64,000 nucleotides of DNA, taken from contig JBGSSA010000220.1 of the NCBI GenBank assembly GCA_041737295.1, forward strand, positions 32,170 to 96,169, in the 5' to 3' direction. The translations under genes and the position numbers were made by a program. How positions within the stretch are numbered: the stretch's first letter is position 1; each line of letters begins with the position of its first letter. Source of the stretch: Bacteroidales bacterium (GTDB taxonomy: Bacteria > Bacteroidota > Bacteroidia > Bacteroidales > UBA10428). Below the pieces are notes generated by a model. That model searched no databases. It had not been told where the DNA came from and saw only the letters and a list, made by a program, of their open reading frames with translations. Positions 1 to 64,000 of this stretch are shown in pieces.

Positions 1-1791
1 GTAGATGGACGCTTGGTTGCCGCTGCCCAGGAGGAAAGGTTTTCGCGATTGAAGCATGACGCATCCTTTCCCCGGCATGCAGTGGAATACGTGCTGAGTG
101 AGGCAGGTATAGGGTTGCATCAGGTTATCTGCATTGTGTTTTATGAAAAGCCGCTTCTTAAGTTCGAGCGATTGCTTGAAACTTACCACGCTTTTGCACC
201 CCGGGGGCTAACGAGTTTTTTAACCGCAATACCGGTTTGGCTAAAGGATAAGCTCTTTTTGAAAAAGGCACTGAAAAATGAATTGGAAGGGTTGGGCCGG
301 CTGAATTGCCCCATCCTGTTCACAGAACATCATCTCTCTCATGCAGCCAGTGCTTTTTATCCCTCACCTTTTAAAGAAGCTGCCATTCTAACAGTTGATG
401 GAGTCGGAGAATGGGCTGCTACTACAATCGGAAAAGGAACAGGTAACAGGATCGAGCTGCTGAAAGAAATTCATTTCCCGCATTCGGCTGGTCTGTTATA
501 CTCAGCATTCACATATTATTTAGGATTCAGGGTAAACAGCGGTGAATATAAGCTGATGGGGCTTGCGCCTTATGGGATTGAAGATGCAAGGCAAACACTT
601 GAGTTCAAATCAAAAATTCTGGACAGGTTGGTCCACATTCACGAGGATGGTTCCATTTGCCTGAATATGGAATATTTTGAATTTGCCACTGGATTGACAA
701 TGACCCGCAATAAAAAATGGAAGGCCCTTTTTGGGTTAGATCCGAGGCAGCCTGAGGACGAAATCACCCAGGATCATATGAATCTTGCCCTGGCCATTCA
801 GCAGGTTTTGGAAATTATTATGATCCGGCTGGCCCGGCATGCCAGGGAAATAACAGGATGCTGCAATCTTGTTCTTTCCGGCGGAGTGGCCCTGAATTGT
901 GTCGGGAACGGAAAAATATTAAGATCGGGGATATTTACTAACATCTGGATCCAACCGGCGTCAGGGGATGCGGGAGGTGCAGCAGGAGCAGCCTTTGCGG
1001 CATGGCATATCGGTATGGACCGGGAAAGAGATATCTTGGAACCGGATGCAATGAACGGGTCTTTTTTGGGGCCAGAATATCATAAAAAGGATATTGAAAA
1101 GATCATCCTTCAATATGATGCAAAATGTGAATTCTACACATCGGATGAACAGCTTTATTGTGAAACAGCCAGGTTACTTGCAGACGGCAATGTAATTGGA
1201 TGGTTCCAGGGACGAATGGAATATGGCCCCAGGGCTCTGGGAAACAGGAGCATACTGGGTGATGCCCGTAATCCTGAAATGCAAAAGAAACTCAATTTGA
1301 AAATAAAATACAGGGAAGGATTTCGACCATTTGCACCTGCTGTCCTTGCTGAAAAGGTAACGGAATATTTCGACATTGATTGTGAATCGCCCTATATGCT
1401 GCTTATCGCCCCCGTTAATCATTCAAGACGATTTCCGGTTTATGAAAATAACAAGGAATCGACCATGCTGCAGAAACTATACAGATTGAGATCTGACATT
1501 CCTGCCATTACGCACATTGACTATTCAGCGCGAGTTCAAACAGTTCATTCCGAAACAAATCCCCGTTTTTATGCCCTTCTGAAGGAATTCTCGGAACAAA
1601 CCGGATACCATGTACTAGTGAATACGAGCTTTAATGTGCGCGGGGAACCCATAGTTTGTAATCCGGGTGATGCCTATCGATGCTTCATGTCTACCGAAAT
1701 GGATTACCTGGTGATGGGTAACTTTCTTTTTTCAAAAAAGGAACAGCCTGAACAATCAACATTTATTAAGGGGGCTAAAGGAAATGATTAG
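1..1791 (+). CDS. Carbamoyltransferase, NodU/CmcH family; 5' end truncated by the window edge
   Basis: Frame 1 is open from base 1 (VDGRLVAAAQEERFSRLKHD...). The ORF track only starts at an internal TTG at 13. Conserved family blocks are visible: HHLSHAASAF, GLLYSAFTYYLGF, YKLMGLAPYG, GGVALNCV, QPASGDAGGAAGAA, NTSFNVRGEPIV. Confidence 0.85.
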   Translation, partial: VDGRLVAAAQEERFSRLKHDASFPRHAVEYVLSEAGIGLHQVICIVFYEKPLLKFERLLETYHAFAPRGLTSFLTAIPVWLKDKLFLKKALKNELEGLGRLNCPILFTEHHLSHAASAFYPSPFKEAAILTVDGVGEWAATTIGKGTGNRIELLKEIHFPHSAGLLYSAFTYYLGFRVNSGEYKLMGLAPYGIEDARQTLEFKSKILDRLVHIHEDGSICLNMEYFEFATGLTMTRNKKWKALFGLDPRQPEDEITQDHMNLALAIQQVLEIIMIRLARHAREITGCCNLVLSGGVALNCVGNGKILRSGIFTNIWIQPASGDAGGAAGAAFAAWHIGMDRERDILEPDAMNGSFLGPEYHKKDIEKIILQYDAKCEFYTSDEQLYCETARLLADGNVIGWFQGRMEYGPRALGNRSILGDARNPEMQKKLNLKIKYREGFRPFAPAVLAEKVTEYFDIDCESPYMLLIAPVNHSRRFPVYENNKESTMLQKLYRLRSDIPAITHIDYSARVQTVHSETNPRFYALLKEFSEQTGYHVLVNTSFNVRGEPIVCNPGDAYRCFMSTEMDYLVMGNFLFSKKEQPEQSTFIKGAKGND

Positions 1792-1846
1792 AAATTAACA
1801 CATCTGCTTACAATGAATAATGAGTAAATAATAAATGTAATAAAAT

Positions 1847-3004
1847 ATGAGAAAACCAATGTTAATGGCCATTCTATTTGCAGGCCTCTCGGTAAGTGCG
1901 CAGAAAACACCAAATTTAGTCAGCACTCCTCCAATGGGATGGAACAGTTGGAATAAATTCGGTTGTGATGTAAGCGAAAAATTAATAAAAGAAATAGCCG
2001 ATGCATTTGTTGTAAATGGATTTAGGGAAGCTGGTTATGAATACATTGTGATTGATGACTGCTGGCAGATTGACCGTGATTCGAATGGAAAGATTGTAGT
2101 TGATAAAAAGCGTTTCCCTTCAGGTATAAAAGCATTGGCCGATTATGTGCATTCCAAAGGGTTGAAATTTGGAATATATTCCTGTGCCGGAATAAAAACC
2201 TGTCAGGAACGGCCAGGAAGCAATGGTTACGAGGTAATCGATGCTAACACCTATGCTGAGTGGGGCGTCGATTATCTGAAATACGACTGGTGTTTTTCTG
2301 AGGGAATTGACCCGGTAAAAGCATATACCGATATGAGTAATGCGCTTACAAAAAGTAGCAGGCCAATCGTTTTCAGTATGTGCGAATGGGGAAACAGCCG
2401 TCCGTTCTCATGGGCACAAAATGTTGGTCACCTATGGAGGACAACTGGCGACATTCAGGATTGTTGGGATTGCAAACGTGACTGGGGTGGTATGGGATGG
2501 ACTACCATTCTCGATATGCAGGTTGGTCTTGAAAAATATGCCGGTCCGGGGCATTGGAACGATCCCGACATGCTTGAAGTTGGTAATGGCCACATGAAAT
2601 ATCATGAATACATCGCACATTTCAGTTTTTGGAGTCTTTTGGCAGCACCTCTAATGGCAGGGAATGACATACGAAACATGAATGATTCAATCAAAAATAT
2701 TCTGCTCAATCAGGACGCAATAGCTGTCAATCAGGATAAGGATGGTATTCAGGGCAAGTTAGTATATGATGACGGAGATTTCGAAATCTGGAGCAAACCG
2801 CTGCAAAATGGCGATGTTGCAGTCATTTTCTTTAACAGGAATGAAAAGAAATATGAGTTTCCGGCACTTTGGGAAACCGCAGGAATCAGGGAAGACAGAA
2901 TAATTTTTGACATTTGGAAACACCAGGATGCCGGAACCACAAAAAAAATGCAAACGGTATCTATAGAAGGACATTCAGTACTTTTCTTTCGCTTACGAAA
3001 ATAG
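1847..3004 (+). CDS. GH27 alpha-galactosidase / alpha-N-acetylgalactosaminidase-like, secreted
   Basis: ATG start and signal peptide MRKPMLMAILFAGLSVSAQ. GH27 hallmark blocks PPMGWNSWN, IVIDDCW, VDYLKYDWC and CEWG are present, and the size (385 aa) is typical. Confidence 0.85.
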   Translation: MRKPMLMAILFAGLSVSAQKTPNLVSTPPMGWNSWNKFGCDVSEKLIKEIADAFVVNGFREAGYEYIVIDDCWQIDRDSNGKIVVDKKRFPSGIKALADYVHSKGLKFGIYSCAGIKTCQERPGSNGYEVIDANTYAEWGVDYLKYDWCFSEGIDPVKAYTDMSNALTKSSRPIVFSMCEWGNSRPFSWAQNVGHLWRTTGDIQDCWDCKRDWGGMGWTTILDMQVGLEKYAGPGHWNDPDMLEVGNGHMKYHEYIAHFSFWSLLAAPLMAGNDIRNMNDSIKNILLNQDAIAVNQDKDGIQGKLVYDDGDFEIWSKPLQNGDVAVIFFNRNEKKYEFPALWETAGIREDRIIFDIWKHQDAGTTKKMQTVSIEGHSVLFFRLRK

Positions 3005-3060
3005 GAGAGGACCGCCAATCAAGAGTATTCAAATACAGATAAATATTGAAAAGGAAAAAG

Positions 3061-5304
3061 ATGGATACGAACACAAATGAGCGCAGAAATTTTTTGAAGA
3101 ATTTCGGACTTGGAGTCGCAACATTATCGATTCCGATTAGTACCAATGCTGCATGGTCCGCCATGGATGATCAGCCCGGTAAATCGGAAACAGTGCATTT
3201 CCGGAATGGTTTTGATTTTGAATTCAAATTTGCGGGAGAATATTTTTCGGGACTTGGCGAGATTAAAGCCAATGGAATATCCCTTCGGAACAGTCATCTT
3301 CCAATGTTCGTTCAGGTTTCAACACCTGATGCCATCGAACTGGTGAAATATAAACTGATTGATAAATTAATTACAAGCGAAGAAATAACACTAAGTTTTT
3401 CAGTTCGGAAACAATTGGGTGACACGATGGAGTGGATGCTTCACACCGTGCGTAACCGGAGAAACATATCGGATTGGATAAAAGAACCTGAAGATGCACC
3501 TGGTACGAAAATAATGATGAAAATAAAACCAGTTGAAAGGAAAATTGGTTCAGCCCTGGTTAAGGGCTTTAGTTATCAGTATTTTTTTTCGAGCGAAAAT
3601 CTTGAAATCTATAAAATTACCGATCGTTCATCATGGGAAATCGGAGGTTCTGCCATAGGCAATGAGTTCTGGATGCGGAACGGTGTTGTTGAATCTATTA
3701 AAAAATTTGCAGACTCGAATGATTTTTATTCAACAGAATGGTATTTGCCAGGAATAGCCAATCCAAATGTATTCCAATTTCATCCCTTACAAACCCATCT
3801 TCAGGGTTTCACGTTCACTTCTTCCGAATTGGGAACCTTGATAACCTTTCCCAACCAGGTTTCGCACATTCGTTCACTTTTTGAGAAATGGAGAGACGCT
3901 GATCTGATTGTACATTTTCATGAACATTGTAACGACCTGGCAAAGATTCTTAAAACCTCTCCGGTTGAAATCTTTTTTATTCCCGGAAAGCTCGACAAGA
4001 TAGGATCTGCTAATCTTTACCACCATATCAGGGAAATGGTTCATGAAGAACTGCACAGCCAAATTGGTATGAAAAGGGAGCGTATTTCGACCTATGGGGT
4101 AATTGAAGAATGGACTGAACCTGATTTTGATTATTATACCCAAAAAGGACTTCCCAAACTGCTTGAGGCTGGTGTAAAGACCATATTTATCCCGAATCAG
4201 TGTCAGAATGATATGAATGTTTGGGGACTTTCAAACATGTGTTGCAATGTCGATTTCAAAATTGCCGGTTCGGTTAGTGAGGATAAATTGAAAAAGTTTT
4301 GCCAAACAGCAAAAGTTGGAGGTGCGAAAGTCGAAATGTGGGGAAATACAGCTATTTCAAGTACGACTGAGCGGTTTATGCACCTAGATGGAAAACCAAA
4401 GGGAATACAATTTCTTCCATTCAAAGGATCGATCAGGGAAGTCATCCTAAAAGCAAAATCACCTTTTGTCCGGAATGCTTCCAATGCCATTGAAGCCGAC
4501 CATTATACCCCGCGTTTCTGTGCGCTGAACCTTCGGGACCAGGAAATTCGCAGCTATTGGATGAAACAGTGGAAACATTTTTACGATGACATTGGAATAG
4601 AAGGCATTTTTTTGGACAGTTCATTTAACATGTCGAGCGATAAATTTCACCATGCACAGTTCGACCACAGCAAAGACTGGCATGGTGCTACACTAGACCA
4701 AAAGGAACTGCTTGGCAAATTCAGGCCCGTCAACGAACCTCCCAAACTTATACAAACTCAATATCATGCTCATCTGAGCTGGGTCGTTGAAATGCAAAAG
4801 ATGGGTTATCAGTATTGCGCCGAAGATATGGGTGTGTTTGGAATTAACCGTACCGGACCAGATGTGTTGAACCGGATCAATAGTCTGCCTCTTTGGGCCG
4901 ATTCATATTGCGATTTCAACGAAAAAGCAGTTAAAAAAGCAGGTTACGAACCACTGGAAATTTTCTTTAAAGGTTTAGCGTATCGCTTGATGTGGAAACT
5001 TTACTGGGATATAAAAGCCGATAAATTAGATTTAGGAATTGAAGATTCAACCGCGTTTGTTTTAATTCAGGTTTTCAACCGGGTTGCTGATTATATGTAT
5101 GACAGAGAGATTTTGCCCGGCGAAACAGGAGTTGTTTATACCAAAGGAAACACTTCTGTTTTGTGGGCCTTTGAAAATTTTGAGTATTCGAAACAAGGAA
5201 TAAAATCTGTAACCAATGTGTTAAATAAAACCTCGCTATTTTTAAATGAAAAGGGGAGTTTTAATGTTTCCAAATTAACGATTTACCTGATTAGCTATAC
5301 CTAA
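3061..5304 (+). CDS. Tat-exported hypothetical protein, possibly a TIM-barrel glycosidase-like enzyme
   Basis: I chose the ATG at 3061; the ORF track uses a TTG at 3046. The twin-arginine motif ERRNFLKNFGLGVATLS is textbook. An internal stretch, ALNLRDQEIRSYWMKQWKHFYDDIGIEGIFLDSSFN, resembles GH13 region II (..DGFRLD..). That functional hint is weak. Confidence 0.55.
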   Translation: MDTNTNERRNFLKNFGLGVATLSIPISTNAAWSAMDDQPGKSETVHFRNGFDFEFKFAGEYFSGLGEIKANGISLRNSHLPMFVQVSTPDAIELVKYKLIDKLITSEEITLSFSVRKQLGDTMEWMLHTVRNRRNISDWIKEPEDAPGTKIMMKIKPVERKIGSALVKGFSYQYFFSSENLEIYKITDRSSWEIGGSAIGNEFWMRNGVVESIKKFADSNDFYSTEWYLPGIANPNVFQFHPLQTHLQGFTFTSSELGTLITFPNQVSHIRSLFEKWRDADLIVHFHEHCNDLAKILKTSPVEIFFIPGKLDKIGSANLYHHIREMVHEELHSQIGMKRERISTYGVIEEWTEPDFDYYTQKGLPKLLEAGVKTIFIPNQCQNDMNVWGLSNMCCNVDFKIAGSVSEDKLKKFCQTAKVGGAKVEMWGNTAISSTTERFMHLDGKPKGIQFLPFKGSIREVILKAKSPFVRNASNAIEADHYTPRFCALNLRDQEIRSYWMKQWKHFYDDIGIEGIFLDSSFNMSSDKFHHAQFDHSKDWHGATLDQKELLGKFRPVNEPPKLIQTQYHAHLSWVVEMQKMGYQYCAEDMGVFGINRTGPDVLNRINSLPLWADSYCDFNEKAVKKAGYEPLEIFFKGLAYRLMWKLYWDIKADKLDLGIEDSTAFVLIQVFNRVADYMYDREILPGETGVVYTKGNTSVLWAFENFEYSKQGIKSVTNVLNKTSLFLNEKGSFNVSKLTIYLISYT

Positions 5305-5314
5305 AACAACGCTG

Positions 5315-6577
5315 ATGTTTATTGTTCTCCTTCTGTTATCGGTAACAGAGCTCTCTGTAAGTAAAAATGAAATCACACTTTTTCCTGAAAGTGGTTTAAT
5401 GACAGAGGCAATCAGTGCTGCAATAGATCAATGCTCTGCCAGAGGGAGAGGAACCGTAAGGTTTACCCGGGGAATCTATCACTCAGGCACACTGGAATTA
5501 AAGAACAATGTGACGCTTCTTTTCGATAAAGGGGCTGTTTTACAAGGCAGTGACAAATACTCCGATTACCGGAACGATGCTTTCATCTATGGAAAAGACC
5601 TCTCAAATATTTCTATTCGGGGTGAAGGAATCATCGATGGTGTGGATTGCTTCAATCCTAATGGGGAGGAAGGCTTTCGTGGGCCGCACTGTATTCGGCT
5701 GATTAATTGCACGAACATTTCGCTGTATGGCTTTACCATCAAAAACTCAGCAAACTGGGCCATTAATTGCCGATACTGCTCGTATGGCAAGGTTGAAAAG
5801 GTTTCAATCAGTGGTGGCCATGATGGATTGCATACCCGGTTTTGTAGCGACTTCACCGTTACCAGCTGCGACTTCAGAACTGGAGATGATGCATTTGCCG
5901 GTAACGATAACCGTAACTTTGTAGTAACCGATTGCCTGATAAATACCTCCTGTAACGGGTTCCGGGTGGGCTGTCATAACTTTACAGTCAAACGCTGTCG
6001 GATATGGGGTCCCGGAGAGTCGGTTCACAAAAGACAGAAACGAAATAACATGCTTGCTGCTTTCGTGCACTTCTCACCAAAAGATGAAAATCCGAAATTG
6101 CAAAGCGGGAACTGGCTCATTGAGGATGTAACAGTGGTAAATGTCGACCATTTTTATGTGTATAATTTCAAAGACGGACTATGGCAAACAGGACAACCGG
6201 TTACCAGCATTCTATTAAAAAATGTTGAAGCTAGTGGGATTCTTGGAGCTTTTAATATCATTGGTGACACAGATCGGAAATTTAATCTGAAAGTAGAAAA
6301 ATCTTCGTTTAGTTTCCGCGAGGGTGCCGACTACAAAGGCGAAACCTTCGAAGGCGCCAGACTAATGTCACCTGCACTTTTTAATGCGACAAGTTTTGGT
6401 CAGATCGAACTCCGAAAGGTGACCCTTTCGAAGCAGGAAGCCGAATTGGTGATGAATTGCACTTCAGGAAATTCAATAATTTTTAACCTCGTAAATTTTA
6501 TTTCAGATAATTCTTCAGAACCCTGTTTGCTCGACAAAATCAGAAATATACGTCTCATAAAACCGGAAACAAAATAA
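5315..6577 (+). CDS. Right-handed beta-helix protein, GH28-like (non-canonical); paralog of 53268-54554
   Basis: Blocks NPNGEEGFRGPHCIRL, NSANWAINCRYC, GGHDGLHTRFC, RTGDDAFAG and SCNGFRVG follow the order of GH28 motifs (NTD / GDD / GHG). The GHG position reads CNG and no RIK block is seen. Confidence 0.6.
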   Translation: MFIVLLLLSVTELSVSKNEITLFPESGLMTEAISAAIDQCSARGRGTVRFTRGIYHSGTLELKNNVTLLFDKGAVLQGSDKYSDYRNDAFIYGKDLSNISIRGEGIIDGVDCFNPNGEEGFRGPHCIRLINCTNISLYGFTIKNSANWAINCRYCSYGKVEKVSISGGHDGLHTRFCSDFTVTSCDFRTGDDAFAGNDNRNFVVTDCLINTSCNGFRVGCHNFTVKRCRIWGPGESVHKRQKRNNMLAAFVHFSPKDENPKLQSGNWLIEDVTVVNVDHFYVYNFKDGLWQTGQPVTSILLKNVEASGILGAFNIIGDTDRKFNLKVEKSSFSFREGADYKGETFEGARLMSPALFNATSFGQIELRKVTLSKQEAELVMNCTSGNSIIFNLVNFISDNSSEPCLLDKIRNIRLIKPETK

Positions 6578-6669
6578 CTTCAGCGATGAATCGTTACCAA
6601 AAATACAATCTGCAAAATTGTGCCCACCATAGCTGCAACATCAATATAAAACGAGGTAAAAAATGCATT

Positions 6670-9066
6670 ATGAAGAAATGTACTTTGTTTGCCCTGGTTG
6701 TTCTTTTGGTTTTCAATCCGGAACTGAAATCGCAGGAGTCTGTTCCTGTAATCAATGAGGATACTCCTTCAAAGGCCATCTATTTTTCATGGATCAACCA
6801 TGCATGGGAAGGCACGGATGCCATACAGACTATGGCAAATCTCGATTTCTTCAAGTGGATGTATGATGAATATGGCATGAAACTTGACCTTTATCTGATC
6901 GATGCCGGCACGCTGGATGAAGGCCCTGAATGCATCGGAAAACTCTTTGGAGATAACCGTTACGGCTCGCTGGATTCGAAACCGTTCCTGCAAAAATTTC
7001 CTGAAGGATTAGGCCCGGTTTCTTTCAAAGCAGGAACTTTTGGCTGCCGCCTGGGAATGTGGCTGGGACCGGATGGGTATGGTACATCGCCTGCTGAAGC
7101 CAGTAAACGTTCAGAAATTCTTGTTTCACTCTGCAGGGATTATGGCATTGAATTATTCAAATTTGATGCCTGCTGTTCCGATCTGGCAAAAGACAATCAG
7201 CAGAATTTTATTCATACCATGAAGGAATGCCGCAAATACAGCCCTGATCTGATTGTTTTGAACCACCGCATCTCTTTCAATGACGAGGCAAAGCAACAAA
7301 CAACCACCTGGTTGTGGGAAGGAAGGGAAACCTATATTGATGTTCATTTCCCCGGAAACATGACGGGAACGCATCATCGCACCGGTACCCTCTCAAGGGG
7401 CACCGTACCACAACTTCAACGACTGACCGAGGACCATGGTGTTTGCATTTCATCATGTCTCGATTTCTGGGAAGATGACCTGATTTTACAGGCATTCAAC
7501 CGGAGCCTGATCCTTGCACCTGAAATATATGGAAATCCATGGCTGCTGAAGGATGACGAATTTGCCAAACTGGCAAGGATATATAATCTGCATAAACTGT
7601 ACAATCAGATCCTGGTTAACGGAATAAACCTACCTCCGGAAAATTACGGAGAAAATGCCGTCTCACGCGGCGATAGCCTGACCCGGATAATCACTTTGCG
7701 CAATCTAACCTGGCTGCCCAAAACGGTTCGGGTAAAACTTGATTCCTCGATAGGTCTTTCTGGTCATCGCACAGTTGAAGTAAGACAAATCCATCCTATT
7801 GAAACCATATTGGGAAACTATATTGCAGGCAGTGAAGTAGCAGTGAACATCCAGCCTTTCAGGGCTTGTTTACTTGTCGTCTCGGGCAACCAATTTGCCG
7901 AACCCGGAATACGCGGGGCTGACTATGAAATAGTCAAAAATAGGCCCGGGGAACCGGTTGAAATCAACCTGTGCGGCTTACCAGGAAACCATCATCGCAT
8001 TAGCCTCATCGATGGCTCACGAAATTTTACCAGGGCAACTCTCGACGGCAAATCTGTGATTGGTTTGGTATCCGGGAAACCGATGAGTATCCGGTTTGAA
8101 GGCAAGGAATTTAAACTTGATTATCACCGTAAACTGGCCGATGCTGAAAAGGTTGAAATACCCGCCGATGCCGAGGCTTTGTATGAAGCTACCTGCTTTG
8201 CTGCCGATAACAATGCCCTGGAAGTAAGATCCCTCATGCGCTCTGGCCCAACAGCAATTCCCGCGGTGCAACATGCCCGTGATTGCTTTTTCAACAGGGA
8301 AGCATTCATTAATAAGGGAATATGGGATCAATATCTTTTTGATAATGATACTGCTACCTGTTTTCGGATATCTCCTTCCATTAATGAAAAAAACAGGGTA
8401 TTCCGTATTGATTTAGGCAGCGGTACCCCGATTGATTCGCTGGTAATTACCAATTCAAAAACCACTTCGTGCATATCAGCAGAGTGCTCAGCCGATCTTA
8501 TGAACTGGAAACCTGTCGAGGTTATTCACCAAGGAGATCAGATCAAACTCATCTTTTCGACTGATCAGATGCCTCTGCAATATATTCGAATTAAATATTC
8601 ACCTGCATCAGTTGCTGAAATCACGGGTTTTTTTAAGGGTATTGCCCTAAGCCGGTCAGGGTGGAAGGCATCGAATTTATTTTCATCTTTTGAGAAAAAA
8701 GATTTCACCAGTGCCCTGCAAGCCACCTTTAGCCTTATGGAGATCCCCGAACAGAGCTATCTTGCTATTGCCATACCGGGACATTATGCACCGGAAAGCG
8801 TGTTTGCAGCATTACGCATTGATGGCAAACCCGCCGGCACGCCAGACAGGGCGATTTCATTTCCGTCCAATACCTGGGAAGCCCCTGTATCCTCAGACAT
8901 TAAGGGAAACTATACATATTATTTTCCGCTCGAACCGGCTATGACTGATAAGTCAATTGAAGTTGTAATATTGGGTAATAACGGAAACCCTGATACATTT
9001 CAGGCTGAAATCTGGATCACCGCATACCCGTTACCCTATAGTAAAAAGAAACTGGTTCTTGAATAA
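6670..9066 (+). CDS. Secreted hypothetical protein, possible clan GH-D-like (melibiase-type) barrel with a C-terminal discoidin-like region
   Basis: The internal ATG at 6670 gives the signal peptide MKKCTLFALVVLLVFNPELKSQ; the ORF-track start at 6586 adds a non-signal extension. YGIELFKFDACCSDL resembles the GH27/36 K-x-D nucleophile block. The function is uncertain. Confidence 0.5.
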   Translation: MKKCTLFALVVLLVFNPELKSQESVPVINEDTPSKAIYFSWINHAWEGTDAIQTMANLDFFKWMYDEYGMKLDLYLIDAGTLDEGPECIGKLFGDNRYGSLDSKPFLQKFPEGLGPVSFKAGTFGCRLGMWLGPDGYGTSPAEASKRSEILVSLCRDYGIELFKFDACCSDLAKDNQQNFIHTMKECRKYSPDLIVLNHRISFNDEAKQQTTTWLWEGRETYIDVHFPGNMTGTHHRTGTLSRGTVPQLQRLTEDHGVCISSCLDFWEDDLILQAFNRSLILAPEIYGNPWLLKDDEFAKLARIYNLHKLYNQILVNGINLPPENYGENAVSRGDSLTRIITLRNLTWLPKTVRVKLDSSIGLSGHRTVEVRQIHPIETILGNYIAGSEVAVNIQPFRACLLVVSGNQFAEPGIRGADYEIVKNRPGEPVEINLCGLPGNHHRISLIDGSRNFTRATLDGKSVIGLVSGKPMSIRFEGKEFKLDYHRKLADAEKVEIPADAEALYEATCFAADNNALEVRSLMRSGPTAIPAVQHARDCFFNREAFINKGIWDQYLFDNDTATCFRISPSINEKNRVFRIDLGSGTPIDSLVITNSKTTSCISAECSADLMNWKPVEVIHQGDQIKLIFSTDQMPLQYIRIKYSPASVAEITGFFKGIALSRSGWKASNLFSSFEKKDFTSALQATFSLMEIPEQSYLAIAIPGHYAPESVFAALRIDGKPAGTPDRAISFPSNTWEAPVSSDIKGNYTYYFPLEPAMTDKSIEVVILGNNGNPDTFQAEIWITAYPLPYSKKKLVLE

Positions 9067-9082
9067 GACAGAACCAGTTTCT
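9047..9082. terminator. Hairpin between convergent genes; likely intrinsic terminator for the minus-strand gene
   Basis: A perfect 13-bp inverted repeat: agaaactggttct (9047-9059) / agaaccagtttct (9070-9082), with a 10-nt loop containing the TAA stop of the plus-strand gene. Read on the minus strand, the stem is followed by TTTTAC. There is no U-tract on the plus side. Confidence 0.5.
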
Positions 9083-9093
9083 GCCAGCCTTGA

Positions 9094-11277
9094 CTACTTT
9101 TCCCTTTCAATAAGCATACGGGTTGTATATATATGGGTATTGGCACCCCTTGCAATAACCCTGCAGATATACATGCCATCCGCCAGGTTGTAATCACCCG
9201 TCCTCATTGCATATGAGTTATCTCCTGCCGGCTGGTTTATGCTATTGCTGCAAGCAACCCTCTTTCCGTCAATTGTCAGGATTTCTGTCTTTATTTCTGC
9301 ACTTTCTGAAAGGGTATAGGTTACCACAAAATATTCAGTTACAGGATTGGGATAAACCGTGCATTTTTCAATGACTGGCTGATGCAAGCCAGATGGCATC
9401 TCTAAAGTCACTTCAGTGGATGCTCTCTTATTTCCGTCTGCTGACATGGCCGTAATGGTGACCAGTCCGCTACCCAGCGGGGTAACCATACCATCCTGAT
9501 CAACAGTGGCCAGGGCTGTATTACTGCTTTCCCATAAAACACCCTGGTTGGTTGCATTTGCCGGGGTTATCCCTGCTGCGATCTGGGTTTCACCCGATAT
9601 ATTCAGAGTTGAAGGAACCGATATCCCGGTAACTTCAATCTTAGAATTGGCCACCAGGTTAGCCGGCACACTTACCAGCTCAATTCCCTGGTTGTTGCCG
9701 AGATTCCGGCTGTATTGCATATTGGTGGCATCGTTCCAATGTTCATGAACTCCAAGCGATCCCACCGGTGTATGATGATCGGCATTACCGGGATCATACT
9801 GAATTCCCGGCGCCCAATTGGCAGGATCGGCAGCCTGGTGGATATAATCCTGCACACCAACCCAGGTTGGGGACACGTCATCATTATGATCAGCTGAATG
9901 ATTTTCAAATTCATTAAAAAGAAAATCGAAACCGACAGATTCAATGGCAACCGCATCCTGTGAAAGAAACAATGAGGAAGTCCAGTCGTTATTGAAGGGT
10001 GCCATCTGCCACTTTTCAACGGCTCCAAACCAGTCTCTTCCACTCCAGATGGCATCAACAATATAAACCAGCGTATTTTCGCCAAGGTACTTATGTGCCA
10101 TGAAATCAACCAGGTGCCTGTACATACCCATTTTACGGTTAGTTGGATTGTCAGGATAGTCATAATGCAGATACTCACCCATCCCCTGGTTATCAGGATC
10201 CTGGTCAGGTCCGATCACCGAACCCTGGTGATTTTTAGCGGCCAGAGTTATGCCTGCGGATCCGTGTGATTTCATACACGGCATATTGATCAAATAGGAG
10301 GCTTCAATATAAGCTTTTGGGAGCCTCGATTGAAAATTATCATCACTGTTAAAGAAAACATCTTCATCGGTAAGTTCAGTTTGTTCACGCCCATCAGTTC
10401 CCAGTCCCTGAATATAATGAACATTGGGATACCGGGCATGGCACTTATCCCAGTAATCGTCGGAAAAGCCCCTGTAAGGGTCGCCTATGGTAATATCGCC
10501 CTGCGCGATGCCGACTGTATCCACTAATTGCTGAAGAATGGCCAAAGCAAGCTGGGGCGTTGAATTCATGCCTTCTGACAGAGTACCCCACCCGTTTCCC
10601 AAACTTGTAAGATTGAGCTTGATCACAATTTTTTCTCCAGCCTGGTAACCAACCCAGCCCTTTTTATGCGTGTAATTAAAATTTCTGAACAGGATATCCC
10701 AGGCTGCAACGCAGTTTTCCTGGCCGCTGAGACTTTTTAATCCATCCCCAAGCATTTTCCCTGTCACAGCCTGATTGGTGTTTTTGTCCATAAACCAATA
10801 ATCATCGGCCGAGTTGGAACAGTCTTCATTAGTGACATTGTTATCCAAGACCCAGGCCACCCGCCCCGGATGAACACCCCTGGCAATTCCTGCCGGACCG
10901 TCGGCATTCTCAACCATGGCTGAACCTGCTTTATTGGCTGCCTGAGCTATGAATTCATTCCTTGAAAATAAAACTATTGCCGACAGAACAGCAACTACAG
11001 TAAAAAAGAAAGCAGACCAATACCGGGCCAGCAAAATTTTCTCACGTACTTTCCTGAATGCTAACACTGAGCCGCCCAACGACAGGAGATATACCACAAA
11101 ACCACTCATAATGGGCGCTGCAGCTCTCATGCATGGATAAGTTGCTCTTGAAGGCTTTGGAATTACCCGTACCAAAAACCAGAGAAGAGAACCTGTACCG
11201 GTCACCCAAAAAGTAGTCATCGCAATGGTTTTATTCCTTTTTAATAAGGAAGACAGAGCTGAGTAAAAAGCCTTCAT
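9094..11277 (-). CDS. DUF362-like domain protein with Big_2 (bacterial Ig-like) domain and T9SS C-terminal sorting domain
   Basis: I chose the start at 11277 (MKAFYS...), avoiding overlap with the divergent gene. DUF362-type blocks: GEKIVIKLNL...ITIGDP and INMPCMKSHGSAGITLAAKNHQGSV. Big_2 block: GVLWESSNTALATVDQDGMVTPLGSGLVTITA. T9SS CTD: TVYPNPVTEYFVV...GMYICRV. The N-terminus has three hydrophobic segments and the motif PKPSRATYPCMRAAAP. Confidence 0.65.
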   Translation of the reverse strand: MKAFYSALSSLLKRNKTIAMTTFWVTGTGSLLWFLVRVIPKPSRATYPCMRAAAPIMSGFVVYLLSLGGSVLAFRKVREKILLARYWSAFFFTVVAVLSAIVLFSRNEFIAQAANKAGSAMVENADGPAGIARGVHPGRVAWVLDNNVTNEDCSNSADDYWFMDKNTNQAVTGKMLGDGLKSLSGQENCVAAWDILFRNFNYTHKKGWVGYQAGEKIVIKLNLTSLGNGWGTLSEGMNSTPQLALAILQQLVDTVGIAQGDITIGDPYRGFSDDYWDKCHARYPNVHYIQGLGTDGREQTELTDEDVFFNSDDNFQSRLPKAYIEASYLINMPCMKSHGSAGITLAAKNHQGSVIGPDQDPDNQGMGEYLHYDYPDNPTNRKMGMYRHLVDFMAHKYLGENTLVYIVDAIWSGRDWFGAVEKWQMAPFNNDWTSSLFLSQDAVAIESVGFDFLFNEFENHSADHNDDVSPTWVGVQDYIHQAADPANWAPGIQYDPGNADHHTPVGSLGVHEHWNDATNMQYSRNLGNNQGIELVSVPANLVANSKIEVTGISVPSTLNISGETQIAAGITPANATNQGVLWESSNTALATVDQDGMVTPLGSGLVTITAMSADGNKRASTEVTLEMPSGLHQPVIEKCTVYPNPVTEYFVVTYTLSESAEIKTEILTIDGKRVACSNSINQPAGDNSYAMRTGDYNLADGMYICRVIARGANTHIYTTRMLIEREK

Positions 11278-11433
11278 ATTGTGTGTTTTTTTAATAAAGA
11301 AAATGCTGTTAACAATAATACACATACCATTCTATATTCGGAACGCAAGGGGAAAAAATGGTCGATTCAAGCATGGAGATTGGAACATTTGGCACTTTCC
11401 ACCTTGATGAAGTTGGTTAGCTTTAAAACAAAA

Positions 11434-12441
11434 ATGTATATGAGAATTATTACTACTATTTCTGCAGTGTTAATGACTGTGGCTGCTATTTTTAGTGTAT
11501 CAGCCCAAAAAGTAAGATATGAAGCGTTTAAGGCAGTAACGGCGCCTGTCCTCGACGGGACATCAAATGATGAGTGCTGGATTCAGGGCAATTGGAGCCT
11601 GATTGACCAACAGTGGTTCACAGACAGGAACATGCCGGATTCAGCTGATTTTTATGGACGCTATAAAGCTGTATGGACCGCTGAAAAATTGTATTTATTA
11701 CTTGAAATCACCGATGATGTGCTCCTCGATGACATTACAGATCCTCTTGCAGAATACTGGGAAGATGATTGTATTGAGATATTCATAGACGAAGATATGA
11801 GCGGTGGCGATCATAAATGCTGTTCACAGGCATATAATGCCTTTGCCTATCATACCAGTCCGGTTACCCTTGATGCAGTTGATCTTAGTGATGACGGAGA
11901 CTTTGTACCAAAACTTTACAATGATAATTTGGATATCGCGGTTCATTCGACCGGAAACCTGATCACGGTTGAATTAGCAATTTTTCTTTACGATGATACC
12001 TTCAATGAAGATACGGACAATAACCCGGTTGCCCTGGCTGCAAATAAACAGTTAGGATTTTCAATTGCCTATTGTGATGATGACGGTAACGGGCGTGAGG
12101 ATTTCCTCGCAACACAGGCCGGTGGACTTGACAGCTGGATGAATGCGGACTTGTTTGGAGAGTTGTTGCTTGTGGACAGCCCCGTCACCGGTTCAAAAGA
12201 TCATAAGGTCACTGTGATCTATCCCAATCCCGCCAATGGCCGGCTAATAATCCAGGGAAACATTTCAGCCAATCAGAATTATGAGATCATTGACCAGGAA
12301 GGGAAAATTGTAAAAACGATTGAATCTGATATGCAAAGACAAGAACAGGAAATCAGTTTAGAAGGGATGGCAAAAGGAACTTATTTTCTCATGAAAGCAG
12401 GTAATCAAAAAGAACCTGCTTTTAAATTCATTATTTTGTAA
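11434..12441 (+). CDS. CBM9-like carbohydrate-binding protein with T9SS C-terminal domain
   Basis: The start at 11434/11440 gives the signal MYMRIITTISAVLMTVAAIFSVSAQ. The ORF-track start at 11281 would overlap the divergent gene. CBM9-type pattern: VLDGTSNDECW ... AVWTAEKLYLLLEITDD ... WEDDCIEIFIDED. CTD: VIYPNPANGRLIIQG...GTYFLM. Confidence 0.65.
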   Translation: MYMRIITTISAVLMTVAAIFSVSAQKVRYEAFKAVTAPVLDGTSNDECWIQGNWSLIDQQWFTDRNMPDSADFYGRYKAVWTAEKLYLLLEITDDVLLDDITDPLAEYWEDDCIEIFIDEDMSGGDHKCCSQAYNAFAYHTSPVTLDAVDLSDDGDFVPKLYNDNLDIAVHSTGNLITVELAIFLYDDTFNEDTDNNPVALAANKQLGFSIAYCDDDGNGREDFLATQAGGLDSWMNADLFGELLLVDSPVTGSKDHKVTVIYPNPANGRLIIQGNISANQNYEIIDQEGKIVKTIESDMQRQEQEISLEGMAKGTYFLMKAGNQKEPAFKFIIL

Positions 12442-12448
12442 ATGATAT

Positions 12449-14791
12449 TTACATGCGGGCATTTTGTTTCGCCAGCCTGGCATATTCCGCCGAGGATTTC
12501 AAATCTTTGAGACGACTGTATTCAAGAGACAGCCGGTTAAGGATGACCGGATCGTTAATATTTCCGGGAACCAGTTCTTTAAGTGTTTTTCGGGCTTCGC
12601 CCGGAAGATTTTGTGCTATGTAACAATCTGCAAGATTCACATAGGCTTCATAGAATCCCGGGTCGAGTTCAATCGTTTTTGAGAATGCCCTGATTGCCTC
12701 AGGATAAAGGCGAAGGAGAAAAAGTACCCTGCCACAACTGTTGTGGTATCTTTTATTTTCAGGATTCAGGTCGATGCACTTCTGATAACTACCCAATGCT
12801 TCCCTGAATTGCCTGTTACCTTCAAACGATTTTCCAAGGTAATAATAAGACTCTGCATGATTCGGGTTCACTTCAACACATTTCCGGAAATAGCTTTCAG
12901 CCAGCTGAAAGTTTTTCCTGGTCAGGTTATAGCCACCCAGGCTGATTAGCGCTTCAAAATTTTGATTGTTGTATTCCAGGCATGTCATCATCAATTCATT
13001 GGCTTTGTCTGCCTGCTTCAATTGCGCATACCGCATGGCCATCCGCACATAGATTTCAGCTATTTGAATGTTGCTGGTCCCGGCTTTTTTGAAAAAAACT
13101 CCCGCTTCCCTGTTGTTATTCTCCACGATACTGATTTTTCCAAGCTCCTCAAATACCTGCCTGTAACCGGGCAGGATATTCAACGCCAGGGTATAATTCT
13201 CTTTTGCCTTGCTATAATTTTCATCAAGCTGGTACACATAGCCAAGATTAAAATATAAAGAAGCCATTTGGGGTACCTCTTCTTTCAGTTCCGTAAGCGT
13301 TTGAATTATTTTCTTATGCCGTTCCGGAAAGTACTTAATTTGAAACAGTGCATAATTGTACCGGATGAGCCAGTCATGCTGACTCTGAAGAGATTTAATG
13401 TAGCTGGATTCAAGCAAATTTGCATCAACCATGGAATCTGCAAAATTCGTATTGATTTCATGCAGTCTTTCCAGGTCTTCAACATGTGTTAATTGCTGAA
13501 TAAATGGTGCTTTGGTATACCTGAGTGTCACATCCTTAAATATCTCCGATTCTTCATATTCATTGAATGCCAGTTTGCTTTTACAGAATTCAACGGAAGG
13601 TGCCGGTATGGAAGTTGAAAGCCTGAGGGCCTTCTTAACCGCCATGGCAAGATTAACCGCCAATACATAGTTACCCCTGAAATTAAAATGCACGTGCTCA
13701 TAAAAAAGATCATAACCGGGTATGCCATTTTCGGCAGAAGACCTTATAACATTTTCAAAGTCGAGCAGGTGTATCCGGGAGGTATCACTTTCCCTGTAAA
13801 CTTCACGTGTAATACCGTTTATCCTTGTATCTGCCCTGAATCGCAATACATCGTAATCTCTTGCTTTTACAAAATATTTATATGCCATATCAGTGTTTCC
13901 TGCCTTCAGGTATTCGTTTGCCTTTTCAAAGCAAAGATCCGCATCCTGAATAACTCCCAAACTGTCCCTGGAAGTGCCATGCACCGAACCAAAGGGCGCG
14001 CAGTCACGAAGGTTTGAAGCTACAGTGCATAAAATCACCGGGGACTGGCTTTTTTCCGAAGCCTTACACATTCCCCGGAGGTTTTCCCGGTATACCTTAT
14101 AAACATCGTCCAGCCGGGGATCATCCCAGGAAAGTTTATGCTTGAGGTACATTTCCATGCCTTCCCATCTGGCAGGCATTCCGCCCGATTTTCCCAGTTT
14201 TTGTCCGAGCTGCCTGGTGAGTTGCCCCACCCTTGTGGAATTGATGGCAATCGATGTCCTGATTAACCAGGGATCTTTCATGAAAGGAAGAAATGCACTT
14301 GTCGGCCCGTATGGTCCAATTACCTCATTGTTGCCAATATAAAAGATAAACAGGTCGGGATCTTGTTCAGTGCATTCCCTTACAATTGGCAGGATCACAT
14401 TCGAGTTAATGGCGGTAATGGCTGTATTGATGACCTCAAAATTTTTCTCCGGAAATTGCTCTTTTAAGATAGCCTCCAGTATTCTTCCCGCACCATATGA
14501 ATAATCCGGATCACCCATAACCGCTGATTCACCGGCAATAAAAATGCGAAAGGTATTTTTCTCCCTGACCTTATCCATTACGACAGGCATCGGGGTCCTT
14601 ACAAGACGTTCAGAAAAAAATGGAATGGTGTAATCCACATTATTGATCAGCACTTTTTTCCCCTTCAGTTCCTTTTCAATAAAAAATTTGGGAGAAAACC
14701 CTGCACCGGAAATCCTTAATATGCACTCAGTCAGAAATAACAGCATGAGTGTTACCGTAACAATGATCAATATGTCTTTAGCGATTTTCAT
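12449..14791 (-). CDS. Membrane-anchored SGNH-like hydrolase domain fused to C-terminal TPR repeats
   Basis: N-terminal TM segment ILIIVTVTLMLLFLTECIL. FRIFIAGESAVMGDP and IFYIGNNEV resemble SGNH blocks I and III, with GES in place of GDS. The C-terminal half contains repeated TPR-like A..Y/F..A...P patterns (YFNLGYVYQ, YYYLGKSFE, YVNLADCYI). Confidence 0.6.
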   Translation of the reverse strand: MKIAKDILIIVTVTLMLLFLTECILRISGAGFSPKFFIEKELKGKKVLINNVDYTIPFFSERLVRTPMPVVMDKVREKNTFRIFIAGESAVMGDPDYSYGAGRILEAILKEQFPEKNFEVINTAITAINSNVILPIVRECTEQDPDLFIFYIGNNEVIGPYGPTSAFLPFMKDPWLIRTSIAINSTRVGQLTRQLGQKLGKSGGMPARWEGMEMYLKHKLSWDDPRLDDVYKVYRENLRGMCKASEKSQSPVILCTVASNLRDCAPFGSVHGTSRDSLGVIQDADLCFEKANEYLKAGNTDMAYKYFVKARDYDVLRFRADTRINGITREVYRESDTSRIHLLDFENVIRSSAENGIPGYDLFYEHVHFNFRGNYVLAVNLAMAVKKALRLSTSIPAPSVEFCKSKLAFNEYEESEIFKDVTLRYTKAPFIQQLTHVEDLERLHEINTNFADSMVDANLLESSYIKSLQSQHDWLIRYNYALFQIKYFPERHKKIIQTLTELKEEVPQMASLYFNLGYVYQLDENYSKAKENYTLALNILPGYRQVFEELGKISIVENNNREAGVFFKKAGTSNIQIAEIYVRMAMRYAQLKQADKANELMMTCLEYNNQNFEALISLGGYNLTRKNFQLAESYFRKCVEVNPNHAESYYYLGKSFEGNRQFREALGSYQKCIDLNPENKRYHNSCGRVLFLLRLYPEAIRAFSKTIELDPGFYEAYVNLADCYIAQNLPGEARKTLKELVPGNINDPVILNRLSLEYSRLKDLKSSAEYARLAKQNARM

Positions 14792-14802
14792 AACCTCCCT
14801 GG

Positions 14803-16698
14803 TTATTTCTTAACAATTTTTGTTACCATGTTGCCATTCACTGCCAGAATATACATGCCTTTTGCCAGGTTTTCCACGTGCAGGTTAACTTTCTGAGAAC
14901 AGAAAATCCGGTTATATACGCTTTGTCCGGTCAGGTTAACAATGGAAATAGTGTTTCTGCCTTCTAGGTTATCAACAATTAATGAATTATTGAAAACCGT
15001 GGGATAAACCCTGATAGCTGAAAGGGTATTCGGCCTGACAGCTGAAGGGATTATCTTTTGTTCAAACACAGCAAAACCATAATAGTCGGTCCATCCCCAG
15101 TTACGGTTCCATGGTGAATTCCAGCTTGTTATCAGTTCTCTTGAAAGTCCGGTCTGGTTAGCAGAGTCACCCAATATAAACAAATCGCGGTCAGTAGAGT
15201 ATAGGTCAAAATGGATGACCGCATCTTCTCCAGGTTTAATTACATTAGCTCCTGGTACATCAGGAACAAGGATCGAAAATGGGATACGGGCTTCGAAAGT
15301 ATAACCAACACCCTCATTTACGACGGTTTTTGTTGCATACCCCTTATCCTGCCGGTTATCAACACCCATTACCCAACCTCCCCCGGTGATTGTATCTGCA
15401 TAAGCAGTTGGATCAGGCCACATGCGCAACTGGGATGCATAGTCATGTGACCAGGGGCCCTCTGTTACATCGGGTGCAGCAAACAGTGTAAAGAGTTCAA
15501 TATTATCACACCAGTAAGGCTGTGTCTTTGCAAGGGTTCCGTCTTTTTCAGGATAAGTCTGATCCATTACGGCACTGTAAGGGATGAAAGATTCGTCCGT
15601 TACATCAGCAAAGAAATACAGATTTTCGGCATCCCACGCCAGTTTAAAATTAAGCCCGTAATCTGCGGAAGGAGTTAATGGCAGCAGGGAATCAATTGTC
15701 CATGCATTTGTAACATCATTGGTCACGGGAGTGGCCTCAATCTGTGACCAGAAAGGCTCATCCGCTTTTCCATCAATGGTTACAACAGCGCCATCGGGTA
15801 CACCGGGAATATCTATTGTCTTGAGATCCTGGAGTTTTGCTGTCAGCGTTGCTGATCCGTAATAATCCGTAAAGCCCCAGTTACGGTTCCATCGTGAATT
15901 CCAGGCCAATAAATCTTCCCTGAAATGGGGACTTGCCTTATTGTATGAATTATCGAGAATGAGCATATCCCTGTCGGCAGCGTTTAGATCCAGCTGAAAA
16001 ATTGCTCCTTCCACTGGCTGTATAGCTTGTGCCAGCGAATCATCAGGTACAACAACTGAAAAAGGGATTTTTGCTTCAAATGTGTACCCTTCGCCTACAT
16101 TAACAACTGTTTTGGCCTTATACCCTTTTTGCTGCGGATAGTCCACTCCAATTACCCAGCCTCCGCCGGTAATACTATCAGCATAGGCTGTTAAATCGGG
16201 CCACATACGAATTTGCGAGGCGTATGTGAGTATCCAGCCTTCAATATAGTTGTTGGGAGCAAACAGAGTAAATAATTCAAAATTGTCACAATAATTAAAC
16301 TGTGTAGTTTCAATTGTTCCATCCGGGTTGAGGTAAGTCTGATCTTTAACATCACTGTAAGGGATAAATGATTCATCCCTTACTTCAGCAAAGAAATAAA
16401 AATTGGCATCATCATACGCCATTTTCCATTTTACATTAAAGTCGGAATCAGTTAATGAATCCTTCACACAACGCATTTCGTCTATCGTCCAGGCATTTGA
16501 AATGTCGCGGAGGCAACTCTGGAATGGGATAAGCTTCCAGAAGCCTTCGTTCGCCTTTCCGTCAATGGTTACATTAACACCATCAGGCACACCCGGAATA
16601 TTTACAGATTTGCGTAAGGTGTCGTTGCAAACTTGTGTAAAACCTGTGGTGATACCTATAGAAAGCAATGTTGTCAATAATAGAAACTTCCTTTTCAT
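14803..16698 (-). CDS. Double CBM9-like module protein with T9SS C-terminal domain (tandem paralog B)
   Basis: Signal peptide, two internally repeated ~270-aa modules (each IPGVPDG..VTIDGKA.E.FW ... NAWTID ... YFFA.V.DESFIPYS ... CDN.ELFTLFA ... YASQ.RMWPD ... GYTFEA.IPFS ... WNRNWG) and a CTD (IRVYPTVFNNSLIV...GMYILAV). It lies in the SusE/F position downstream of SusCD. Confidence 0.7.
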   Translation of the reverse strand: MKRKFLLLTTLLSIGITTGFTQVCNDTLRKSVNIPGVPDGVNVTIDGKANEGFWKLIPFQSCLRDISNAWTIDEMRCVKDSLTDSDFNVKWKMAYDDANFYFFAEVRDESFIPYSDVKDQTYLNPDGTIETTQFNYCDNFELFTLFAPNNYIEGWILTYASQIRMWPDLTAYADSITGGGWVIGVDYPQQKGYKAKTVVNVGEGYTFEAKIPFSVVVPDDSLAQAIQPVEGAIFQLDLNAADRDMLILDNSYNKASPHFREDLLAWNSRWNRNWGFTDYYGSATLTAKLQDLKTIDIPGVPDGAVVTIDGKADEPFWSQIEATPVTNDVTNAWTIDSLLPLTPSADYGLNFKLAWDAENLYFFADVTDESFIPYSAVMDQTYPEKDGTLAKTQPYWCDNIELFTLFAAPDVTEGPWSHDYASQLRMWPDPTAYADTITGGGWVMGVDNRQDKGYATKTVVNEGVGYTFEARIPFSILVPDVPGANVIKPGEDAVIHFDLYSTDRDLFILGDSANQTGLSRELITSWNSPWNRNWGWTDYYGFAVFEQKIIPSAVRPNTLSAIRVYPTVFNNSLIVDNLEGRNTISIVNLTGQSVYNRIFCSQKVNLHVENLAKGMYILAVNGNMVTKIVKK

Positions 16699-16748
16699 AA
16701 TATGATTGTTACCGTAACAATGATCAATATATCCTTATCGATTTTCAT
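16695..16748 (-). pseudogene. Duplicated fragment of the 5' end of the SGNH/TPR gene, readable as a 17-codon uORF (MKIDKDILIIVTVTIIL*)
   Basis: 16708-16748 matches 14751-14791 at 38 of 41 positions by hand alignment, and the homology extends to 16702 / 14745. The uORF's TGA stop overlaps the ATG of paralog B as ATGA (16695-16698). Confidence 0.7.
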
Positions 16749-16792
16749 CTTTTCAGGAAATAGAATCCGGGATTGAAAAGTACCTGCTTAAT

Positions 16793-16823
16793 ATAAAAAA
16801 GGCCATGTACAAAGTACACAGCC
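16793..16823 (-). terminator. Candidate intrinsic terminator after tandem paralog A
   Basis: Minus-strand RNA GGCUGUGUAC-UUU-GUACAUGGCC forms a 10-bp stem including two G-U pairs (16801-16823), followed by UUUUUUAU (16800-16793). It lies 22 nt after the stop at 16845. Confidence 0.5.
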
Positions 16824-16844
16824 TTTTTTATTAAACCGATCGTG

Positions 16845-18746
16845 CTATTTCTTAATAATCTTGGTTACTGTATTGCCATTCACTGACAGGATATACATGC
16901 CTTTTGCCAGATTTTCCATATCCAGGTTGACTTTCTGGGCGGAGAAATTCCGGTTATATACACTTTGTCCGGTAAGGTTTACAATGGAGATAGTGCTGTT
17001 GCCTTCGAGGTTATCTACCGTTAATGAATTATTGAATACGGTAGGATATACTCTGATAGCTGAAAGAGTACTCGGCCTAATCGCAGTAGGATTAAGCTTA
17101 TCTTTTAATACGGCAAAACCATAATAATCTGAGAATCCCCAATCACGATTCCAGGGTGCATTCCAGCTGGCGATAATTTCTCTGAAAAAAGGAGAAGCCT
17201 TGTTCGTTGAATCATCTAAAACAAGCATATCCCGGTCTGCCGGATTTACATCAAGCCGGAATATTGCGTCCTTAACCGGCTGAACTGCATGTGCTCCGGG
17301 AACATCGGGGACAATGATTGAGAAAGGAATACGTGCTTCAAAGGTATAACCAACGCCATCTGTAACAACGGTTTTAGTTGTATATCCTTTATCCTGCTGA
17401 TTTTCAACACCGGTTACCCATCCTCCGCCGGTTATGCTATCACTGTAAGCATTCAACTCAGGCCACATGCGAAGCTGGGAAGCATAGGTAAGGGACCACG
17501 GACCTTCAATAACATCAGGCGGGGCGAACAAGGTGAACAATTCAATGTTGTCGCAATAATAAAACTGGGTTTTACCAATAGTGCCGTCATCATTAAGATA
17601 TGTTTGATCCATCACATCACTGTATGGAATAAAAGATTCGTCCGTCACATCAGCAAAGAAATAAAGGTTTTCGGCATCCCATGCCATCTTGAAATCAAAT
17701 CCAAAGTCATCGGAAGGTGTTAATGGCAATAAACCATCCACTGTCCAAGCGTTGGAAACATCATTCAACACGGGGGTAGCTTCAATCAGCGACCAGAAAG
17801 GTTCGTCCGCTTTTCCATCAATTGTAACTGCAGCGCCTTCAGGTACTCCCGGTATGTCGATGGCTTTGAGATCCTGGAGTTTGGCTGTCAGTGTTGCTGA
17901 TCCGTAATAATCTGTGAATCCCCAGTCGCGGTTCCATCGTGAATTCCATGAGAGTATTTCTTCCCTGAAAAAGGGGTCTGCCTTACTTGTTGAATCGTCC
18001 AGAATGAGCATATCCCTGTCAGCAGGGTTTAGATCAAGCTGAAAAGTTGCTCCTTCTACAGGCTGTATGGCATGTGCTCCCGGCACATCAGGTACTACAA
18101 CTGAAAAAGGGATTTTTGCTTCAAATGTATACCCTACGCCATCTGTAACAACCGTTTTGGTCATATACCCCTTTTGCTGTGGATTGTCAACTCCGACTGC
18201 CCAGCCGCCACCGGTAATGCTATCTGCATAGGCTGTCAAATCGGGCCACATGCGCAATTGCGATGCGTAAGTAAGTGACCAGGGACCTTCTATAACGGAG
18301 TCGGGGGCAAACAAGGTAAATAATTCAAGGTTGTCACAATAATAAAACTGAGTAGCAGCAATTGTTCCATCAGCATTCAGGTAAGTTTGATCTTTAACAT
18401 CACTGTAGGGGATAAATGATTCATCCGTCACTTCAGCAAAGAAATAGAAATTGGCATCATCATAGGCCATTTTCCAGTTTACATTATAATCAGAATCAGT
18501 TAAAGAATCCTTCACACAGCGCATACCATCAATAGTCCAGGCGTCAGAAACATCGCGGAGGCAACTCTGGAAAGGGATAAGCTTCCAGAAACCTTCGTCT
18601 GCTTTACCGTCAATTGTAACGGAGACACCCTCAGGCACACCAGGAATATTAACAGACTTGCGTAATGTGTCGTTGCAAACCTGGGAATACCCTGAATTGA
18701 AAACCATTGAAAGCAATGATGCAAATAGTAGAAATTTCCTTTTCAT
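16845..18746 (-). CDS. Double CBM9-like module protein with T9SS C-terminal domain (tandem paralog A)
   Basis: Same architecture as 14803-16698, with high amino-acid and nucleotide similarity along the whole length. It starts 50 nt after the SusD stop. Confidence 0.7.
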   Translation of the reverse strand: MKRKFLLFASLLSMVFNSGYSQVCNDTLRKSVNIPGVPEGVSVTIDGKADEGFWKLIPFQSCLRDVSDAWTIDGMRCVKDSLTDSDYNVNWKMAYDDANFYFFAEVTDESFIPYSDVKDQTYLNADGTIAATQFYYCDNLELFTLFAPDSVIEGPWSLTYASQLRMWPDLTAYADSITGGGWAVGVDNPQQKGYMTKTVVTDGVGYTFEAKIPFSVVVPDVPGAHAIQPVEGATFQLDLNPADRDMLILDDSTSKADPFFREEILSWNSRWNRDWGFTDYYGSATLTAKLQDLKAIDIPGVPEGAAVTIDGKADEPFWSLIEATPVLNDVSNAWTVDGLLPLTPSDDFGFDFKMAWDAENLYFFADVTDESFIPYSDVMDQTYLNDDGTIGKTQFYYCDNIELFTLFAPPDVIEGPWSLTYASQLRMWPELNAYSDSITGGGWVTGVENQQDKGYTTKTVVTDGVGYTFEARIPFSIIVPDVPGAHAVQPVKDAIFRLDVNPADRDMLVLDDSTNKASPFFREIIASWNAPWNRDWGFSDYYGFAVLKDKLNPTAIRPSTLSAIRVYPTVFNNSLTVDNLEGNSTISIVNLTGQSVYNRNFSAQKVNLDMENLAKGMYILSVNGNTVTKIIKK

Positions 18747-18796
18747 AATAATTGGTTTTAGTGAATAATAAATAAGAGCTGATATTCATATAAATA

Positions 18797-20464
18797 TTAA
18801 TACCCTGGAGCTTGCTCACAAAGCGGATTAGCGGCAATTTCGCGATTAGGAACCGGCCAGCAGGCTGCCCTGGACGTATAGGTGCGTCCGGTTAGCCTGC
18901 ACTCCTCTTCGGCTATGTCCCACCGAACCATATCAAACCACCGTACCTGTTCACCGATGAATTCTTTTCGTTTTTCGGCTCTCAAATAGGTTCTGAAATC
19001 CTGGGGACTGCCTGAAGAATAATCGTAGGGTGATACTTCATCCTCGTAATATCCGTATGCGCGGCGGGTAACCTTATTCAACAATTGTATCGCCTTGTTT
19101 ATATCACCACCGCCTTCTATAAGGGCTTCGGCATATAAAAAGTAAACTTCAGCCACCCTGAGAACTACCTGATTTTCATCGCCCACATCGGTTGCCATGC
19201 CCTGTGCGTTGTTGGCATCCCTGAGATGGTTAATGTATTTTTTTGGTGAATTTTCTGTTTTGTTACTGTATTTGTAGGGAGCCATTTTGTTTGGCAGTCC
19301 GTCTTTGTAAAGCATCACGGAATCCCTGCAAACAATTGTTTTACCATGGAAAATGATAGTATCGGCATAGTTTGGGGAATTAACTTCCGCATCATAAAAA
19401 TGAAATCGGGATTCCACTTTCCTGATATCATATTTTTTGAAATCAAAGAAAAGCGTGTCCCTGACGCTTACATTACCGCGACCCATATCCGGACCTCCGC
19501 TGTAAATCTGAAAGTGAGATCCTGTACCCCCGCCCTGCCATGGGTTGGTAGTCACCAGATCCCCAAACTGAACTTCAAACAAGGATTCACAGGAGTTTTC
19601 AAATTCACCACCGTGGAAATTATCTCCATAATAGGCCAGTAATCCTTTGTAGTTCATACTTGCAGCACCAACATCACAATAGTTTTGTGTGAATTCTTCA
19701 AATTGTGTGATCGCTTCCGCATATTTCTTTTCAAAAACAAGCGTTTTTCCAAGCATTGCCAGGGCCGAAGGTTTAGTGGGCCTTCCCAGCTCTGTATCAG
19801 GTAAATCGATCGGATCAGGAAGCAGGGATTTTGCCCTGGCAAAATCACTTTCAATGAGAGCATACACTTCAGAGGGTTTTGACCGGGCCTTCTTAATTGC
19901 ATCCCTGGTGTCAACAACCTCGGTGTGGACTACCACGCCCCACTGATCATCTCCATCAAAAGGACGTCCCCATACGTGCAGCAAATAAAAATAAGACAGT
20001 CCCCGCATAAAATAAGCACTCCCCAGAATTCTGTCCTTTTCATCTGCCGGCATATCATCAATGGTGCCCGCATTTGTTTCTATAATGGAAATAATACGGT
20101 TGGAAGAACTTATGGTGCTGTAAAAGGCCGAGTATAACCATCCGATAAACGGATTCACCGGTGACGGGTTGAGGTTCCACATTTCAAAATGATAGGGTCC
20201 CTCATTTACGGGTTCCTTAAACTCATACTCGCCGGCGCAATGGGATAAAAACAGGGGCCAGAAGTAGTTGTAACTTCCCGCATAATTATTAAACATGCCG
20301 ATGTCCAGTTTCCTTACACCTTCCGGATTGTTAATGTCATCCGTTGTTTGCATGTTCAATTGTTCAACCTGAAGAAAATCCTCGCAGCTTACACACAGGA
20401 CGAAGGCTGTTACTGCAGCGATCTTACATAATTTGGAATATATCGTTCTCATGTTTTGATTCAT
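18797..20464 (-). CDS. SusD/RagB family nutrient-binding outer-membrane lipoprotein
   Basis: Lipoprotein signal ...AFVLCVSCEDF. It lies immediately downstream of SusC. The size (555 aa), the C-terminal ...RWFDMVRW... and the ending ...NPLCEQAPGY are typical of the SusD family. Confidence 0.9.
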   Translation of the reverse strand: MNQNMRTIYSKLCKIAAVTAFVLCVSCEDFLQVEQLNMQTTDDINNPEGVRKLDIGMFNNYAGSYNYFWPLFLSHCAGEYEFKEPVNEGPYHFEMWNLNPSPVNPFIGWLYSAFYSTISSSNRIISIIETNAGTIDDMPADEKDRILGSAYFMRGLSYFYLLHVWGRPFDGDDQWGVVVHTEVVDTRDAIKKARSKPSEVYALIESDFARAKSLLPDPIDLPDTELGRPTKPSALAMLGKTLVFEKKYAEAITQFEEFTQNYCDVGAASMNYKGLLAYYGDNFHGGEFENSCESLFEVQFGDLVTTNPWQGGGTGSHFQIYSGGPDMGRGNVSVRDTLFFDFKKYDIRKVESRFHFYDAEVNSPNYADTIIFHGKTIVCRDSVMLYKDGLPNKMAPYKYSNKTENSPKKYINHLRDANNAQGMATDVGDENQVVLRVAEVYFLYAEALIEGGGDINKAIQLLNKVTRRAYGYYEDEVSPYDYSSGSPQDFRTYLRAEKRKEFIGEQVRWFDMVRWDIAEEECRLTGRTYTSRAACWPVPNREIAANPLCEQAPGY

Positions 20465-20478
20465 TTTTATATGTAATG

Positions 20479-23400
20479 TTAGAAAGTAACCTGGGCACCG
20501 ATCATATAGGTTTTTGACTGGGGATAAATCCCGTTATCAAGAACCCTTTCTGTGTTTTTACCGCCGCCAATTTCCGGGTCCATGCCACTGTAATGCGTGA
20601 AAGTCAACAAATTCTGACCACTTAAATATATCCTTAAACGATTGATCCCAATTTTCTTCATCAATTCCTGCGGTAATGTATATCCGATGACCACGTTCTT
20701 CAGACGCATATAAGAACCGTCTTCCACAAAGTAAGAACTTGAGGTGGTGAGGTTTTTATTTGGATCCCCATAAGCAAGACGGGGCATTGTGGTGGAAGGA
20801 TTATCAGGAGTCCAGCGACCGCTGATTTTATTAGTAAAACTATAATCGCCGTAAGTGTTTTCATAAACACGTTTGGAAAGATTAAAGATTTCACTCCCCT
20901 TAACTCCCTGAATAAAGATCGTCATATCAAAACCCTTGTATTCCGCCGAGAGATTCACACCGTATACAAATTTCGGCCATGGATCGCCAAGCAGGGCCAG
21001 GTCGCTTTTATTGATAATACTGTCACCATTCAGATCACGGTATATCAGGTCACCCGGTGCGGTGTTTTTCGTGCTGTTATATTGTGCCCTGTTTTTAATT
21101 TTTTTCGCCTTGATCAGCCTTTGAACAATGGCCGCAGTATCTTCTGAAGTAGCCTGCCAGATGCCATCCACTATATACCCCTGGTATGAACTCATCGGAA
21201 GTCCGGGTGCTGTATAAAACTGGTTGAGTTCCCCTGCCGTAATAGTCTTATCGGCATTCAGTGATTCCACCTTATTCCTGTTGAATGATAAATTACCTCC
21301 AATGCTGTATGTAAAGTCGCCCTTGCTGCCCCTGAATCTTGCCTGGAGATCCAGTCCCTTGTTACTTACAGAACCCAGGTTTATCAGAGCACTGGCATCA
21401 TTGCCAAGACCTGCTGAGTTGGGCAGATCCACGGGAATCAGCATATCCTTGGTGTTCTTAATATAGTAATCTGCGTTAATTTCGAGCCGGTTGTTAAACA
21501 GCAACAGGTTAAAACCGGCATTTGTAGTGTAAACAGATTCCCATTGCAGCTCTTCATTGGCAAATACGTTGGGATTCATTCCCAGGCGAAGGCTGGAAAT
21601 ATCGTAGTTATTTCCAAGCACATAATAAATCTGCTGAGTTCTCAAAGTGGCCAGGTAGGGATAATTATTTTCGAATGAAGCATTGCCCACTACTCCATAT
21701 CCGACATGTAATTTAAGATCGGCATATTGAGCGAGTCCCGACATAAATGGTTCCTTGGTTAACCGCCATGCAGCCGATGCAGATGGAAACACACCTATCT
21801 TATTACCCCGGGCAAATTTTGATGTGCCATCTGCCCGAATGTTGAAGGTAAACAGGTATTTATCGGAGAAATTATAGGAAACCCTGCCAAATTCGGAGAT
21901 CCAACGGACCATATCACCCCGGTTGCCTTCCAGTGTGCGAAGTGTGGGATCTGTGTTTGTAAAGGTGATCTTTCCATTTTCAATATCCTCCCCGGCCATA
22001 TTATAATCATTGCCCGGTTCCTCATCAATCATTTCAAACCCGGCCATGGCTGTAATGCTGTGCATGCCAATCTTGAAATTGTAGGTCAGTACGGAGTTAC
22101 CCACGTACGAATCCCTTAACTTAAGGTTATGCTCCAGGCGGTCTTTATCCCTTGTGATATAGAGAAAGTCGTATCGTGAAAGATATAACGATCTGTCTTC
22201 AAAGCTGAAATTCCCTCCGAATGATGTTCTCCAGGTTAAGCCTTTGAAAGGTTTGATTTCCATATAAAGTGTCCCAACTACCCGGTATGTACGCTCTATC
22301 CGTGACTCCACATCTTCAATCCCAACAGGGTTAACATTTTGGAATCCATATTCACCAGTGAGCTGACCATAGTGTGTATAACTATGAGTTAACGTTTCAT
22401 CCATAACCTGCATAAAGGGATTTACCCGAAGCATGGTCTCATCACTCATTGCCTTCGGATCAGATTTAGTATAAGAGAGATTCAGCGAGTTACCTACACT
22501 CAGCCACTTTGAAATTTCATTATCGGTATTGAAATTCAGCGTAACCCTTTCATACGATGTTTTATAATAGGTACCTTCCTGTTTCAGATAGGCAATGGAG
22601 GAGTAAACCCGGGAAACTTTATTACCTCCTGAAAAATCCAAGGTATAATTCTGAAGAGAACCATTATGAAACAATTCCTTCATCCAGTCTGTACTTACGG
22701 GCAGCAGTGTATCAGGGTTTTGTGCAATTTTATGATATACCAGTGAATTTTTAAATCCGCCATTGATAAAACTTTCATCCTTGTATTTGGCATAATCATA
22801 TGAGTTAATCAGATCTGGCAAGCCCATGGGTGAGGTTATTCCCTGGTAGGTTGAAAAATTGATGAGTGGTTTTCCTTCCTTTCCCCTGCGAGTGGTTACC
22901 AGGATAACCCCGTTGGCACCCCGTGCTCCATAAATGGCAGCTGAAGATGCATCCTTCAGGATCTCGATGGATTCAATATCTGATTGATCATATTGTCCTG
23001 AAATAGGTACCCCATCTACAACCCATAAGGGATCAGTTCCATTCACCGAGCCGGGTCCGCGTACATAAATACTGGCATTCTCTCCCGGCTTGCCGCTTTT
23101 CTGCGTTACAAATACGCCCGATGCCCGACCTTGTATGGCCTGGTCAAGTGAAGTAACCGACAGCTTGTTCATTTCTTTTACATCCACTGTGGCAACCGCG
23201 CTGGTCAAATCACTCTTCCTTGTTGTTCCGTATCCAACCACAACTACCTCATCCAACTCCTCGATCTTCTCAACAAGCGTCATATCAATGAAAGACCTGC
23301 CGGCCACACCAACTTCTTCCGTCAGAAATCCAATAAAACTGAATACAAGAATTGCATCTCCGCCGGATACTGTAAGGGAATATCTCCCGTTCACGTCTGT

Positions 23401-23613
23401 CACCGTACCATTCAGTGTTCCCTTCTCCAAAATGTTTACTCCGGGAAGCGGCTGATCGTCGGTGGCCGATTTGACCACACCCTTGATGAGCAATTCCTGG
23501 GATGCCGCGGTATTTGCCTTTGCGGGTCCGTCGGCATGTACACTCATACTGGCTGGGAATAATAGATTGAGACTAAACAGAATTAACAGAACTGATCGTA
23601 ATAATCTTTTCAT
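20479..23613 (-). CDS. SusC-type TonB-dependent outer-membrane transporter
   Basis: Signal peptide, a carboxypeptidase-regulatory-like domain (IKGVVKSATDDQPLPGVNILEKGTLNGTVTDVNGRYSL), a plug (VVVGYGTTRKSDLTSAV; ILKDASSAAIYGARGANGVILVTTRRGK) and the C-terminal beta-barrel ending ...YMIGAQVTF. Confidence 0.9.
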   Translation of the reverse strand: MKRLLRSVLLILFSLNLLFPASMSVHADGPAKANTAASQELLIKGVVKSATDDQPLPGVNILEKGTLNGTVTDVNGRYSLTVSGGDAILVFSFIGFLTEEVGVAGRSFIDMTLVEKIEELDEVVVVGYGTTRKSDLTSAVATVDVKEMNKLSVTSLDQAIQGRASGVFVTQKSGKPGENASIYVRGPGSVNGTDPLWVVDGVPISGQYDQSDIESIEILKDASSAAIYGARGANGVILVTTRRGKEGKPLINFSTYQGITSPMGLPDLINSYDYAKYKDESFINGGFKNSLVYHKIAQNPDTLLPVSTDWMKELFHNGSLQNYTLDFSGGNKVSRVYSSIAYLKQEGTYYKTSYERVTLNFNTDNEISKWLSVGNSLNLSYTKSDPKAMSDETMLRVNPFMQVMDETLTHSYTHYGQLTGEYGFQNVNPVGIEDVESRIERTYRVVGTLYMEIKPFKGLTWRTSFGGNFSFEDRSLYLSRYDFLYITRDKDRLEHNLKLRDSYVGNSVLTYNFKIGMHSITAMAGFEMIDEEPGNDYNMAGEDIENGKITFTNTDPTLRTLEGNRGDMVRWISEFGRVSYNFSDKYLFTFNIRADGTSKFARGNKIGVFPSASAAWRLTKEPFMSGLAQYADLKLHVGYGVVGNASFENNYPYLATLRTQQIYYVLGNNYDISSLRLGMNPNVFANEELQWESVYTTNAGFNLLLFNNRLEINADYYIKNTKDMLIPVDLPNSAGLGNDASALINLGSVSNKGLDLQARFRGSKGDFTYSIGGNLSFNRNKVESLNADKTITAGELNQFYTAPGLPMSSYQGYIVDGIWQATSEDTAAIVQRLIKAKKIKNRAQYNSTKNTAPGDLIYRDLNGDSIINKSDLALLGDPWPKFVYGVNLSAEYKGFDMTIFIQGVKGSEIFNLSKRVYENTYGDYSFTNKISGRWTPDNPSTTMPRLAYGDPNKNLTTSSSYFVEDGSYMRLKNVVIGYTLPQELMKKIGINRLRIYLSGQNLLTFTHYSGMDPEIGGGKNTERVLDNGIYPQSKTYMIGAQVTF

Positions 23614-23657
23614 AGAATTAGGGTTAATAATTTATAGATCCGATTTCTTTACTCTTT

Positions 23658-23665
23658 CAAAACTA
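23658..23665 (-). promoter_or_regulatory. Candidate Bacteroidota -7 promoter box for the susC-susD operon
   Basis: The minus strand reads TAGTTTTG, matching the TAnnTTTG consensus, about 45 nt upstream of the susC ATG at 23613. I found no clear -33 TTTG. Confidence 0.3.
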
Positions 23666-23783
23666 ATATTTAGCATCAGGAGTGGTTGTAATTAATGTTT
23701 CAGATATAGGGTTCATATGTTCCATGAATATAATCTATTGATTATTAGAAGTATAAAATGAATAACGAATGATATTTTGGTGT

Positions 23784-26039
23784 TTATTCCTTTACAGGTT
23801 GGCTGCCCATGTAGAAAATCAGGCTTCCTCCGTCATAAATTTCCTTATGGGTTATGTAACGCCTTTTCAGTAATTTGCCGTTTAACTCGACTTTTTGTAC
23901 AAAATGATTTTCTCCGGATAAATCCATAGCAACAACTTCAAATGGTATCTTTCCGGTTTGCAAAACTGCCCTGCCGATGACCGGTGTTCCCAGATCATAA
24001 TTGCCCGAAGCAGGGTTCACGGGATAAAAACCCAACGCGCTGAAAACGTACCACGCAGACATTTGTCCGCAATCCTCATTGCCACAAAGTCCATCAGGAG
24101 TGTCCTTATATAGTGTTGTCATTATATTTCTTAACCAATACTGCGATTTCCAGGCCTGATGAGTATAATTAAAAAGGTACGCCACCTGGTGACTTGGCTC
24201 ATTGCCATGAGCATATTCACCGATGAGCCCTGTAACATCAAGAGGTTTAGGATCACCGGTTGATGTTTTTTGGGAGAAAAGCTCATCGAGTTTTTTGCAA
24301 AATGCTTCCGGGCTTCCATACAAGGAGATGAGACCAGGCATGTCGTGGGGTACAAAGAAAGAATACTGCCATGAATTGCCCTCAATAAAATCAGAAGGTC
24401 CATAGGACGAAAAGGCCGGATCGAAAGGGCGACGGGGTTTGCCATCCGATGACCTTCCGTTCATGAGATTATACTGCGGGTCAAACAAATTTTTATAAGA
24501 TTGCGACCTCCTGATGAAGTAATGATAGTCTTCTTCTTTTCCCAATTCATTAGCTATCTGAGCAATACACCAATCATCAAAGGCATATTCAAGGGTTTTT
24601 GAAACGGATTTGTTATCCTTGTCAAAAGGAATATAGTTGTATTGCTTAAGATATTCTATCCCAAAATCATTCTGCATCGCACTTTTTTTCATCGCTGGAT
24701 AAAGTTGTTCCATATCGATGCCTGATAAACCTTTTAAATAAGCATCCGTAATAACGGGAATGGCATGGTAGCCTATCATGCAATTTGTTTCGCTTTCCCA
24801 TAAAGGCCATACCGGAAGCAATCCCGATTGTTCGTATTGATTCAGCATAGACTGGATCATATCGGGCACACGCTGTGGATGCATAATTGTATTAAGCGGA
24901 TTGGCTGCGCGGAATGTATCCCACAGGGAAAAAACAGTATAATTGGTATGTCCGTCAGCATGGTGAATTTTTTTGTCAATTCCCCTGTACCGGCCGTCCA
25001 CATCTGAAAAGGTATATGGAGCGATCATTGAATGATAAAGGGCCGTATAAAAAATTGTTCTTACTGATTCAGGCGCGTCCTCAATGATTATCTTTTCCAG
25101 CTCATTTTTCCAGGTATTTTTTGCTGCAGAAACCGTTTGATCAAATTCCCAGCCTTGGATCTCTTCCGAGAGATTTTTCAGGGCACCTTCAACGTCAACT
25201 GCGGATATTCCCACCTTAACCATAACCTGCTCACCTTCATGCGTGGAATATTTCACGTATGCCTTTAAATTCTGACCGGCTGCCTGCAAGTCTTTCTCCT
25301 GAAAAACATCATCCTTTACAATTCCCCTGGCAGAAAATGGTTTTGAAAAGGCTGCAGCAAAGAATATTACCTGGTCTGTAAAATCTTTCTCATTGCCTTC
25401 GCCCCAACCTCTTGACCGCCTGTATCCAGTGATCAGGCTGTCATTAACAAAGGTCAGTCCGGATTCTGTTACAGAATCCGTATCATACCCATGAAACAGA
25501 TCCAGGATAATATTTGCTTCTTCTGTTTCAGGAAAGGTGTAGCGATGAAATCCCCCATGTATTGTAGATGTAAGTTCTGCCTTTATATTATAGTCCTTTA
25601 AAAATACTGAATAGTAACCCGCACTTGCCACTTCATCGGCATGGCTGAACCTTGACCGGTAACCCTCATCCGGATTTTCACGTGAACCCGGATTCATCTG
25701 CAGTTTACCTGTTGTTGGCATGATCAGCACATCCAGCAGGTCCCCCCGACCTGTGCCCGACAGATGGGTATGGCTGAAGCCCATGATTGAACTGTCACTG
25801 TAATGGTAACCTGAACACCAGTCCCAACCTTTGGTATAGGTATCCGGACTAAGCTGTACCATGCCAAAGGGCAGTGTTGCGCCCGGAAATGTATGGCCAT
25901 GCCCGGCGGTACCGATTATTGGATTTACATAATCATATGGACGCTTCCTTTCACTTATCTTCTGTTTTGACTGACCGCAACCGAAAAAAAACACAAATAC
26001 GATCAGAAACAAGCCTGGTAATTTATTACTGGTAATCAT
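23784..26039 (-). CDS. GH92 alpha-mannosidase, lipoprotein
   Basis: The internal ATG at 26039 gives MITSNKLPGLFLIVFVFFFGCGQ (lipobox). GH92 blocks: VNPIIGTAGHGHTFPGATLPFGMVQLSPDT, GFSHTHLSGTG, NEDCGQMSAWYVFSALGFYPV. Confidence 0.85.
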   Translation of the reverse strand: MITSNKLPGLFLIVFVFFFGCGQSKQKISERKRPYDYVNPIIGTAGHGHTFPGATLPFGMVQLSPDTYTKGWDWCSGYHYSDSSIMGFSHTHLSGTGRGDLLDVLIMPTTGKLQMNPGSRENPDEGYRSRFSHADEVASAGYYSVFLKDYNIKAELTSTIHGGFHRYTFPETEEANIILDLFHGYDTDSVTESGLTFVNDSLITGYRRSRGWGEGNEKDFTDQVIFFAAAFSKPFSARGIVKDDVFQEKDLQAAGQNLKAYVKYSTHEGEQVMVKVGISAVDVEGALKNLSEEIQGWEFDQTVSAAKNTWKNELEKIIIEDAPESVRTIFYTALYHSMIAPYTFSDVDGRYRGIDKKIHHADGHTNYTVFSLWDTFRAANPLNTIMHPQRVPDMIQSMLNQYEQSGLLPVWPLWESETNCMIGYHAIPVITDAYLKGLSGIDMEQLYPAMKKSAMQNDFGIEYLKQYNYIPFDKDNKSVSKTLEYAFDDWCIAQIANELGKEEDYHYFIRRSQSYKNLFDPQYNLMNGRSSDGKPRRPFDPAFSSYGPSDFIEGNSWQYSFFVPHDMPGLISLYGSPEAFCKKLDELFSQKTSTGDPKPLDVTGLIGEYAHGNEPSHQVAYLFNYTHQAWKSQYWLRNIMTTLYKDTPDGLCGNEDCGQMSAWYVFSALGFYPVNPASGNYDLGTPVIGRAVLQTGKIPFEVVAMDLSGENHFVQKVELNGKLLKRRYITHKEIYDGGSLIFYMGSQPVKE

Positions 26040-26139
26040 GGCTATTGGAATATGATGTTTAGCCAATAAATATAAAGGGTTTAAAAGAAGCGAAAGAGGC
26101 TGAAAATGAAGTTGTATCATTCCCGCCCGCTTTTTGAAT

Positions 26140-26147
26140 CAAACTTA
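26140..26147 (-). promoter_or_regulatory. Candidate -7 promoter box for the GH92 gene
   Basis: The minus strand reads TAAGTTTG (TAnnTTTG), about 100 nt upstream of the ATG at 26039, in the divergent region shared with the HTCS gene. Confidence 0.25.
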
Positions 26148-26474
26148 AACTATTGACTGTAAACAGGCATGTCTATATCAGATGTATCATTCTAACCTGC
26201 AAAATAGTTCAAATGGATGCCATCATGATTTTATTTGGTAATAATTTTGATTTTTTAAAATTGAAAGTAAATAGTTAAAGCATGAAGGTGATTAAGCGTG
26301 TTTTCAAAAAGGGGATTACTCATCATTATATATTATTGGAAATATCTTTGGCCCTTATATTAATTGTGCTGCTTCTGTTGCTGATATTTCTTTAAAGTTT
26401 TCGCAAGCTTTGGATGCTTTATTACAGCAAGAATGTAAATTGCACGTAAATTAGTGAACTTGTCATTTCAAAAA

Positions 26475-29400
26475 ATGGTATCTCTCAGGATGCAATTTTC
26501 CAGAATAGCCGGGTTTATCTGTGCCGGACTTATCGGTGCCGCCTCAGCTTATGGCTCTTCCGATAAACCCGGGGATATATTTGCTTTCAAACATCTTACC
26601 ATTGAAAACGGATTATCCTCCAACATTACACATAAGATCATTGAGGATGCATATGGATTTATATGGATAGCCACACAAAATGGTTTAAACCGTTTCGACG
26701 GATCAAATGTAATTCCCTATTTTTATGAGCCTTCCGATACCGGAAGTATTCCCAGCAACGACATATCATCCCTGGCGGTGGATCGCAAAGGAAATCTTTG
26801 GATTGGCACAAAGAGCGGATTGTGTCGTTTCAATTATGCAACGGAAAAATTTGAAAAGCATATTCAGTATGGACCCGGTGAAAGAAATTACATTACAAGT
26901 CTGCATGTTGACAGGAAAGGTCTGTTATGGGTAGGTACCGAACACGGCCTGTTCACTTTCAACCAGGAAGAAAATTCATTTCAGAAAAGGCTTTCTGAAG
27001 GTGAATTAAACCTGTTTGCACCCATGTCCTTTGCTGAAGATGAAAACGGAACCCTATTCGTTGGTACCTGGGAAAAGGGTTTATACCAGATAGCTGAAAA
27101 CCGTGATTTTTTTAGCCGGGAAGTGATTGATATGAGAGATGCCAGTAAAGTATCCGGTTGCAATACGCTTGAAGATATTTTTGTAGACAGAAACAATACG
27201 TTGCTGCTGGGTTCAAAAGAGGGATTGATCAAGGCGACAGTGAATTCAGGACTGGGAAAAAACAAATACAGTTTTTCCTGGCTTTACAGGTATGGTGATG
27301 AGTCCCAGGCTCTGTCCGACCGAAATATTCATGCCCTGTGTGAAGACAATTCGGGAAGATTATGGATTGGCACTGAATATGGTCTGAATATATATGATCC
27401 GAAAACACAGAAAATCACACAGGAGTTTAATGACCCGAATAATCCAAAATCACTGAGTAACAACCTGATTAAATGTATATACAGGGATCGTAACGGGAAT
27501 ATGTGGGTGGGTACTTACCAGGGAGGCGTAAACATTTATTTCCCGAACGAGGAGCGATTCCGAAACTACTTTCCGGATATAAACAATACCACAAATCAAA
27601 GAATGCGATATGTGAAGTGCATTCTTGAAGATAATAAAGGCAATTTATGGATCGGTACTGACCTGGGGTTGTTGCAATTCTCCGATAACGGAAAATTATT
27701 GCGGACTTTCGTTAATAAACCCTCCGATAAATCCTCACTCAATATTGGTGGAGTAAGTGCCCTCTACCAGGATAAAAAAGGAAGGATCTGGGTAGGCACC
27801 TGGGGAGGCGGATTGCATGAGCTTAACCCTGTAACCGGTAAATTCACGCGCCTTCCATGGTTGGACGAGGTGCATAATAATCCGCAATCGCAGGGAGACA
27901 TCAATGTCCGTTCTATTGCTGAAGACAGCAAGGGTAATCTTTGGATAGGACATGTGAGGGGCTTCCTGGATAAGTATTCGCCTGAGACCAAAACGTTCGA
28001 GCATTTCAAGGTAAATATTAAAAATCTCAGTATTAACGCCGTAATTATAGTTGTCAAAATAGATAAGGAAGACAATGTTTGGATTGGCACACAGGGTGGC
28101 GGATTGATAAAATTGGATGCACGCACCAAAAAAATGCAGTATTACGGTATCAATTCCCATGAAAGTGAAAACCATATGCTTTCCATTAACAGCAAGGATG
28201 TGTATTCCCTGCACTTTTCCGGAAATGATACCCTGTGGATTGGTACGGGCAACGGGCTGAACATGTTCAACCTGCGAAACAAAACCACAAAGTATTATAC
28301 TTCGGAAAATGGTTTGTCCAGTAATTTGGTTTACAGCATTTTACAAGACAATTCCGAAAATCTTTGGCTTAGCTCCCTGAATGGCATAAGTAAATTCAAT
28401 CTGAAACGGGAAACATTCATCAATTACAATAACCGGGATGGCGTTCGTATAAACTCCGAAGCGGGCTATAGAAGTTCTACAGGTTGGTTATTTTTTGGAG
28501 GAGTTAATGGCATTAACGCCATTAATCCCGTCTCTATGACTGAGAACAATATTATTCCGCCAATTGCATTGACAGATTTGAAAATTTTCAATAAATCCGT
28601 GCCCATAGGCAGGAAATCTATCCTGAAAAAGCACATAAACCTCACCGATGAAATAATTTTAAATTATAATCAGAATGTACTATCCCTCGAATTTGTCGCT
28701 CTGAATTTTATAAATACTGAAAAAAATCAATATGCATGCAAACTGGAGGGATTTGACATAGAGTGGGTACAATTGGGTTCACATCATGAGGCTCGTTATA
28801 CCAATCTGAATCCGGGTGATTATATACTTCATGTGATCGCGTCAAACAACGATGGATTATGGAACGAGAATGGAAGACAGCTGAAGATTAAAATTCTCCC
28901 TCCCTGGTGGAAAACTTTGTTATTCAGGTTAATGCTTGTAATAAGTGTGTTTTCATTGATCCTTTCCTGGATACTGTTAAGAACATACAGCCTTAAACAA
29001 CAGCACCTCAAATTGCAGAAACTGGTTATAGAGCGCACAGAGGAGATTGAAGAACAAAAAATCAAGCTCCAGGAACAAGCTGAAGATTTAACAAAGACCA
29101 ATCATCTGCTTATTGAAAAACAGAATGAAGTCCAGTCTCAGAAAGAGGCCATAGCCAGACAAAATGAAAAACTTGAAGTAAAAAATAAATTACTTGAAGA
29201 TCAGAATATTAAAATTATTGAACAACGGAACAGGGAGCAGGAAATGGCGAACAAGTTGCATGAAGCTGATCAGATGAAACTTCGTTTTTTCACTAATTTA
29301 TCCCATGAATTTCGGACTCCTCTTACTCTGATACTTGGCCCGCTTGAGAAGCTGCTTTCCGAATTTTCATCACATAACGGTTTTACCGAGCTGGCGCATG

Positions 29401-30872
29401 TCATTCAGCGAAATACACTCCGCTTGATGAATCTCATAAACCAGTTTCTCGATCTTTCCAAATTAGATGCTGGAGTAATAAAACTGAATATTTCAAAAGG
29501 GGATCTGTTCAATTATGTTCATGGCATTGTAAATGCTTACCAATTTGTTGCAAAGCAGAAGAATATTGACTACAAATTTATTTCTCCTGTGGAAGAATAC
29601 TTTTGCTATTTCGACGCGGATAAAATTGAAAAGATCCTTTATAATCTGCTCTCCAATGCATTTAAATTTACGCCGGCCGGAGGAAAAATAACTGTAAGTG
29701 TTGAATTATTGAAAAAAGAGACCGTTTCGGTTGAAAATCCTGATACGCTTAATATTATTGTATCCGATACCGGTAAAGGAATTCCTCCCGAATTACTCAG
29801 CAGGATCTTTGAGCGGTTTTACCAGGTGGACCTTAAAAGCAATAATAAAAATCCCGGTACGGGAATTGGTCTGGCACTTACAGACGATCTTGTACAAATC
29901 TACCGTGGTCAGATTAAGGTTGAAAGTAAACCGGGTGCCGGTTCAACATTTATTGTAACTCTTCCCATTGATGAGTCATCTTTCAGGGAAGAAGAATTCT
30001 CATCGGATATTCCTGATGTTGACCAGTTAAAACACCAGGTCATCGTTTTGGAAGATACTTATTATGATGGTCTCCCTGGTGAAGATAATATGCCTGAAAG
30101 CAAAAAAACAGCAATCCTTATTGTTGATGACAACAAGGATATTCGAAAATATCTGAAGAACAATCTACGTGAAACCTATCAGGTTATTGAAGCCAATGAT
30201 GGAGTTGATGGTCTTGAGAAAGCCCTAAAATACCTTCCGGCGCTTGTTATTTGCGATGTGATGATGCCTGAAATGGACGGTTACGAATTATGTGCAAAAC
30301 TGAAAACCGACATGCGAACCTGTCATATACCGGTAATTATCCTCACTGCCAAAGCTACACCCGGAGACCAGCTTGAAAGTATCGAGACCGGGGCTGATGT
30401 ATATATTTCCAAGCCGTTTGATTTTCTGTTGCTTGGAACACATATTAACCAGCTGATCGTCACCCGGGAACAGCTCAAGGTACTTTACCGGCGGGAGTTG
30501 ACTCTTCGACCCAGTGACATTATTGTGGAATCCACCGATGAGAAACTCATAAACCGGATCATTAAGGTAATGAGCGACAATATCTCAAATCCTGATTTCG
30601 GCGTAGAGGATCTGGGTAGGGAAGTAGGCATGAGCAGAACACATCTTTACAGAAAAATCAAGCAGCTTACCAACCTGACGGCTATTGAATTTGTACGTAA
30701 TATGCGACTCCAGAGGGCCGCTCAACTGTTCAAGCAAAATAAACTGTATGTTGCTGAAGTAGCCTATATGAGCGGATTCAAGGAATTGTCGTACTTCAGA
30801 AAAATATTTAAGGAATTTTATGGCATCTCTCCGCAGGAATACACAAGCAAGGAAAATCAGCACAATTCCTGA
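26475..30872 (+). CDS. Hybrid two-component system regulator (HTCS): periplasmic beta-propeller/Y_Y_Y sensor, histidine kinase, receiver and AraC-type HTH
   Basis: Many repeated propeller blocks (..G.LW[IV]GT..GL..). A TM segment (LLFRLMLVISVFSLILSWILL). H-box FFTNLSHEFRTPLTLILGP. ATPase block GTGIGLALT. Receiver blocks ILIVDDNKDIRKYL and CDVMMPEMDGYEL. HTH block VAYMSGFKELSYFRKIFKEFYGISPQEY. The start is ambiguous: GTG 26454, ATG 26475 or ATG 26490. Confidence 0.9.
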   Translation: MVSLRMQFSRIAGFICAGLIGAASAYGSSDKPGDIFAFKHLTIENGLSSNITHKIIEDAYGFIWIATQNGLNRFDGSNVIPYFYEPSDTGSIPSNDISSLAVDRKGNLWIGTKSGLCRFNYATEKFEKHIQYGPGERNYITSLHVDRKGLLWVGTEHGLFTFNQEENSFQKRLSEGELNLFAPMSFAEDENGTLFVGTWEKGLYQIAENRDFFSREVIDMRDASKVSGCNTLEDIFVDRNNTLLLGSKEGLIKATVNSGLGKNKYSFSWLYRYGDESQALSDRNIHALCEDNSGRLWIGTEYGLNIYDPKTQKITQEFNDPNNPKSLSNNLIKCIYRDRNGNMWVGTYQGGVNIYFPNEERFRNYFPDINNTTNQRMRYVKCILEDNKGNLWIGTDLGLLQFSDNGKLLRTFVNKPSDKSSLNIGGVSALYQDKKGRIWVGTWGGGLHELNPVTGKFTRLPWLDEVHNNPQSQGDINVRSIAEDSKGNLWIGHVRGFLDKYSPETKTFEHFKVNIKNLSINAVIIVVKIDKEDNVWIGTQGGGLIKLDARTKKMQYYGINSHESENHMLSINSKDVYSLHFSGNDTLWIGTGNGLNMFNLRNKTTKYYTSENGLSSNLVYSILQDNSENLWLSSLNGISKFNLKRETFINYNNRDGVRINSEAGYRSSTGWLFFGGVNGINAINPVSMTENNIIPPIALTDLKIFNKSVPIGRKSILKKHINLTDEIILNYNQNVLSLEFVALNFINTEKNQYACKLEGFDIEWVQLGSHHEARYTNLNPGDYILHVIASNNDGLWNENGRQLKIKILPPWWKTLLFRLMLVISVFSLILSWILLRTYSLKQQHLKLQKLVIERTEEIEEQKIKLQEQAEDLTKTNHLLIEKQNEVQSQKEAIARQNEKLEVKNKLLEDQNIKIIEQRNREQEMANKLHEADQMKLRFFTNLSHEFRTPLTLILGPLEKLLSEFSSHNGFTELAHVIQRNTLRLMNLINQFLDLSKLDAGVIKLNISKGDLFNYVHGIVNAYQFVAKQKNIDYKFISPVEEYFCYFDADKIEKILYNLLSNAFKFTPAGGKITVSVELLKKETVSVENPDTLNIIVSDTGKGIPPELLSRIFERFYQVDLKSNNKNPGTGIGLALTDDLVQIYRGQIKVESKPGAGSTFIVTLPIDESSFREEEFSSDIPDVDQLKHQVIVLEDTYYDGLPGEDNMPESKKTAILIVDDNKDIRKYLKNNLRETYQVIEANDGVDGLEKALKYLPALVICDVMMPEMDGYELCAKLKTDMRTCHIPVIILTAKATPGDQLESIETGADVYISKPFDFLLLGTHINQLIVTREQLKVLYRRELTLRPSDIIVESTDEKLINRIIKVMSDNISNPDFGVEDLGREVGMSRTHLYRKIKQLTNLTAIEFVRNMRLQRAAQLFKQNKLYVAEVAYMSGFKELSYFRKIFKEFYGISPQEYTSKENQHNS

Positions 30873-31044
30873 AGTATAGCAGAGTACCTTCCCGGGTTTT
30901 TCTTCTTTTTGTGAATTGTTTCAGTTTGCAGGTTTGAATGATACAAGATGCAAACGATCGGTTCCTGCCTCAATATATTCAATTAAATTGGCTATGAATT
31001 CAGGATTAAGAAGGTATTAATTATAGCAGGTATCTCATTATAGT

Positions 31045-31120
31045 AGTATTAGTTTTAGTTAGTATTAGTTTTAGTTAGTAGTTAGTGGTTAGTATTGGTT
31101 GATTAGTCCAAATTAGTGAG
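31045..31120 (+). repeat. TAG/TTAG-rich tandem repeat: two exact 16-nt units followed by degenerate units
   Basis: agtattagttttagtt occurs at 31045-31060 and again exactly at 31061-31076. It is followed by agtagttagtggtt, agtattggttgatt, agtccaaatt and agtgag. TAG stops occur in all three forward frames. Confidence 0.85.
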
Positions 31121-31150
31121 GTTGCCGGAATTATTCCGGCAACTTTTTTT
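31121..31150 (+). terminator. Intrinsic terminator-like hairpin plus T7 tract, ending 12 nt before the ATG at 31163
   Basis: gttgccggaa (31121-31130) / tta / ttccggcaac (31134-31143) forms a perfect 10-bp GC-rich stem, followed by ttttttt (31144-31150). Confidence 0.7.
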
Positions 31151-31162
31151 AAAAATTACAAC

Positions 31163-34100
31163 ATGAAAACACGAATCATTCCAGTGCTTTTATTAGTCAG
31201 TTCCTTTTCCGGTTTCGCGCAGGACCCATGCATTTCCCGTACCTGGAAAAATTCCTATTTAACTTCCTGGCTGCTGAATGACGGAGGAGTACAGGCAAAT
31301 CACATCCAACATACAATGGACAACATTTTTGTCAGGTCCGACGGAATGGTGGCAACAGTCACAGGCTGGGATGAAGGTGGCTCAAATGTCATTGCATTTT
31401 CCCCCGACGGAAAAATTAAAAGCATTCCGGAAGGATCCGGAACAGGCGGATACGGAAGAATGTCCATGACCGGTGTGGTTTTAGACAAAAACTACATATA
31501 CCAGCTGCTTTCACAGAATGGCTGCGACGGTGCCGTTACAGCAAAAAACAGGAACAACCTCCCGCAATATCCCAAATGTGGCGACCAGTATACCTGGAAA
31601 ACTGTCAGAAGATATAATATCTCAAATGGTTTGTCCGCGCCGTTCAGCAATGGGTATGGCTACAAAGGTGACATGTTGATCGTGCATTCGGGTATCGGTG
31701 ACCTGAACGGTATTGCAATTATCGGAGACAATCTGATCGTATCGGATGAAAGAGGAGATACTATCCGGGTCTACAATAAAAATACGTTATCCTCTGTTCC
31801 TGAATATAAATATCATATTAATGGTGGTGTTGGACAATTGTCTCCTGATAACCACGGGTGCCTGTGGATGCTGCAACCTGAAACCAAAAAAATAATACGG
31901 TTCAACCGGATAAACGGAGATCTTCAATCCCAGGAAATTACATTCCCTGATTCTGTCATACCCTCGGCCTTTTTCGTTGATACATTGCGCAATCGTATAC
32001 TTGTGGCAGACAATGGCATTACCCAGAACATCCGCATCTATGGGAACATATATACAAACCCGCATCCGGAAGCCACTTTCGGAAATACTTTTGGTATCTT
32101 TTCAGACACCGGGGGGAAATATGGACCGTTAAAATTTTTCGATCTGAAAGGCGTTGGCGTTGACTCAGCAGGAAATATATATGTGGCAAACTCCGTTGTT
32201 GGCGGAGGATCGGTACTGCAAGCCTACAAGCCTGATGGAAGCATGTTATGGGACAGAATGGGACTTGCATTTACGGCCACTGCCAGTGCTGATCCAAAAA
32301 ATGTAAGCGAGGTCTATACTTTTGATAAAAAAGTTAAAATGGACTATTCCAAAACTGCACCAGGCACCGAATGGTCATTTGACGCCTATACGCTCAACCG
32401 TTTTAAATATCCGGATGATCCCCGCATACATGGCGGCTTCTTTACCTCCTCCTGGATAAAGTATATTGATGGCCGGAAATTTCTGTTCGCAACAGACATG
32501 TATGCAAGCCAGCTGGCTGGTTTTCGGTTTTCCCCCGGCAGCGAAGTGGCAATTCCCTGCCTGCTGATGAATGTGGGCGGTTGGGATATCAATTCCAATT
32601 ATCCTGTTAATCTGGGTGCGGAAAAGGATTTTATCTGGATGGATAAAAATGGCGATGGATCCATACAATCCGATGAATTCACTTTCAAAGAAGGTTTTGA
32701 TAATCCATTCTCTATGTCGGTATGGGTTGACTCAGCAGGCAATATCTGGAAAGGTGTGCGTGAGAAAGGAGTGCGTTTTATTCCACTAACCGGCGTGAAC
32801 GATGCCGGCGTCCCGTTATACGATTTTGCCGGTTCCAGGCTAATTGACATTTCTAATGGTGCATCAGGTACAAACGGAGTTAAGCGGCTGGTCTATGACG
32901 CTGAAACCGATGAATTATTCATTGCCGGGTTCAGTGATGAAAAACCCGATGTGAAGGCTAACGGGCAATCCACTGATACATGGTGGTGTATGGGATCAAC
33001 AATTTGCATGTATAACAATATTCTTGATACGTTGAAAAAGAATCCCGATACAGATTTCAAAAACATAAAACCTGCCTGGCGGATGTTTGTCCCGTTTGCT
33101 GCCGACGGCGAAACCGGCAGTGAAAAGGATTCAAAATCATTTGTTACAAACGGAGATTATGTTTTTGTTGCCCTGGCCAGATATGGACTGATCAATGTGT
33201 ATAAAAGAAGTAACGGGGAGTATCTGGGACAGATCAAACCGGGTGATGCCGTAAACAGGGAAAGCGGATGGACCGACATTAATTATTCAATCAATGTTTA
33301 CCAGCGCGGAAATGAAACCCTCATTTTTAATGAGGAGAATGCATTCGGAAAAGTTATTCTATACAGGGTCAGCAGCTTTGAAACCAATGATCTTCTTTAT
33401 CCTGATCTCGTTCCGGCTGACCTGAAACTGATAAACCGGCAGGGTGACGTGATAACAGAGCTCCAACCGGATGAGCCCGTAAGATTTGTTGTAACCGTAA
33501 AAAACCAGGGACCCGGATTATCACCCGGCGGAAGCAATTATACCGGAGGAAAAAGCATCCTTGTCGACTTTACAGTGAAAAATACAATCACTAAGGAAAT
33601 AAAAACGTTTGTTTCGGATACATGCACCTCATCCCTTCAATCGGGTGATTCAATAACATTTACCAGTTTCAGCACAAACAAACCATTTGAATGGATGGCT
33701 GAAAAAGGCAGCTTTGAGATAGCGGCCCGTATAAATCCCTTATCCGTTATTTATGAATGTCATAAAGTCAATAATGTTTTGTCGCTTATGATTGACAGTT
33801 ATGATACAGTGGTGATTTCAAAGCATCCGGTATCCGCAACAATCAATACAGGAGAAAATGTATCCTTCTCGGTGGAGGCATTCGGAAAAGATCCGCTGCA
33901 TTTTCAATGGCTGATAAATAACCAGGTGCAGGAAGGGATAAATCAGCCAGTGCTGTTCCTCACAGATGTTTCATACAACCTGAACCAGGCCGCAATCAAA
34001 GTGGTGGTTAGCAACGACCTGGGAAGTGATACAAGCAACATGGCAGTACTCACAGTGCTGAATCCTTATGGTGAATCGAAGCCTGGATTTTTATTACAGC

Positions 34101-34861
34101 AAAAATGGAACGGCATCACAGGAACCCGTGTCAGCGATCTGAAAAACAATACCAATTATCCAAATAACCCGGATGCAATTACCTATATCAATAAATATGA
34201 AGTGGCCACCAATATCGGTGATCAGTATGGGGTCCGCGTCTCGGGATGGCTTTTGCCCCCGGTGACGGGAAATTATGTTTTTTACTTTGCCAGTGATGAT
34301 AACGGCGAACTCTGGCTTAGTACAGATTCACTAAAGGAAAATCTGGGGGAATATCCAATTGCCTGGGTATCAGATTGGACCGATCCAAGGGAATACACGA
34401 AATTTCCGGATGATCAGTGCTCCGATACGATTTTTCTGGAAGGCGGAAGGGCCTATTACACAGCAGCATTTTTTAAAGAACAGGAAGGCGGGGATAATAT
34501 GGCGGTTTGCTGGAGGTTGCCGGATGGAACAATGGAGAATCCGATTCCTTCATCAAGACTGGCCTTTTATACAGATGCGCCGGTGGTTACTTCCAATCCC
34601 GAAACAGATAACTCATCTGAAATGATGATCTTTCCAGTACCGGCTGAATCGTGCTTTTATATCCGGTTGCAAGAAGCCAATGGACCCGTGATATTGTCAA
34701 TTACCGATATTTCTGGGCATGTTGTGAAGCTTGAGACCATAGACAGTTCGGGAATTGCCGACGATCCTGTGGATGTATCTTACCTGCGATCAGGCTTGTA
34801 TATCGTAACAGTTATTAATCGCGGAAAAATGGTTCATGCAAAACTTCTGATCAGCAAATAA
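31163..34861 (+). CDS. Very large secreted protein: beta-propeller-like N-terminal region, CARDB-like, Ig-like and PA14 domains, T9SS C-terminal domain
   Basis: Signal MKTRIIPVLLLVSSFSGFAQ. NHL-like block GNIYVANSVVGGGSVLQAY. CARDB-like block PDEPVRFVVTVKNQGPG. Ig-like block ...PLHFQWLINNQ.... PA14 block GDQYGVRVSGWLLPPVTGNYVFYFASDDNGELWLS. CTD: MMIFPVPAESCFYI...GLYIVTV. Confidence 0.7.
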   Translation: MKTRIIPVLLLVSSFSGFAQDPCISRTWKNSYLTSWLLNDGGVQANHIQHTMDNIFVRSDGMVATVTGWDEGGSNVIAFSPDGKIKSIPEGSGTGGYGRMSMTGVVLDKNYIYQLLSQNGCDGAVTAKNRNNLPQYPKCGDQYTWKTVRRYNISNGLSAPFSNGYGYKGDMLIVHSGIGDLNGIAIIGDNLIVSDERGDTIRVYNKNTLSSVPEYKYHINGGVGQLSPDNHGCLWMLQPETKKIIRFNRINGDLQSQEITFPDSVIPSAFFVDTLRNRILVADNGITQNIRIYGNIYTNPHPEATFGNTFGIFSDTGGKYGPLKFFDLKGVGVDSAGNIYVANSVVGGGSVLQAYKPDGSMLWDRMGLAFTATASADPKNVSEVYTFDKKVKMDYSKTAPGTEWSFDAYTLNRFKYPDDPRIHGGFFTSSWIKYIDGRKFLFATDMYASQLAGFRFSPGSEVAIPCLLMNVGGWDINSNYPVNLGAEKDFIWMDKNGDGSIQSDEFTFKEGFDNPFSMSVWVDSAGNIWKGVREKGVRFIPLTGVNDAGVPLYDFAGSRLIDISNGASGTNGVKRLVYDAETDELFIAGFSDEKPDVKANGQSTDTWWCMGSTICMYNNILDTLKKNPDTDFKNIKPAWRMFVPFAADGETGSEKDSKSFVTNGDYVFVALARYGLINVYKRSNGEYLGQIKPGDAVNRESGWTDINYSINVYQRGNETLIFNEENAFGKVILYRVSSFETNDLLYPDLVPADLKLINRQGDVITELQPDEPVRFVVTVKNQGPGLSPGGSNYTGGKSILVDFTVKNTITKEIKTFVSDTCTSSLQSGDSITFTSFSTNKPFEWMAEKGSFEIAARINPLSVIYECHKVNNVLSLMIDSYDTVVISKHPVSATINTGENVSFSVEAFGKDPLHFQWLINNQVQEGINQPVLFLTDVSYNLNQAAIKVVVSNDLGSDTSNMAVLTVLNPYGESKPGFLLQQKWNGITGTRVSDLKNNTNYPNNPDAITYINKYEVATNIGDQYGVRVSGWLLPPVTGNYVFYFASDDNGELWLSTDSLKENLGEYPIAWVSDWTDPREYTKFPDDQCSDTIFLEGGRAYYTAAFFKEQEGGDNMAVCWRLPDGTMENPIPSSRLAFYTDAPVVTSNPETDNSSEMMIFPVPAESCFYIRLQEANGPVILSITDISGHVVKLETIDSSGIADDPVDVSYLRSGLYIVTVINRGKMVHAKLLISK

Positions 34862-34885
34862 TCCTTGCCTTTAAATCAAAAAGCC

Positions 34886-37800
34886 ATGCGCAGCCTTTAC
34901 CTGTTCCTGCTTTTCCATACGTTTATCATCCTGCCGGCTTTGCCTCAGATGAGAGCACCTGAAGAATGGCTCAACTATGAATCCGTGCTTGGATTGAAAA
35001 ACGGACAACGCTTTTATGATTATGATGTATTATGTAAAGGATCCTCTGCATCAGTTAACGTATTCTGGCCCGGCGAGAAAGCTCATTTTACCTTTCACAT
35101 AACCAATAACACGGATGCCTCGATGATTACCGCCGGCAGGGTGGATATCATCCGGTATGGCTGTAAGGGACTTCCAAATGATATCTGGTTACCCGAAATA
35201 GTCAAAATGGCCGATGTGCAGTCAATACCAATTTCAATTAACCTGGCCCCGAAGGGAGAAACTGACATTGATCTGGAGCCTGCGTTGCCTGAAACTTTCG
35301 GGGGATATGCCGTTGTATTCGACCTTGGTCAACACGGACGCAGACTGGCAACCAGTGTGATCCGCACTTTTAAGCCCAATCCGCGCCCTATTCAATATCC
35401 CAAACAATCACTGGATGACCTGGGCGCTGATTTTTTAAGCCGTATCGGTGTGCAGGCCATACGCATGGGCGTTCCCTATATTCCAACCACCCACCGTGAT
35501 TATGTGCAGGAGATGGAAAAACTCGACAGGCAGCTGCGCGAATACAAAAGCAAGAATATTACGGTGTTGCTCATGTTTGGCGAGGGACCCGCACAAATTC
35601 CACTTGGAAATCCCCGTTCCTTCCTGGATGAAAACGGAATTTATCTTAAAACCAAGCAGGACTATGCCTGGCTTCCATCTTTGGATGCTGATTTTCAGAA
35701 ATTTGTAAAAAACATATGTGTTAAAAACGGTTGGCCACGTGGATGCGTTACAGGCGTCCATCTCTGGAACGAACCCTGGGAGGGCATTTCCATTTCAGGG
35801 TGGCAGGCGGATATGTTGCGATACCGTGAAATCTATACAACCATGGCAGGTGGGGTGCTTGAAGCACGGAAAACCGGGGTGGATGTGTTGATTGGGGGCT
35901 GCGACTCCAACTCCAATGCCTGGGACAAATTGTTCAGTGACGGCACGCAGAAATTCCTCCCCATATTTGATTTTCTATCGATTCATTACCAGGGAATGGA
36001 ATCCCCCTGTCTCTATCCTGGTTGGAATAACCGCAAAGACCATAAAGGCAGAGTGCTGATATGGGATACGGAAAGCTGGGTTGGGAATACGGATGACCGC
36101 ATCGGCACCGTGGTGGCAGTTAACCGTTCAGCAGGATATGACCGTTCAATGGGCATTTATGGAGGATATATGATCTCACGGCCGGATAACGGCAATGCCG
36201 TTCCCTCCGTCTGGTCTCCTGCAGCAGCGATGGGTGCAGTACAGCATATGATTGGTGAACGTGATTTCGGTGAATTGCTTTTCAAAAACGGTCTTCCGTG
36301 GATATTGCTGTTTAATGGCTCTGAAGGGAATGAAGATGACGGTTCGGTGGTTGTGTGCGGCGATATCGGTGAGGCCTTCGGAACCGCAAATGTATTATTC
36401 AGAGGTGTGCATGGAAGCACCGAACCTATGGTCCCGCATTCAGAACAGAAAATTCTGACCGGGGGTAAAATGACAATCAAGGCACATCCTGCGTTCCGGT
36501 TATTTGATTTTTACGGGAACCCTGTTCCTCCAAAAGGTAATATGATGGAGATTCCACTCACCTTTCAGGGTTATTATCTCCGAACTGACGGATCACTCGG
36601 ATCTTTTGAAATACTGAAGACAGCCCTTCAAAACGGTTTTGTTGAAGGATATGAACCCGTTGATATTGTTGCCAGGGATATGACAAGCCGGATTGGTCAG
36701 AATGCGGAGCTCGGAATACAACTTACGAACATTTTGAACCGCACCATTTCAGGAAGCCTGCAGGTGAGTCTGGGTCACCTTACCCTGGAAACACAGGCCA
36801 GTTTTTCACTGGGTGCCAATGAAACACGGATGATTCAGGTACCGGTCATGGCAGGAGAACCGTCACCTGACAATACCTATCGCCTTGAAGTGATCGTCGA
36901 TGCCGGAAAGGACGGAAAAGCATATCACCAGGAGAACATGCACGTAAATGTAATTTCAAAAGGCACCAAAAAAATAGATGGAAATCTGGAGGATTGGGAA
37001 AACAGTATTCCCCATACCGTAACAGCCGGATCGGCCAGCATTTCCGTGACCGAAGCTGCCTGGTATCCCTTCAAAAAATTCGACAAAGAAGCAGAAGGCC
37101 TTGCAACGGGTTTCCTGGCTTATGACGATGATTACTTTTATTTTGCGGCAAAAGTCGCAGACCCTACCCCTCATCCCGGCACCTTGCGTTTTGAAACCCG
37201 CAATGATGACGAGTTTTTTTATCCGGACACCAGCTATAAGCCCGATACCGAATTGTCGTTTAAAAAAACCAATGGCCGAAGGGATGCAGAAGAAAATGAT
37301 CCCCTGGCATTGCAAAATCCGGATGGACCTGGCAGGATCATGAATTACTGGGAACCAGATAAAAACAACATAGGGTTTGGCCTTGATCTGCATTTGCCCC
37401 CGGGAAAAACCACACAGGTGTCGTTTTTCCTGCCAAATATAGATACCTGGCAAACCGGGGTGGAGATCAGGGATGCGGAAACCATGTCGCTGCTTGCCTC
37501 CCATACCTTTGAAAAGCTATGGGAAGGATTATACCTGGTATATGCCATGTCAGGAAATGTCAGGGTTACCTTCAAAGGGAACTGGTGGTATAATGTAAAA
37601 CTGGCCGGCATTTTTATTGACAGCATCAGTAAAAGTTCAACAGATGCCAGTTCGGCAATCCTGATCAAAGAAGACTTCGGGACGAAAGGAAACTGGAAAG
37701 GAATTTATGGCAAAAGCGGATACTGGATCTTCGGGACCAACCCCTCACTCCCGGCCGGAATTACTATGCAGGCTACAGATATTGAAAAGCTGACGCCACT

Positions 37801-38386
37801 GGTATGGCCTGAAGGGGTTCGGCATTTTTCATACAGGAAAGATCCTGTATTGCCTGATAACAGCACCGGGATGGGATTTGCCACCGACAATGTTCAAATA
37901 GCCTTTAATGTAATTCCTATTGGAAAGGATGGATATGGGTCTCATCCTAAAGGAACCATGCCCCGCTATACAGGGTACAAATGCACTGACTACGAATATG
38001 CACTCAACCAGGTGGCTCCTGAATATGGAGGAGGCACTGAGATCTGGCGGTTACTGGTGCCGGGCATGCCGGAGAAACATTTTTATCCCCGTCAGCCTGC
38101 CTCACCCTTCGACGGTCCGGTAAAGCAAGGACAGTTGGCAGTCCTCCACATGGGGAACACCCGGATAACCGAATGTGCTATTCCCTGGAGTGAAATTCCG
38201 GATGTTAAAAAGGCACTCGATGAAGGTCGCACCATTAAGTTTTCATTTCGGGTGAACGATGACAACAACATGGGAAGTTGTATGGAGTTAGCCCGTGACC
38301 GCAGTGTATCGAAGAAAAATTCACGCGCTTTTCATGCATCCTGGAAAGAACACTGGGCAAATGAGGTGGAATTTGGATTTGAATAA
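34886..38386 (+). CDS. Large secreted protein, possible clan GH-A-like glycosidase with a C-terminal CBM9-like region
   Basis: The ATG at 34886 gives the signal MRSLYLFLLFHTFIILPALPQ; the ORF-track start is a TTG at 34865. GVHLWNEPWEGISISGW contains the NEP acid/base-type motif of clan GH-A. IDGNLEDWENSIPHTV ... DDDYFYFAAKVAD follows a CBM9-like pattern. The function is uncertain. Confidence 0.5.
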   Translation: MRSLYLFLLFHTFIILPALPQMRAPEEWLNYESVLGLKNGQRFYDYDVLCKGSSASVNVFWPGEKAHFTFHITNNTDASMITAGRVDIIRYGCKGLPNDIWLPEIVKMADVQSIPISINLAPKGETDIDLEPALPETFGGYAVVFDLGQHGRRLATSVIRTFKPNPRPIQYPKQSLDDLGADFLSRIGVQAIRMGVPYIPTTHRDYVQEMEKLDRQLREYKSKNITVLLMFGEGPAQIPLGNPRSFLDENGIYLKTKQDYAWLPSLDADFQKFVKNICVKNGWPRGCVTGVHLWNEPWEGISISGWQADMLRYREIYTTMAGGVLEARKTGVDVLIGGCDSNSNAWDKLFSDGTQKFLPIFDFLSIHYQGMESPCLYPGWNNRKDHKGRVLIWDTESWVGNTDDRIGTVVAVNRSAGYDRSMGIYGGYMISRPDNGNAVPSVWSPAAAMGAVQHMIGERDFGELLFKNGLPWILLFNGSEGNEDDGSVVVCGDIGEAFGTANVLFRGVHGSTEPMVPHSEQKILTGGKMTIKAHPAFRLFDFYGNPVPPKGNMMEIPLTFQGYYLRTDGSLGSFEILKTALQNGFVEGYEPVDIVARDMTSRIGQNAELGIQLTNILNRTISGSLQVSLGHLTLETQASFSLGANETRMIQVPVMAGEPSPDNTYRLEVIVDAGKDGKAYHQENMHVNVISKGTKKIDGNLEDWENSIPHTVTAGSASISVTEAAWYPFKKFDKEAEGLATGFLAYDDDYFYFAAKVADPTPHPGTLRFETRNDDEFFYPDTSYKPDTELSFKKTNGRRDAEENDPLALQNPDGPGRIMNYWEPDKNNIGFGLDLHLPPGKTTQVSFFLPNIDTWQTGVEIRDAETMSLLASHTFEKLWEGLYLVYAMSGNVRVTFKGNWWYNVKLAGIFIDSISKSSTDASSAILIKEDFGTKGNWKGIYGKSGYWIFGTNPSLPAGITMQATDIEKLTPLVWPEGVRHFSYRKDPVLPDNSTGMGFATDNVQIAFNVIPIGKDGYGSHPKGTMPRYTGYKCTDYEYALNQVAPEYGGGTEIWRLLVPGMPEKHFYPRQPASPFDGPVKQGQLAVLHMGNTRITECAIPWSEIPDVKKALDEGRTIKFSFRVNDDNNMGSCMELARDRSVSKKNSRAFHASWKEHWANEVEFGFE

Positions 38387-38908
38387 GGCGACTTATTCAG
38401 AATGCCTGGTCATTGCACTCCCCGATCCCGTGAAAACTATAACGCGCTAACCGGTATTGGCGCTGAGAAAGGCACAGCCAGTGACCAGTAAAATCATTGG
38501 GGAGCCTTGCTGGGGTTTATGGAGTTCATTGAATCAGGCCAGTTCGAAGCGCCTGAAAAACCACTTCATTAATTTCTGTATGAATTTAAAAATATTAAAT
38601 TTGACAAAAATGAAAAAATGCCCCTGCTGTTTGCGGAGGCTACTGCAATTTCAGACCAATTCATGGCAAATTTAACCAGCAGAACAAGGCAAATTAGCCT
38701 TAATGCAGGGCAAAAATATAAAATCAGGTTGAATTTTTCAATGGCTTGTAAGGGGCTTCCATCAATTATTTAATAGCACTTCATGCCTAACTTTTGCGAG
38801 AGATGAAAAACTTCAGGAGATGCAGCCTGAAGTGTGGCTGTGTTATCCGAATATCTATGAAAAAGCTGAGTTAAAGCTTCAATAGCTTAGATTTCAATAT
38901 ATTTCATA

Positions 38909-39496
38909 ATGAACGAAAATAATCGACTCTTCAGTGACGAAAAAAATGATTTTAAAAACATGTTTAAGATGTACTTTAAACCACTGTGTCATTTAAGCCT
39001 GCACTATTTAGGTAATGAAGATGAGGCAAAAGGTGTTGTTCAGGATGCATTTATCAAGCTGTGGGAAGTAAGGTCAAATCTTGATTCAAATACAAAGCTG
39101 GGTAATTTTCTATTTACCCTCGTTAAAAATGATTGCCTAAATATTTTGAAGAGAAGGCAAATTCTTCTGAAACATCATGAGAAAATAAAATGGATGGAAT
39201 TGGATTACCAGTATAAAAGTTTGGGGAAAATCAGTGATAATTTTCTGGAATTCAATGAGTTAAAAGAGAAAGTTGACCTGGCTGTAAAAAATCTTCCGGA
39301 GCATTGTCGGATTGTTTTTGAAATGAGCCGCAATGAAGAACTTAAAAACCGTGAGATAGCCGAGAAACTGGGAGTAACCCAAAAAACGATTGAAGCCCAC
39401 CTGACCAAAGCTCTAAAACTTCTCCGGAAAGAGCTGAAGGAATATCTTCCCGTGATTGCTGTAATAACTGAAATTCTAAAATCAGTCCACATTTAA
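38909..39496 (+). CDS. ECF-type RNA polymerase sigma-70 family factor
   Basis: 195 aa. Region 2 block: EAKGVVQDAFIKLWE. Region 4 block: LPEHCRIVFEMSRNEELKNREIAEKLGVTQKTIEAHLTKALKLLR. It is followed by a FecR-type anti-sigma gene and an STN-SusC gene. Confidence 0.85.
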   Translation: MNENNRLFSDEKNDFKNMFKMYFKPLCHLSLHYLGNEDEAKGVVQDAFIKLWEVRSNLDSNTKLGNFLFTLVKNDCLNILKRRQILLKHHEKIKWMELDYQYKSLGKISDNFLEFNELKEKVDLAVKNLPEHCRIVFEMSRNEELKNREIAEKLGVTQKTIEAHLTKALKLLRKELKEYLPVIAVITEILKSVHI

Positions 39497-39560
39497 AATT
39501 TCTGTTAAATCCATTAGGGTATTTGAACCTTCGTTTGTTCATAAATAAACAATTTTGACG

Positions 39561-40544
39561 ATGGATCAGAATATTATCATACACATACTTACCGGGGAGG
39601 CAACTACTGAAGAAAAGGAGTTTTTTTACAGGAGACTAAGTGAGAGTGAAGAAGAAGAGGAAATCTTCTACGAGGTGAAGAGTTTATGGCTTCATTCATC
39701 CATGAATCATCACAGCATAGACATAGATTCAGAATTTGAACTGCTCTGGAATAAAATTAAACATCCGAACAAACCTAAAGCTATAAAATTGCGAAGGATA
39801 CTTCAATACGCTGCTATCGTATTGGTTATTCTGGGTATAGGCGGTATTTTCGGTTATTTGATTTCACAGAATTCACATCAAGATAGCGATTCAGGAATTC
39901 AGAAGTTTACAGCATTAAAAGGAAGCGTGGGAATTATTGAATTAGCTGATGGAACAAAGGTTTGGTTAAACTCAGGTTCTCAAATCAGCTATCAGGAAGT
40001 TGGAAAGCAGCGATTGGCCGAACTTTCTGGTGAGGCTTACTTCGAAATCAGGCATAAGGAGCACTTTCCATTTTCAGTAAAAGCAAACCAGGTTATAGTT
40101 CGCGATTTAGGCACAACGTTTAACCTTAAGGCATATCCGGAGGATAAGTTAATAGAAACCTCGCTTGTTGAAGGTGAAGCCGAAATTTTATCAAGCGAAG
40201 GGAATATATTGGCTACTTTAAACCCGGGAGATTGTGCCGTTTACCACCTTGAAGACAAGGACATTGAAATAGTTCCGGTTACCAAAAACGTGATGTCGGC
40301 ATGGAGGGAAGGAAAATTTGTAATCCGCGATGAACGGCTTGAAGACATCTTTACTGAACTGAGCAGATGGTATGATGTGAAGTTTAAATTTGAAAATAAC
40401 GAGGTGAGGGACTACCGTTATACGGGTACTATCAGGAAATCGACAACTGCCCAGCAAGTGCTGAAAATGCTGAAATTAACTGCAAACTTTCAATACCGGA
40501 TTATCGAAAAACAATCCGGATCTGATGTAATTATTATCTATTAA
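39561..40544 (+). CDS. FecR-family transmembrane anti-sigma factor
   Basis: I chose the ATG at 39561; the ORF track uses a TTG at 39555. One TM segment (ILQYAAIVLVILGIGGIFGYLI). FecR core: LADGTKVWLNSGSQISY ... LSGEAYFEI ... VRDLGTTFNL. C-terminal block: LEDIFTELSRWYDV. Confidence 0.85.
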   Translation: MDQNIIIHILTGEATTEEKEFFYRRLSESEEEEEIFYEVKSLWLHSSMNHHSIDIDSEFELLWNKIKHPNKPKAIKLRRILQYAAIVLVILGIGGIFGYLISQNSHQDSDSGIQKFTALKGSVGIIELADGTKVWLNSGSQISYQEVGKQRLAELSGEAYFEIRHKEHFPFSVKANQVIVRDLGTTFNLKAYPEDKLIETSLVEGEAEILSSEGNILATLNPGDCAVYHLEDKDIEIVPVTKNVMSAWREGKFVIRDERLEDIFTELSRWYDVKFKFENNEVRDYRYTGTIRKSTTAQQVLKMLKLTANFQYRIIEKQSGSDVIIIY

Positions 40545-40738
40545 TACCTTTTTTACAATGAGAAGAATTATTTGAAAAACCTGGTTTAAACTGAAATGCC
40601 TATGGGAATAGTAACAGCAATCTAAACAAAAAACCGGGGAGCGGCTAACTCACCCGGTCATTCTTGTTGGAATTTACGGACGTGGAAATTTTAGCGATTT
40701 CCAGGCCCAATCAGTATTAATAAAAAACAAACAAAACT

Positions 40739-43700
40739 ATGAAGAAAAAACTAAAATTTTCAGATCTCCATTGGTCTGGGACAAAGAAATTACTACTGGT
40801 TATGAAATTAACATCATTTTTTATATTCTTTTCCGTGATGGCCAACGCAGCCAGCACATATTCTCAGGTTACAATTTTTGATCTGAATGTGAAGAATGCG
40901 ACGATTGTCGAGGTTTTTGACAAGATTGAACAGGTGACTGAATTCGGTTTCCTTTTTAAAACCGACCAATTTGATCTAGAGAAGCTCTACAATCTCGATA
41001 TCAGGAATTCCAATATTGAAGAGATATTGAATGAAATTCTGCAAAAAGATCAATATTCCTACATTATTCTCGATCGGAATATCGTGATAATGAAAAAATC
41101 TTCAGGTACCCTTCAGGATGAAAAGAAAATAACACTTTCAGGCAGGGTTACCGATACAACAGGTGTGCCCTTACCCGGAGTAACGATAGTTTTAAAAGGT
41201 ACTTACAATGGAACAGTAACTGATTCAGATGGGAAGTATACCCTCAATAATATTCCGTTGGATGGAACCATTATTTTCTCCTATATAGGAATGAATACGC
41301 AGGAGATCAGGGTGGGAGGAAAATCTACTTTAGATATTATCATGACCGAATCGACGATTGCCATAGGTGAAGTCGTGGCAATCGGTTATGGCTCGCTATC
41401 AGTCCGGAAAGTGTCAGGGTCAATTACCAATGTAACTGCCAAAGACTTCAACAAGGGCGCTTCACAAAATGCTGCCGATTTGCTACAGGGTAGAGTGGCC
41501 GGATTAACGATTACAAATCCCGGAGGTGATGTAACAACCTCACAAACGATACGGCTCAGAGGTACTTCTTCTCTCACTGGGTCCAGTTCACCTTTTGTAG
41601 TAATCGATGGTGTTCCCGGATTGGACATTAATTCCGTTGCCCCCGACGATATTGAATCGATTAGTGTATTAAAGGATGCTTCTGCCACAGCTATCTACGG
41701 TTCGCGTTCGGCAAGCGGTGTTATTTTGATCACCACAAAAAAAGGAAAACAGGGACAGACAAACGTTACGTATAGCAATTATGTTGCCGCTGATATTGCC
41801 ACCCGAACTCCTGAAGTGTTAACTGCCCAGCAATGGCGCGATTATACCGCTTCACAAAATATGGATGTTTCAGGCCTTGATAAAGGTGCCAATACAAACT
41901 GGTTCGATGAAATTACCAGAACAGGTATATCGCAAAATCACAACCTCTCCATTTCCGGAGGATTGAAAAACGGAAGCTACAGGGCATCATTGAATTACCT
42001 TGACCGTGAGGGTGTAATGATCGACAATTATCTTACTCGCATCAACGGACTTATTTCAGTGAACCAGAAAGCCCTAAAGGACAAAATGGACATTACCCTG
42101 ATTGCAGGAACAATTCAAAGCGATTTTCAGCCGAATAATACCCAGAACAGTGTGTATGCCTATAACATGCTGCCAGTTTACCCGGTAAAGAATCCGGACG
42201 GAACGTATTTTGATATCCAGGAATGGGATCAGGGGAACCCGGTGAACAACATGGAAAATAACAGCAATCTTCACAAAACAAGTCAATTGTATACCAATGC
42301 AAAAGTTGATCTCGAGATTTTCAAAGGTTTTACAGCAGGCATAAATCTGTTTAAACAGCGCAGAACAGAAGATGTGAGTGTATATAACGCATCAACAACT
42401 GCAGCCGGTCGTCAGGATCATGGATATGCAGAAAGGGAAAATATGCTTTGGGACAAAAACCTGTTTGAAACCACTGCAGAATATGCCAGAACAGCTGGAA
42501 AGCAAGACTTTAGAATTCTGGGCGGTTATTCCTACGAAGAAAATCTTTACCAGCAGTTAGGCGCTTCAAACCGTGGATTCATCAGCGATATTTTCGAATA
42601 CAATAATCTGAGCCTCGGAGAAAACCTTTATCCTACTGATGTTAATTCCTACAAGAGCATTAGCAAACTGATCTCATTTTTTGGCCGTGTAAATTACAGT
42701 TTTGACAATAAATATATTTTCACCACCACATTGCGACAGGATGGCTCATCCAAATTCGGCGAAAATCATAAATGGGGTCTTTTCCCTTCAGCATCTGTGG
42801 CATGGCGGATTTCAGACGAGGAGTTTATGAATAATGTTAATGCCGTTTCAGATTTGAAATTAAGAGTTGGATATGGAGTTGTTGGTAATCAGGATGGTAT
42901 CGATCCATACCAATCGCTGGCTTTGTATGATAGGGGCAGTGAATATTTCGATAACGGCAGATGGCACAATACCTATTTATACTCGCAGAATAACAATCCA
43001 AACCTGAAATGGGAGCAAACGGCAACCTTCAATCCGGGGATCGACTTTGGATTCATTGCTAACCGCATCACAGGTTCCATAGACTATTACATTAAAAAGA
43101 CAACCGACTTGTTATACGTTTACAATGTTCCTGTTCCACCCTATTTATATTCAACCATGCTGGCTAATGTTGGCGATATGGAGAACAAGGGGTATGAAGT
43201 TGTAATTAACGGCGATATCATGAATAAAAATGATTTTCGCTGGACTGCCTCTGTCAATTTTGCACACAATAAAAATGTTATCACCAGGCTATCTAACGAA
43301 AGTTTCCAGACTGATAATATCAAAACTGGTAATGTCAGCCTTCGTGGCTCTGGATATTTGACCAGCTCAATCATTGAAGAAGGACAGGAAGTAGGGACTT
43401 TTTATAATCTGAAATGCAATGGAATTGATGAAAATGGCAAATTCATTATAGAAGATATCAGTAAAGATGGTCAGATTAATAATGACGACTATACCTACAT
43501 TGGTCATGCCATGCCGAAACTAACCTATGGCATCCTGAACAGTTTCTCGTACAAGAAAATCGATTTTACATTCTTCTTTCGCGGATTGTATGGCAATGAT
43601 GTGTTGAATACACCCCGAATTCAATATTCAAACGCGAAATGGTTACCTGGCGGAAATGTTTTGGAGGAAGCGATAACCAACGGTATTACAGATGATCCTT

Positions 43701-43960
43701 TATTTTCGAGCTATTACATTGAAAGTGGCTCATTCCTGAGATTAGAAAATGTCAACCTGGCTTATAATTTTGATCTGCGCAATACATTGGGCATCAATAA
43801 ATTCAGAATTTTTATCTCCGGGCAAAATTTATTCCTGATCACGAAATTTAAAGGTCTTGACCCGGAAGTTAATATGGATGGTCTTGCTCCGGGTGTGATG
43901 GACATCTATTACGTTCCCAAGTCAAGGACATTGTCCGCTGGCCTCGAAATCAGTTTTTAA
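40739..43960 (+). CDS. SusC-type TonB-dependent transporter with N-terminal STN signalling domain (trans-envelope signalling)
   Basis: STN-like N-terminal extension (VKNATIVEVFDKIEQVTEFGFLFKTDQFD...), carboxypeptidase-regulatory-like domain (LSGRVTDTTGVPLPGVTIVLKGTYNGTVTDSDGKYTL), plug (VLKDASATAIYGSRSASGVILITTKKGK) and barrel ending ...LSAGLEISF. Confidence 0.9.
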   Translation: MKKKLKFSDLHWSGTKKLLLVMKLTSFFIFFSVMANAASTYSQVTIFDLNVKNATIVEVFDKIEQVTEFGFLFKTDQFDLEKLYNLDIRNSNIEEILNEILQKDQYSYIILDRNIVIMKKSSGTLQDEKKITLSGRVTDTTGVPLPGVTIVLKGTYNGTVTDSDGKYTLNNIPLDGTIIFSYIGMNTQEIRVGGKSTLDIIMTESTIAIGEVVAIGYGSLSVRKVSGSITNVTAKDFNKGASQNAADLLQGRVAGLTITNPGGDVTTSQTIRLRGTSSLTGSSSPFVVIDGVPGLDINSVAPDDIESISVLKDASATAIYGSRSASGVILITTKKGKQGQTNVTYSNYVAADIATRTPEVLTAQQWRDYTASQNMDVSGLDKGANTNWFDEITRTGISQNHNLSISGGLKNGSYRASLNYLDREGVMIDNYLTRINGLISVNQKALKDKMDITLIAGTIQSDFQPNNTQNSVYAYNMLPVYPVKNPDGTYFDIQEWDQGNPVNNMENNSNLHKTSQLYTNAKVDLEIFKGFTAGINLFKQRRTEDVSVYNASTTAAGRQDHGYAERENMLWDKNLFETTAEYARTAGKQDFRILGGYSYEENLYQQLGASNRGFISDIFEYNNLSLGENLYPTDVNSYKSISKLISFFGRVNYSFDNKYIFTTTLRQDGSSKFGENHKWGLFPSASVAWRISDEEFMNNVNAVSDLKLRVGYGVVGNQDGIDPYQSLALYDRGSEYFDNGRWHNTYLYSQNNNPNLKWEQTATFNPGIDFGFIANRITGSIDYYIKKTTDLLYVYNVPVPPYLYSTMLANVGDMENKGYEVVINGDIMNKNDFRWTASVNFAHNKNVITRLSNESFQTDNIKTGNVSLRGSGYLTSSIIEEGQEVGTFYNLKCNGIDENGKFIIEDISKDGQINNDDYTYIGHAMPKLTYGILNSFSYKKIDFTFFFRGLYGNDVLNTPRIQYSNAKWLPGGNVLEEAITNGITDDPLFSSYYIESGSFLRLENVNLAYNFDLRNTLGINKFRIFISGQNLFLITKFKGLDPEVNMDGLAPGVMDIYYVPKSRTLSAGLEISF

Positions 43961-43978
43961 CATTAAAACTACCGCATC

Positions 43979-45529
43979 ATGAAGAAAATAAAATACAGTA
44001 TCATATTGGCAATTCTTATTGCAGCATTTTCAAATTCATGCACAGATCTTGACGAAACGGTTTACAGTGAGGTTCCGGTAGATAAGTTCGGAACGAATCA
44101 GGATCAGGTAAATGCGCTTGTAGGATCCATCTATAGTACACTCAAGGGTCATATAGAAAATTGGGATTCATACATTGTACTGGATGAACTTTCAGGAGAT
44201 ATGATGGCAATCCCGGGATTCAAAGGTGGAGACTGGGGAGAACCGATGTTCCGGCAGGCCATGCAGCATACCTGGAATTCTCAGAGCAGCGGATGGAACG
44301 GAGTCTATAATAATCCGAGCAGCGGAATCTCACTTTGTAACCAGACCATCTATATGATCGAAACTAATCCAGCCATTACAGATGAAGCCAAAGCAAGCAT
44401 TATTGCTGAAGTCAGGGGTGTTCGCGCATTCTGGTATTATACCCTGTGTGATCACTACGGAAATGTACCGATTGTCACTGACTTTCTGGATCAGACCCTA
44501 CTTCCGGCGACCAGGACCAGAAAAGAGGTTTACGAATTCATTATAAACGAGCTCAATGATATCAAAGATGAATTGAGAGACGATGTGGCTACTCCGGCAA
44601 GTTATGGTAAGTTCACGCAAGGTGCAGCATATACTTTACTGGCAAAAATGTACCTGAATGCCGAGGTCTGGAACCCTTCAGAAGGCGCAAAATGGCAGCA
44701 ATGTATCGAGGCTTGCGACAAGGTTATTGGTATGCCATACATTCTGGAGCCGAATTGGAAGACCAATTTTATCCCGAATAACGAAGTCTCGAAGGAAGCG
44801 ATATTATCCGGAGTTTTCAAAGCAGGTGGAAGTGGCCAGCAAAATGACATCGCCATCAATACGCTTCATTATCTCGATCCCATTGCACTCGGTTTAAGCA
44901 TTAGTCCCTGGAATGGTTTGGCCGCTAATCCTGACTATGTCAAATCATTTGACACGTTAGATGTCAGGTATAAGGGATCGTTTTTAATTGGACCGATGAT
45001 TGACCCGGCAACCAAGGAAGTTTTGATAACAGCACATGGTAGACCTCTGAACCATACAGTTGATATGGTTATGAATGAGGTGGATGAAACCGGCTGGGGC
45101 TGGATTAACCAGGAAGAAGGTGCCCGCATTGCTAAATGGGACTTTGCAGCCGGATTGAGCACCTCCATGGAAAATGACATTCATATTTTCCGACTGGCCG
45201 ATGTTTACCTGATGAAAGCTGAGGCATTGCTCCGCACCGGTGGAAGCGTGGCCGAAGCCACTGACCTGGTTAATAAAATTCGTGCCAGGGCATTGTCAGA
45301 TCCTGCAAAATTGCTTGATGCTGCTACGTTGAACGATATATACAAAGAACGCCGGTTTGAATTTGCATGGGAAGGATGCTCCCGGCAGGATATGATCCGA
45401 TTCGGAACATTTCTCTCCGCACGTCCACCTTTCAAACCATGGGAGAGTGATCCTAAATACTTATTATATGCTATTCCCCAGGAAGTTATTGATGCAAATT
45501 CAAACATCATACAAAACCCGGGATATTAG
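43979..45529 (+). CDS. SusD/RagB family lipoprotein
   Basis: Lipoprotein signal ILIAAFSNSCTD. It lies 18 nt after SusC. The C-terminal blocks ...ERRFEFAWEGCSRQDMIRFG... and ...NPGY are typical of the SusD family. Confidence 0.9.
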   Translation: MKKIKYSIILAILIAAFSNSCTDLDETVYSEVPVDKFGTNQDQVNALVGSIYSTLKGHIENWDSYIVLDELSGDMMAIPGFKGGDWGEPMFRQAMQHTWNSQSSGWNGVYNNPSSGISLCNQTIYMIETNPAITDEAKASIIAEVRGVRAFWYYTLCDHYGNVPIVTDFLDQTLLPATRTRKEVYEFIINELNDIKDELRDDVATPASYGKFTQGAAYTLLAKMYLNAEVWNPSEGAKWQQCIEACDKVIGMPYILEPNWKTNFIPNNEVSKEAILSGVFKAGGSGQQNDIAINTLHYLDPIALGLSISPWNGLAANPDYVKSFDTLDVRYKGSFLIGPMIDPATKEVLITAHGRPLNHTVDMVMNEVDETGWGWINQEEGARIAKWDFAAGLSTSMENDIHIFRLADVYLMKAEALLRTGGSVAEATDLVNKIRARALSDPAKLLDAATLNDIYKERRFEFAWEGCSRQDMIRFGTFLSARPPFKPWESDPKYLLYAIPQEVIDANSNIIQNPGY

Positions 45530-45547
45530 TATTTAAAAATCTATAAA

Positions 45548-46747
45548 ATGAAAAACTTATCACGAAGAAATTTCTTAGGAAACATGGGCACAATGGGTGC
45601 AGCAGCAGTAGTTGCGCCAACCTTAATGGCTTCTGCTTCAGTAACTCCACAACCGGAGGGTGGTTTTAAACCGTTCGGAAGAAAGGTGAAAGTTGGAATT
45701 ATCGGCTGCGGAAGCGTGATGAATGGCAATTATGCTCCTCATCTGGGGAAATGTCAATATGCCGAAATAGTGAGTTGCTGCGACATTAAACCAGATCGTG
45801 CTGAAAAAGCCGCAAAAACATTCAATATCCCCAATTGGTATCCACATATTGATAAAATGCTGGCTGGAGCTGAATTCGACTTGTTGGTAAATTGTACTGA
45901 CATGCAGGAACATGGCCGTCTGAACAAAATAGCTATTTTGGCCGGCAAATATGTTTGGAGCGAAAAACCAATGGCTACCACTTACAAGGAAGGACGTGAG
46001 CTTTTTGACTTGGCCATATCTATGGGAAAACATATCTGGGGTGCACCTGCCATGGTGAACAGTCCTCAGTTTGCTTTTATGGCGCGGCAACTTAATGCCG
46101 GTAAACTTGGCCGGGTTGCGGCAGCACATGCTCACTACGGACATCAGGGTCCGGAATGGTCTGCATTTTTCTATGAAGAAAATGGCGGTAGTATGCCGGA
46201 TTTAGGGGTATACAACATGGTTTCGCTTACAGGTTTGCTCGGACCAGCCAAATCAGTTATTGCCATGTTGAATATAATTACTCCAACCCGTAATGTGGAG
46301 GATAAAGGATTTATTCAGGTTAAAGCCGAAGATAATGCCCATATTCTGTTGGAGCATCAAAATGGCGTACTTTCACATGTTCAATGTGGTTTTAACTATT
46401 TCAATCCGGCAGGTCATTCAGGCCTGGGAGAGAACCGTCCCACAATTTCTATTGTCGGATCAGATGGAGCTTTAAATCTGGTTGGTTATGACTGGCATCC
46501 TCTGGGCGTAGAACTGGCTACAACATCCCATCCTGAAATTGAAACCTCTGTAACCGATTCGGGTACATTTGTATGGCAGGAAGGAGCTTCAGTGATTTGC
46601 GAACACCTTTCAACAGGCAAAGAATTGCTGATCACTTCAGAACATGCGCTGCACGTTTTGGAAATCATTGAAGGGGCTCGAAAATCGCAGGCTACAGGAC
46701 AACGGATTTCATTGCAGTCGGCATTTAAATGGCCGGTAGTTGTTTAA
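45548..46747 (+). CDS. Tat-exported Gfo/Idh/MocA family NAD(P)-dependent oxidoreductase
   Basis: Twin-arginine signal SRRNFLGNMGTMGAAAVVAPTLMASA. Rossmann start VKVGIIGCGSV. The family's conserved EKP block is present (VWSEKPMA). Confidence 0.8.
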   Translation: MKNLSRRNFLGNMGTMGAAAVVAPTLMASASVTPQPEGGFKPFGRKVKVGIIGCGSVMNGNYAPHLGKCQYAEIVSCCDIKPDRAEKAAKTFNIPNWYPHIDKMLAGAEFDLLVNCTDMQEHGRLNKIAILAGKYVWSEKPMATTYKEGRELFDLAISMGKHIWGAPAMVNSPQFAFMARQLNAGKLGRVAAAHAHYGHQGPEWSAFFYEENGGSMPDLGVYNMVSLTGLLGPAKSVIAMLNIITPTRNVEDKGFIQVKAEDNAHILLEHQNGVLSHVQCGFNYFNPAGHSGLGENRPTISIVGSDGALNLVGYDWHPLGVELATTSHPEIETSVTDSGTFVWQEGASVICEHLSTGKELLITSEHALHVLEIIEGARKSQATGQRISLQSAFKWPVVV

Positions 46748-46755
46748 GTTTAATA

Positions 46756-47943
46756 ATGGAATATATGGAAAAAATTGATCGAAAAAGTTTCCTTATCAAT
46801 TTAGGAACAATTGGTGCTGCCTCTGTTGTTGTACCATCAATATTTGCTTTTAATACTGAGTCCTCAGATTTTAAACCCTTTAACCGCAAGGTAAAGGTTG
46901 GTGTAATTGGTTGCGGAAGTGTTTCAAGAATGTATTTACCACATTTGTTAAATTGCCCGCATGCTGAAATTGTAAGTCTGTGTGACATTAAACCTGAAAG
47001 GGCAAAGAATAAGGCAGCCGAATTTAAAGTTGCCAACTGGTATCCTCATATCGATAAGATGCTGGCAGGTGTCCCTTTCGATCTGCTTGTTAACCTGACT
47101 GACATGCAGGAACATGGCCGATTAAACCGCATAGCGATAAATGCAGGGAAATATGTTTGGAGTGAAAAACCAATGGCCAATTCGTATAAGGAAGGCAAGG
47201 AATTGCTTGACCTTGCTTTTAGTAAGAATTTACGCATGTGGGGTGCCCCTGCAGTGGTTAACAGTCCACAATTTGCTTTTATGGCAAAACAGATCAATGC
47301 CGGTAAGCTGGGAATACTTTCAGCCGGACATGGGTGTTATGGGCACGAGGGACCAAACTGGTCGTCGTTTTTCTACGAAAAACTGGGTGGCAGCATGCCC
47401 GATTTGGGGGTTTACAACATTGCCACATTGGTTGGGCTTTTGGGCCCGGCTGTTTCAGTAACATCGATCCTTAATATTGTAAATCCTGCGCGTGAGATAG
47501 AAGATAAGGGTATTATAAAGGTTGAAGAGGAAGATAATGCCCATATCCTTCTGGAACATAAGAATGGAGCAATTTCTCATATTCAGTGTGGTTTCAATTA
47601 TGTGAATGCACATAGTTATGAGGGTGAAGAGGTTTCTACTTTATCTGTAATTGGATCAAAAGCTAAAATGGACATGATTGGTTATGACTGGTGGCCATTT
47701 GCTGTAGATATGGCAACTTCGGAGCATAGAAAATACGAACGCCTTTGCACTGAACGTGGAACCTACGTGTGGCAAGAAGGAGCATCAATAATATGTGAAT
47801 ATCTGACAACAGGTAAGGAGCCGTTAATTAACGCTGAGCATGCTTTGCATGTGCTCGAAATTATTGAGGCCGCAAGAGAATCAAACCAGTCCAGAAGGCG
47901 CATTGATTTGAAATCGTCATTTAAATGGCCGATTGTTGTGTAA
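46756..47943 (+). CDS. Gfo/Idh/MocA oxidoreductase, tandem paralog with an R-K variant Tat-like signal
   Basis: I chose the start at 46756 or 46765; the ORF-track start at 46729 overlaps the upstream gene. Signal region IDRKSFLINLGTIGAASVVVPSIFA. VKVGVIGCGSV and VWSEKPMA are present. It is collinear with and highly similar to 45548-46747. Confidence 0.8.
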   Translation: MEYMEKIDRKSFLINLGTIGAASVVVPSIFAFNTESSDFKPFNRKVKVGVIGCGSVSRMYLPHLLNCPHAEIVSLCDIKPERAKNKAAEFKVANWYPHIDKMLAGVPFDLLVNLTDMQEHGRLNRIAINAGKYVWSEKPMANSYKEGKELLDLAFSKNLRMWGAPAVVNSPQFAFMAKQINAGKLGILSAGHGCYGHEGPNWSSFFYEKLGGSMPDLGVYNIATLVGLLGPAVSVTSILNIVNPAREIEDKGIIKVEEEDNAHILLEHKNGAISHIQCGFNYVNAHSYEGEEVSTLSVIGSKAKMDMIGYDWWPFAVDMATSEHRKYERLCTERGTYVWQEGASIICEYLTTGKEPLINAEHALHVLEIIEAARESNQSRRRIDLKSSFKWPIVV

Positions 47944-47957
47944 TAAAATCATGAATG

Positions 47958-47990
47958 AAAAACCCTTCCTTTATCGTGGAAGGGTTTTTT
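47958..47990 (+). terminator. Intrinsic terminator after the oxidoreductase pair
   Basis: aaaaacccttcc (47958-47969) / tttatcgt / ggaagggttttt (47978-47989) is perfectly complementary, and the 3' arm runs into a T tract. It starts 15 nt after the stop at 47943. Confidence 0.75.
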
Positions 47991-48059
47991 GTACATTTAA
48001 AACTGAATCAAATAAAATCAATTTTATTATCCATCTTATTAAGTGTATTATTCTAAGAT

Positions 48060-49268
48060 ATGCAAGCTTCCATATCATTCATCCAATATTTAAATTCGAT
48101 AATATTTTCGCGGAATAATGCGCTTCGGGCTTCTTTTTTATTTGGTTTTGCCTGTCTTTCCTCGTGGATGCCGATGTTCAACTTATGGCTCGAATCAAAC
48201 GGATTAAGCGGGATTCAGATAGGTGTCATCGCTTCAATCCCATGGTTGCTGATGCTGGTCATTCAGCCGTTTTGGGGAATGCTTGCCGATAAATATGGCA
48301 AAATATTGTGTTTGAAAATAAGCCTGATTGGTGCCCTCCTGCTTTTTGTCCTTTTTCCATTTGTGAAATCAGGTGTTGCGCTTTTTGCAGGTATGACCAT
48401 AGCCCTTTCGCTTTTTAATACACCGGTCTTACCTTTTCTTGACAGCATTGCCCTCGATCATGTTGAGAGCAAACACATCAGATCATATAGTACCATCCGA
48501 TTCTGGGGGGCAATTGGTTATGCGCTTGGAGCTTCATTCACAGGCTGGCTGATTTCGCTGATTGGAGTTCAGGCTGCCTTCTTTTCGAGTGCGGGGTTTT
48601 TGCTGCTATGTTATCTGTCTGCCCTTAAAATTATTAATGTGAAGCTGGAAGCTAGTGCTATTGATGTTGAATTTAAGTACCTCGGAAAGATTATTTCAAA
48701 CAAAATTCTCCTGATCTTTTTGCTCATTATTGTGATTGTTTCCATTAGTCAGTCGGCCATTACTTTTTTTCTGGCTTTGTATATGAAACAAATCGGAGCC
48801 TCGTCCGAAACAACAGGCATGGCCATTGGGATGGAAGGGATCAGCGAATTGCCATTTTATTTTATCGCGGCCTGGTTGCTTCAGCGCATGGCTCCGGGAA
48901 AAGTGGTTTTTATAGCCATCATTGCTACCGCAGTCAGGCTGTTTCTGTATTCGATAAACAGCAATCCCGATCTGGTGATTTTTATAGAGGCCATGAATGG
49001 GCTGACATGGACACTTTTATGGGTATCTTCTGTGGAATTTGTGAATAGCCTGGTTCCGGCAAAATACAGAACTACAGGCCAGAGTATGCTTTGGGCTGCC
49101 TATTTTGGCGCAGGTGCGGTCCTGGGCAATATCCTGAGCGGTTGGATGTATCAGCTCATGCCAATGGATCAGGTTTATGCAACCCATGGATTGATTGTCC
49201 TTGTTATTGCAACAGTGGCCTTTTATATATTTTTCATCAGCAAAACAAATAAAATTGAAGCCACATGA
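48060..49268 (+). CDS. MFS transporter (LacY/nucleoside-H+ symporter-like, 12-TM)
   Basis: 402 aa with hydrophobic periodicity throughout and an MFS loop-type block, WGMLADKYGK. Its stop overlaps the next gene's start (ATGA at 49265-49268). Confidence 0.75.
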   Translation: MQASISFIQYLNSIIFSRNNALRASFLFGFACLSSWMPMFNLWLESNGLSGIQIGVIASIPWLLMLVIQPFWGMLADKYGKILCLKISLIGALLLFVLFPFVKSGVALFAGMTIALSLFNTPVLPFLDSIALDHVESKHIRSYSTIRFWGAIGYALGASFTGWLISLIGVQAAFFSSAGFLLLCYLSALKIINVKLEASAIDVEFKYLGKIISNKILLIFLLIIVIVSISQSAITFFLALYMKQIGASSETTGMAIGMEGISELPFYFIAAWLLQRMAPGKVVFIAIIATAVRLFLYSINSNPDLVIFIEAMNGLTWTLLWVSSVEFVNSLVPAKYRTTGQSMLWAAYFGAGAVLGNILSGWMYQLMPMDQVYATHGLIVLVIATVAFYIFFISKTNKIEAT

Positions 49269-50731
49269 TAAAACTTCTTTCTGATGGTACTGTAGATGAA
49301 ATGATTTCAACAGCATGCAAACTGGTCATTGAAAAAGGAATGTCAACCCGCAATTCAGAATTAATTGAAGCTGCCCGCAAAAATGAATCGCTTCAGGTAA
49401 AAGGAAACCGGATTTTTCCATCATCAGAAGCCCTGCAATCATGCCTGGTTCATATGAAACAGAATCGTATTTCAACAACTGATTATTACCGGCATCAGCA
49501 TGGCTGGCCAGATATGCTGATTGATCATCAGGTCACCAATGAATTGGTGGTCAAACTGACTGATTTGCCTTATCAGTATTGTGATCATCATGCACAGCAA
49601 ATAGTTCCCTTAACCCGCAGTCATGTGATTGAAGGAACAAAGCTGATGCAGGTTCTGTCGGCAAAACAAGACATAAAGGGTTACACTTGCGGGGTACCCC
49701 AGGATACCGCCGATCCGCTGAAAACCATCGAACAGTATTTGATCGGATTCCGGTATAATCAAAACGGCGGTGGAACCATTCAATCAGTTGCTGCCGAAGT
49801 TGAAACGGAATTCAACGAAATTTGCTGCATCGCGGAAGGTCGCGAAAACCTTCAGGATCGAAACCTGATGCTTTTTTCACCCAGTCCCATGATCCTGGAT
49901 GCTGACGATCTTTATCTTTGCTTCAAGCCCGGCATCAATCTCGGAAGTTTTATGGTCGGATCGATGCCAATGATGGGAATGACCGGACCCGTTGACCCGA
50001 TTGGTTCATACACACTTGGTATTGCTGAAGTGCTGGGTGCCGCAACCATCTTGCACGCGCTTTTCCCCCAAGCCAGGGCTTACATTTATCCGCATCCGCA
50101 AGCCATGGATTTGAAAACCGGACAAATGGCCTTTGGCACCATCGAGCATGCCCGTTTGGAAATGATGAAATTACAGGTCATGAAGGCCCTTGGTCTTCAG
50201 TATTATAACCTGAAAGACATCATGACATCGGCACAAATGCCCGGAAGCATGGCCCAGGGCGACAAGGCGCTGGGGTTTTATACCGGGTTCATGGCTGGCT
50301 ATAAAGCATTTAACCTGATGCCATTATCGACCGACCAGGTTTGGTCGCCGGTACAGGCATTACTGGATATCGAAGCGGTAAGATATGCATGGGCAGCTAC
50401 TCGTCCAATTAATAATCCTGAAGCAGTTTCCAATGCCTTTGGAACAATTTGCGAGGTGATCGATAATGATCAACTATTTGGTGAAACAATTGATACACTG
50501 ATGAATATGGATGTAAACTATGATATGAATTCGGTACACAAGCGGTTTTTTTCTTCAGAAGTATGGATAACAGGCGGCCGGAAAACTGAACTTGTTGCAG
50601 TAGAGGAAAAGTGCGCTGATCTCATTTCTGAATGGGATTATCATCCGGAACAAATGAAGCTGGAGAAAATTTTGAATATCTATAGCAGACTATGCAAAAA
50701 ATACAATACCGACCCAATCCGGTTGGATTAA
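49265..50731 (+). CDS. MttB-superfamily (trimethylamine/glycine-betaine methyltransferase-like TIM barrel) protein, non-pyrrolysine type
   Basis: The N-terminal pattern LSDGTVDEMISTACKLVIEKGM..ELIEAARKNE..VKGNRIFP and the central GSMPMMGMTGPVDPIGSYTLGIAEVLGAATILHALFP...AMDLKTGQMAFGTIEHARL match my recollection of the MTTB family profile. There is no in-frame TAG. This is a recall-based assignment that needs an HMM check. Confidence 0.5.
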   Translation: MIKLLSDGTVDEMISTACKLVIEKGMSTRNSELIEAARKNESLQVKGNRIFPSSEALQSCLVHMKQNRISTTDYYRHQHGWPDMLIDHQVTNELVVKLTDLPYQYCDHHAQQIVPLTRSHVIEGTKLMQVLSAKQDIKGYTCGVPQDTADPLKTIEQYLIGFRYNQNGGGTIQSVAAEVETEFNEICCIAEGRENLQDRNLMLFSPSPMILDADDLYLCFKPGINLGSFMVGSMPMMGMTGPVDPIGSYTLGIAEVLGAATILHALFPQARAYIYPHPQAMDLKTGQMAFGTIEHARLEMMKLQVMKALGLQYYNLKDIMTSAQMPGSMAQGDKALGFYTGFMAGYKAFNLMPLSTDQVWSPVQALLDIEAVRYAWAATRPINNPEAVSNAFGTICEVIDNDQLFGETIDTLMNMDVNYDMNSVHKRFFSSEVWITGGRKTELVAVEEKCADLISEWDYHPEQMKLEKILNIYSRLCKKYNTDPIRLD

Positions 50732-50741
50732 TCCTGAACCT

Positions 50742-51572
50742 ATGAGTTGTTACATTGGAATAGATTTAGGAGGCACTTCCATCAAAGGAGGACGCGTTGA
50801 ATCCGGTAAAATGATCAGAAATGAAGTTTTCCCGGTAAATCCGCAGGGAACCAGAGAAACCATCTTTAGCGATGTATGCAATTTGATCGGAAAGCTTTGG
50901 ACTGAGCAGGTAGAGGGGATCGGTTTTGCTGTTCCTGCACTAATTGACTTTGAGAGTGGAACGATATACGGTCTTTCGAACATTCATCAATTCAACGGAT
51001 TCGCCATTCGGAAAGCCCTTGAAACACAGTTTCCTGTTCAGGTGAGACTTCAAAATGATGCAAATTGTTTCGTGTTGGGCGAAATGCATTTCGGCGAGGC
51101 CAAAGGATATCGGGATGTTGTTGGTCTGATCACCGGAACCGGAACCGGGGCAGGTCTGATTATTGATGGTAAACTGCACAATGGCGAACACTTTGGAGCC
51201 GGAGAACTGGGTATGATTCCATACCTGGACGGTTGCTACGAAGACTATTGCAGCGGTCAATTCTTTACTTCCCATTATAAGGTTTCAGGAGAAGTAATGA
51301 CAGCACGCGCTAAAACCGGCGATGCTGAAGCGCTGGATGCTTTTAAAATTTATGGATTGCATCTTGGAAGTTTGATCAACCTGATATGCTATGTAATAGA
51401 TCCCCAGGTTATTGTTATCGGAGGCTCTGTGAGCAAATCGTTTGAATTGTATCAAACAGGACTTACAGAATCATTGAGAAAGTTTTACTTCGATAATCCG
51501 GATAAGGTGATCATTAAGCCATCCGTAAGCCTGGATATTGCCATTTATGGTGCTGTTAGTCTTTTCTTATGA
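50742..51572 (+). CDS. ROK-family sugar kinase
   Basis: N-terminal ATP-binding block YIGIDLGGTSIKGG, plus LQNDANCFVLGE and GTGTGAGLIIDGKL. It is shorter (276 aa) than classical ROK glucokinases, and I did not find the CxCGxxGC zinc motif. Confidence 0.8.
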   Translation: MSCYIGIDLGGTSIKGGRVESGKMIRNEVFPVNPQGTRETIFSDVCNLIGKLWTEQVEGIGFAVPALIDFESGTIYGLSNIHQFNGFAIRKALETQFPVQVRLQNDANCFVLGEMHFGEAKGYRDVVGLITGTGTGAGLIIDGKLHNGEHFGAGELGMIPYLDGCYEDYCSGQFFTSHYKVSGEVMTARAKTGDAEALDAFKIYGLHLGSLINLICYVIDPQVIVIGGSVSKSFELYQTGLTESLRKFYFDNPDKVIIKPSVSLDIAIYGAVSLFL

Positions 51573-51714
51573 ATAGATGGTAATGCGGTGTGAATTAATT
51601 CGATCAACTAACCATGAAGAGAATTTCAGTTGGAAAACCACGAAAACAAAAACTGGTTCTATTTGGAAAAGGTATGGACGGTTTCGAATTCTGTAAGACA
51701 AAAACATAAATAAT

Positions 51715-52758
51715 ATGACTAAATACTTTGAAGATATCCTCAAACAGCCAGTCCAGCTTCAACGCTCCCTGGATTATACCTTGAATGAAGGTTGGACTGA
51801 AATCGAAAAAGCGATCCGGTTAATCCGCCCGGCAAAAACAATTTATATTTCAAGCATAGGGGCCAGCCTGAATGCCGGATTGGCTATTCAGGCAACATTT
51901 AATGAGGCTGGGATGCCAACTCATTTATGTGATTCATCCGAATTCCTGCATTTTACAACTATTCCAGAAAAATCCGTTGTCATTCTTCTATCGCGCAGTG
52001 GTCAAAGTGTGGAGGTGGTAAAAGCAGTTTCGAAATGCAGAGATGCCGGTGCTAAAGTTATTTCAATAACCAACAGCGCCAACAGTGTTTTGGGACAGCA
52101 ATCGGATGTGTGTTTACTGACTCATGTTGATTTTGACCACAGCATTTCGGTGAATACCTACACTTCAATCATCCTTACCGGTCAGATACTGGCATCTGCT
52201 TTCAATTCATCCTTTTCGAAATCGGAAATTACCAAATCCCTTAAGCGAACTCTTAATCAGGTTATTCCTGAAATTCCCAAATGGAAAGATATCATTGATC
52301 AGTCGGATTGGCTGGATATGGATTATTCTAGCTATTTTCTTGCCCGGGGCGCTAATCTCTCTTCAGCATTTGAAAGCATGCTCATTTGGCAGGAAGGCGC
52401 AAAACAACCGGCTTCTGCTATGACAACCGGGGCATTCAGGCATGGTCCTCAGGAAGTACTGATCAACAAAATTAATATGGGTATATGGATAGATCAGGAA
52501 ATTGCCCGCGAAAACGATTTCAAATTAATAAACGATATGCATTCTCAGGGCATCAAGCTTTTAACGATTGGAAATAATCTACCGGCTGATTTAAAAGGAT
52601 TGAAAATTGAAATGCCCCAAATACTCAATTCGTTTCAACCTATAATAAATATCATACCAATACAGTTGGCGGTCGACCAGTTTGCCAGGATAAAGGGAGA
52701 AGATTGCGATAGTTTCCGGTTCTGCAACTTTGTGGTTGAATACGAAGGCGGACTCTAA
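51715..52758 (+). CDS. Double-SIS domain sugar-phosphate isomerase/deaminase (GlmS C-terminal / AgaS / FrlB / NagB-II type)
   Basis: 347 aa. First SIS block: IYISSIGASLNAG ... VVILLSRSGQSVEVV ... KVISITNSANSVL. The second half has a GPQE-type block (FRHGPQEVL). Confidence 0.8.
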   Translation: MTKYFEDILKQPVQLQRSLDYTLNEGWTEIEKAIRLIRPAKTIYISSIGASLNAGLAIQATFNEAGMPTHLCDSSEFLHFTTIPEKSVVILLSRSGQSVEVVKAVSKCRDAGAKVISITNSANSVLGQQSDVCLLTHVDFDHSISVNTYTSIILTGQILASAFNSSFSKSEITKSLKRTLNQVIPEIPKWKDIIDQSDWLDMDYSSYFLARGANLSSAFESMLIWQEGAKQPASAMTTGAFRHGPQEVLINKINMGIWIDQEIARENDFKLINDMHSQGIKLLTIGNNLPADLKGLKIEMPQILNSFQPIINIIPIQLAVDQFARIKGEDCDSFRFCNFVVEYEGGL

Positions 52759-53009
52759 GATTTAATTGAACCGGGCAGTTTCCTGTTGTACATAATTCCC
52801 TTATCACCCTTTATCCTTGCATTTTACAATATTCCCCTGCAATCAGTATAAATATATTGCAGTGGCAAATTGGACGAAATTGCCATGGGTATAAGACAAT
52901 TATCTTCCTATGCTTCATATGAACCTGTTATGTGAAACATCAATATCAGTCATTCAGCATTGTTAATGGTAAATTTGATATATGATAAATCCGTACCTAT
53001 AAATCATCC

Positions 53010-53066
53010 GAATTAAGAGTTGATATAGTATAAGTTGATAACATATTCTGTTTCAACTCTTAATTC
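53010..53066. repeat. Perfect 14-bp inverted repeat with a 29-nt loop in an AT-rich intergenic gap
   Basis: gaattaagagttga (53010-53023) and tcaactcttaattc (53053-53066) are exact reverse complements. The arm-loop junction region contains the direct repeat agttgata twice. Confidence 0.85.
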
Positions 53067-53230
53067 GTATTAGTAATTAATAAGTAAAACAATTAATTAT
53101 AACAAGCTAAGCAAAATGAAAAAATTGATCATTTCCTCCCTGGCTTTTTGGATGAAAAGACAAATAAAATAGTCACAATTAAGGTGGGTAAAAAAATGAT
53201 ATCTCCTTTATTGAAAGCTGATTCGTTCAA

Positions 53231-53238
53231 TACGTTTG
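53231..53238 (+). promoter_or_regulatory. Candidate Bacteroidota -7 promoter box for the 53268 operon
   Basis: TACGTTTG matches TAnnTTTG, 30 nt upstream of the ATG at 53268. A TTTATTG lies about 20 nt further upstream. Confidence 0.3.
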
Positions 53239-53267
53239 TCATTAAAAAACTTTAACCCGCTAACCCT

Positions 53268-54554
53268 ATGAGAAAAAAGATACTTTCTTTATTCACCATT
53301 GTCCTTTGGGCATGTTCAATACATTCGCAAACGGATACTGGATTACTTGTTTGTATTTCAAATAATGAATCCGGTTTACTCACAGCGAAAATTCAACTTG
53401 CCATTGACTCCTGTGCTTCGAAAGGCGGAGGAGTTGTCTATTTCCCCGAAGGCAGCTATTTAACGGGGGCCTTGCGGTTAAAAAGCAATGTCACGCTTCA
53501 TTTCGACAAAGGAGCGTTGCTACAGGGAAGCGATAACTACCTCGATTATGGCAAGGGTGAGTGGAAAAACGGCCTGATCACGGGTGATAGCCTGTTTAAT
53601 ATCACCCTTGAAGGAGAAGGCCTTATCAATGGTGTTAATTGCGTCAATCCCAATGGAGAGGAGGGTTTCCGCGGACCTCATTGTATAAGGCTGACAAATT
53701 GTAAGAATATTGTCATCCGGGGAATTACCATAATCAATTCAGCAAACTGGGCGATCAACTGCAGGTACTGCAGCGATGCAACCATTGAGCAGGTTTCAAT
53801 TCGGGGAGGACATGATGGTCTCCACACCCGGTTTTGCCAGAATTTTACTGTAAACCAATGCGATTTCCGCACCGGAGATGATGCGTTTGCCGGATGCGAC
53901 AACAGGGATTTTATCGTCTATGACTGCAAAATCAATACCTCATGCAACGGTTTCAGGTTCGGTTGCTTTAATTTCAACGTGAAAAATTGCCTTATCTGGG
54001 GACCTGGTGAATACAAGCACCGGATCAGCAACCGCACCAATATGCTGGCTGCCTTTGTGCATTTTTCACCTGGCGATGAAAATCCAAAGCAGGTAAGCGG
54101 AAACTGGCTCATTCAGGATGTAACCATCAAAAATGTGGATTGCGTTTACAATTATAACTTTGAAAACGGACTATGGCAAACAGGACAACCAGTGACCACC
54201 ATGATATTTGAGAATATAAAAGCTACGGGTATCCTCAATTCATTCAGCATTGCAGGTGATCAAAACAAAAGCCTGAGACTGATCATTAAAAACGCTGATT
54301 TTTCATTCCGGGAAGGATCTGAGGAATATTTACCCGTTTTTGAGGGTAGAAAAGCCCGTTCATTGGCGTTCTTCAATATGTATAACTTTGATACCCTTGA
54401 ATTGCATCATGTTATTTTTCACCACCATGGAACATTACCGGTTTTGGAATGCAATTCAGGCAACGAGGCATGGTTTGATCAGGTAACCTTTTTGCCTGAT
54501 CCTCAATCACAGCCATTCCTGTTGGAAAATGTACTGAAAATCAGGAATGATTAA
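53268..54554 (+). CDS. Right-handed beta-helix protein, GH28-like (non-canonical); paralog of 5315-6577
   Basis: Signal MRKKILSLFTIVLWACSIHSQ. It has the same motif series as its paralog: NPNGEEGFRGPHCIRL, NSANWAINCRYC, GGHDGLHTRFC, RTGDDAFAG, SCNGFRFG, LWQTGQPVT. Confidence 0.6.
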   Translation: MRKKILSLFTIVLWACSIHSQTDTGLLVCISNNESGLLTAKIQLAIDSCASKGGGVVYFPEGSYLTGALRLKSNVTLHFDKGALLQGSDNYLDYGKGEWKNGLITGDSLFNITLEGEGLINGVNCVNPNGEEGFRGPHCIRLTNCKNIVIRGITIINSANWAINCRYCSDATIEQVSIRGGHDGLHTRFCQNFTVNQCDFRTGDDAFAGCDNRDFIVYDCKINTSCNGFRFGCFNFNVKNCLIWGPGEYKHRISNRTNMLAAFVHFSPGDENPKQVSGNWLIQDVTIKNVDCVYNYNFENGLWQTGQPVTTMIFENIKATGILNSFSIAGDQNKSLRLIIKNADFSFREGSEEYLPVFEGRKARSLAFFNMYNFDTLELHHVIFHHHGTLPVLECNSGNEAWFDQVTFLPDPQSQPFLLENVLKIRND

Positions 54555-54556
54555 TC

Positions 54557-55924
54557 ATGAAAACACCAACGCGAATCCTGGTTGTTTTACTTATTGGCCT
54601 GGTTTTTCCTTTTTCGGTCAAGGCCTTTCAGTTAAACCAATTTTCTGTCACAAACTTCGGCGCCGAGGCCGACGGTATTACCGATAATACAAATGCCTTC
54701 CGGCAGGCCATCAGGGCAGCATCGGCGTCAGGGGGAACCGTGTTTGTACCCGCGGGGAAATATTTGATCAGAGGAAGCCTGCATCTCGAAGGGGTCTCCC
54801 TCCAGGGAGAAAACCTGGCTCCCCGATCCTGGGAACCCCTGAACGGAACGATCATACTGGCAACGGGGGGCAGGGATAATGAAAAGGCAGGGGCCTTGTT
54901 CGAGATGCGCAATTCCTCCGCCGTTTCAGGAATTACGGTATATTACCCGGAACAGAATGTGGATACGATCCACGCCTATCCATGGACTTTTCATATCGGG
55001 AGTTATTCACCTGACTCAACCGTATTCGATTGCACCATTGAGAATGTTACCCTTATCAACAGTTACAATGGCATCCATGCCGGACCTAATGAAAATGGGA
55101 GGCACCGAATTAATAGTGTATTCGGATGTGTTTTAAGAAGGGGCATATTCGTTGAAAGTGTGGGCGACATCGGCAGGATTGAAAATGTACAGTTTCATTG
55201 TCATTTCTGGGCAAGCCCGGCTACAAACGGCGATTTTCGCAAAGTGTTCCAATATATGCAGGCAAACTGTGAAGCATTCATCCTGGGACGAAGCGACTGG
55301 GAATACCTGACCAACACTTTTGTATTCCCGGCAAAGATCGGGTATCATTTTATCCACACTGAAAACGGCAATTGGAGCGGCTCCTGTAACGGACAATTCA
55401 GCGGCATTGCAGCCGATGCCACTGAGACCTGCATTGTGGCGGAGTCCATCCAGTCGCAGGGATTGCTGATTACCAATGGGCAGTTTAATTCCCACCTGGC
55501 CGGGCGAAGCACCCAAATTTTAGTGGAAAAGGATTGCGAGGGTAGCATCCGGTTTACCAACTGCGGATTTTGGGGACCCGTAAAACAGAATGTTCACATC
55601 CTGGGAAACTCCTACGTGTCTTTTATGAATTGCTATTTTTCAAGCAACCATGTGTCAAAGGACCCAGATGACCCTGACTGGTCGATCATTGCAGAAAACG
55701 GGAAATTGCAGGTGCAGTCCTGCACATTTGATGGTACGCAAACCGATGAAGTGAAACAGTGGACTTATGCGGGAGAAAAACGCCGGCCTGAAAGCATATG
55801 GCTGAAAAAAGATGTAAAAAGCGCAATCATCACCGGCAATAACGGATTCAACGGGATATCTGTAAAAAATGAAATCGGCAGTAGGGCATATCTGTCTGGA
55901 AATGAACCTAATAGTAATAAATAA
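54557..55924 (+). CDS. Secreted pectate-lyase-superfamily (Pectate_lyase_3 / GH55-like beta-helix) protein
   Basis: Signal peptide, then FGAEADGITDNTNAFRQAIRAASASGGTVFVPAGKYLIRGSL, the characteristic N-terminal block of this beta-helix family. Confidence 0.6.
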   Translation: MKTPTRILVVLLIGLVFPFSVKAFQLNQFSVTNFGAEADGITDNTNAFRQAIRAASASGGTVFVPAGKYLIRGSLHLEGVSLQGENLAPRSWEPLNGTIILATGGRDNEKAGALFEMRNSSAVSGITVYYPEQNVDTIHAYPWTFHIGSYSPDSTVFDCTIENVTLINSYNGIHAGPNENGRHRINSVFGCVLRRGIFVESVGDIGRIENVQFHCHFWASPATNGDFRKVFQYMQANCEAFILGRSDWEYLTNTFVFPAKIGYHFIHTENGNWSGSCNGQFSGIAADATETCIVAESIQSQGLLITNGQFNSHLAGRSTQILVEKDCEGSIRFTNCGFWGPVKQNVHILGNSYVSFMNCYFSSNHVSKDPDDPDWSIIAENGKLQVQSCTFDGTQTDEVKQWTYAGEKRRPESIWLKKDVKSAIITGNNGFNGISVKNEIGSRAYLSGNEPNSNK

Positions 55925-55938
55925 TCCAATAATATATA

Positions 55939-56958
55939 ATGAAATTACTCATCATCGGTGGAACAGGAAACATCAGTACAGGAATCACAAAAATGATGCA
56001 GGGTAAAGGCCATGATATTACCCTTTTTAATAATGACACCCGGCGGCCCGACTGGCTGTTGCAAGAGGTTAATGTCGTTTGCGGCAACAGAAACGAACTC
56101 GACAAGTATGAAGCCGGACTTTTTGCTTCGGGATCTTATGATTGTGTAATGGATATGATATGTTTTGAACCGAAAGATGCTGCAATAGATATCAGTCTGT
56201 TTAAAAACAGGACAAAACAGTTTATTTTCTGCAGTACGGTGGATGTTTATCCTAAAACAGGATCAGGCTATCCCATAAACGAAGATACGGTTATTGGCGC
56301 CCTGCCTTCTTTTCCTTATGCATACAAAAAGGTTGAATGTGAAAAACTGCTATGGGAGGCACACAGAAAAAAATATTTCAGCCTGACTGTCATTCGTCCG
56401 GCCGCTACTTATAATGAATCATGGAGTCCCGGTGTACATACCTTCGGGGGGCAAACCTATCATCTTCACCGGTTGCTTCATGGCAAACCCTTCATTTTGC
56501 ACGGGGATGGCAATTCAATATGGACAGCTGCCCACAGGGACGATACGGCAAAGGCCTTTACCGGCGCCGCAGGCAACGAAAAAGCCTATGGACAGGCCTA
56601 CAATGCCAATGGCGACGAAATGTACACAATGAAGAAAATGTGGCGCACTATTGCCATAATTCTCAATGCCCCCGAGCCGGATTTCATCTATATTCCCACG
56701 AACCTGCTATATAAAATGGCCCCGGCGGAATCTGAGTGGTGCCGTGAAAACTTTATGCACAATAACATCTTCGACAATTCCAAAGCCAAATCTGACCTGG
56801 GCTTTAAATATACCATACCCTTTGAGAAAGGTGCTAAAATGAGCTGTGATTATTTAATCCTCCATAACCTGGTTGAGGACTCGGGTAATTATCCGTTCTA
56901 TGAGGCAATTATAGAACAATGGCGCAGCCTGCAAGAAAGCCTGCATAAAATCAACTGA
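55939..56958 (+). CDS. NAD-dependent epimerase/dehydratase family (extended SDR) protein, cytoplasmic
   Basis: MKLLIIGGTGNISTGI is a Rossmann GxxGxxG. A YxxxK candidate (YAYKKVECEK) is present. 339 aa, no signal peptide. Confidence 0.75.
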   Translation: MKLLIIGGTGNISTGITKMMQGKGHDITLFNNDTRRPDWLLQEVNVVCGNRNELDKYEAGLFASGSYDCVMDMICFEPKDAAIDISLFKNRTKQFIFCSTVDVYPKTGSGYPINEDTVIGALPSFPYAYKKVECEKLLWEAHRKKYFSLTVIRPAATYNESWSPGVHTFGGQTYHLHRLLHGKPFILHGDGNSIWTAAHRDDTAKAFTGAAGNEKAYGQAYNANGDEMYTMKKMWRTIAIILNAPEPDFIYIPTNLLYKMAPAESEWCRENFMHNNIFDNSKAKSDLGFKYTIPFEKGAKMSCDYLILHNLVEDSGNYPFYEAIIEQWRSLQESLHKIN

Positions 56959-56970
56959 TTGATCGGTAAT

Positions 56971-58293
56971 ATGAATAATCAGACATTGAAGCTGAAGGTA
57001 TCTGACAATGGACATTTTCTCCAATACGAAAATGGATGCCCTTTTTTCTACCTGGCAGACACGGCTTGGGAACTGTTTCACAGGTTAACCCTGGAGGAAA
57101 TTGAGTTCTACCTGGAAACCAGGAAAGAACAGGGATACAATGTTATTCAATGTGTTCTCATCAGTGAATTGGATGGATTGAGAACCGGAAATGCATACGG
57201 ACAGATTCCGTTTATGGATGAAGATCCCTCGAGGCCAAATCCTGATTATTTTGATTTTATTCACAAAGTGCTCAGTTTAGCGCAGTCGTGCGGGATATTC
57301 ATGGCTTTGGTCCCGACCTGGGGGGATAAAATTGATAAAGTATTTGGCATTGGACCTGAAATATTTAATGAGACCAATGCTTTTGCTTATGGAAAATGGC
57401 TCGGAAAAAATTTCAATGAGGTACCTAACCTAATATGGATGAATGGGGGCGATCGTTCGGGTGCGGGACGAAATTATGCCGTGTGGGATGCACTGGGCGA
57501 AGGCATTAAATCGGGAGATCCCGGTCACCTGATGACGTTTCATCCCTGGGGTGAGGCAAGCAGTTCCATGTGGTTCCATGATGCAGGGTGGCTCGACTTT
57601 AACAGCTGCCAGAGTGGTCATTCCATGCGCAATTATCCGAATTACATGATGATTGCCTTTGATTACCTTCGACAGCCTGCAAAACCATGTATTGATGCAG
57701 AACCCCGATATGAGGCGCATGCCGTAAACTGGAAACCGGAAGAAAATGGAGTTTTTGATGAGTACGATGCCCGACAGGCTGCCTATTGGAGCGTATTTGC
57801 AGGTGCCTGCGGTCATACATACGGCGCACATCCGGTATGGCAGATGGCTGATATAAAGTGCGATCCCGTTGGATTTGTCAAACTTACCTGGAAAGAGGCC
57901 CTCACCCTTCCCGGGGCCTCACAATTGATCCATCTCAAAAACCTGCTCCTGTCGCGCCCCTATTCCGAACGGGTTCCCGATCAGAGCCTGCTTACATCAC
58001 CCAGGGTTGGCGATGAGCACATTTGCGCCACGCGCGGCGAAAATTACATCCTGGCCTATTTGCCCCGGGGAGGAACTGTTGAAATAAATGCATCCGGGAT
58101 CAGCCAATGGCAGGTAAATGCCTGGTGGTTCAATCCGCGCAACGGGGCTTCTGAATTTATCGGGAAAACAGATAACCATTCTTTGCTGAATTTTACATCA
58201 CCGTCATCAGGCAGGAATTTTGACTGGGTACTTGTGCTGGATGATCCTGAAAGCCGGTTCAATATTCCCGGTAAAACGTTGAGAAATCCCTAG
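56971..58293 (+). CDS. DUF4038 / GH140-like glycoside hydrolase with C-terminal collagen-binding-like domain; no signal peptide
   Basis: I chose the ATG at 56971; the ORF track uses a TTG at 56959. Blocks: NGCPFFYLADTAWELFHRLTLEEIEFYLETRKEQGYNVIQ, WMNGGDR, and the C-terminal AWWFNPRNGASEFIG. The N-terminus MNNQTLKLKVSDNGHF has no hydrophobic leader. Confidence 0.65.
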   Translation: MNNQTLKLKVSDNGHFLQYENGCPFFYLADTAWELFHRLTLEEIEFYLETRKEQGYNVIQCVLISELDGLRTGNAYGQIPFMDEDPSRPNPDYFDFIHKVLSLAQSCGIFMALVPTWGDKIDKVFGIGPEIFNETNAFAYGKWLGKNFNEVPNLIWMNGGDRSGAGRNYAVWDALGEGIKSGDPGHLMTFHPWGEASSSMWFHDAGWLDFNSCQSGHSMRNYPNYMMIAFDYLRQPAKPCIDAEPRYEAHAVNWKPEENGVFDEYDARQAAYWSVFAGACGHTYGAHPVWQMADIKCDPVGFVKLTWKEALTLPGASQLIHLKNLLLSRPYSERVPDQSLLTSPRVGDEHICATRGENYILAYLPRGGTVEINASGISQWQVNAWWFNPRNGASEFIGKTDNHSLLNFTSPSSGRNFDWVLVLDDPESRFNIPGKTLRNP

Positions 58294-58295
58294 CT

Positions 58296-59582
58296 ATGAG
58301 CAAACGAAGTAACAATCCCCTGTCCTATCTCTACCTCGTGTATTTCATTTACTTTTTTTGCGGTATGGCACAGTGTTTTGAAAGTGTCTTCCCCAATGAA
58401 TTTATCGAAAATTTTCACCTTACAAATACCCAGTGGGCCTATACTTCCCTGGCCAAAAACAGTGCATTCCTGCTGTTATCCATTCCTATCGGCTTTATTG
58501 CCTCCGGTATCGGGTATCGAAAGTGCCTGACAATTGCTATGCTCCTGTATTCGACCGGCACATTTTTAATCATACCGGCCCTCAATCATGGATGGTACTG
58601 GCTCATTCTGTCTGCTTTCTTTATTGTTGGGGCCGGTTTCAATTTTCAACTGGTAGTTGGAAATCCTTTGCTTTCTGATTTAGGTAAACCTGAAGGCAGT
58701 GCAAGCCGGCTTAACTTTGGAAATGCCCTGGGCGCCATTGCCTGGATAATTGCCCCTCTGCTCATCACAATTATAGTACCTGCCGGCATCACCCGTTCAG
58801 CAGATAAAATTCCTTACATGATCCGGATTTTTACGGCTATCGCAATAATATTGGTAATTACGTTGATAACCACTTTATTTATCAGGGAACAAAACCAATC
58901 TCAGAATCGAAACAAAAAAACTGCTTGGGAAAAGAGTTCAAATATACCAATATGGAAAAACACAAAGATATTGTTTGGCTTTGTGGCAATATTCCTGGTG
59001 CTGGGTTGTGAAGGGGGAATATTTTCATTTTACCAGGTGTATCTGAAAAACATCACTTCAACGCTTTCGGATCTGCAGAAATCAACTTTCACCCATTATA
59101 CAGGGATTCAGCTTACACAAAACCAGTTGTTATTTACTGTATTTTTTAGCTTGTATGCTGCAGGCCGTTTACTCGCCAGCATCATTCAAAGAAAGGTGAA
59201 ACCGGCGTTTACAGTACTGGGTTCTTTGGTTATTTCAATAGTTGTATTGGCCCTTGTAGTATTTGTCACCCAAGGCATTTCAGGAATTTTATTAATAACC
59301 AGTCTGGGGTTTTTTATCAGTATTCTGTTTCCTACCTTATATTCCATGGCTATTGAGGGATTGGGGAAGGATACAGCCAAGGCCTCCGGCATTCTGACCA
59401 TGGGCTTTCTGGGAGGTACCGTAATTCCTGTAATACAGGGAAAACTGGCGGATATTTTCACTGTTGGTTTTTCATTTATCATTCCTATTGTGGCGTATGG
59501 AATAGTTTTAATGTATGTATTCTATTATCTTCGGGTTACTTCGGATAAAATAATTACGAGTAACTCAAGCGTATATGAATAG
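58296..59582 (+). CDS. MFS sugar transporter, FucP/glucose-galactose (GluP) type
   Basis: 428 aa with a 12-TM pattern. The N-terminal region (FIYFFCGMAQCF...HLTNTQWAYTSLAKNSAFLLLSIPIGFIASGIGYRK) parallels the FucP family. Its stop overlaps the next gene's start by 8 nt. Confidence 0.7.
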   Translation: MSKRSNNPLSYLYLVYFIYFFCGMAQCFESVFPNEFIENFHLTNTQWAYTSLAKNSAFLLLSIPIGFIASGIGYRKCLTIAMLLYSTGTFLIIPALNHGWYWLILSAFFIVGAGFNFQLVVGNPLLSDLGKPEGSASRLNFGNALGAIAWIIAPLLITIIVPAGITRSADKIPYMIRIFTAIAIILVITLITTLFIREQNQSQNRNKKTAWEKSSNIPIWKNTKILFGFVAIFLVLGCEGGIFSFYQVYLKNITSTLSDLQKSTFTHYTGIQLTQNQLLFTVFFSLYAAGRLLASIIQRKVKPAFTVLGSLVISIVVLALVVFVTQGISGILLITSLGFFISILFPTLYSMAIEGLGKDTAKASGILTMGFLGGTVIPVIQGKLADIFTVGFSFIIPIVAYGIVLMYVFYYLRVTSDKIITSNSSVYE

Positions 59583-62500
59583 CAAATTCACCCGACGAAA
59601 TTTTGTTAAGACCTCGGCATTGGCCACAGGAACACTGGTTGCCGGAACCGCGGTTACTGCCTGCACACAAGGCAACCCTGGTCAGCCTTTGAAGGCTGAA
59701 ACCTTCCCTCTTTTTCATCATCCGGATTACAAACCTGCTGACGGTGTATCCGGATTATTGTTTTCACAAACTGGATACCTGCCTGATTATCCTGTTCGCA
59801 TAATTATCCGGTTACCGCAGGAAAAATACTTGTCGGAAAAGGCCCTTTGCAGGCTGGTTCCGGTGATTTCCGGGAAAAAGAACGAAACGCCCTTAAAATA
59901 CTGGGGTGAAATATGGAAAAGTCACTGGTGGATCGCTGAATTTACCGGCATTTCCGAGGGTGAGTGGAATGTGGAGATTCAGGATAAAGGAGATCTTGTC
60001 ATCCAGGATTCGGGACTAGTTGTTCAAAAGGACATTCTCTGGAAAAACACTGTTGAACTGGCTGCTGCAGACATGCTGGAACGCAGGGTTCATTTCACCA
60101 AAGTGGGTGCAGGATGGCAGGATGCCGGTACATTGTGGGTCGAAAGTCCCGCCCAGAGTGCCATGATCATCGCGCTTTCCGAACTGGTTGAAAAATCTGC
60201 TGATCGTATTGACGAGTTACTGAGAAAACGCATCTACAGGCAGATCGAAGTGGGGTGCGATTACCTGGTGATGACCCAACAAAAGGCCCGTGAACTTGGA
60301 TTTCCGTCCGGTTCCATGTCACACGATCTGCTCGGCCATGAAAAAGACGTTCTTTCAAACGATGCAATTAAAGCAGTAATTGCGTTAAGCAGGGCTTCCA
60401 GGCTATTGCCTGAAACATTCTCAACAAAAAAAGTAACGTACCACGCGTCTGCAAAACAGGCTTTTCAATGGCTGACCACTTCTGCCCGGCCACTGGGCGA
60501 TCTGGGACTCAGCCGGTTTCAGCGCGGTTTGCCTGAAAATGTGGTAATTCCCGAAAATGAATGGCAGACCCGGGACCTGGTATCCCTTTGCTGGGCCAGT
60601 CTCGAACAATGGAAGAACAATGATCCTGCTGCTAAAGAATGGGCAATACAATATGCAGGTGAGATCATGGCCCGCCAGATTCAGGGTGAGAAACCGGAAA
60701 ACGGATTTTATGGCCATTTTATCGAATATCCTTCCATGCCGCATAGTGAAAAATCCTGGATCCATGGTATAGTAAACAACCAGTTTGGCGCCGACATCGG
60801 CGGTATATACCCGAATTACCTGGTGCCACTGGTGGAAATGCTGCAACTATGGCCCGACCATGAAGATGCAGAAAAATGGAAACAAACCCTGTACCGGTTT
60901 GCATACGGATACCTCATCCCGGCATGCGAACTGAACCCTTTCCTGCTCGTTCCACAGGGAATTTTCGGACAGGAAGGCCCGGTATGGTTTTGCGGAACAT
61001 TTCACGGGACCAATGCCATTTATGGATATACCGCTGCGCTTGCCCTTGAACTGGCGGAGCTTTTCAATGAACCCCGGTTAAAAAATATTGCTTATGGCAA
61101 CCTTCAATGGCTGGCCGGGTTGAATGGGGGAATTACAACGGAAAATCTGAAAGCAAGCGTGGTTTACAGCACGGATATTCCCGAAGGAGTTGCTCTTCCT
61201 GTAAGTATGATGTGCGGTGTGGGCAAACGCTGGGCAGGTAACTGGTTTCAGACGCGCGGGGTGATCTGCAACGGGTTTTCAACCGGAAAACAGTTTGTTT
61301 ATGACACGGAACCCAAAAAAGCGAACGACGGCCCCTTTTCGTTGACAGATGAGGACTGGATTCCACACAGCGCCTCCTGGCTTACAGGGCTGATCAGGTT
61401 GATCAGTGCAAAGGGATCATCCCGGGTCCTTAAATCCATCCTGATTCCGCTGGCATTCCTCCTGTATTCATCCTCCCTGTTCTCCCAACCCTGGGAAACC
61501 CATGGCAACCTGTTGGTTTCAAAATCCAACCCGCATTATATCCAATATGAGGATGGGTCACCTTTCTTCTGGCTTGGTGATACAGGTTGGGAAATGCTTC
61601 ACCGCCTTAACCGGGAAGAAACAGATACCTATCTTGAGAACCGGAGGACAAAAGGATTTAACGTGATCCAGACGGTTATAATCAGTGAATTTCTCCACAT
61701 GGATAAACCCGTAAATTATTATGGAGACAGCATTTTTGAGCGGGAAGATCCGGAATTGCCTCTGACTACTGAAGGCAGTGATCCGAAGGATAAAATTGAG
61801 TATGACTATTGGGATCATGTGGATTTTGCCATAAAAATGGCTGAAAGCAAAGGATTATATATGGCCCTTGTTCCTACCTGGGGTGAATGGGTGATACCCA
61901 GAACGGACAGTCCTCTGTTTAATACTAAAGAGCAGGCCTATAACTATGGCCGCTTCCTCGGCAACAGATATGGCAAATTCCCTAATCTTATCTGGGTGCT
62001 TGGTGGTGACCGCCATCCGGATGAACGCACATCCGGCACCGAACTTTGGCGGGCCATGGCTGAAGGCATAGCGGACGGGGTGAACGGACAGAAAAATCAG
62101 GATGGAACAGCGGATTATTCGACCACATTTATGACCCATCACAGTTTTAATTCATCATCCACGTGGTTTCACAACGATCCCTGGATTGATTTTGATATGT
62201 GGGGTTCTTATCATGCCGAGATCAATAACATCCGCAGCTATGAGCAGGCTACCGCGGACTGGAATTTGCCTGACCCAAAACCTACAATAAATGGCGAACC
62301 TTGCTACGAGGGCCATGGTGTGAATTATGCCATTGATGATAATGGCTATTTCACCTCCACGGATGTGAGGCTGGCAGCCTACTGGAGTGTCTTTTCAGGG
62401 GCGGCTGGTTTTACCTATGGTGCCCAGCCGGTATGGCAATTCACTGACAGCACGAGGAAAAAACATTCACCTAAAACACTAACATCATGGCAGGAAGGCC

Positions 62501-62883
62501 TTGATTTGCCAGGTGCTCTTCAAATGGGCTCTTTGAAGAAACTTATGGAATCACGACCGATGCAAAACATTGTTCCTGACCAATCCCTCATCATCCGAGG
62601 CCAGGGAGAATGTGGAGGTTATGCTCGTGCCATCCGGGGCAAATCACACATTTTTATATATATTCCGACTGGAAATTCAGTACGAATAAAATTGGGCATT
62701 GTTCCGGGTGAGAAGATCAGGGCATCATGGTTCGATCCGCGCAATGGAGATTCAACCCTGATCGGGGAAATTGATAACAAGGGCGAACATAGTTTTGATG
62801 TTCCGGGTATGTCAAAAGAGCTGGCCTGGCTTAAAACAGGCAGGGGATGCGACTGGGTTCTGATCCTGGATACACTAAAATAA
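59575..62883 (+). CDS. Tat-signal fusion protein: N-terminal GH9-like (Ig-like + alpha/alpha-barrel-like) region joined to a C-terminal DUF4038/GH140-like module
   Basis: Tat/lipobox-like leader TRRNFVKTSALATGTLVAGTAVTAC. LFSQTGYLPDYPVRIII resembles the CelD_N Ig-like start, and GAGWQDAGT resembles the GH9 GGWxDAGD block. From about aa 640, DGSPFFWLGDTGWEMLHRLNREETDTYLENRRTKGFNVIQ ... ASWFDPRNGDSTLIG is paralogous to 56971-58293. Confidence 0.6.
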   Translation: MNSKFTRRNFVKTSALATGTLVAGTAVTACTQGNPGQPLKAETFPLFHHPDYKPADGVSGLLFSQTGYLPDYPVRIIIRLPQEKYLSEKALCRLVPVISGKKNETPLKYWGEIWKSHWWIAEFTGISEGEWNVEIQDKGDLVIQDSGLVVQKDILWKNTVELAAADMLERRVHFTKVGAGWQDAGTLWVESPAQSAMIIALSELVEKSADRIDELLRKRIYRQIEVGCDYLVMTQQKARELGFPSGSMSHDLLGHEKDVLSNDAIKAVIALSRASRLLPETFSTKKVTYHASAKQAFQWLTTSARPLGDLGLSRFQRGLPENVVIPENEWQTRDLVSLCWASLEQWKNNDPAAKEWAIQYAGEIMARQIQGEKPENGFYGHFIEYPSMPHSEKSWIHGIVNNQFGADIGGIYPNYLVPLVEMLQLWPDHEDAEKWKQTLYRFAYGYLIPACELNPFLLVPQGIFGQEGPVWFCGTFHGTNAIYGYTAALALELAELFNEPRLKNIAYGNLQWLAGLNGGITTENLKASVVYSTDIPEGVALPVSMMCGVGKRWAGNWFQTRGVICNGFSTGKQFVYDTEPKKANDGPFSLTDEDWIPHSASWLTGLIRLISAKGSSRVLKSILIPLAFLLYSSSLFSQPWETHGNLLVSKSNPHYIQYEDGSPFFWLGDTGWEMLHRLNREETDTYLENRRTKGFNVIQTVIISEFLHMDKPVNYYGDSIFEREDPELPLTTEGSDPKDKIEYDYWDHVDFAIKMAESKGLYMALVPTWGEWVIPRTDSPLFNTKEQAYNYGRFLGNRYGKFPNLIWVLGGDRHPDERTSGTELWRAMAEGIADGVNGQKNQDGTADYSTTFMTHHSFNSSSTWFHNDPWIDFDMWGSYHAEINNIRSYEQATADWNLPDPKPTINGEPCYEGHGVNYAIDDNGYFTSTDVRLAAYWSVFSGAAGFTYGAQPVWQFTDSTRKKHSPKTLTSWQEGLDLPGALQMGSLKKLMESRPMQNIVPDQSLIIRGQGECGGYARAIRGKSHIFIYIPTGNSVRIKLGIVPGEKIRASWFDPRNGDSTLIGEIDNKGEHSFDVPGMSKELAWLKTGRGCDWVLILDTLK

Positions 62884-62908
62884 CAATACCTTGGATTTAA
62901 GTTTTTCG

Positions 62909-63634
62909 ATGTGGATACTGGCCATCCTCTGCGCATTCATGATAGGAATGGCTAAAACAGGGATACATGCACTGGGAACACTGATTGTTCCTGTCATGGC
63001 CTTTATTTTTGGAGGAATGCCCTCATCCGGACTGGTTTTACCCATGCTGGTAATGGCGGATATATTCGGGGTGTTGTATTACCACAGGAGCGCTCAATGG
63101 AAGACCCTGCTTAAGGTATTGCCATGGGCTTTTGCAGGGATACTTGCCGGACTTCTTGTCGGGAAAAGCATTTCAGCGTTGCAATTCAAATACCTTATTG
63201 GGATCCTTGTCATAGCCAGCCTTTTGGTGATGATCTGGCTTGAAATAAAGAAAAAGAAGAACGGGGATGCCATTCCGCATAAAGTATGGTTTGCCTTGCC
63301 GTTTGGAATTATGGGAGGTTTTTCCACCATGATCGGAAATGCAGCAGGTCCGATCATGAGCGTTTATTTACTGTCGATGAACCTCCAAAAAAACATCTAT
63401 ATCGGAACAACTGCCTGGTTCTTTTTTATCGTCAATGTATTTAAACTACCCTTGCAGATTTGGGGATGGCATAATATCACGCTGAAAACCCTCAGTTTTA
63501 ACCTTGTATTGCTGCCGGCCATAGCCCTCGGTGCCTTGGCCGGAATAAAGATCGTTAAGCTGATGCCCGAAAGTGCTTACCGGTGGTTTATTGTGGCTGC
63601 CACATTTGTTTCGGCAATTGCGTTGTTTTTTTGA
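62909..63634 (+). CDS. TauE/SafE family (sulfite/organosulfonate exporter-type) membrane permease
   Basis: I chose the ATG at 62909; the ORF track uses a TTG at 62891. About 240 aa and polytopic. Blocks MWILAILCAFMIGMAKTGI, GMPSSGLVLPMLVMADIFG and GFSTMIGNAAGPIM fit the family pattern. Confidence 0.7.
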   Translation: MWILAILCAFMIGMAKTGIHALGTLIVPVMAFIFGGMPSSGLVLPMLVMADIFGVLYYHRSAQWKTLLKVLPWAFAGILAGLLVGKSISALQFKYLIGILVIASLLVMIWLEIKKKKNGDAIPHKVWFALPFGIMGGFSTMIGNAAGPIMSVYLLSMNLQKNIYIGTTAWFFFIVNVFKLPLQIWGWHNITLKTLSFNLVLLPAIALGALAGIKIVKLMPESAYRWFIVAATFVSAIALFF

Positions 63635-63682
63635 TTAGCTTCAACTGTCCTTCGTTTAACCAATTGAAAAATAATTCAACTG

Positions 63683-64000
63683 ATGAAAAGAATTGCTTTC
63701 CTTTTGTTTGGGCTCCTTATTGTCCAGCAGGCCGGGGCATCGAGTCTTGTTATCTACCCGGTTCCAAAAGGTGCAGAGGCTGCACCTGAATTTGAGCTGG
63801 AGGTAAACGGAAAACCTGTTTTTGTATACAATACCCGCTCGGCAGCCTTTGCTTATTTCTCATTTGAAGGGAAGATCACTATCAAGGTGACATTCCAATC
63901 CCAGGTCGACAATTATGATATTCGGCCTAAAAGCCGGAATATTGATGCGGAATTATACCGCAACCAGGTTTCTTTCTCACTCGATAAACCTGAAAACCTG
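63683..64000 (+). CDS. Secreted hypothetical protein, 3' end beyond the window
   Basis: An ATG at 63683 opens a frame that stays open for 106 codons to base 64000. It is absent from the ORF track because no stop lies inside the window. Signal peptide: MKRIAFLLFGLLIVQQAGASS. Confidence 0.6.
   Translation, partial: MKRIAFLLFGLLIVQQAGASSLVIYPVPKGAEAAPEFELEVNGKPVFVYNTRSAAFAYFSFEGKITIKVTFQSQVDNYDIRPKSRNIDAELYRNQVSFSLDKPENL

Follow-up and report, generated by a model that had tools for sequence, protein, structure and literature searches.

A relic of a TPR gene start between two CBM9-like paralogs marks a probable tandem-duplication join in a Bacteroidales polysaccharide utilisation locus

A locus in an uncultured Bacteroidales bacterium carries two adjacent paralogous genes, A and B, and between them lies a second copy of the start of the TPR gene that follows both. 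The arrangement raises the question of how a piece of a downstream gene came to stand in front of paralog B, and whether it could serve the expression of B. We examined the locus in a window of 64,000 nt (the whole stretch of DNA that was analysed), located on a 252 kb contig of a 5.4-Mb assembly in 258 contigs. All genes of the locus (susC, susD, paralog A, paralog B and the TPR gene) are on the minus strand. Taken as a whole, the locus is probably best explained by an old tandem duplication, mediated by microhomology, whose join point is still visible; this includes the expression of B and the TPR gene proposed below. The features are listed here; X denotes the single gene that corresponds to A and B in related loci.

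23665-23658, minus strand: perfect Bacteroidetes -7 box TAGTTTTG, upstream of susC, from a -7 box scan
20479-23613, minus strand: susC, with Pfam Plug and CarbopepD_reg_2; upstream gene of the transcription unit
18797-20464, minus strand: susD, with Pfam SusD_RagB; upstream gene of the transcription unit
16845-18746, minus strand: paralog A, 633 aa, with two CBM9-like modules and a T9SS C-terminal sorting domain; copy 1
16749-16844, minus strand: A-to-relic spacer, 96 nt; the ancestral X-to-TPR spacer, kept after copy 1
16795-16829, minus strand: intrinsic terminator, with A-tract (16829-16824), stem (16823-16801, 10-bp with a 3-nt loop) and U-tract (16800-16795)
16775-16782, minus strand: candidate sigma-ABfr -7 box TACTTTTC, a 7/8 match to TAnnTTTG; putative former TPR promoter
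16695-16748, minus strand: relic, a 17-codon mini-ORF reading MKIDKDILIIVTVTIIL and stop; ATG (16748-16746) plus 16 codons
16699-16702, minus strand: join point TATT, common to TPR +51..54 (ancestral state as in L028) and X -4..-1
14803-16698, minus strand: paralog B, 631 aa; copy 2, in which the relic has taken the place of the native upstream region
14792-14802, minus strand: B-to-TPR spacer CCAGGGAGGTT, 11 nt; remnant of the second spacer copy
12449-14791, minus strand: TPR gene, 780 aa, membrane-anchored; the relic derives from its first ~50 nt (14738-14791)

The gene for a SusC-like TonB-dependent transporter adjoins a SusD-like gene (Pfam), as in a polysaccharide utilisation locus, and the order GH92-susC-susD-X-TPR is kept in the related locus L028. 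Both paralogs matched CBM9_1 and Por_Secre_tail in Pfam. The TPR protein of the window gave no SGNH match at threshold in a Pfam search; precomputed matches to the GDSL-lipase families PF00657 and PF13472 are present in many of its homologues, where the N-terminal region is SGNH-like. The start of the TPR protein, MKI.KDI, was kept in five relatives. Paralogs A and B are adjacent and co-oriented and could be aligned end to end over their full length, with 79% nucleotide and 78% amino acid identity. Ratios of dN/dS were 0.13 for A versus B (dS 0.99) and 0.10 for B versus the X gene of L021, so that both paralogs are, judged from these ratios, under purifying selection. Values of 0.10-0.13 for A and B imply that B must be expressed.

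The relic in front of B (16702-16748) shared 43 of 47 positions (91.5%) with the start of the TPR gene (14745-14791), without gaps. The preliminary description had counted 38 of 41 by hand; the match itself stood, and the alignment replaces the count. It also withstood a check of its significance, with E = 1.9e-12 within the window (blastn-short) and E = 2.7e-12 in a search of all 5.4 Mb of the assembly, in which the A-B spacer had no other second match. Because of the genome-wide E value and the uniqueness of the element in the assembly, the match is neither chance nor a dispersed repeat. Zero further copies in the genome likewise rule out a dispersed repeat or MITE carrying the terminator. 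The start region TTTCCTGAAAAGATG of the TPR gene is contained in the relic and is identical in L021.

The relic is an open reading frame in its own right, as had been described: its TGA (16697-16695) overlaps the ATG of B (16698-16696), giving an ATGA overlap at 16698-16695. Reading along the minus strand, the sequence corresponds to TPR +1 to +50/54 and then switches to X at -4/0. The stretch ACAATCATATT in the relic matched the TPR gene of L028 through +54, with the switch exactly at the ATG of B. The homology between the regions upstream of A and B ended 4 nt before the ATG, at TATT, and not about 6 nt before it as first stated, although the loss of homology near each start codon was correctly placed. 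A three-way display of the X upstream region, the relic and the TPR gene was the basis for placing the join at TATT. This short homology of 3-4 nt lies within an imperfect similarity patch (AACAATCATATT versus AACCAATTATT).

Six related loci with a single X gene (L021, L022, L028, L029/L030 and L039) supplied the ancestral state. In all six, X is followed by the same terminator hairpin, the spacer and the TPR start; only the first ~25 codons of the TPR gene remain in L039, and the gene is complete in the others. The terminator of L021 is identical to that of the window. Comparison of these loci shows the reconstructed ancestral layout to be susC-susD-X, intrinsic terminator, ~96-nt spacer, TPR gene. 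The 96-nt spacer and its terminator are thus ancestral, and not products of the duplication, because they are present in six single-copy loci. Paralog A had 85.6% amino acid identity to the X gene of L021, with 142/150 identical positions in the last 150 nt. The two-copy state was absent from 41 relatives found with the TPR query, from GTDB representatives and from JGI metagenome contigs, and a set of 5.8 billion proteins with 12 homologues held no second B-type protein.

Alignment of these loci shows a duplicated unit that ran from 0-4 nt upstream of the ATG of X to TPR +50..54, joined head to tail at the TATT microhomology. Copy 1 (A) retained its native surroundings, followed by the ancestral terminator, the spacer and the TPR start with its first 16-17 codons. 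Copy 2 (B) lost its own upstream region and came to lie directly behind the relic. From the endpoints of the unit it follows that B landed behind an existing terminator and the leader and start codon of the TPR gene. As the TPR frame runs into the ATGA of X and stops there, the mini-ORF with its 4-nt overlap has been present since the duplication itself. The geometry of a tandem duplication requires that a second spacer copy once lay between B and the TPR gene. A later deletion of ~85 nt in that copy, including its terminator, left B 11 nt from the TPR gene. The first 6 nt of what remains, CCAGGG, are also the start of the single-copy spacer of L021. The 43/47 relic, the single-copy loci and the switch at TATT together bear out a tandem-duplication scar with a visible join.

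The A-to-relic spacer was identical to the X-TPR spacer of L021 at 80 of 97 positions, including 45 identical nt around the terminator, and aligned with the spacers of L022, L028 and L029. The 161-nt terminator region had a minimum free energy of -42 kcal/mol (z = -4.55), and none of 200 shuffles folded as well. RNAalifold on five loci gave 16 pairs. The core stem was never broken, and three outer A-U pairs failed in one or two loci. One pair changed from AU to GC on both sides in two of the five loci, and several pairs showed one-sided changes. The element thus has the make-up of a rho-independent terminator: a G+C-containing hairpin, a U-tract directly after it and compensatory changes. A generic terminator scan did not list the hairpin at 16795-16829. 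Rfam matches all fell far below the gathering score, placing the region in no known RNA family; a leader-peptide attenuator (Thr operon leader, RF00506) was rejected, its sole match lying on the opposite strand and scoring 27 bits where the gathering score is 55.

A terminator follows paralog A and not paralog B, and the preliminary description was accurate on this point, on the lengths of both spacers, on the hairpin with its U-tract after A and on the layout susC-susD-A, terminator, former TPR leader, mini-ORF, B, TPR. Its model that the duplication created separate control found no support, since the terminator boundary is already there in the six single-copy loci. Intra-operon terminators of this kind are known from Bacteroidota polysaccharide utilisation loci, in which SusC/SusD and a surface glycan-binding protein are followed by a conserved hairpin with a U-tract and then by accessory genes. 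Set against these, the terminator here is nothing unusual; its part in the story is that of the ancestral boundary, with the duplicate placed behind it.

The divergence of the relic bears on whether it has been used. At 8.5% (0.085), it is about 11 times less than the dS of 0.99 between A and B. For at least 43 identical positions in 47, the probability is 3e-9 if the four-fold-site identity of 0.51 applies, and still 0.02 with the whole-gene identity of 0.79. Such low divergence suggests constraint, a patch of gene conversion or a duplication age that has been set too high. Compared with dS(A,B) = 0.99, dS(B,L021) was 0.88, and silent-site identity was near 50% in all three pairs among A, B and the L021 X gene as well as in flanking genes. 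The tree of these three genes was a trichotomy (UFboot 70-75), with neither a clade of A and B (AU p = 0.27) nor one of A and L021 (p = 0.09) rejected. Because of this trichotomy the age of the duplication, and hence the weight of the argument that the relic is too conserved, is uncertain.

For expression, transcripts of susC-susD-A would mostly end at the conserved terminator. B and the TPR gene would be co-expressed, either from the former TPR promoter in the spacer, represented by the candidate -7 box (16782-16775), or by read-through of the terminator. The Bacteroidetes -7 consensus is TAnnTTTG (PMC7366714). A TTTG lies 31 nt upstream of the candidate box, inside the terminator loop, and -7-like motifs also occur in L021 (TACTTTTT) and L022 (TATTTTTT). 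The box is imperfect and is poorly conserved in L028 and L029. The -7 box scan found no comparable box before A or before the TPR gene; a generic sigma-70 promoter scan gave fewer sites than in shuffles, the model being uninformative for Bacteroidota.

B would be translated largely by ribosomes that start at the TPR start of the relic and reinitiate at the AUG in the overlap. Strict coupling is the general outcome of ATGA overlaps, and overlapping pairs in Bacteroidetes occur without SD motifs (PMC6728339). The overlap of the mini-ORF stop with the start of B corresponds to this layout. Bacteroidia ribosomes do not recognise SD sequences (PMC7797042, PMC6847099), and an A at -3 and -12 acts as a start determinant (PMC6847099). 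The start of A is preceded by an A-rich context with A at -3, -6, -12 and -13; B has A at -3 and -12, which might allow some direct initiation, and is without such an A-rich upstream region. The SD-like character ascribed to the B-TPR spacer amounts to a GGAGG, which is present but is unlikely to matter, because Bacteroidia ribosomes ignore SD sequences and its distance to the ATG is a mere 2 nt. A promoter in the spacer and mini-ORF-coupled translation of B are, as read from these motifs, plausible. The low divergence of the relic relative to silent sites of A and B fits use as a leader, although a short patch of gene conversion, or a more recent duplication, could account for it as well. The stronger reading is possible but rather doubtful: that selection would long have kept the relic as a working leader ORF, with B, having no start region of its own, translated only through the captured TPR start, 17 codons and a restart at the AUG.

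A rival account, which we consider unlikely though still to be taken seriously, accepts the same duplication and treats the relic as a functionless scar. B and the TPR gene would then be transcribed from the susC promoter through a leaky terminator, B would initiate by itself (the A at -3 and -12 and the imperfect -7 box agree with this), and the likeness of the relic to the TPR gene would come from a conversion patch or a younger duplication. The signals within the 47 nt form a mosaic: the window TPR gene goes with L021 at three differing sites and with the relic at codons 11-12, and a 24-nt identical central block is flanked by sites at which it goes with L021. Such a mosaic is the pattern expected of a short gene-conversion patch. 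However, only ~50 nt of homologous sequence, with a perfect block of 24 nt, lies at the minimum expected for RecA-type conversion. X is also a mosaic, the ends of A being 91-95% identical to L021 and its interior 75-85%, and at codons 400-500 L021 is nearer to B than to A. Intragenic module-to-module conversion or allele import could inflate the divergence between A and B, and the trichotomy is in keeping with such a history. Against a silent relic, the spacer and terminator region was 82% identical to L021 compared with a silent-site level of about 50%, which argues that the region is functional, and B lacks the A-rich upstream region of A.

A second account, which we regard as very improbable, is that B did not arise in place: an X allele of another lineage, already diverged, would have entered the TPR gene at its 5' end. 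The distance of B from A is no smaller than its distance from the X gene of L021, and the trichotomy would allow such an origin. Insertion would not, however, yield a second target copy of ~50 nt; the target duplications made by transposons are far shorter. With a left edge 0-4 nt ahead of the ATG, at the TPR microhomology, and CCAGGG after it, B has exactly the head-to-tail geometry, and no mobile-element genes or repeats flank it. Chance or compositional likeness, or an artefact of a metagenome-assembled genome in 258 contigs, is a negligible prospect given the genome-wide E value, a match that begins exactly at the ATG where a tandem duplication predicts it, a contig of 252 kb and a difference of 21% of bases between A and B, because of which they are not collapsed or mis-joined repeats.

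On the preferred reading of an old tandem duplication, the locus is a natural example of duplication-mediated promoter or leader capture. Outside laboratory evolution, joins of tandem duplications in bacteria are seldom seen, because duplications collapse quickly. [quoted passage not shown] 2012, cited in PMC11111574) and is said to underlie Salmonella his activations (Anderson and Roth 1978). The likeness extends to the head-to-tail duplication, the illegitimate or microhomology join, the second copy behind a promoter-proximal fragment of the neighbour and the 5' fragment of the neighbouring gene left at the join. Those cases are recent laboratory events under strong selection in which the captured promoter was shown to be active, whereas here the join is natural and old (dS about 1) and the promoter is a candidate. 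Unlike them, the captured start codon is kept here as a mini-ORF overlapping the new gene, and the copy was later joined to its donor gene by a deletion. Duplication-type promoter capture has also been described in the activation of transferred genes (PMC6614815, PMC11111574).

The proposed coupling resembles that of ATGA-coupled pairs with termination-reinitiation (PMC6728339, PMC10666635, PMC12548453) in its 4-nt same-strand overlap and the absence of an SD sequence before the downstream gene. It differs in that the upstream partner is a 17-codon gene fragment and not a full gene, and the coupling here is putative. Leader-peptide attenuators share the short ORF adjoining a terminator hairpin upstream of a structural gene, but here the terminator is upstream of the mini-ORF, and regulatory codon runs and alternative hairpins are lacking.

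As a natural counterpart of Cit+ type promoter capture, the locus offers an old join that is legible base by base, with single-copy relatives supplying the ancestral state. Three ordered steps can be read: the microhomology join, the capture of a terminator-proximal leader and start codon, and the later deletion that fused the copy to its donor. The same steps suggest a route by which a glycan-binding surface protein may leave the SusC/SusD transcription unit and join the one of an accessory gene further downstream. If the leader-ORF reading is true, a single step would have made B a new coupled cistron, subject to its neighbour's regulation, and the 85-nt deletion would have completed a new mini-ORF-B-TPR operon. 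Should the mini-ORF prove to be in use, SD-independent termination-reinitiation in Bacteroidia would have a clean test case in it.

A conserved RNA hairpin was also considered for the relic and the 5' coding region of the TPR gene. It was rejected, as RNAalifold gave no consensus hairpin there and the fold of the relic was thermodynamically ordinary (z = 0.16). At the DNA level the relic retains an 8-1-8 palindrome, ATTGTTAC-G-GTAACAAT, at 16705-16721.

Together, the following genes make up a Bacteroidota polysaccharide utilisation locus:

23784-26120, minus strand: GH92 gene
20479-23613, minus strand: susC (Pfam Plug/CarbopepD_reg_2)
18797-20464, minus strand: susD (Pfam SusD_RagB)
16845-18746, minus strand: paralog A, 633 aa (Pfam CBM9_1 and Por_Secre_tail)
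14803-16698, minus strand: paralog B, 631 aa (Pfam CBM9_1 and Por_Secre_tail)
12449-14791, minus strand: membrane-anchored TPR gene, 780 aa (numerous Pfam TPR families)

Among species-representative genomes, a gene related to X, the single-copy homologue of A and B, was found in one only, a Bacteroidales MAG.

The preliminary description had proposed that a copy of the TPR gene start lies between A and B as the scar of a tandem duplication. An ungapped alignment of 16702-16748 with 14745-14791 showed identity at 43 out of 47 positions (E = 1.9e-12 in the window, 2.7e-12 in the whole 5.4-Mb assembly), and an assembly-wide search with the A-B spacer returned the TPR gene 5' end as its sole second match. 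This relic begins precisely at the ATG (16748) and reads MKIDKDILIIVTVTIIL; its TGA (16697-16695) shares bases with the ATG of B (16698-16696), confirming the overlap. At the join, the TPR gene of a related locus, L028, reads ...GTAACAATCATATT|GTTATTGCTG, the relic ...GTAACAATCATATT|ATGAAAAGG and the sequence upstream of A ...ACCAATTATT|ATGAAAAGG. The switch from TPR to X falls within a common TATT (16702-16699). The duplication scar is firmly established. The relic thus derives from the TPR gene through +50 to +54 and from X starting 0-4 nt before the ATG, and the duplicated unit spanned ~2.05 kb, from X -4/0 to TPR +50/54. Read in the frame of the TPR gene, the join is ATA TTA TGA; the duplication itself thus made both the mini-ORF and the ATGA by which it overlaps B.

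The relic also contains a perfect 8-1-8 DNA palindrome, ATTGTTAC-G-GTAACAAT (16705-16721); only 12 of this size occur in the 64-kb window, and 0.009 are expected per 47 nt. A weaker 6-1-6 form is present in the live TPR gene (14748-14764), and related locus L022 carries a different perfect 10+10 palindrome, ATTGTAATTGCAATTACAAT, in the same codons (2663-2682). As an RNA hairpin the relic palindrome was not significant (z = 0.16), and relatives share no consensus fold. It may serve to bind a protein, or may mark a fragile site favouring the breakpoint ~6-10 nt downstream of its end.

Related loci, obtained from a metagenome scan with B as query and look-ups of TPR homologues, showed conserved synteny. 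The nearest, L021, has a susD C-terminus 93% identical in amino acids to that of the window, followed by a single X (85.6% identical to A, 83.5% to B), a 97-nt spacer and a TPR gene (77%). In the window the spacer after A is 96 nt and that between B and the TPR gene 11 nt, as first described. The L021 spacer matched the A-relic spacer at 80/97 positions, and the two loci were identical over 45 nt spanning the terminator and over the TTTCCTGAAAAGATG start region. The terminator hairpin (stem 16823-16801, U-tract 16800-16795) was dominant in the fold (z = -4.55). No curated RNA family in Rfam gave a match. A single X, a homologous hairpin and a TPR start also follow one another in L022, L028, L029/L030 and L039. 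Across five loci 16 pairs were retained and the core stem was intact in all, with one two-sided substitution (AU to GC) and several one-sided. Since single-copy relatives share spacer and hairpin, both are ancestral, and the original layout was susC-susD-X | terminator | TPR. The proposed operon, in which a terminator separates susC-susD-A from mini-ORF, B and TPR gene, describes the present layout correctly but is wrong on its origin: the duplication did not create that boundary, as single-copy relatives already carry it.

Head-to-tail duplication requires that the 96-nt spacer was once also present, as a second copy, between B and the TPR gene. The interval is now only CCAGGGAGGTT, whose first six bases are the start of the L021 spacer, so ~85 nt including the terminator were deleted after the duplication. 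The duplication placed B behind the pre-existing terminator boundary, and the later ~85-nt deletion joined B to the TPR gene.

Pairwise dN/dS and dS were 0.13 and 0.99 for A-B, 0.11 and 0.75 for A-L021, and 0.10 and 0.88 for B-L021. Purifying selection has kept both paralogs, and B must therefore be expressed. Four-fold-site identity was 0.51 for A-B, 0.59 for A-L021 and 0.52 for B-L021, compared with 0.49 and 0.47 for the flanking TPR and CBM9 genes between window and L021. The maximum-likelihood tree of A, B and L021-X was a trichotomy, and AU tests rejected neither A+B (p = 0.27) nor A+L021 (p = 0.09). Divergence and tree together suggest that the duplication dates from about the time of the split from the nearest sampled relative, a picture blurred by recombination or conversion. 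The X gene is mosaic: the first 100 codons of A (18447-18746) were 91% identical to L021 in nucleotides and its last 150 nt (16848-16997) 95% (142/150), against 83-85% for B at the gene ends; at codons 400-500 L021-X was closer to B (88%) than to A (75%). Four-fold sites at the ends of A were 82-94% identical to L021, compared with ~50% in the gene interior and neighbouring genes, which suggests tracts of recombination or conversion, or else constraint at the nucleotide level in the gene ends. The X genes of the window, L021, L022 and L024 have two CBM9-like modules (~630 aa), and L028 X (7753-8871) and a related protein, P0129, have one (372 aa); internal module duplication, or loss, thus also occurred in the family.

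The relic differed from the window TPR gene at 4/47 positions (0.085), and the same stretch differed at 11/47 between the TPR genes of window and L021. With a silent-site identity of 0.51, at least 43/47 identities have a probability of 3e-9; with the whole-gene value of 0.79 the probability is still only 0.02. On these figures the relic appears too closely conserved to be a neutral scar as old as A-B divergence implies. The remaining explanations are constraint on a relic that serves within a functional leader; a short gene-conversion patch, consistent with the identity of the central 24 nt of relic and TPR gene and by three of the four differing sites, where the window TPR gene has the L021 state and the relic the outgroup state; and an A-B divergence that overstates the age of the duplication.

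In L039 (JBBQSY010000040.1, a Bacteroidales MAG; 870-1260) no TPR gene follows X and the conserved terminator. Just the first ~25 codons of that gene are left, within a 52-codon ORF (MKRTKDIAFIILIVFGLLLLIEG...), followed by a different, T9SS-tailed gene of 396 aa. L039 provides a second, independent example of a terminator-leader-TPR 5' module that is retained as the gene behind it changes.

In geometry the join corresponds to promoter capture by tandem duplication, reportedly also seen in the Cit+ rnk-citT module and in early Salmonella his cases. Recent work in E. coli describes further captures of this kind (PMC11111574, PMC6614815). The present case differs in having an old, natural join, in the capture of the neighbour's start codon as well, which survives in an overlapping mini-ORF, and in a second step, the 85-nt deletion, which fused donor gene and copy. 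The two-copy state was found in no second genome among 41 relatives, GTDB representatives, JGI metagenome contigs and a 5.8-billion protein set. A leader-peptide attenuator was ruled out: the terminator lies upstream of the ORF, and the Rfam hit was sub-threshold and on the other strand.

The susC start codon is preceded, at ~45 nt, by a perfect Bacteroidetes -7 box, TAGTTTTG (23665-23658, minus strand), likely the main promoter of the locus; no such box was found ahead of A or of the TPR gene. The promoter consensus is TAnnTTTG with TTTG (PMC7366714), and the A-relic spacer contains a candidate -7 box, TACTTTTC (16782-16775; 7/8 match), with TTTG 31 nt upstream. Similar motifs occur in L021 and L022. 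Transcripts of susC-susD-A would likely end at the terminator, and a second unit of mini-ORF, B and TPR gene would likely be transcribed from the former TPR promoter, by read-through, or both.

Ribosomes of Bacteroidia initiate without SD pairing (PMC7797042), and initiation is favoured by A at -3, -6, -12 and -13 (PMC6847099). All four are found at paralog A and two each at B, the relic and the present TPR start; B has lost the native A-rich upstream region. ATGA overlaps are usually strictly coupled, and overlapping pairs in Bacteroidetes lack SD motifs (PMC6728339). Because of this loss and the usual coupling, termination-reinitiation from the mini-ORF would be the most plausible route to B translation. 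The GGAGG ahead of the TPR gene, 2 nt from its ATG, is unlikely to act as an SD. A CUUUUCA in the spacer (16771-16777, minus strand) is complementary to UGAAAAG, which occurs twice on that strand, immediately before the mini-ORF AUG (16751-16757) and across the AUG of B (16691-16697). In the minimum-free-energy fold the spacer CUUUUCA paired with the start of B, possibly by coincidence.

Follow-up and report, generated by a model that had tools for sequence, protein, structure and literature searches.

What does a strong transcription terminator do when it stands 12 nt before the start codon of a large gene, at the end of a run of stop codons? The question arises in a window of 64,000 nucleotides from a Bacteroidales bacterium (assembly of 5.42 Mb in 258 contigs, 43% G+C), at a 290-nt gap between two genes on the forward strand. 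Upstream lies an HTCS gene (26454-30872, +; Pfam Reg_prop, Y_Y_Y, HisKA, HATPase_c, Response_reg and HTH_18), one of only two full-length HTCS genes found when the genome's ORFs were searched by blastp. Downstream lies the gene for a 1232-aa protein with PA14 and T9SS C-terminal (Por_Secre_tail) domains (31163-34861, +), followed after 3 nt by an ORF of 1173 aa (34865-38386, +). ORF ends and Pfam domains bear out the original prediction, made from the letters of the window, as to this gap and the genes that bound it. The ATG at 31163 is the true start of the PA14 gene: the signal peptide MKTRIIPVLLLVSSFSGFAQ begins there, and orthologues align from residue 1. Across a divergent gap on the other side of the HTCS gene, a GH92-SusC-SusD operon runs in the opposite direction; the PUL is made up of two arms, 9094-26120 (-) and 31163-38386 (+), that point away from the HTCS gene.

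Here we describe the 290-nt gap as a compound regulatory region, taking in turn its terminator, its repeat tract, and its candidate operator and promoter. We hold with moderate confidence that a terminator in the leader both insulates the PA14 operon against read-through from the HTCS gene and throttles the operon's own expression; the other readings are weighed where the evidence on them is given.

The terminator before the PA14 gene

The hairpin occupies 31120-31143 (+), with a perfect 10-bp core that wobble extensions bring to 13 pairs. Its arms are GTTGCCGGAA (31121-31130) and TTCCGGCAAC (31134-31143), with six G:C pairs in the core and an energy of -15 kcal/mol; a tract of seven T follows at 31144-31150 (+), then AAAAATTACAAC (12 A-rich nt) and the ATG. 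This is the build of an intrinsic (Rho-independent) terminator—a GC-rich stem-loop directly followed by a U-tract—and the sequence agrees base for base with the 10-bp hairpin (31121-31143) and T-run that had been predicted. A stem at least this stable together with a T-run of at least seven is found in only 26 of the 298 strict terminator candidates in the genome. An automated terminator scan missed the hairpin, probably since the palindrome runs on into a loop of fewer than 3 nt. No terminator is present between the HTCS stop codon and 31121.

As originally noted, the space from the T-run to the ATG is too short for anything promoter-like, and transcripts that encode the 1232-aa protein must therefore read through the terminator; that step of the earlier reasoning stands. 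Among the strict intergenic terminators of the genome, 19 of 202 lie no more than 40 nt upstream of an ATG on the same strand; one of these, at C239:107242, comes after a susD-like gene, with 11 nt between its end and the following ATG.

None of the 35 genomes of the genus has a close orthologue of either the PA14 gene or the HTCS gene, and an exact-pattern scan of metagenomes with the hairpin and start returned no match. The comparison that we can draw covers three distinct sequence versions from one species cluster: the window itself, and two kinds of metagenomic relative, L014 and the L013 type (the gap sequence is the same in L013, L016 and L017). Both show 89-90% protein identity and the same order of HTCS gene, gap and PA14 gene. 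The hairpin is 100% identical in L014 and 79% in L013, the T-run measures seven in L014 and five in the L013 type, and the terminator is kept 12-19 nt before the ATG in all three versions. Two of the 13 consensus pairs have changed on both sides (G:C to A:U and A:U to G:C) and two more show compatible one-sided changes; the structure is kept through compensatory change in these three distinct sequences. Judging from its kept position and the two compensatory pairs, the terminator is under selection.

At greater distance the arrangement is a different one. Among named organisms, the PA14 gene has its nearest relatives in Prolixibacteraceae MAGs, at 58-60% identity. Where orthologues share 55-60% identity, the gene is usually part of a SusC-SusD-CBM9-DUF362 operon whose gaps measure 18-46 nt; two of the orthologous loci that we examined have other upstream neighbours. 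Neither the repeat described below nor a terminator was found upstream of the 55-60%-identity orthologues. Conservation of the repeat upstream of orthologous genes, which the original prediction had named as a check, is seen within the species cluster only.

The TAG-rich tract

Ahead of the hairpin lies a simple-repeat tract that is rich in TAG and free of C (31037-31107, +; 71 nt, 12 TAGs, stops in all frames). Within it the 16-mer AGTATTAGTTTTAGTT is duplicated exactly and in tandem at 31045-31076 (+), where the copies at 31045-31060 and 31061-31076 are identical base for base, as had been reported; TRF gives this repeat a period of 16, 2.6 copies, 96% matches and a score of 77, and detects periods of 6, 7, 10 and 16 in the tract. 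The degenerate AGT-initiated units that were said to come next are present, but they number five instead of four: AGTAGTT, AGTGGTT, AGTATTGGTTGATT, AGTCCAAATT and AGTGAGGTT. The stretch 31019-31162 holds 14 TAGs, divided 6/6/2 among the three frames in keeping with the predicted stops in every forward frame, and this number was reached by none of 20000 random or shuffled sequences. Every frame has a TAG from 31024 onwards. The spacers between TAGs are 0, 3, 3, 1, 3, 3, 1, 0, 1, 4, 11 and 7 nt; three UAGs, at 31076, 31083 and 31090, have 4-nt spacers.

All three versions have a tract rich in TAG, in which the C-free run measures about 47-71 nt, and this tract is the least conserved part of the gap: identity over the C-free tract is 59% in L014 (24 gap columns) and 54% in L013 (10 gap columns), with an indel of 23-24 nt relative to L014. 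L014 has a single copy of the 16-mer and two UAGs in register; the L013 type has a rearranged tract, TTTTTAGTTAGTAGTTTTTAGTTAGTAGTGG, with four UAGs at a 7-nt period. Since L014 has a single copy, the duplication of the 16-mer is, by this comparison, a recent slippage event, and on the same alignment the exact 16-nt repeat is dispensable.

The genome is full of sequence of this kind. TRF finds 1319 tandem-repeat clusters, 695 of them with a period of 7 or 8, and there are 320 C-free runs of at least 45 nt. Repeat units elsewhere include TAGGGGCT, TAGTTGA, TAGCACAT, CTGCAAAA and GTTGATTT, and different units are often joined head to tail; examples of intergenic arrays lie at C42:14594-14684, C176:7566-7700 and C33:102434-102564. 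Arrays of TAGTTGA number about 30, and one TAGTTAG array occurs, at C71. The tract resembles the TAGTTNN heptamer arrays of this genome and has the marks of a short tandem intergenic array—units joined head to tail, a copy number that varies in relatives, and a genome rich in arrays—and is best seen as one more of the genome's simple repeats. C-free arrays showed no strong polarity bias relative to gene direction, as far as crude gene calls can tell. Many of the arrays have a REP-like multi-copy palindrome of about 30 nt beside them, GTACAGACAAGGCA(A/T)TGCCTTGTCTGTAC, or a second recurrent element, CCCCCGCTGGCGGGGGCAGGGGGTGGA, that looks REP-type; sites of these elements include C71:7690-7720 (-), C122:10100-10140 and C239:11000-11060.

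The combination of a TAG-rich tract and a hairpin also occurs at C71, C89, C164, C93, C218 and C239:10788, in mixed contexts: 3' UTRs, a possible free-standing small RNA, and leaders. The genome-wide enrichment of TAG-rich sequence before terminators is weak, 2-5 fold on very small numbers. At C239:10745-10800 (-), outside the window, TTAGTTAGTAGTT and a terminator are followed by a perfect -7 box, TATTTTTG, right after the T-run, with an ATG about 20 nt further on; promoters can abut terminators in this genome.

Candidate operator, promoter and leader

The original prediction offered the 16-nt direct repeats as a possible binding site of the AraC-type output domain of the adjacent HTCS. AraC-family proteins often bind direct repeats, and these adjoin the HTCS gene; we nevertheless regard the idea as extremely improbable. 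The copy number is not kept (single in L014, rearranged in the L013 type), the least conserved part of the gap is the tract itself, and nothing alike is found in the GH92-side promoter. Similar TAG tracts stand at unrelated loci that have no HTCS, and the genome-wide habit of simple repeats is enough to explain them. The repeats are neither kept in relatives nor common to the promoters of the regulon, as an operator would be, and they lie downstream of the likely promoter described below.

A far better candidate lies at 30911-30945 (+). This 35-nt element, GTGAATTGTTTCAGTTTGCAGGTTTGAATGATACA, has its core 19-mer at 30927-30945, and a left copy at 26183-26213 (-), upstream of GH92-SusC-SusD, has the core TGCAGGTTAGAATGATACA at 26201-26183. 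The core TGCAGGTTTGAATGATACA, with W at position 9, has only two zero-mismatch copies in the 5.42-Mb genome, and these are the inverted pair that flanks the HTCS gene; the next best match has two mismatches. The element is the best-conserved non-coding part of the gap: the block 30912-30945 is 100% identical in L014 and 88% in L013, and flanking segments are 44-79% identical. Both copies are kept in L016, and the right copy is identical in L014. As sequence, then, 30911-30945 is both kept in relatives and common to the promoters of the regulon, and we infer that it is a candidate operator of the adjacent HTCS. The sensor's DNA site would probably lie about 100 bases upstream of the tract.

Two further occurrences of this sequence should be mentioned. 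GAATGATACA, the 3' half of the operator core, appears a third time at 26114-26123 (-), over the GH92 start codon (GGGAATGATACAAC), and does so in L016 as well. The 19-mer core also matches without mismatch at 1501-1519 of L030 (G008:C77), minus strand, in another species of the genus, where it lies at a susC/susD junction and is the reverse strand of the end of a susC-like gene, covering its last codons (..LNVSF and stop) and 3' flank; the SusC encoded there shares only 29% identity with the one in the window, and the chance expectation of a 19-mer match is about 0.002. Since it matches a susC 3' end in this species, the 19-mer could be a relic of rearrangement instead of an operator.

The -7 box of Bacteroidota promoters has the consensus TAnnTTTG (PMC7366714). 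On the GH92 side a perfect box, TAAGTTTG (26140-26147, -), lies between the left operator copy, which it follows by 35 nt, and the GH92 ATG (26120), which it precedes by about 20 nt. The original prediction had found no TAnnTTTG box upstream of the PA14 gene, and the gap indeed holds no perfect match; it does hold a weak -7-like box with one mismatch, TAAATTGG (30984-30991, +), 38 nt past the operator. An alignment of the two promoter regions extends over about 100 nt and pairs TAAGTTTG with TAAATTGG; the L013 type has TAATTTCA, with two mismatches to the -7 consensus, at the same 38-nt distance from the operator. A -33 TTTG at the right distance was not found. This homology suggests a weak, activator-dependent promoter that would fire near 30998. 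Each arm of the PUL lies behind a copy of the same promoter region, and orthologous loci form one operon, SusC-SusD-CBM9-DUF362-PA14; the PUL promoter and operator may have been duplicated in inverted orientation when an ancestral operon was split around the HTCS gene.

The promoter homology near 30984-30998 would place the tract and the terminator inside an untranslated leader of the PA14 operon, predicted to run for about 165 nt (30998-31162, +). In B. thetaiotaomicron, 13.5% of mRNAs have a 5' UTR of more than 100 nt (PMC7366714). We found no conserved small ORF in the leader—the only mini-ORF with an ATG (30993) has ACG in L014—and, with TAG in all frames from 31024, the leader lacks what a leader-peptide attenuator requires. 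An Rfam scan of the region gave no match near threshold, and none of ten look-alike loci scored at or near it; identity over the 5' part of the leader is 36-76%, and the tract is free of C, which does not fit a riboswitch or another structured cis-acting RNA. No conserved antiterminator helix complementary to either arm of the terminator was found by eye or by folding. Sequestration of the start region by the tract was also considered, and was rejected as inconsistent among the three versions.

Readings of the region and known systems compared

The reading that we favour joins these elements in one sequence of events. The operator at 30911-30945 would serve the weak promoter marked by the -7-like box at 30984-30991, and the promoter would give rise to the leader, about 165 nt long. 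With TAG stops in every frame the leader would be kept free of ribosomes, and without C it could form no G-C pairs in this stretch and would be weakly structured. RNA polymerase coming either from the HTCS gene or from the leader promoter would then meet the strong intrinsic terminator 12 nt before the ATG, and both the PA14/T9SS protein and the 1173-aa protein would come from read-through transcripts alone. The terminator would act as an insulator against HTCS read-through and as an attenuator that sets the PA14 operon below the GH92-SusCD operon, which has the same operator. The original prediction had suggested an attenuator or a separate short RNA; that suggestion is reasonable, because the terminator is selected and the promoter-like region upstream of it is homologous to the GH92-side promoter. 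Points against a leader terminator are that, without regulation, transcribing from a promoter into a terminator of the same leader would be wasteful, that the -7-like box is imperfect, and that no regulator, conserved antiterminator helix or leader ORF was found.

A possible reading, though in our judgement a rather unlikely one, is that the HTCS transcript simply ends here, in a 278-nt 3' UTR closed by its ordinary terminator and containing a simple repeat by chance; the PA14 operon would be expressed only by constitutive leakage, and the 35-nt block would be a rearrangement scar or have some other role. The absence of anything terminator-like between the HTCS stop codon and the hairpin speaks for this, as does the end of the genome's only other HTCS operon, which also consists of TTAGTTAGTAGTA and a terminator. 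At C164 and C93, plain 3' UTRs likewise have a TAG-rich tract ahead of the terminator, the 19-mer is the reverse strand of a susC 3' end in G008, and the locus has been rearranged, given that the 55-60%-identity orthologues usually have the PA14 gene inside a SusCD operon. What weighs against an ordinary HTCS terminator is mostly the 35-nt block: it is the best-conserved non-coding part of the gap, its paired copy lies 35 nt before the perfect -7 box of a PUL operon, and the whole promoter region aligns between both sides. It would also be unusual for a large two-gene operon to be made by leakage past a strong terminator. The end of the other HTCS operon lies at C164:8446-8530 (-), after an HTCS gene at 9119-13333 and a 152-aa ORF; the two HTCS proteins of the genome are 32% identical, and for any wider pattern at HTCS loci this is the one further locus in the genome to compare.

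Two readings give the leader RNA a part of its own, and we consider each of them improbable. In one, the product is the short terminated RNA, about 150 nt long, HTCS-induced and derived from the leader, which would act in trans as an sRNA; its single-stranded, UAG-rich body of G, U and A would base-pair with other mRNAs at 5' regions rich in A and C, or would associate with an RRM-1 (RbpB-like) protein or titrate it. The FopS sRNAs known from B. thetaiotaomicron share this build, with a single-stranded 5' stretch and a terminator, and they bind the RRM-1 protein RbpB and repress susC mRNAs (PMC11697453); RbpB binds a motif of G, U and A, GUAGGAUA (bioRxiv 10.1101/2021.04.27.441718), and sRNAs derived from 5' UTRs occur in the same organism (PMC7366714). 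The tract matches the published FopS 5' consensus at 22 of 26 positions (p ~0.01 against shuffles), and the genome has three RRM_1 genes, at C58:21938, C24:42164 and C232:6959. A similar tract and terminator at C89 stands alone between genes behind a TATATTTG box, and is the sole, weak Rfam match to FopS.

Against the trans-acting sRNA, the window region has no match to RF04319 even at E<=10, and C89 scores 17.5 bits where the gathering score of the family is 56 bits. The sequence of the tract is poorly conserved, a duplex search over 3940 translation start regions gave results no better than shuffled tracts, and the similarity may reflect a common low-complexity composition. The relation of the tract to FopS is one of resemblance, not of membership. 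The C89 locus (21590-21760, -) is in its own right a candidate free-standing small RNA between genes of the other strand, with -7 boxes TATATTTG and AAAGTTTG, then UUUUCAUAAUUAGUAGUUUUAGUUAAUAA and further sequence, and a terminator.

The other of these two readings, which we hold to be just as doubtful, makes the UAG-repeat leader a platform for one of the three small RRM-1 (RbpB-like) proteins of this genome. The protein would open or lock the terminator by the logic of HutP and TRAP, or would itself be titrated by the leader RNA by the logic of CsrB, with UAG in place of GGA. If true, this would add a post-initiation checkpoint to an HTCS-activated PUL promoter.

Still less probable, in our view, is a switch of the kind that HutP and TRAP provide in Bacillus, in which a protein would read the UAG repeats and control the terminator; this is one form that the conditional antitermination or attenuation of the original prediction could take. 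HutP sites have 4-nt spacers, and TRAP targets about 11 (G/U)AG triplets with 2-3-nt spacers. UAG triplets do adjoin the leader terminator, up to its very foot; the three UAGs from 31076 to 31090 have the spacing of HutP sites, and the L013 type has four at a 7-nt period. However, the spacing is irregular overall (0-11 nt), L014 has only two UAGs in register, any heptamer repeat that bears TAG yields such a pattern, and there is no competing antiterminator structure. The genome has no match to HutP (PF09021) at E<=1, where a B. subtilis positive control scored above the cut-off, and no match to TRAP (PF02081); neither the HutP gene needed for antitermination nor the gene and spacing needed for TRAP attenuation is in place. 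As improbable as an operator role of the 16-nt repeats is the notion that the inverted 35-nt copies are recombination sites or the ends of a mobile or invertible 4.7-kb HTCS segment, with tract and terminator as junction debris: the inverted repeats flank the HTCS gene exactly and the locus is rearranged relative to distant orthologues, but the orientation is the same in all three assemblies, no recombinase gene adjoins, and the terminator is kept with compensatory changes.

Control of PULs in Bacteroidota is usually described as control of initiation (by HTCS, ECF-sigma and SusR-type regulators), together with a few small RNAs. A strong terminator in an HTCS-dependent leader would, if true, be a second checkpoint for a PUL, during elongation. 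As a test case the locus is compact, with one sensor gene and two copies of a candidate operator, one of which would drive its operon directly and the other through a terminator, and it supplies a concrete candidate operator for an HTCS; to our knowledge, few HTCS operators have been defined. It would also show simple repeats, so abundant in this genome, entering transcribed leaders. Should the terminator prove simply constitutive, what remains is an ordinary insulator beside a simple repeat.

Several known systems resemble parts of this region. Intra-operon hairpins or terminators after susD are familiar from Bacteroides PUL operons, and, as in the example at C239:107242, the terminator here adjoins the next start codon too closely to admit a promoter; unlike those, it comes 248 nt after the upstream stop codon and downstream of a promoter-like region. 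For the tract, the closest parallel is in the stop-bearing heptamer direct repeats, e.g. TAACTGA, published for Beggiatoaceae, cyanobacteria and some Bacteroidetes (MacGregor 2015, PMC4679880). These too are short, forward-oriented intergenic repeats ahead of a start codon with stops in three frames, and their copy number shifts between close relatives by steps of a repeat unit; in contrast, the unit here is degenerate (TAGTTNN, with a secondary duplication of 16 nt), and the tract ends at a terminator instead of a start codon.

HutP binds two XAG-rich regions within terminator RNA (PMC2425495). The hut and trp systems of Bacillus subtilis, controlled by HutP and TRAP, are alike in that (U/G)AG triplets adjoin a terminator just upstream of the first gene; they differ in that this genome, from another phylum, has no HutP or TRAP gene, and in that the spacing is irregular and the number of repeats is not kept. 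FopS and GibS sRNAs (RF04319; PMC11697453) likewise have a G/U/A-rich single-stranded stretch with UAGUAUUAG, then a terminator, in a PUL context, and an RRM-1 protein partner is available in this genome; unlike them, the RNA predicted here has no covariance-model match and about twice their length, forms part of a leader and contains a poorly conserved tract.

The last comparison can be made within the genome itself. At C156:7640-7777 (+) lies a classical his attenuator, with the leader peptide MKFNGTHHHHHHP closed by a stop codon and a terminator ending 20 nt before the hisG ATG; at C105:38600-38780 (+), a promoter, TATCTTTG, leads into some 115 nt of leader in which small ORFs occur, and a strong terminator then stands 29 nt ahead of gltB (GATase_2), which makes this leader a candidate attenuator. 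The PA14 leader is unlike the his leader-peptide attenuator in having no leader peptide, with TAG in all frames, and no conserved antiterminator helix. Like the terminator-type leader attenuators of hisG and gltB, it would combine a promoter, a leader and a strong terminator that ends 12-29 nt before the start codon.

Follow-up and report, generated by a model that had tools for sequence, protein, structure and literature searches.

The DNA analysed here (the window) is a 64-kb stretch of a Bacteroidales contig. It is gene-dense, with gaps no longer than about 520 bp, and carries the features listed below. Other loci compared with it are denoted by L numbers.

38909..39496, + strand, ECF sigma factor, locus regulator (Pfam Sigma70_r2/r4_2/ECF)
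39555..40544, + strand, FecR-type anti-sigma factor (Pfam FecR and FecR_C; syntenic in orthologous loci)
40739..43960, + strand, SusC-type TonB-dependent transporter (CarboxypepD_reg/Plug/TonB_dep_Rec, called in the identical locus L028)
43979..45529, + strand, SusD-family glycan-binding lipoprotein (SusD-like_3/SusD_RagB in L028; cluster c6 syntenic)
45548..46747, + strand, periplasmic GFO/IDH/MocA sugar oxidoreductase 1 (Pfam GFO_IDH_MocA and C-terminal domains)
46729..47943, + strand, GFO/IDH/MocA sugar oxidoreductase 2, a paralogue of oxidoreductase 1 (Pfam)
48060..49268, + strand, LacY-type MFS permease, 402 aa (MFS_1_like 205 bits, LacY_symp 60 bits)
49265-50731, + strand, MttB-like gene, 488 aa, the focus of this report; non-pyrrolysine MttB-superfamily protein, predicted substrate:corrinoid methyltransferase (MT1)
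50742..51572, + strand, ROK-family sugar kinase, 276 aa (Pfam ROK 152 bits)
51614..51709, + strand, 32-codon relic of a NirB-like FAD reductase (MKRISVGKPRKQKLVLFGKGMDGFEFCKTKT*, GxGxxG motif degraded)
51715..52758, + strand, double-SIS enzyme, 347 aa, resembling the GlmS isomerase domain
53268..62883, + strand, downstream glycan-degradation genes of the same locus (Pfam)

The position of the ECF sigma factor is conserved in L014, L017, L020, L029 and L030, and the SusC cluster (c7) is common to this locus, L013, L014, L017 and L020. Oxidoreductase 1 carries a twin-arginine signal, SRRNFL (TIGR01409 TAT), and its nearest solved structures are the DgpA glycoside C3-oxidoreductases 7xr9 and 9m3d. 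Its identity is 93% in L017 and 58-59% in L029, L030 and L010. Oxidoreductase 2 is also nearest to DgpA (7xr9), and a second copy is found in L013 too. The best NCBIfam models for the ROK kinase are glucokinase and N-acetylglucosamine kinase, both under their cut-offs. The double-SIS enzyme gives 108 bits with GlmS (NF001484, residues 7-333), 56 with GlmD and 46 with NagB-II, all sub-cut-off, and the nearest PDB entries are GlmS isomerase domains, the GlcN-6-P deaminase 1j5x and the deglycase 3eua. It is predicted to be a hexosamine-6-phosphate deaminase/isomerase (or a deglycase). The 53268..62883 segment contains a GH28-like beta-helix, a pectate-lyase-like protein, an NAD epimerase, a GH140-like protein, an MFS transporter and a large GH140-like protein; orthologues of these genes, 46-70% identical, are found beside MttB-like genes in L010, L021 and L004.

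An earlier note on this DNA had placed the MFS, MttB-like, ROK and SIS open reading frames at these same coordinates. The kinase and double-SIS enzyme it had named directly after the MttB-like gene show ROK and SIS/GlmS matches, and the ECF-controlled SusC/SusD pair it had put upstream is there, with ECF sigma, FecR, SusC and SusD all present. The amino-sugar flavour it gave to the cassette is judged correct. The cassette was right for the genes inside it but drawn too short, since the conserved unit also includes the GFO/IDH/MocA pair (45548-47943) directly upstream.

The 488 aa open reading frame does encode a non-pyrrolysine member of the MttB superfamily. It is related to the B12-dependent trimethylamine/betaine methyltransferases but divergent from them. 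This membership had been proposed on the basis of two sequence blocks, and both are found in the translation. PF06253 (MTTB) matches at E = 5e-13 and 48.3 bits (gathering cut-off 25 bits) over protein residues 3-457 and profile positions 32-475 of 500, while TIGR02369 gives 36 bits vs a cut-off of 525. The AlphaFold2 model (pLDDT 92.6, pTM 0.90) finds MttB 7xcl, MtgB 9yce/2qne and 4yyc as best structures in Foldseek, with E-values of 1e-20 to 1e-22 and TM-scores of 0.74-0.80 (7xcl: TM 0.78, E 3e-22). The second-ranked family, MtmB, has a TM of only 0.44, and the MttB/MtgB scores are approached by no other TIM-barrel family. The open reading frame has no in-frame stop and M320 aligns to Pyl334, in agreement with the non-Pyl type assigned earlier. 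The overlap behind the suggested translational coupling is real: the start codon overlaps the permease stop (ATGA at 49265-49268).

An alignment shows 26 of 40 superfamily-conserved columns retained, and the columns common to both solved enzymes are all kept. These common residues are P208, G238, P242, A254, E255, D282, G291, E294, G345, S361, D368, T411 and W434. The residues that bind betaine in MtgB are Y97, R312, H348 and F356 (PMC13080624); in the MttB-like protein these are L101, N315, N350 and D357, i.e. 0/4 kept. Invariant polar residues specific to the clade are R118, E156, D244, H277, R297 and Q331. Judged from these alignments, the pocket of the clade is different from that of MtgB, with the superfamily scaffold preserved.

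In window open reading frames of at least 150 aa, Pfam/profile searches detect no domain for B12 binding, pterin binding, URO-D or MetH activation, and six-frame tblastn and B12-motif searches of the 64 kb for corrinoid partners gave nothing. This agrees with the earlier note, which had seen no partner in the 64 kb. A search for a cobalamin riboswitch was also negative. For the window and most orthologous loci there is no corrinoid module within 10-50 kb. The gene is thus an orphan locally, but some of its orthologues are not. A corrinoid module is present at three of the 17 non-redundant loci on which the neighbourhood counts are based (L020, L029 and L030), in at least two species: L020 and L030 represent one species (98.8% DNA identity) and L029 another, without megablast-level similarity. 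The MttB-like proteins of these loci are 59-62% identical to the window protein and cluster with it, and the loci share its PUL layout. The gene order is ECF sigma, corrinoid protein, Met_synt_B12, URO-D, PfkB (missing in L029), SIS, MFS, MttB-like, FecR, SusC, SusD and GFO, with intergenic gaps of 0-15 bp. The corrinoid protein of the L020 type carries PF02607 and PF02310 and fits MtgC models best (214 bits); the URO-D protein gives 188 bits, and 140 bits with MtaA/CmuA. Corrinoid protein and URO-D without a pterin-binding methyltransferase are found in L020, L029, L030, L031 and L032. Because this partner is of the URO-D type, whereas characterised bacterial MttB-family systems use a pterin-binding methyltransferase, it may be the methyl acceptor (MT2) or a second donor enzyme.

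Stand-alone modules of corrinoid protein, Met_synt_B12, URO-D and AraC occur in other Bacteroidota, and the mtgB genes of R. pomeroyi are unlinked from mtgC and mtgD but still cobalamin-dependent (PMC12478193). By analogy with both, unlinked partners are plausible for the window protein as well. The corrinoid protein and second methyltransferase of this genome are assumed to lie outside the window.

The MttB fold could instead be used without a corrinoid on an imported sugar, here and at most other loci. The protein could, for instance, be an isomerase, lyase or hydratase whose step follows that of the NAD-dependent oxidoreductases or of GH4, or a methyltransferase with a non-corrinoid acceptor. 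Fourteen of the 17 loci are without a nearby corrinoid gene, NAD-dependent redox enzymes (GFO, BT2158-like or GH4; 14/17) are the most constant non-transporter partners and are joined by 3-keto-disaccharide-hydrolase-like genes, and the remodelled pocket has many polar residues peculiar to the clade. However, a full corrinoid set shares an operon with orthologues that are about 60% identical and carry identical invariant residues, and the residues common to MttB and MtgB are kept. There is also no likeness to sugar isomerase/lyase TIM barrels (D-allulose epimerase TM 0.12-0.15, Foldseek), and all characterised family members need cobalamin (PMC13080624, PMC12478193). This role, one of two readings offered earlier, is thus weakened and appears unlikely; the other, demethylation of a methylated (amino) sugar, is supported by the corrinoid-operonic orthologues and the kept scaffold.

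The MttB-like clade is rare and known from uncultured genomes alone. In the neighbourhood statistics that the earlier note had proposed, a transporter of any kind is found at 16 of the 17 loci, a LacY-type MFS at 14, and the orthologous permease adjoins the MttB-like gene at 14. A hexosamine-6-phosphate deaminase-type enzyme is present at 13 (SIS 7, AgaI-type 6, mutually exclusive), the AgaI-type enzymes giving 296-308 bits with the galactosamine-6-P isomerase model (cut-off 271). Eleven loci have a sugar kinase, with PfkB or Khk replacing ROK elsewhere. The sugar context is kept at 36-41% identity and also beyond Bacteroidota, amid CUT1 sugar ABC systems. No kinase or deaminase is found near the distant sugar-linked members L006, L010 and L021, which means that not all loci share the amino-sugar end of the pathway.

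In L012 and L014, an intact GbcA-like Rieske oxygenase and reductase separate ROK from SIS, at the exact position of the relic at 51614..51709. The oxygenase gives 353 bits with GbcA vs an equivalog cut-off of 670, and its NirB-like reductase carries a BFD [2Fe-2S] domain. The relic shows 64% identity over 28 aa with the N-terminus of the L012 reductase (tblastn, E = 2e-5), and a relic of the pair is also found in L017. By its sequence and position, the segment is taken as the deletion scar of the reductase and GbcA-like oxygenase pair, and the oxygen-dependent Rieske alternative as lost by deletion in this window. The pair suggests that this demethylation could also proceed by an oxygen-dependent route, and the GbcA-like oxygenase is a hint of an N-methyl substrate.

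The substrate could also be a small quaternary amine that is not a sugar, such as choline or another betaine without a carboxylate, freed from a decorated glycan or just co-regulated with it, with the sugar genes as mere neighbours. The Rieske oxygenase is nearest to glycine-betaine monooxygenase, the missing carboxylate-binding Arg and His would fit a carboxylate-free substrate, and known MttB-family substrates are all small methylamines or quaternary amines (PMC13080624, PMC12155760). But in the tightly packed L020, L029 and L030 operons, SIS and permease (plus kinase) genes lie between the corrinoid and MttB-like genes, the coupled transporter is LacY-type and not a BCCT or ABC betaine type, and the sugar linkage holds over the divergence and outside Bacteroidota as described above. 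Dimethylglycine or sarcosine-type downstream genes are absent, in contrast to the Chloroflexi locus L025, which is of the conventional type. We consider a small amine quite improbable. A conventional betaine system, which the earlier note had named as the outcome if partners always sat alongside, does not fit: partners are found at just 3/17 loci, interleaved with kinase, SIS and permease, and the betaine-binding residues are missing.

GH140-, GH141-, GH127- and GH28-like genes are found in the window locus and relatives. These families are best known from the degradation of rhamnogalacturonan-II, which contains O-methyl sugars. The MttB-like protein could thus use B12 to O-demethylate an O-methyl sugar, e.g. 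the 2-O-methyl-fucose or 2-O-methyl-xylose of complex pectins, in place of the oxygen-dependent P450 route by which 6-O-methyl-galactose is known to be demethylated. Sugar catabolism is blocked by methyl ethers, for which dedicated demethylases are needed (PMC6292453), and the URO-D-type partners belong to a family that O-demethylases use (PMC10418091). On the other hand, methyl-ether cleavage is known for no MttB-family enzyme, and the clade has no conserved Cys/His cluster for a Lewis-acid site (of these residue types, H277 and C477 alone are conserved). The AgaI (above cut-off) or SIS deaminase-type enzymes together with the GbcA-like oxygenase point to an amine. O-demethylation appears improbable.

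Demethylation of a methylated (amino) sugar is the most likely function of the MttB-like enzyme, since close relatives encode B12-protein partners in the same operon. The chances appear slightly better than even that it is the MT1 of a cobalamin-dependent demethylation step inside a glycan-utilisation pathway, the favoured substrate being an N-methylated, possibly quaternary, hexosamine. SusC/SusD, under ECF sigma/anti-sigma control, would take up an oligosaccharide, from which the TAT-exported periplasmic GFO/IDH/MocA enzymes and glycosidases would free the methylated sugar or a small glycoside. The LacY-type permease, judging from its invariant adjacency and the start/stop overlap, would import this sugar. 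It would be bound in the TIM-barrel pocket and its methyl group passed to Co(I) of a corrinoid protein, as suggested by the fold, the kept scaffold residues and the orthologues whose operon also encodes a corrinoid protein, a MetH-activation-like protein and an MtaA-type methyltransferase. The ROK kinase, from its family assignment, would phosphorylate the demethylated hexosamine. The family assignments and the SIS/AgaI non-orthologous displacement suggest that the SIS enzyme would convert the product to a ketose-6-phosphate and an amine. We know of no abundant natural glycan with an N-methylated hexosamine. If the proposal is true, methylated (amino) sugars are a substrate class so far undescribed for the MttB family.

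Compared with MtgB/MtgC/MtgA of Desulfitobacterium hafniense (2qne, 9yce; PMC13080624), the MttB-like protein is of the same superfamily and fold (TM 0.78-0.80), likewise lacks pyrrolysine and has a hydrophobic residue in its place, and shares the conserved scaffold and, in orthologous operons, an MtgC-like corrinoid protein. However, it is about 15% identical with a changed betaine site, the partner in the orthologous operons is URO-D/MtaA-type and not a pterin-binding tetrahydrofolate methyltransferase, and the gene is inside a SusC/SusD sugar-catabolic locus with no partner in the window. MttB/MttC/MtbA of Methanosarcina barkeri (7xcl, 7xcn; PMC9842639) has the same fold (TM 0.78), and the L020-type operon resembles its MT1, corrinoid protein and URO-D-family MT2. 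The differences are M320 in place of pyrrolysine and a MetH-activation-domain-like reactivation partner instead of a RamA-type activase; as the host is bacterial and not a methanogen, coenzyme M is an unlikely acceptor.

The split MtgBCD(E) systems of Ruegeria pomeroyi and other marine bacteria are a precedent for an orphan-looking MttB gene, with MT1 genes apart from the corrinoid protein and second methyltransferase and methyl flux tied to methionine synthesis modules (PMC12478193). Unlike the present locus, they act on glycine betaine, use the pterin-binding acceptor MtgD, and are found in Proteobacteria with no carbohydrate context. The type 1 mlp clusters, proposed for methyl-sulfur or methyl-selenium compounds, resemble the module of L020, L029, L030, L031 and L032 in having a corrinoid protein and MtaA-like URO-D without a tetrahydrofolate methyltransferase, but are mostly from Firmicutes, with Ram/RACE activases and no MttB-family protein; sugars and Bacteroidota are not mentioned in that report (PMC10418091). 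The GbcAB glycine betaine monooxygenase/Rieske N-demethylases are the nearest kin of the L012/L014 oxygenase, which differs in its sub-cut-off score, its NirB-like BFD reductase and its place between sugar kinase and SIS. The P450 6-O-methyl-D-galactose demethylase of porphyran loci in marine Bacteroidota follows the same logic, a PUL-encoded demethylase that unblocks sugar catabolism, but is an unrelated, oxygen-dependent enzyme that releases formaldehyde (PMC6292453), whereas the MttB-like enzyme would be oxygen-independent, with the methyl group conserved on cobalamin.

The 488-aa protein is predicted to be the MT1 (substrate:corrinoid methyltransferase) of a B12-dependent demethylation, a reading which we regard as moderately probable. 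The coupled permease would import a methylated sugar, the MttB-like protein would demethylate it, and the product would then be phosphorylated and either deaminated or isomerised. The four genes lie as the earlier note had placed them, and the ATGA overlap of permease stop and MttB-like start that it described (49265–49268) is present.

48060–49268, forward strand, LacY-type MFS permease
49265–50731, forward strand, 488-aa MttB-like protein
50742–51572, forward strand, ROK kinase
51715–52758, forward strand, SIS protein

Two checks that the earlier note had proposed for its MttB-superfamily assignment, a Pfam search and a structural comparison, both agree with it. PF06253 (MTTB) matches residues 3–457 on profile positions 32–475, almost the whole length of the protein, with 48.3 bits (gathering cut-off 25, E = 5e-13). 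The AlphaFold2 model, computed with 56 relatives, has a pLDDT of 92.6 and a pTM of 0.90; by Foldseek it matches 7xcl (MttB), 9yce and 2qne (MtgB), and 4yyc, with TM 0.74–0.80 and E-values of 1e-20 to 1e-22. The runner-up family in the Foldseek search, MtmB, gives a TM of 0.44 only, and no sugar-isomerase-type barrel is close to the model. Because the Pfam match, the confident model and the Foldseek matches coincide, membership of the superfamily is secure despite an identity of only about 15% to its solved members. The protein is also of the non-pyrrolysine type, as had been claimed: the open reading frame is uninterrupted, with no in-frame UAG, the Pyl334 column holds M320 and is Met or Leu in 52/52 clade members, and the score against TIGR02369, the pyrrolysine-type MttB equivalog, is 35.8 bits against a cut-off of 525.

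The protein belongs to a rare clade that stands well apart from conventional MttB proteins. At the 90% cluster level it has 78 relatives, each with PF06253 and none with a functional name, and an exhaustive HMMER search of 1.84 billion representatives gave 23 sequences at E ≤ 1e-30 and 307 at E ≤ 1e-3. Bacteroidota (Prolixibacteraceae, Bacteroidales) account for most of the close relatives, and the distant ones belong to Phycisphaeraceae and Chloroflexi. The 17 loci in the genome collection are without exception from uncultured MAGs.

Neighbourhood statistics, which the earlier note had likewise proposed, show that the association of MFS, MttB-like protein, kinase and SIS or PF01182 (AgaI-type) protein recurs in the sugar-linked clade (17 non-redundant loci, 36–100% identity). 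Open reading frames of all fetched loci were called and clustered, and the result was combined with precomputed Pfam assignments. Members at least 60% identical have the gene order ECF sigma, FecR, SusC, SusD, one or two GFO/IDH/MocA oxidoreductases (GFO), LacY-type MFS, MttB-like protein, ROK, then SIS or PF01182. A LacY-type MFS gene adjoins the MttB-like gene or is one gene off in 14/17 loci, and a transporter of any kind is found in 16/17. A sugar kinase is present in 11/17 (ROK in 8, PfkB in 2, Khk in 1), and an NAD-dependent sugar oxidoreductase or GH4 in 14/17. The six PF01182 proteins score 296–308 bits, above the galactosamine-6-phosphate isomerase cut-off of 271; the ROK and GlmS-like double-SIS proteins of the window are below equivalog cut-offs, and no NagA/AgaA deacetylase is present in the window cassette.

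For hexosamine-6-phosphate deamination two solutions are known, the SIS-type and the AgaI/NagB-type enzymes, which are not related to each other. A deaminase-type enzyme of one or the other kind occurs in 13/17 loci (SIS in 7, PF01182 in 6), never both together, and this mutual exclusion is good evidence for a pathway that would end in hexosamine-6-phosphate deamination. The linkage to sugars is still present at 36–41% identity: in L004 and L021 the MttB-like gene occurs with a GH4 gene closest to 6-phospho-beta-glucosidases, in L010 with GH4, a sodium:solute symporter and a GFO, and in L006, a locus from outside Bacteroidota, among CUT1 sugar ABC transporters. Downstream of the cassette in another relative locus, L003 (14000–21400), SusC and SusD are broken into many short open reading frames, which reflects either locus decay or long-read frameshift errors.

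In the window itself the cassette is preceded on the same strand by genes for an ECF sigma factor, a FecR anti-sigma factor, SusC, SusD and two GFO proteins, and the SIS gene is followed by GH28-like, pectate-lyase-like, NAD epimerase and GH140-like genes and a second MFS. Adjacent SusC/SusD genes, an ECF sigma and FecR regulator, and GH28-like and GH140-like genes, all on one strand, mark this region as a polysaccharide utilisation locus, a layout also found in the relative loci L013, L014, L017, L020, L029 and L030. A hybrid two-component regulator with AraC output (26454–30872) adds another level of regulation to that by ECF sigma. Counts in a sigma-70 promoter and terminator scan of 38400–53400, which does not cover Bacteroidota promoters, equal those of shuffled controls.

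The first GFO protein carries a clear twin-arginine signal, and the closest PDB matches of both are DgpA C3-oxidoreductases and glucose-fructose oxidoreductase. Assignment of these two proteins as GH109 alpha-N-acetylgalactosaminidases was rejected, since there is no GH109 among the PDB matches at E ≤ 1e-5. The MttB-like barrel was also considered as the missing lyase of a 3-keto-glycoside pathway and rejected as a lead: its translation has no recognisable N-terminal signal sequence, there is no structural similarity to xylose-isomerase-like barrels, and orthologues are corrinoid-linked.

Proteins from more distant parts of the window (13–9066 and 23784–38386), 11–49 kb from the MttB-like gene, have orthologues of 46–70% identity that are encoded immediately beside the GH4-type MttB-like genes of L004 and L021. 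The conserved set consists of a carbamoyltransferase, proteins of 752, 826 and 1173 aa, a GH28-like protein and GH92. Because of this shared flank the whole window appears to be one regulon for a single complex glycan. The carbamoyltransferase (13–1791; PF02543 and PF16861; 68–70% identity in L004 and L021) is of the NodU/CmcH type, a biosynthetic-type enzyme that is unusual in a degradation locus. It might work in reverse and strip carbamoyl groups from sugars, which would hint at a carbamoylated target glycan. The 752-, 826- and 1173-aa proteins (3046–5304, 6586–9066 and 34865–38386) have no Pfam match and are 46–69% identical to their counterparts beside the MttB-like genes of L004 and L021; they may represent carbohydrate-active enzyme families not yet described. 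Several proteins encoded at 9094–18746 and 31163–34861 combine type IX secretion sorting domains with CBM9, Big_2, DUF362 or PA14.

Corrinoid genes are found in orthologous loci. In L020, the MttB-like protein of which is 61% identical to the window protein, an operon on one strand with gaps of 0–15 bp runs ECF sigma, corrinoid protein, Met_synt_B12, URO-D, PfkB, SIS, MFS, MttB-like protein, FecR, SusC, SusD and GFO. Its corrinoid-related products are as follows.

Corrinoid protein, 216 aa, PF02607 and PF02310, 214 bits with the MtgC model, canonical DxHxxG...SxL...GG motif
Met_synt_B12 protein, 221 aa, resembles the MetH reactivation domain
URO-D protein, 339 aa, 188 bits with URO-D, 140 bits with the MtaA/CmuA family

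The arrangement is repeated in L030, which is 98.8% identical to L020 in DNA and therefore from the same species, and in L029, which shows no megablast-level similarity to L020, is without PfkB and has a corrinoid protein 81% identical to that of L020. Among the best 120 of 8000 corrinoid-protein matches, further contigs encode proteins 78–87% identical to the L020 protein. The MttB-like proteins of L020, L029 and L030 group with the window protein at the level of orthologues and share all of its invariant residues. With sugar kinase, SIS and permease encoded between the corrinoid set and the MttB-like protein, methyl transfer and sugar use appear in these operons to form a single pathway. The L020 contig (QAKH01000118.1) is labelled as a Clostridiales MAG, yet it carries SusC/SusD and a Bacteroidota-type ECF sigma/FecR pair and matches L030 from an independent sample; the label is probably a binning error.

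The second methyltransferase (MT2) that unloads the methyl-corrinoid is a pterin-binding PF00809 protein in bacteria and a URO-D protein in methanogens. PF00809 was found in none of the loci, and a URO-D/MtaA-type enzyme is encoded in L020, L029 and L030 and near distant relatives. The L020-type URO-D enzyme could work on the acceptor side, as a methyltransferase whose target is perhaps a thiol, or be a second enzyme on the donor side. The distant MttB-like proteins near URO-D genes, in L008 (15041–16102) and on the P0078 contig, have 30–34% identity, and the P0078 contig encodes a Pel9A/GH141-like beta-helix protein with an MTTB paralogue on either side. They may represent another glycan-linked MttB lineage.

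The earlier note saw no corrinoid partner in the 64 kb, and this is correct. Pfam scans of all window open reading frames of at least 150 aa gave no B12-binding, pterin-binding, URO-D or MetH-activation domain, and neither six-frame tblastn, for which the corrinoid, URO-D and activation proteins of L020 were the queries, nor a DxHxxG...SxL...GG motif search gave a hit in the window. The tblastn search with URO-D also missed the divergent URO-D of L008, so that the absence of URO-D rests on the Pfam scans of all large open reading frames. The window is gene-dense and thus has no room for a missed partner gene. No cobalamin riboswitch (Rfam) is found in the window, L020, L029, L030 or L012.

The lack of a partner in the window is what a corrinoid-independent use of the MttB fold would lead one to expect, but a missing neighbour is weak evidence for it because corrinoid modules also occur free-standing and because an unlinked system has a precedent; together with the operons of L020, L029 and L030 this makes corrinoid independence unlikely. 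Free-standing modules of corrinoid protein, Met_synt_B12, URO-D and an AraC regulator are present in other Bacteroidota, at L031 6916–10351 (GCA_031548435.1) and L032 8001–10346, with no description of their function in the literature searched. The L032 corrinoid protein carries the NCBI name of Gallalistipes aquisgranensis and occurs in 109 blocks of the genome collection. In Ruegeria pomeroyi the MttB-family gene mtgB is unlinked from mtgC and mtgD and the system is still cobalamin-dependent (PMC12478193). For the predicted B12-dependent demethylation, our assumption is that a corrinoid partner would be encoded elsewhere in the window's own genome.

The active site bears on the nature of the substrate. 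In MtgB, a 2026 study identified the residues that hold the trimethylammonium group by cation-pi contacts (Y97 and F356) and those that bind the carboxylate (R312 and H348), R312 being conserved in all characterised non-pyrrolysine members (PMC13080624). Residues were mapped by profile alignment to 9yce and 7xcl and by a 166-sequence bridging alignment, which agree for R312, H348 and F356. These three betaine-binding residues are replaced in the 488-aa protein by N315, N350 and D357, respectively, and the D357 column is Asp in 52/52 clade members; Y97 corresponds to L101, although a Tyr two residues further on makes this column less certain. The protein keeps 26/40 columns conserved in the superfamily (from 99 conventional members) and all residues common to both solved enzymes (P208, G238, P242, A254, E255, D282, G291, E294, G345, S361, D368, T411 and W434), and the superfamily-conserved residues considered include those of SxxMxGxxxP, AEVL, the D282/E294 region and D368/S361/T411. 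The clade has invariant polar residues of its own, R118, E156, E191, D244, H277, R297, S322 and Q331, which are small or hydrophobic in conventional members. In our reading the catalytic scaffold is retained and the pocket is new and more polar, a combination that would suit a sugar-like cationic substrate and not a carboxylate betaine. To our knowledge, the substrates of all characterised MttB-family enzymes are trimethylamine and small betaines, and a small non-sugar quaternary amine is therefore the substrate that family precedent would suggest; given the sugar genes around the MttB-like gene it is improbable, and we rank it lowest of the readings considered.

The ROK-SIS interval of L012 and L014 encodes two further proteins, a NirB-like FAD reductase that has a BFD [2Fe-2S] domain and a Rieske oxygenase. 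The best family match of the oxygenase is GbcA, the glycine betaine monooxygenase subunit (353 bits; next family 109 bits). The corresponding 142-bp ROK-SIS gap of the window contains a remnant.

51614–51709, 32-codon relic open reading frame, MKRISVGKPRKQKLVLFGKGMDGFEFCKTKT and a stop, 64% over 28 aa (E = 2e-5) with the N-terminus of the L012/L014-type reductase

The dinucleotide-binding glycines of this relic are degraded, and at L017 15357–15440 there is a matching relic of the Rieske oxygenase C-terminus. The relics show that the window lineage once had, then lost, an oxygen-dependent demethylase pair, with 51614–51709 as the deletion scar. Characterised members of the MttB and GbcA families are N-demethylases of methylated amines. 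Thus the MttB-like and GbcA-like proteins bring two N-demethylase-type families together in the same sugar operon.

An N-methylated hexosamine is the favoured substrate on three grounds: N-demethylation is the reaction of the MttB and GbcA families, deaminase-type enzymes follow downstream, and the cation-pi Phe has given way to an acidic residue. The pathway might instead remove O-methyl groups from methyl-ether sugars, a reading that draws on the GH140-, GH141- and GH127-like context and on the URO-D partner. It too is unlikely, since Lewis-acid activation of a methyl ether would be expected to involve a Cys/His cluster, and none is conserved in the clade.

That the clade comprises the first cobalamin-dependent demethylases of methylated amino sugars is a tentative proposal, possible rather than probable. 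If true, Bacteroidota and some other phyla would remove N-methyl groups from hexosamines as glycans are broken down and transfer the methyl to a corrinoid protein, from which it would possibly pass to a thiol acceptor or methionine. There would also have to be an unrecognised glycan, rich in N-methylated and possibly quaternary hexosamine, sufficiently widespread in sediments and wastewater for dedicated loci to be maintained; the clade would in this sense point to a methylated glycan component in nature not yet recognised. With a clade tied to the transport, phosphorylation and deamination of sugars, B12-dependent methyl transfer would reach into carbohydrate catabolism, anaerobes would have an oxygen-free means of removing methyl groups that block sugar metabolism, and Bacteroidota would have a new reason to compete over cobamides.

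A known fold and, most likely, a known chemistry would here serve a new class of substrates in a new kind of pathway. The literature searched connects no MttB-family protein with polysaccharide utilisation or amino sugars and describes no corrinoid-dependent sugar demethylation. The conventional Chloroflexi loci L025 and L026, used as controls, differ in that MTTB paralogues lie beside a corrinoid protein, in L025 together with a dimethylglycine-dehydrogenase-like gene. The Desulfitobacterium-type glycine betaine enzyme MtgB differs in its Y97/R312/H348/F356 set, which the 488-aa protein does not keep. The clusters described in anaerobes with a corrinoid protein and URO-D and without a tetrahydrofolate methyltransferase resemble the L020-type module, but have no MttB and no sugar link (PMC10418091). 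The sole carbohydrate demethylase found in the literature searched is a P450 acting on 6-O-methyl-galactose (PMC6292453), which is oxygen-dependent, whereas the route proposed for the MttB-like protein would be oxygen-free.
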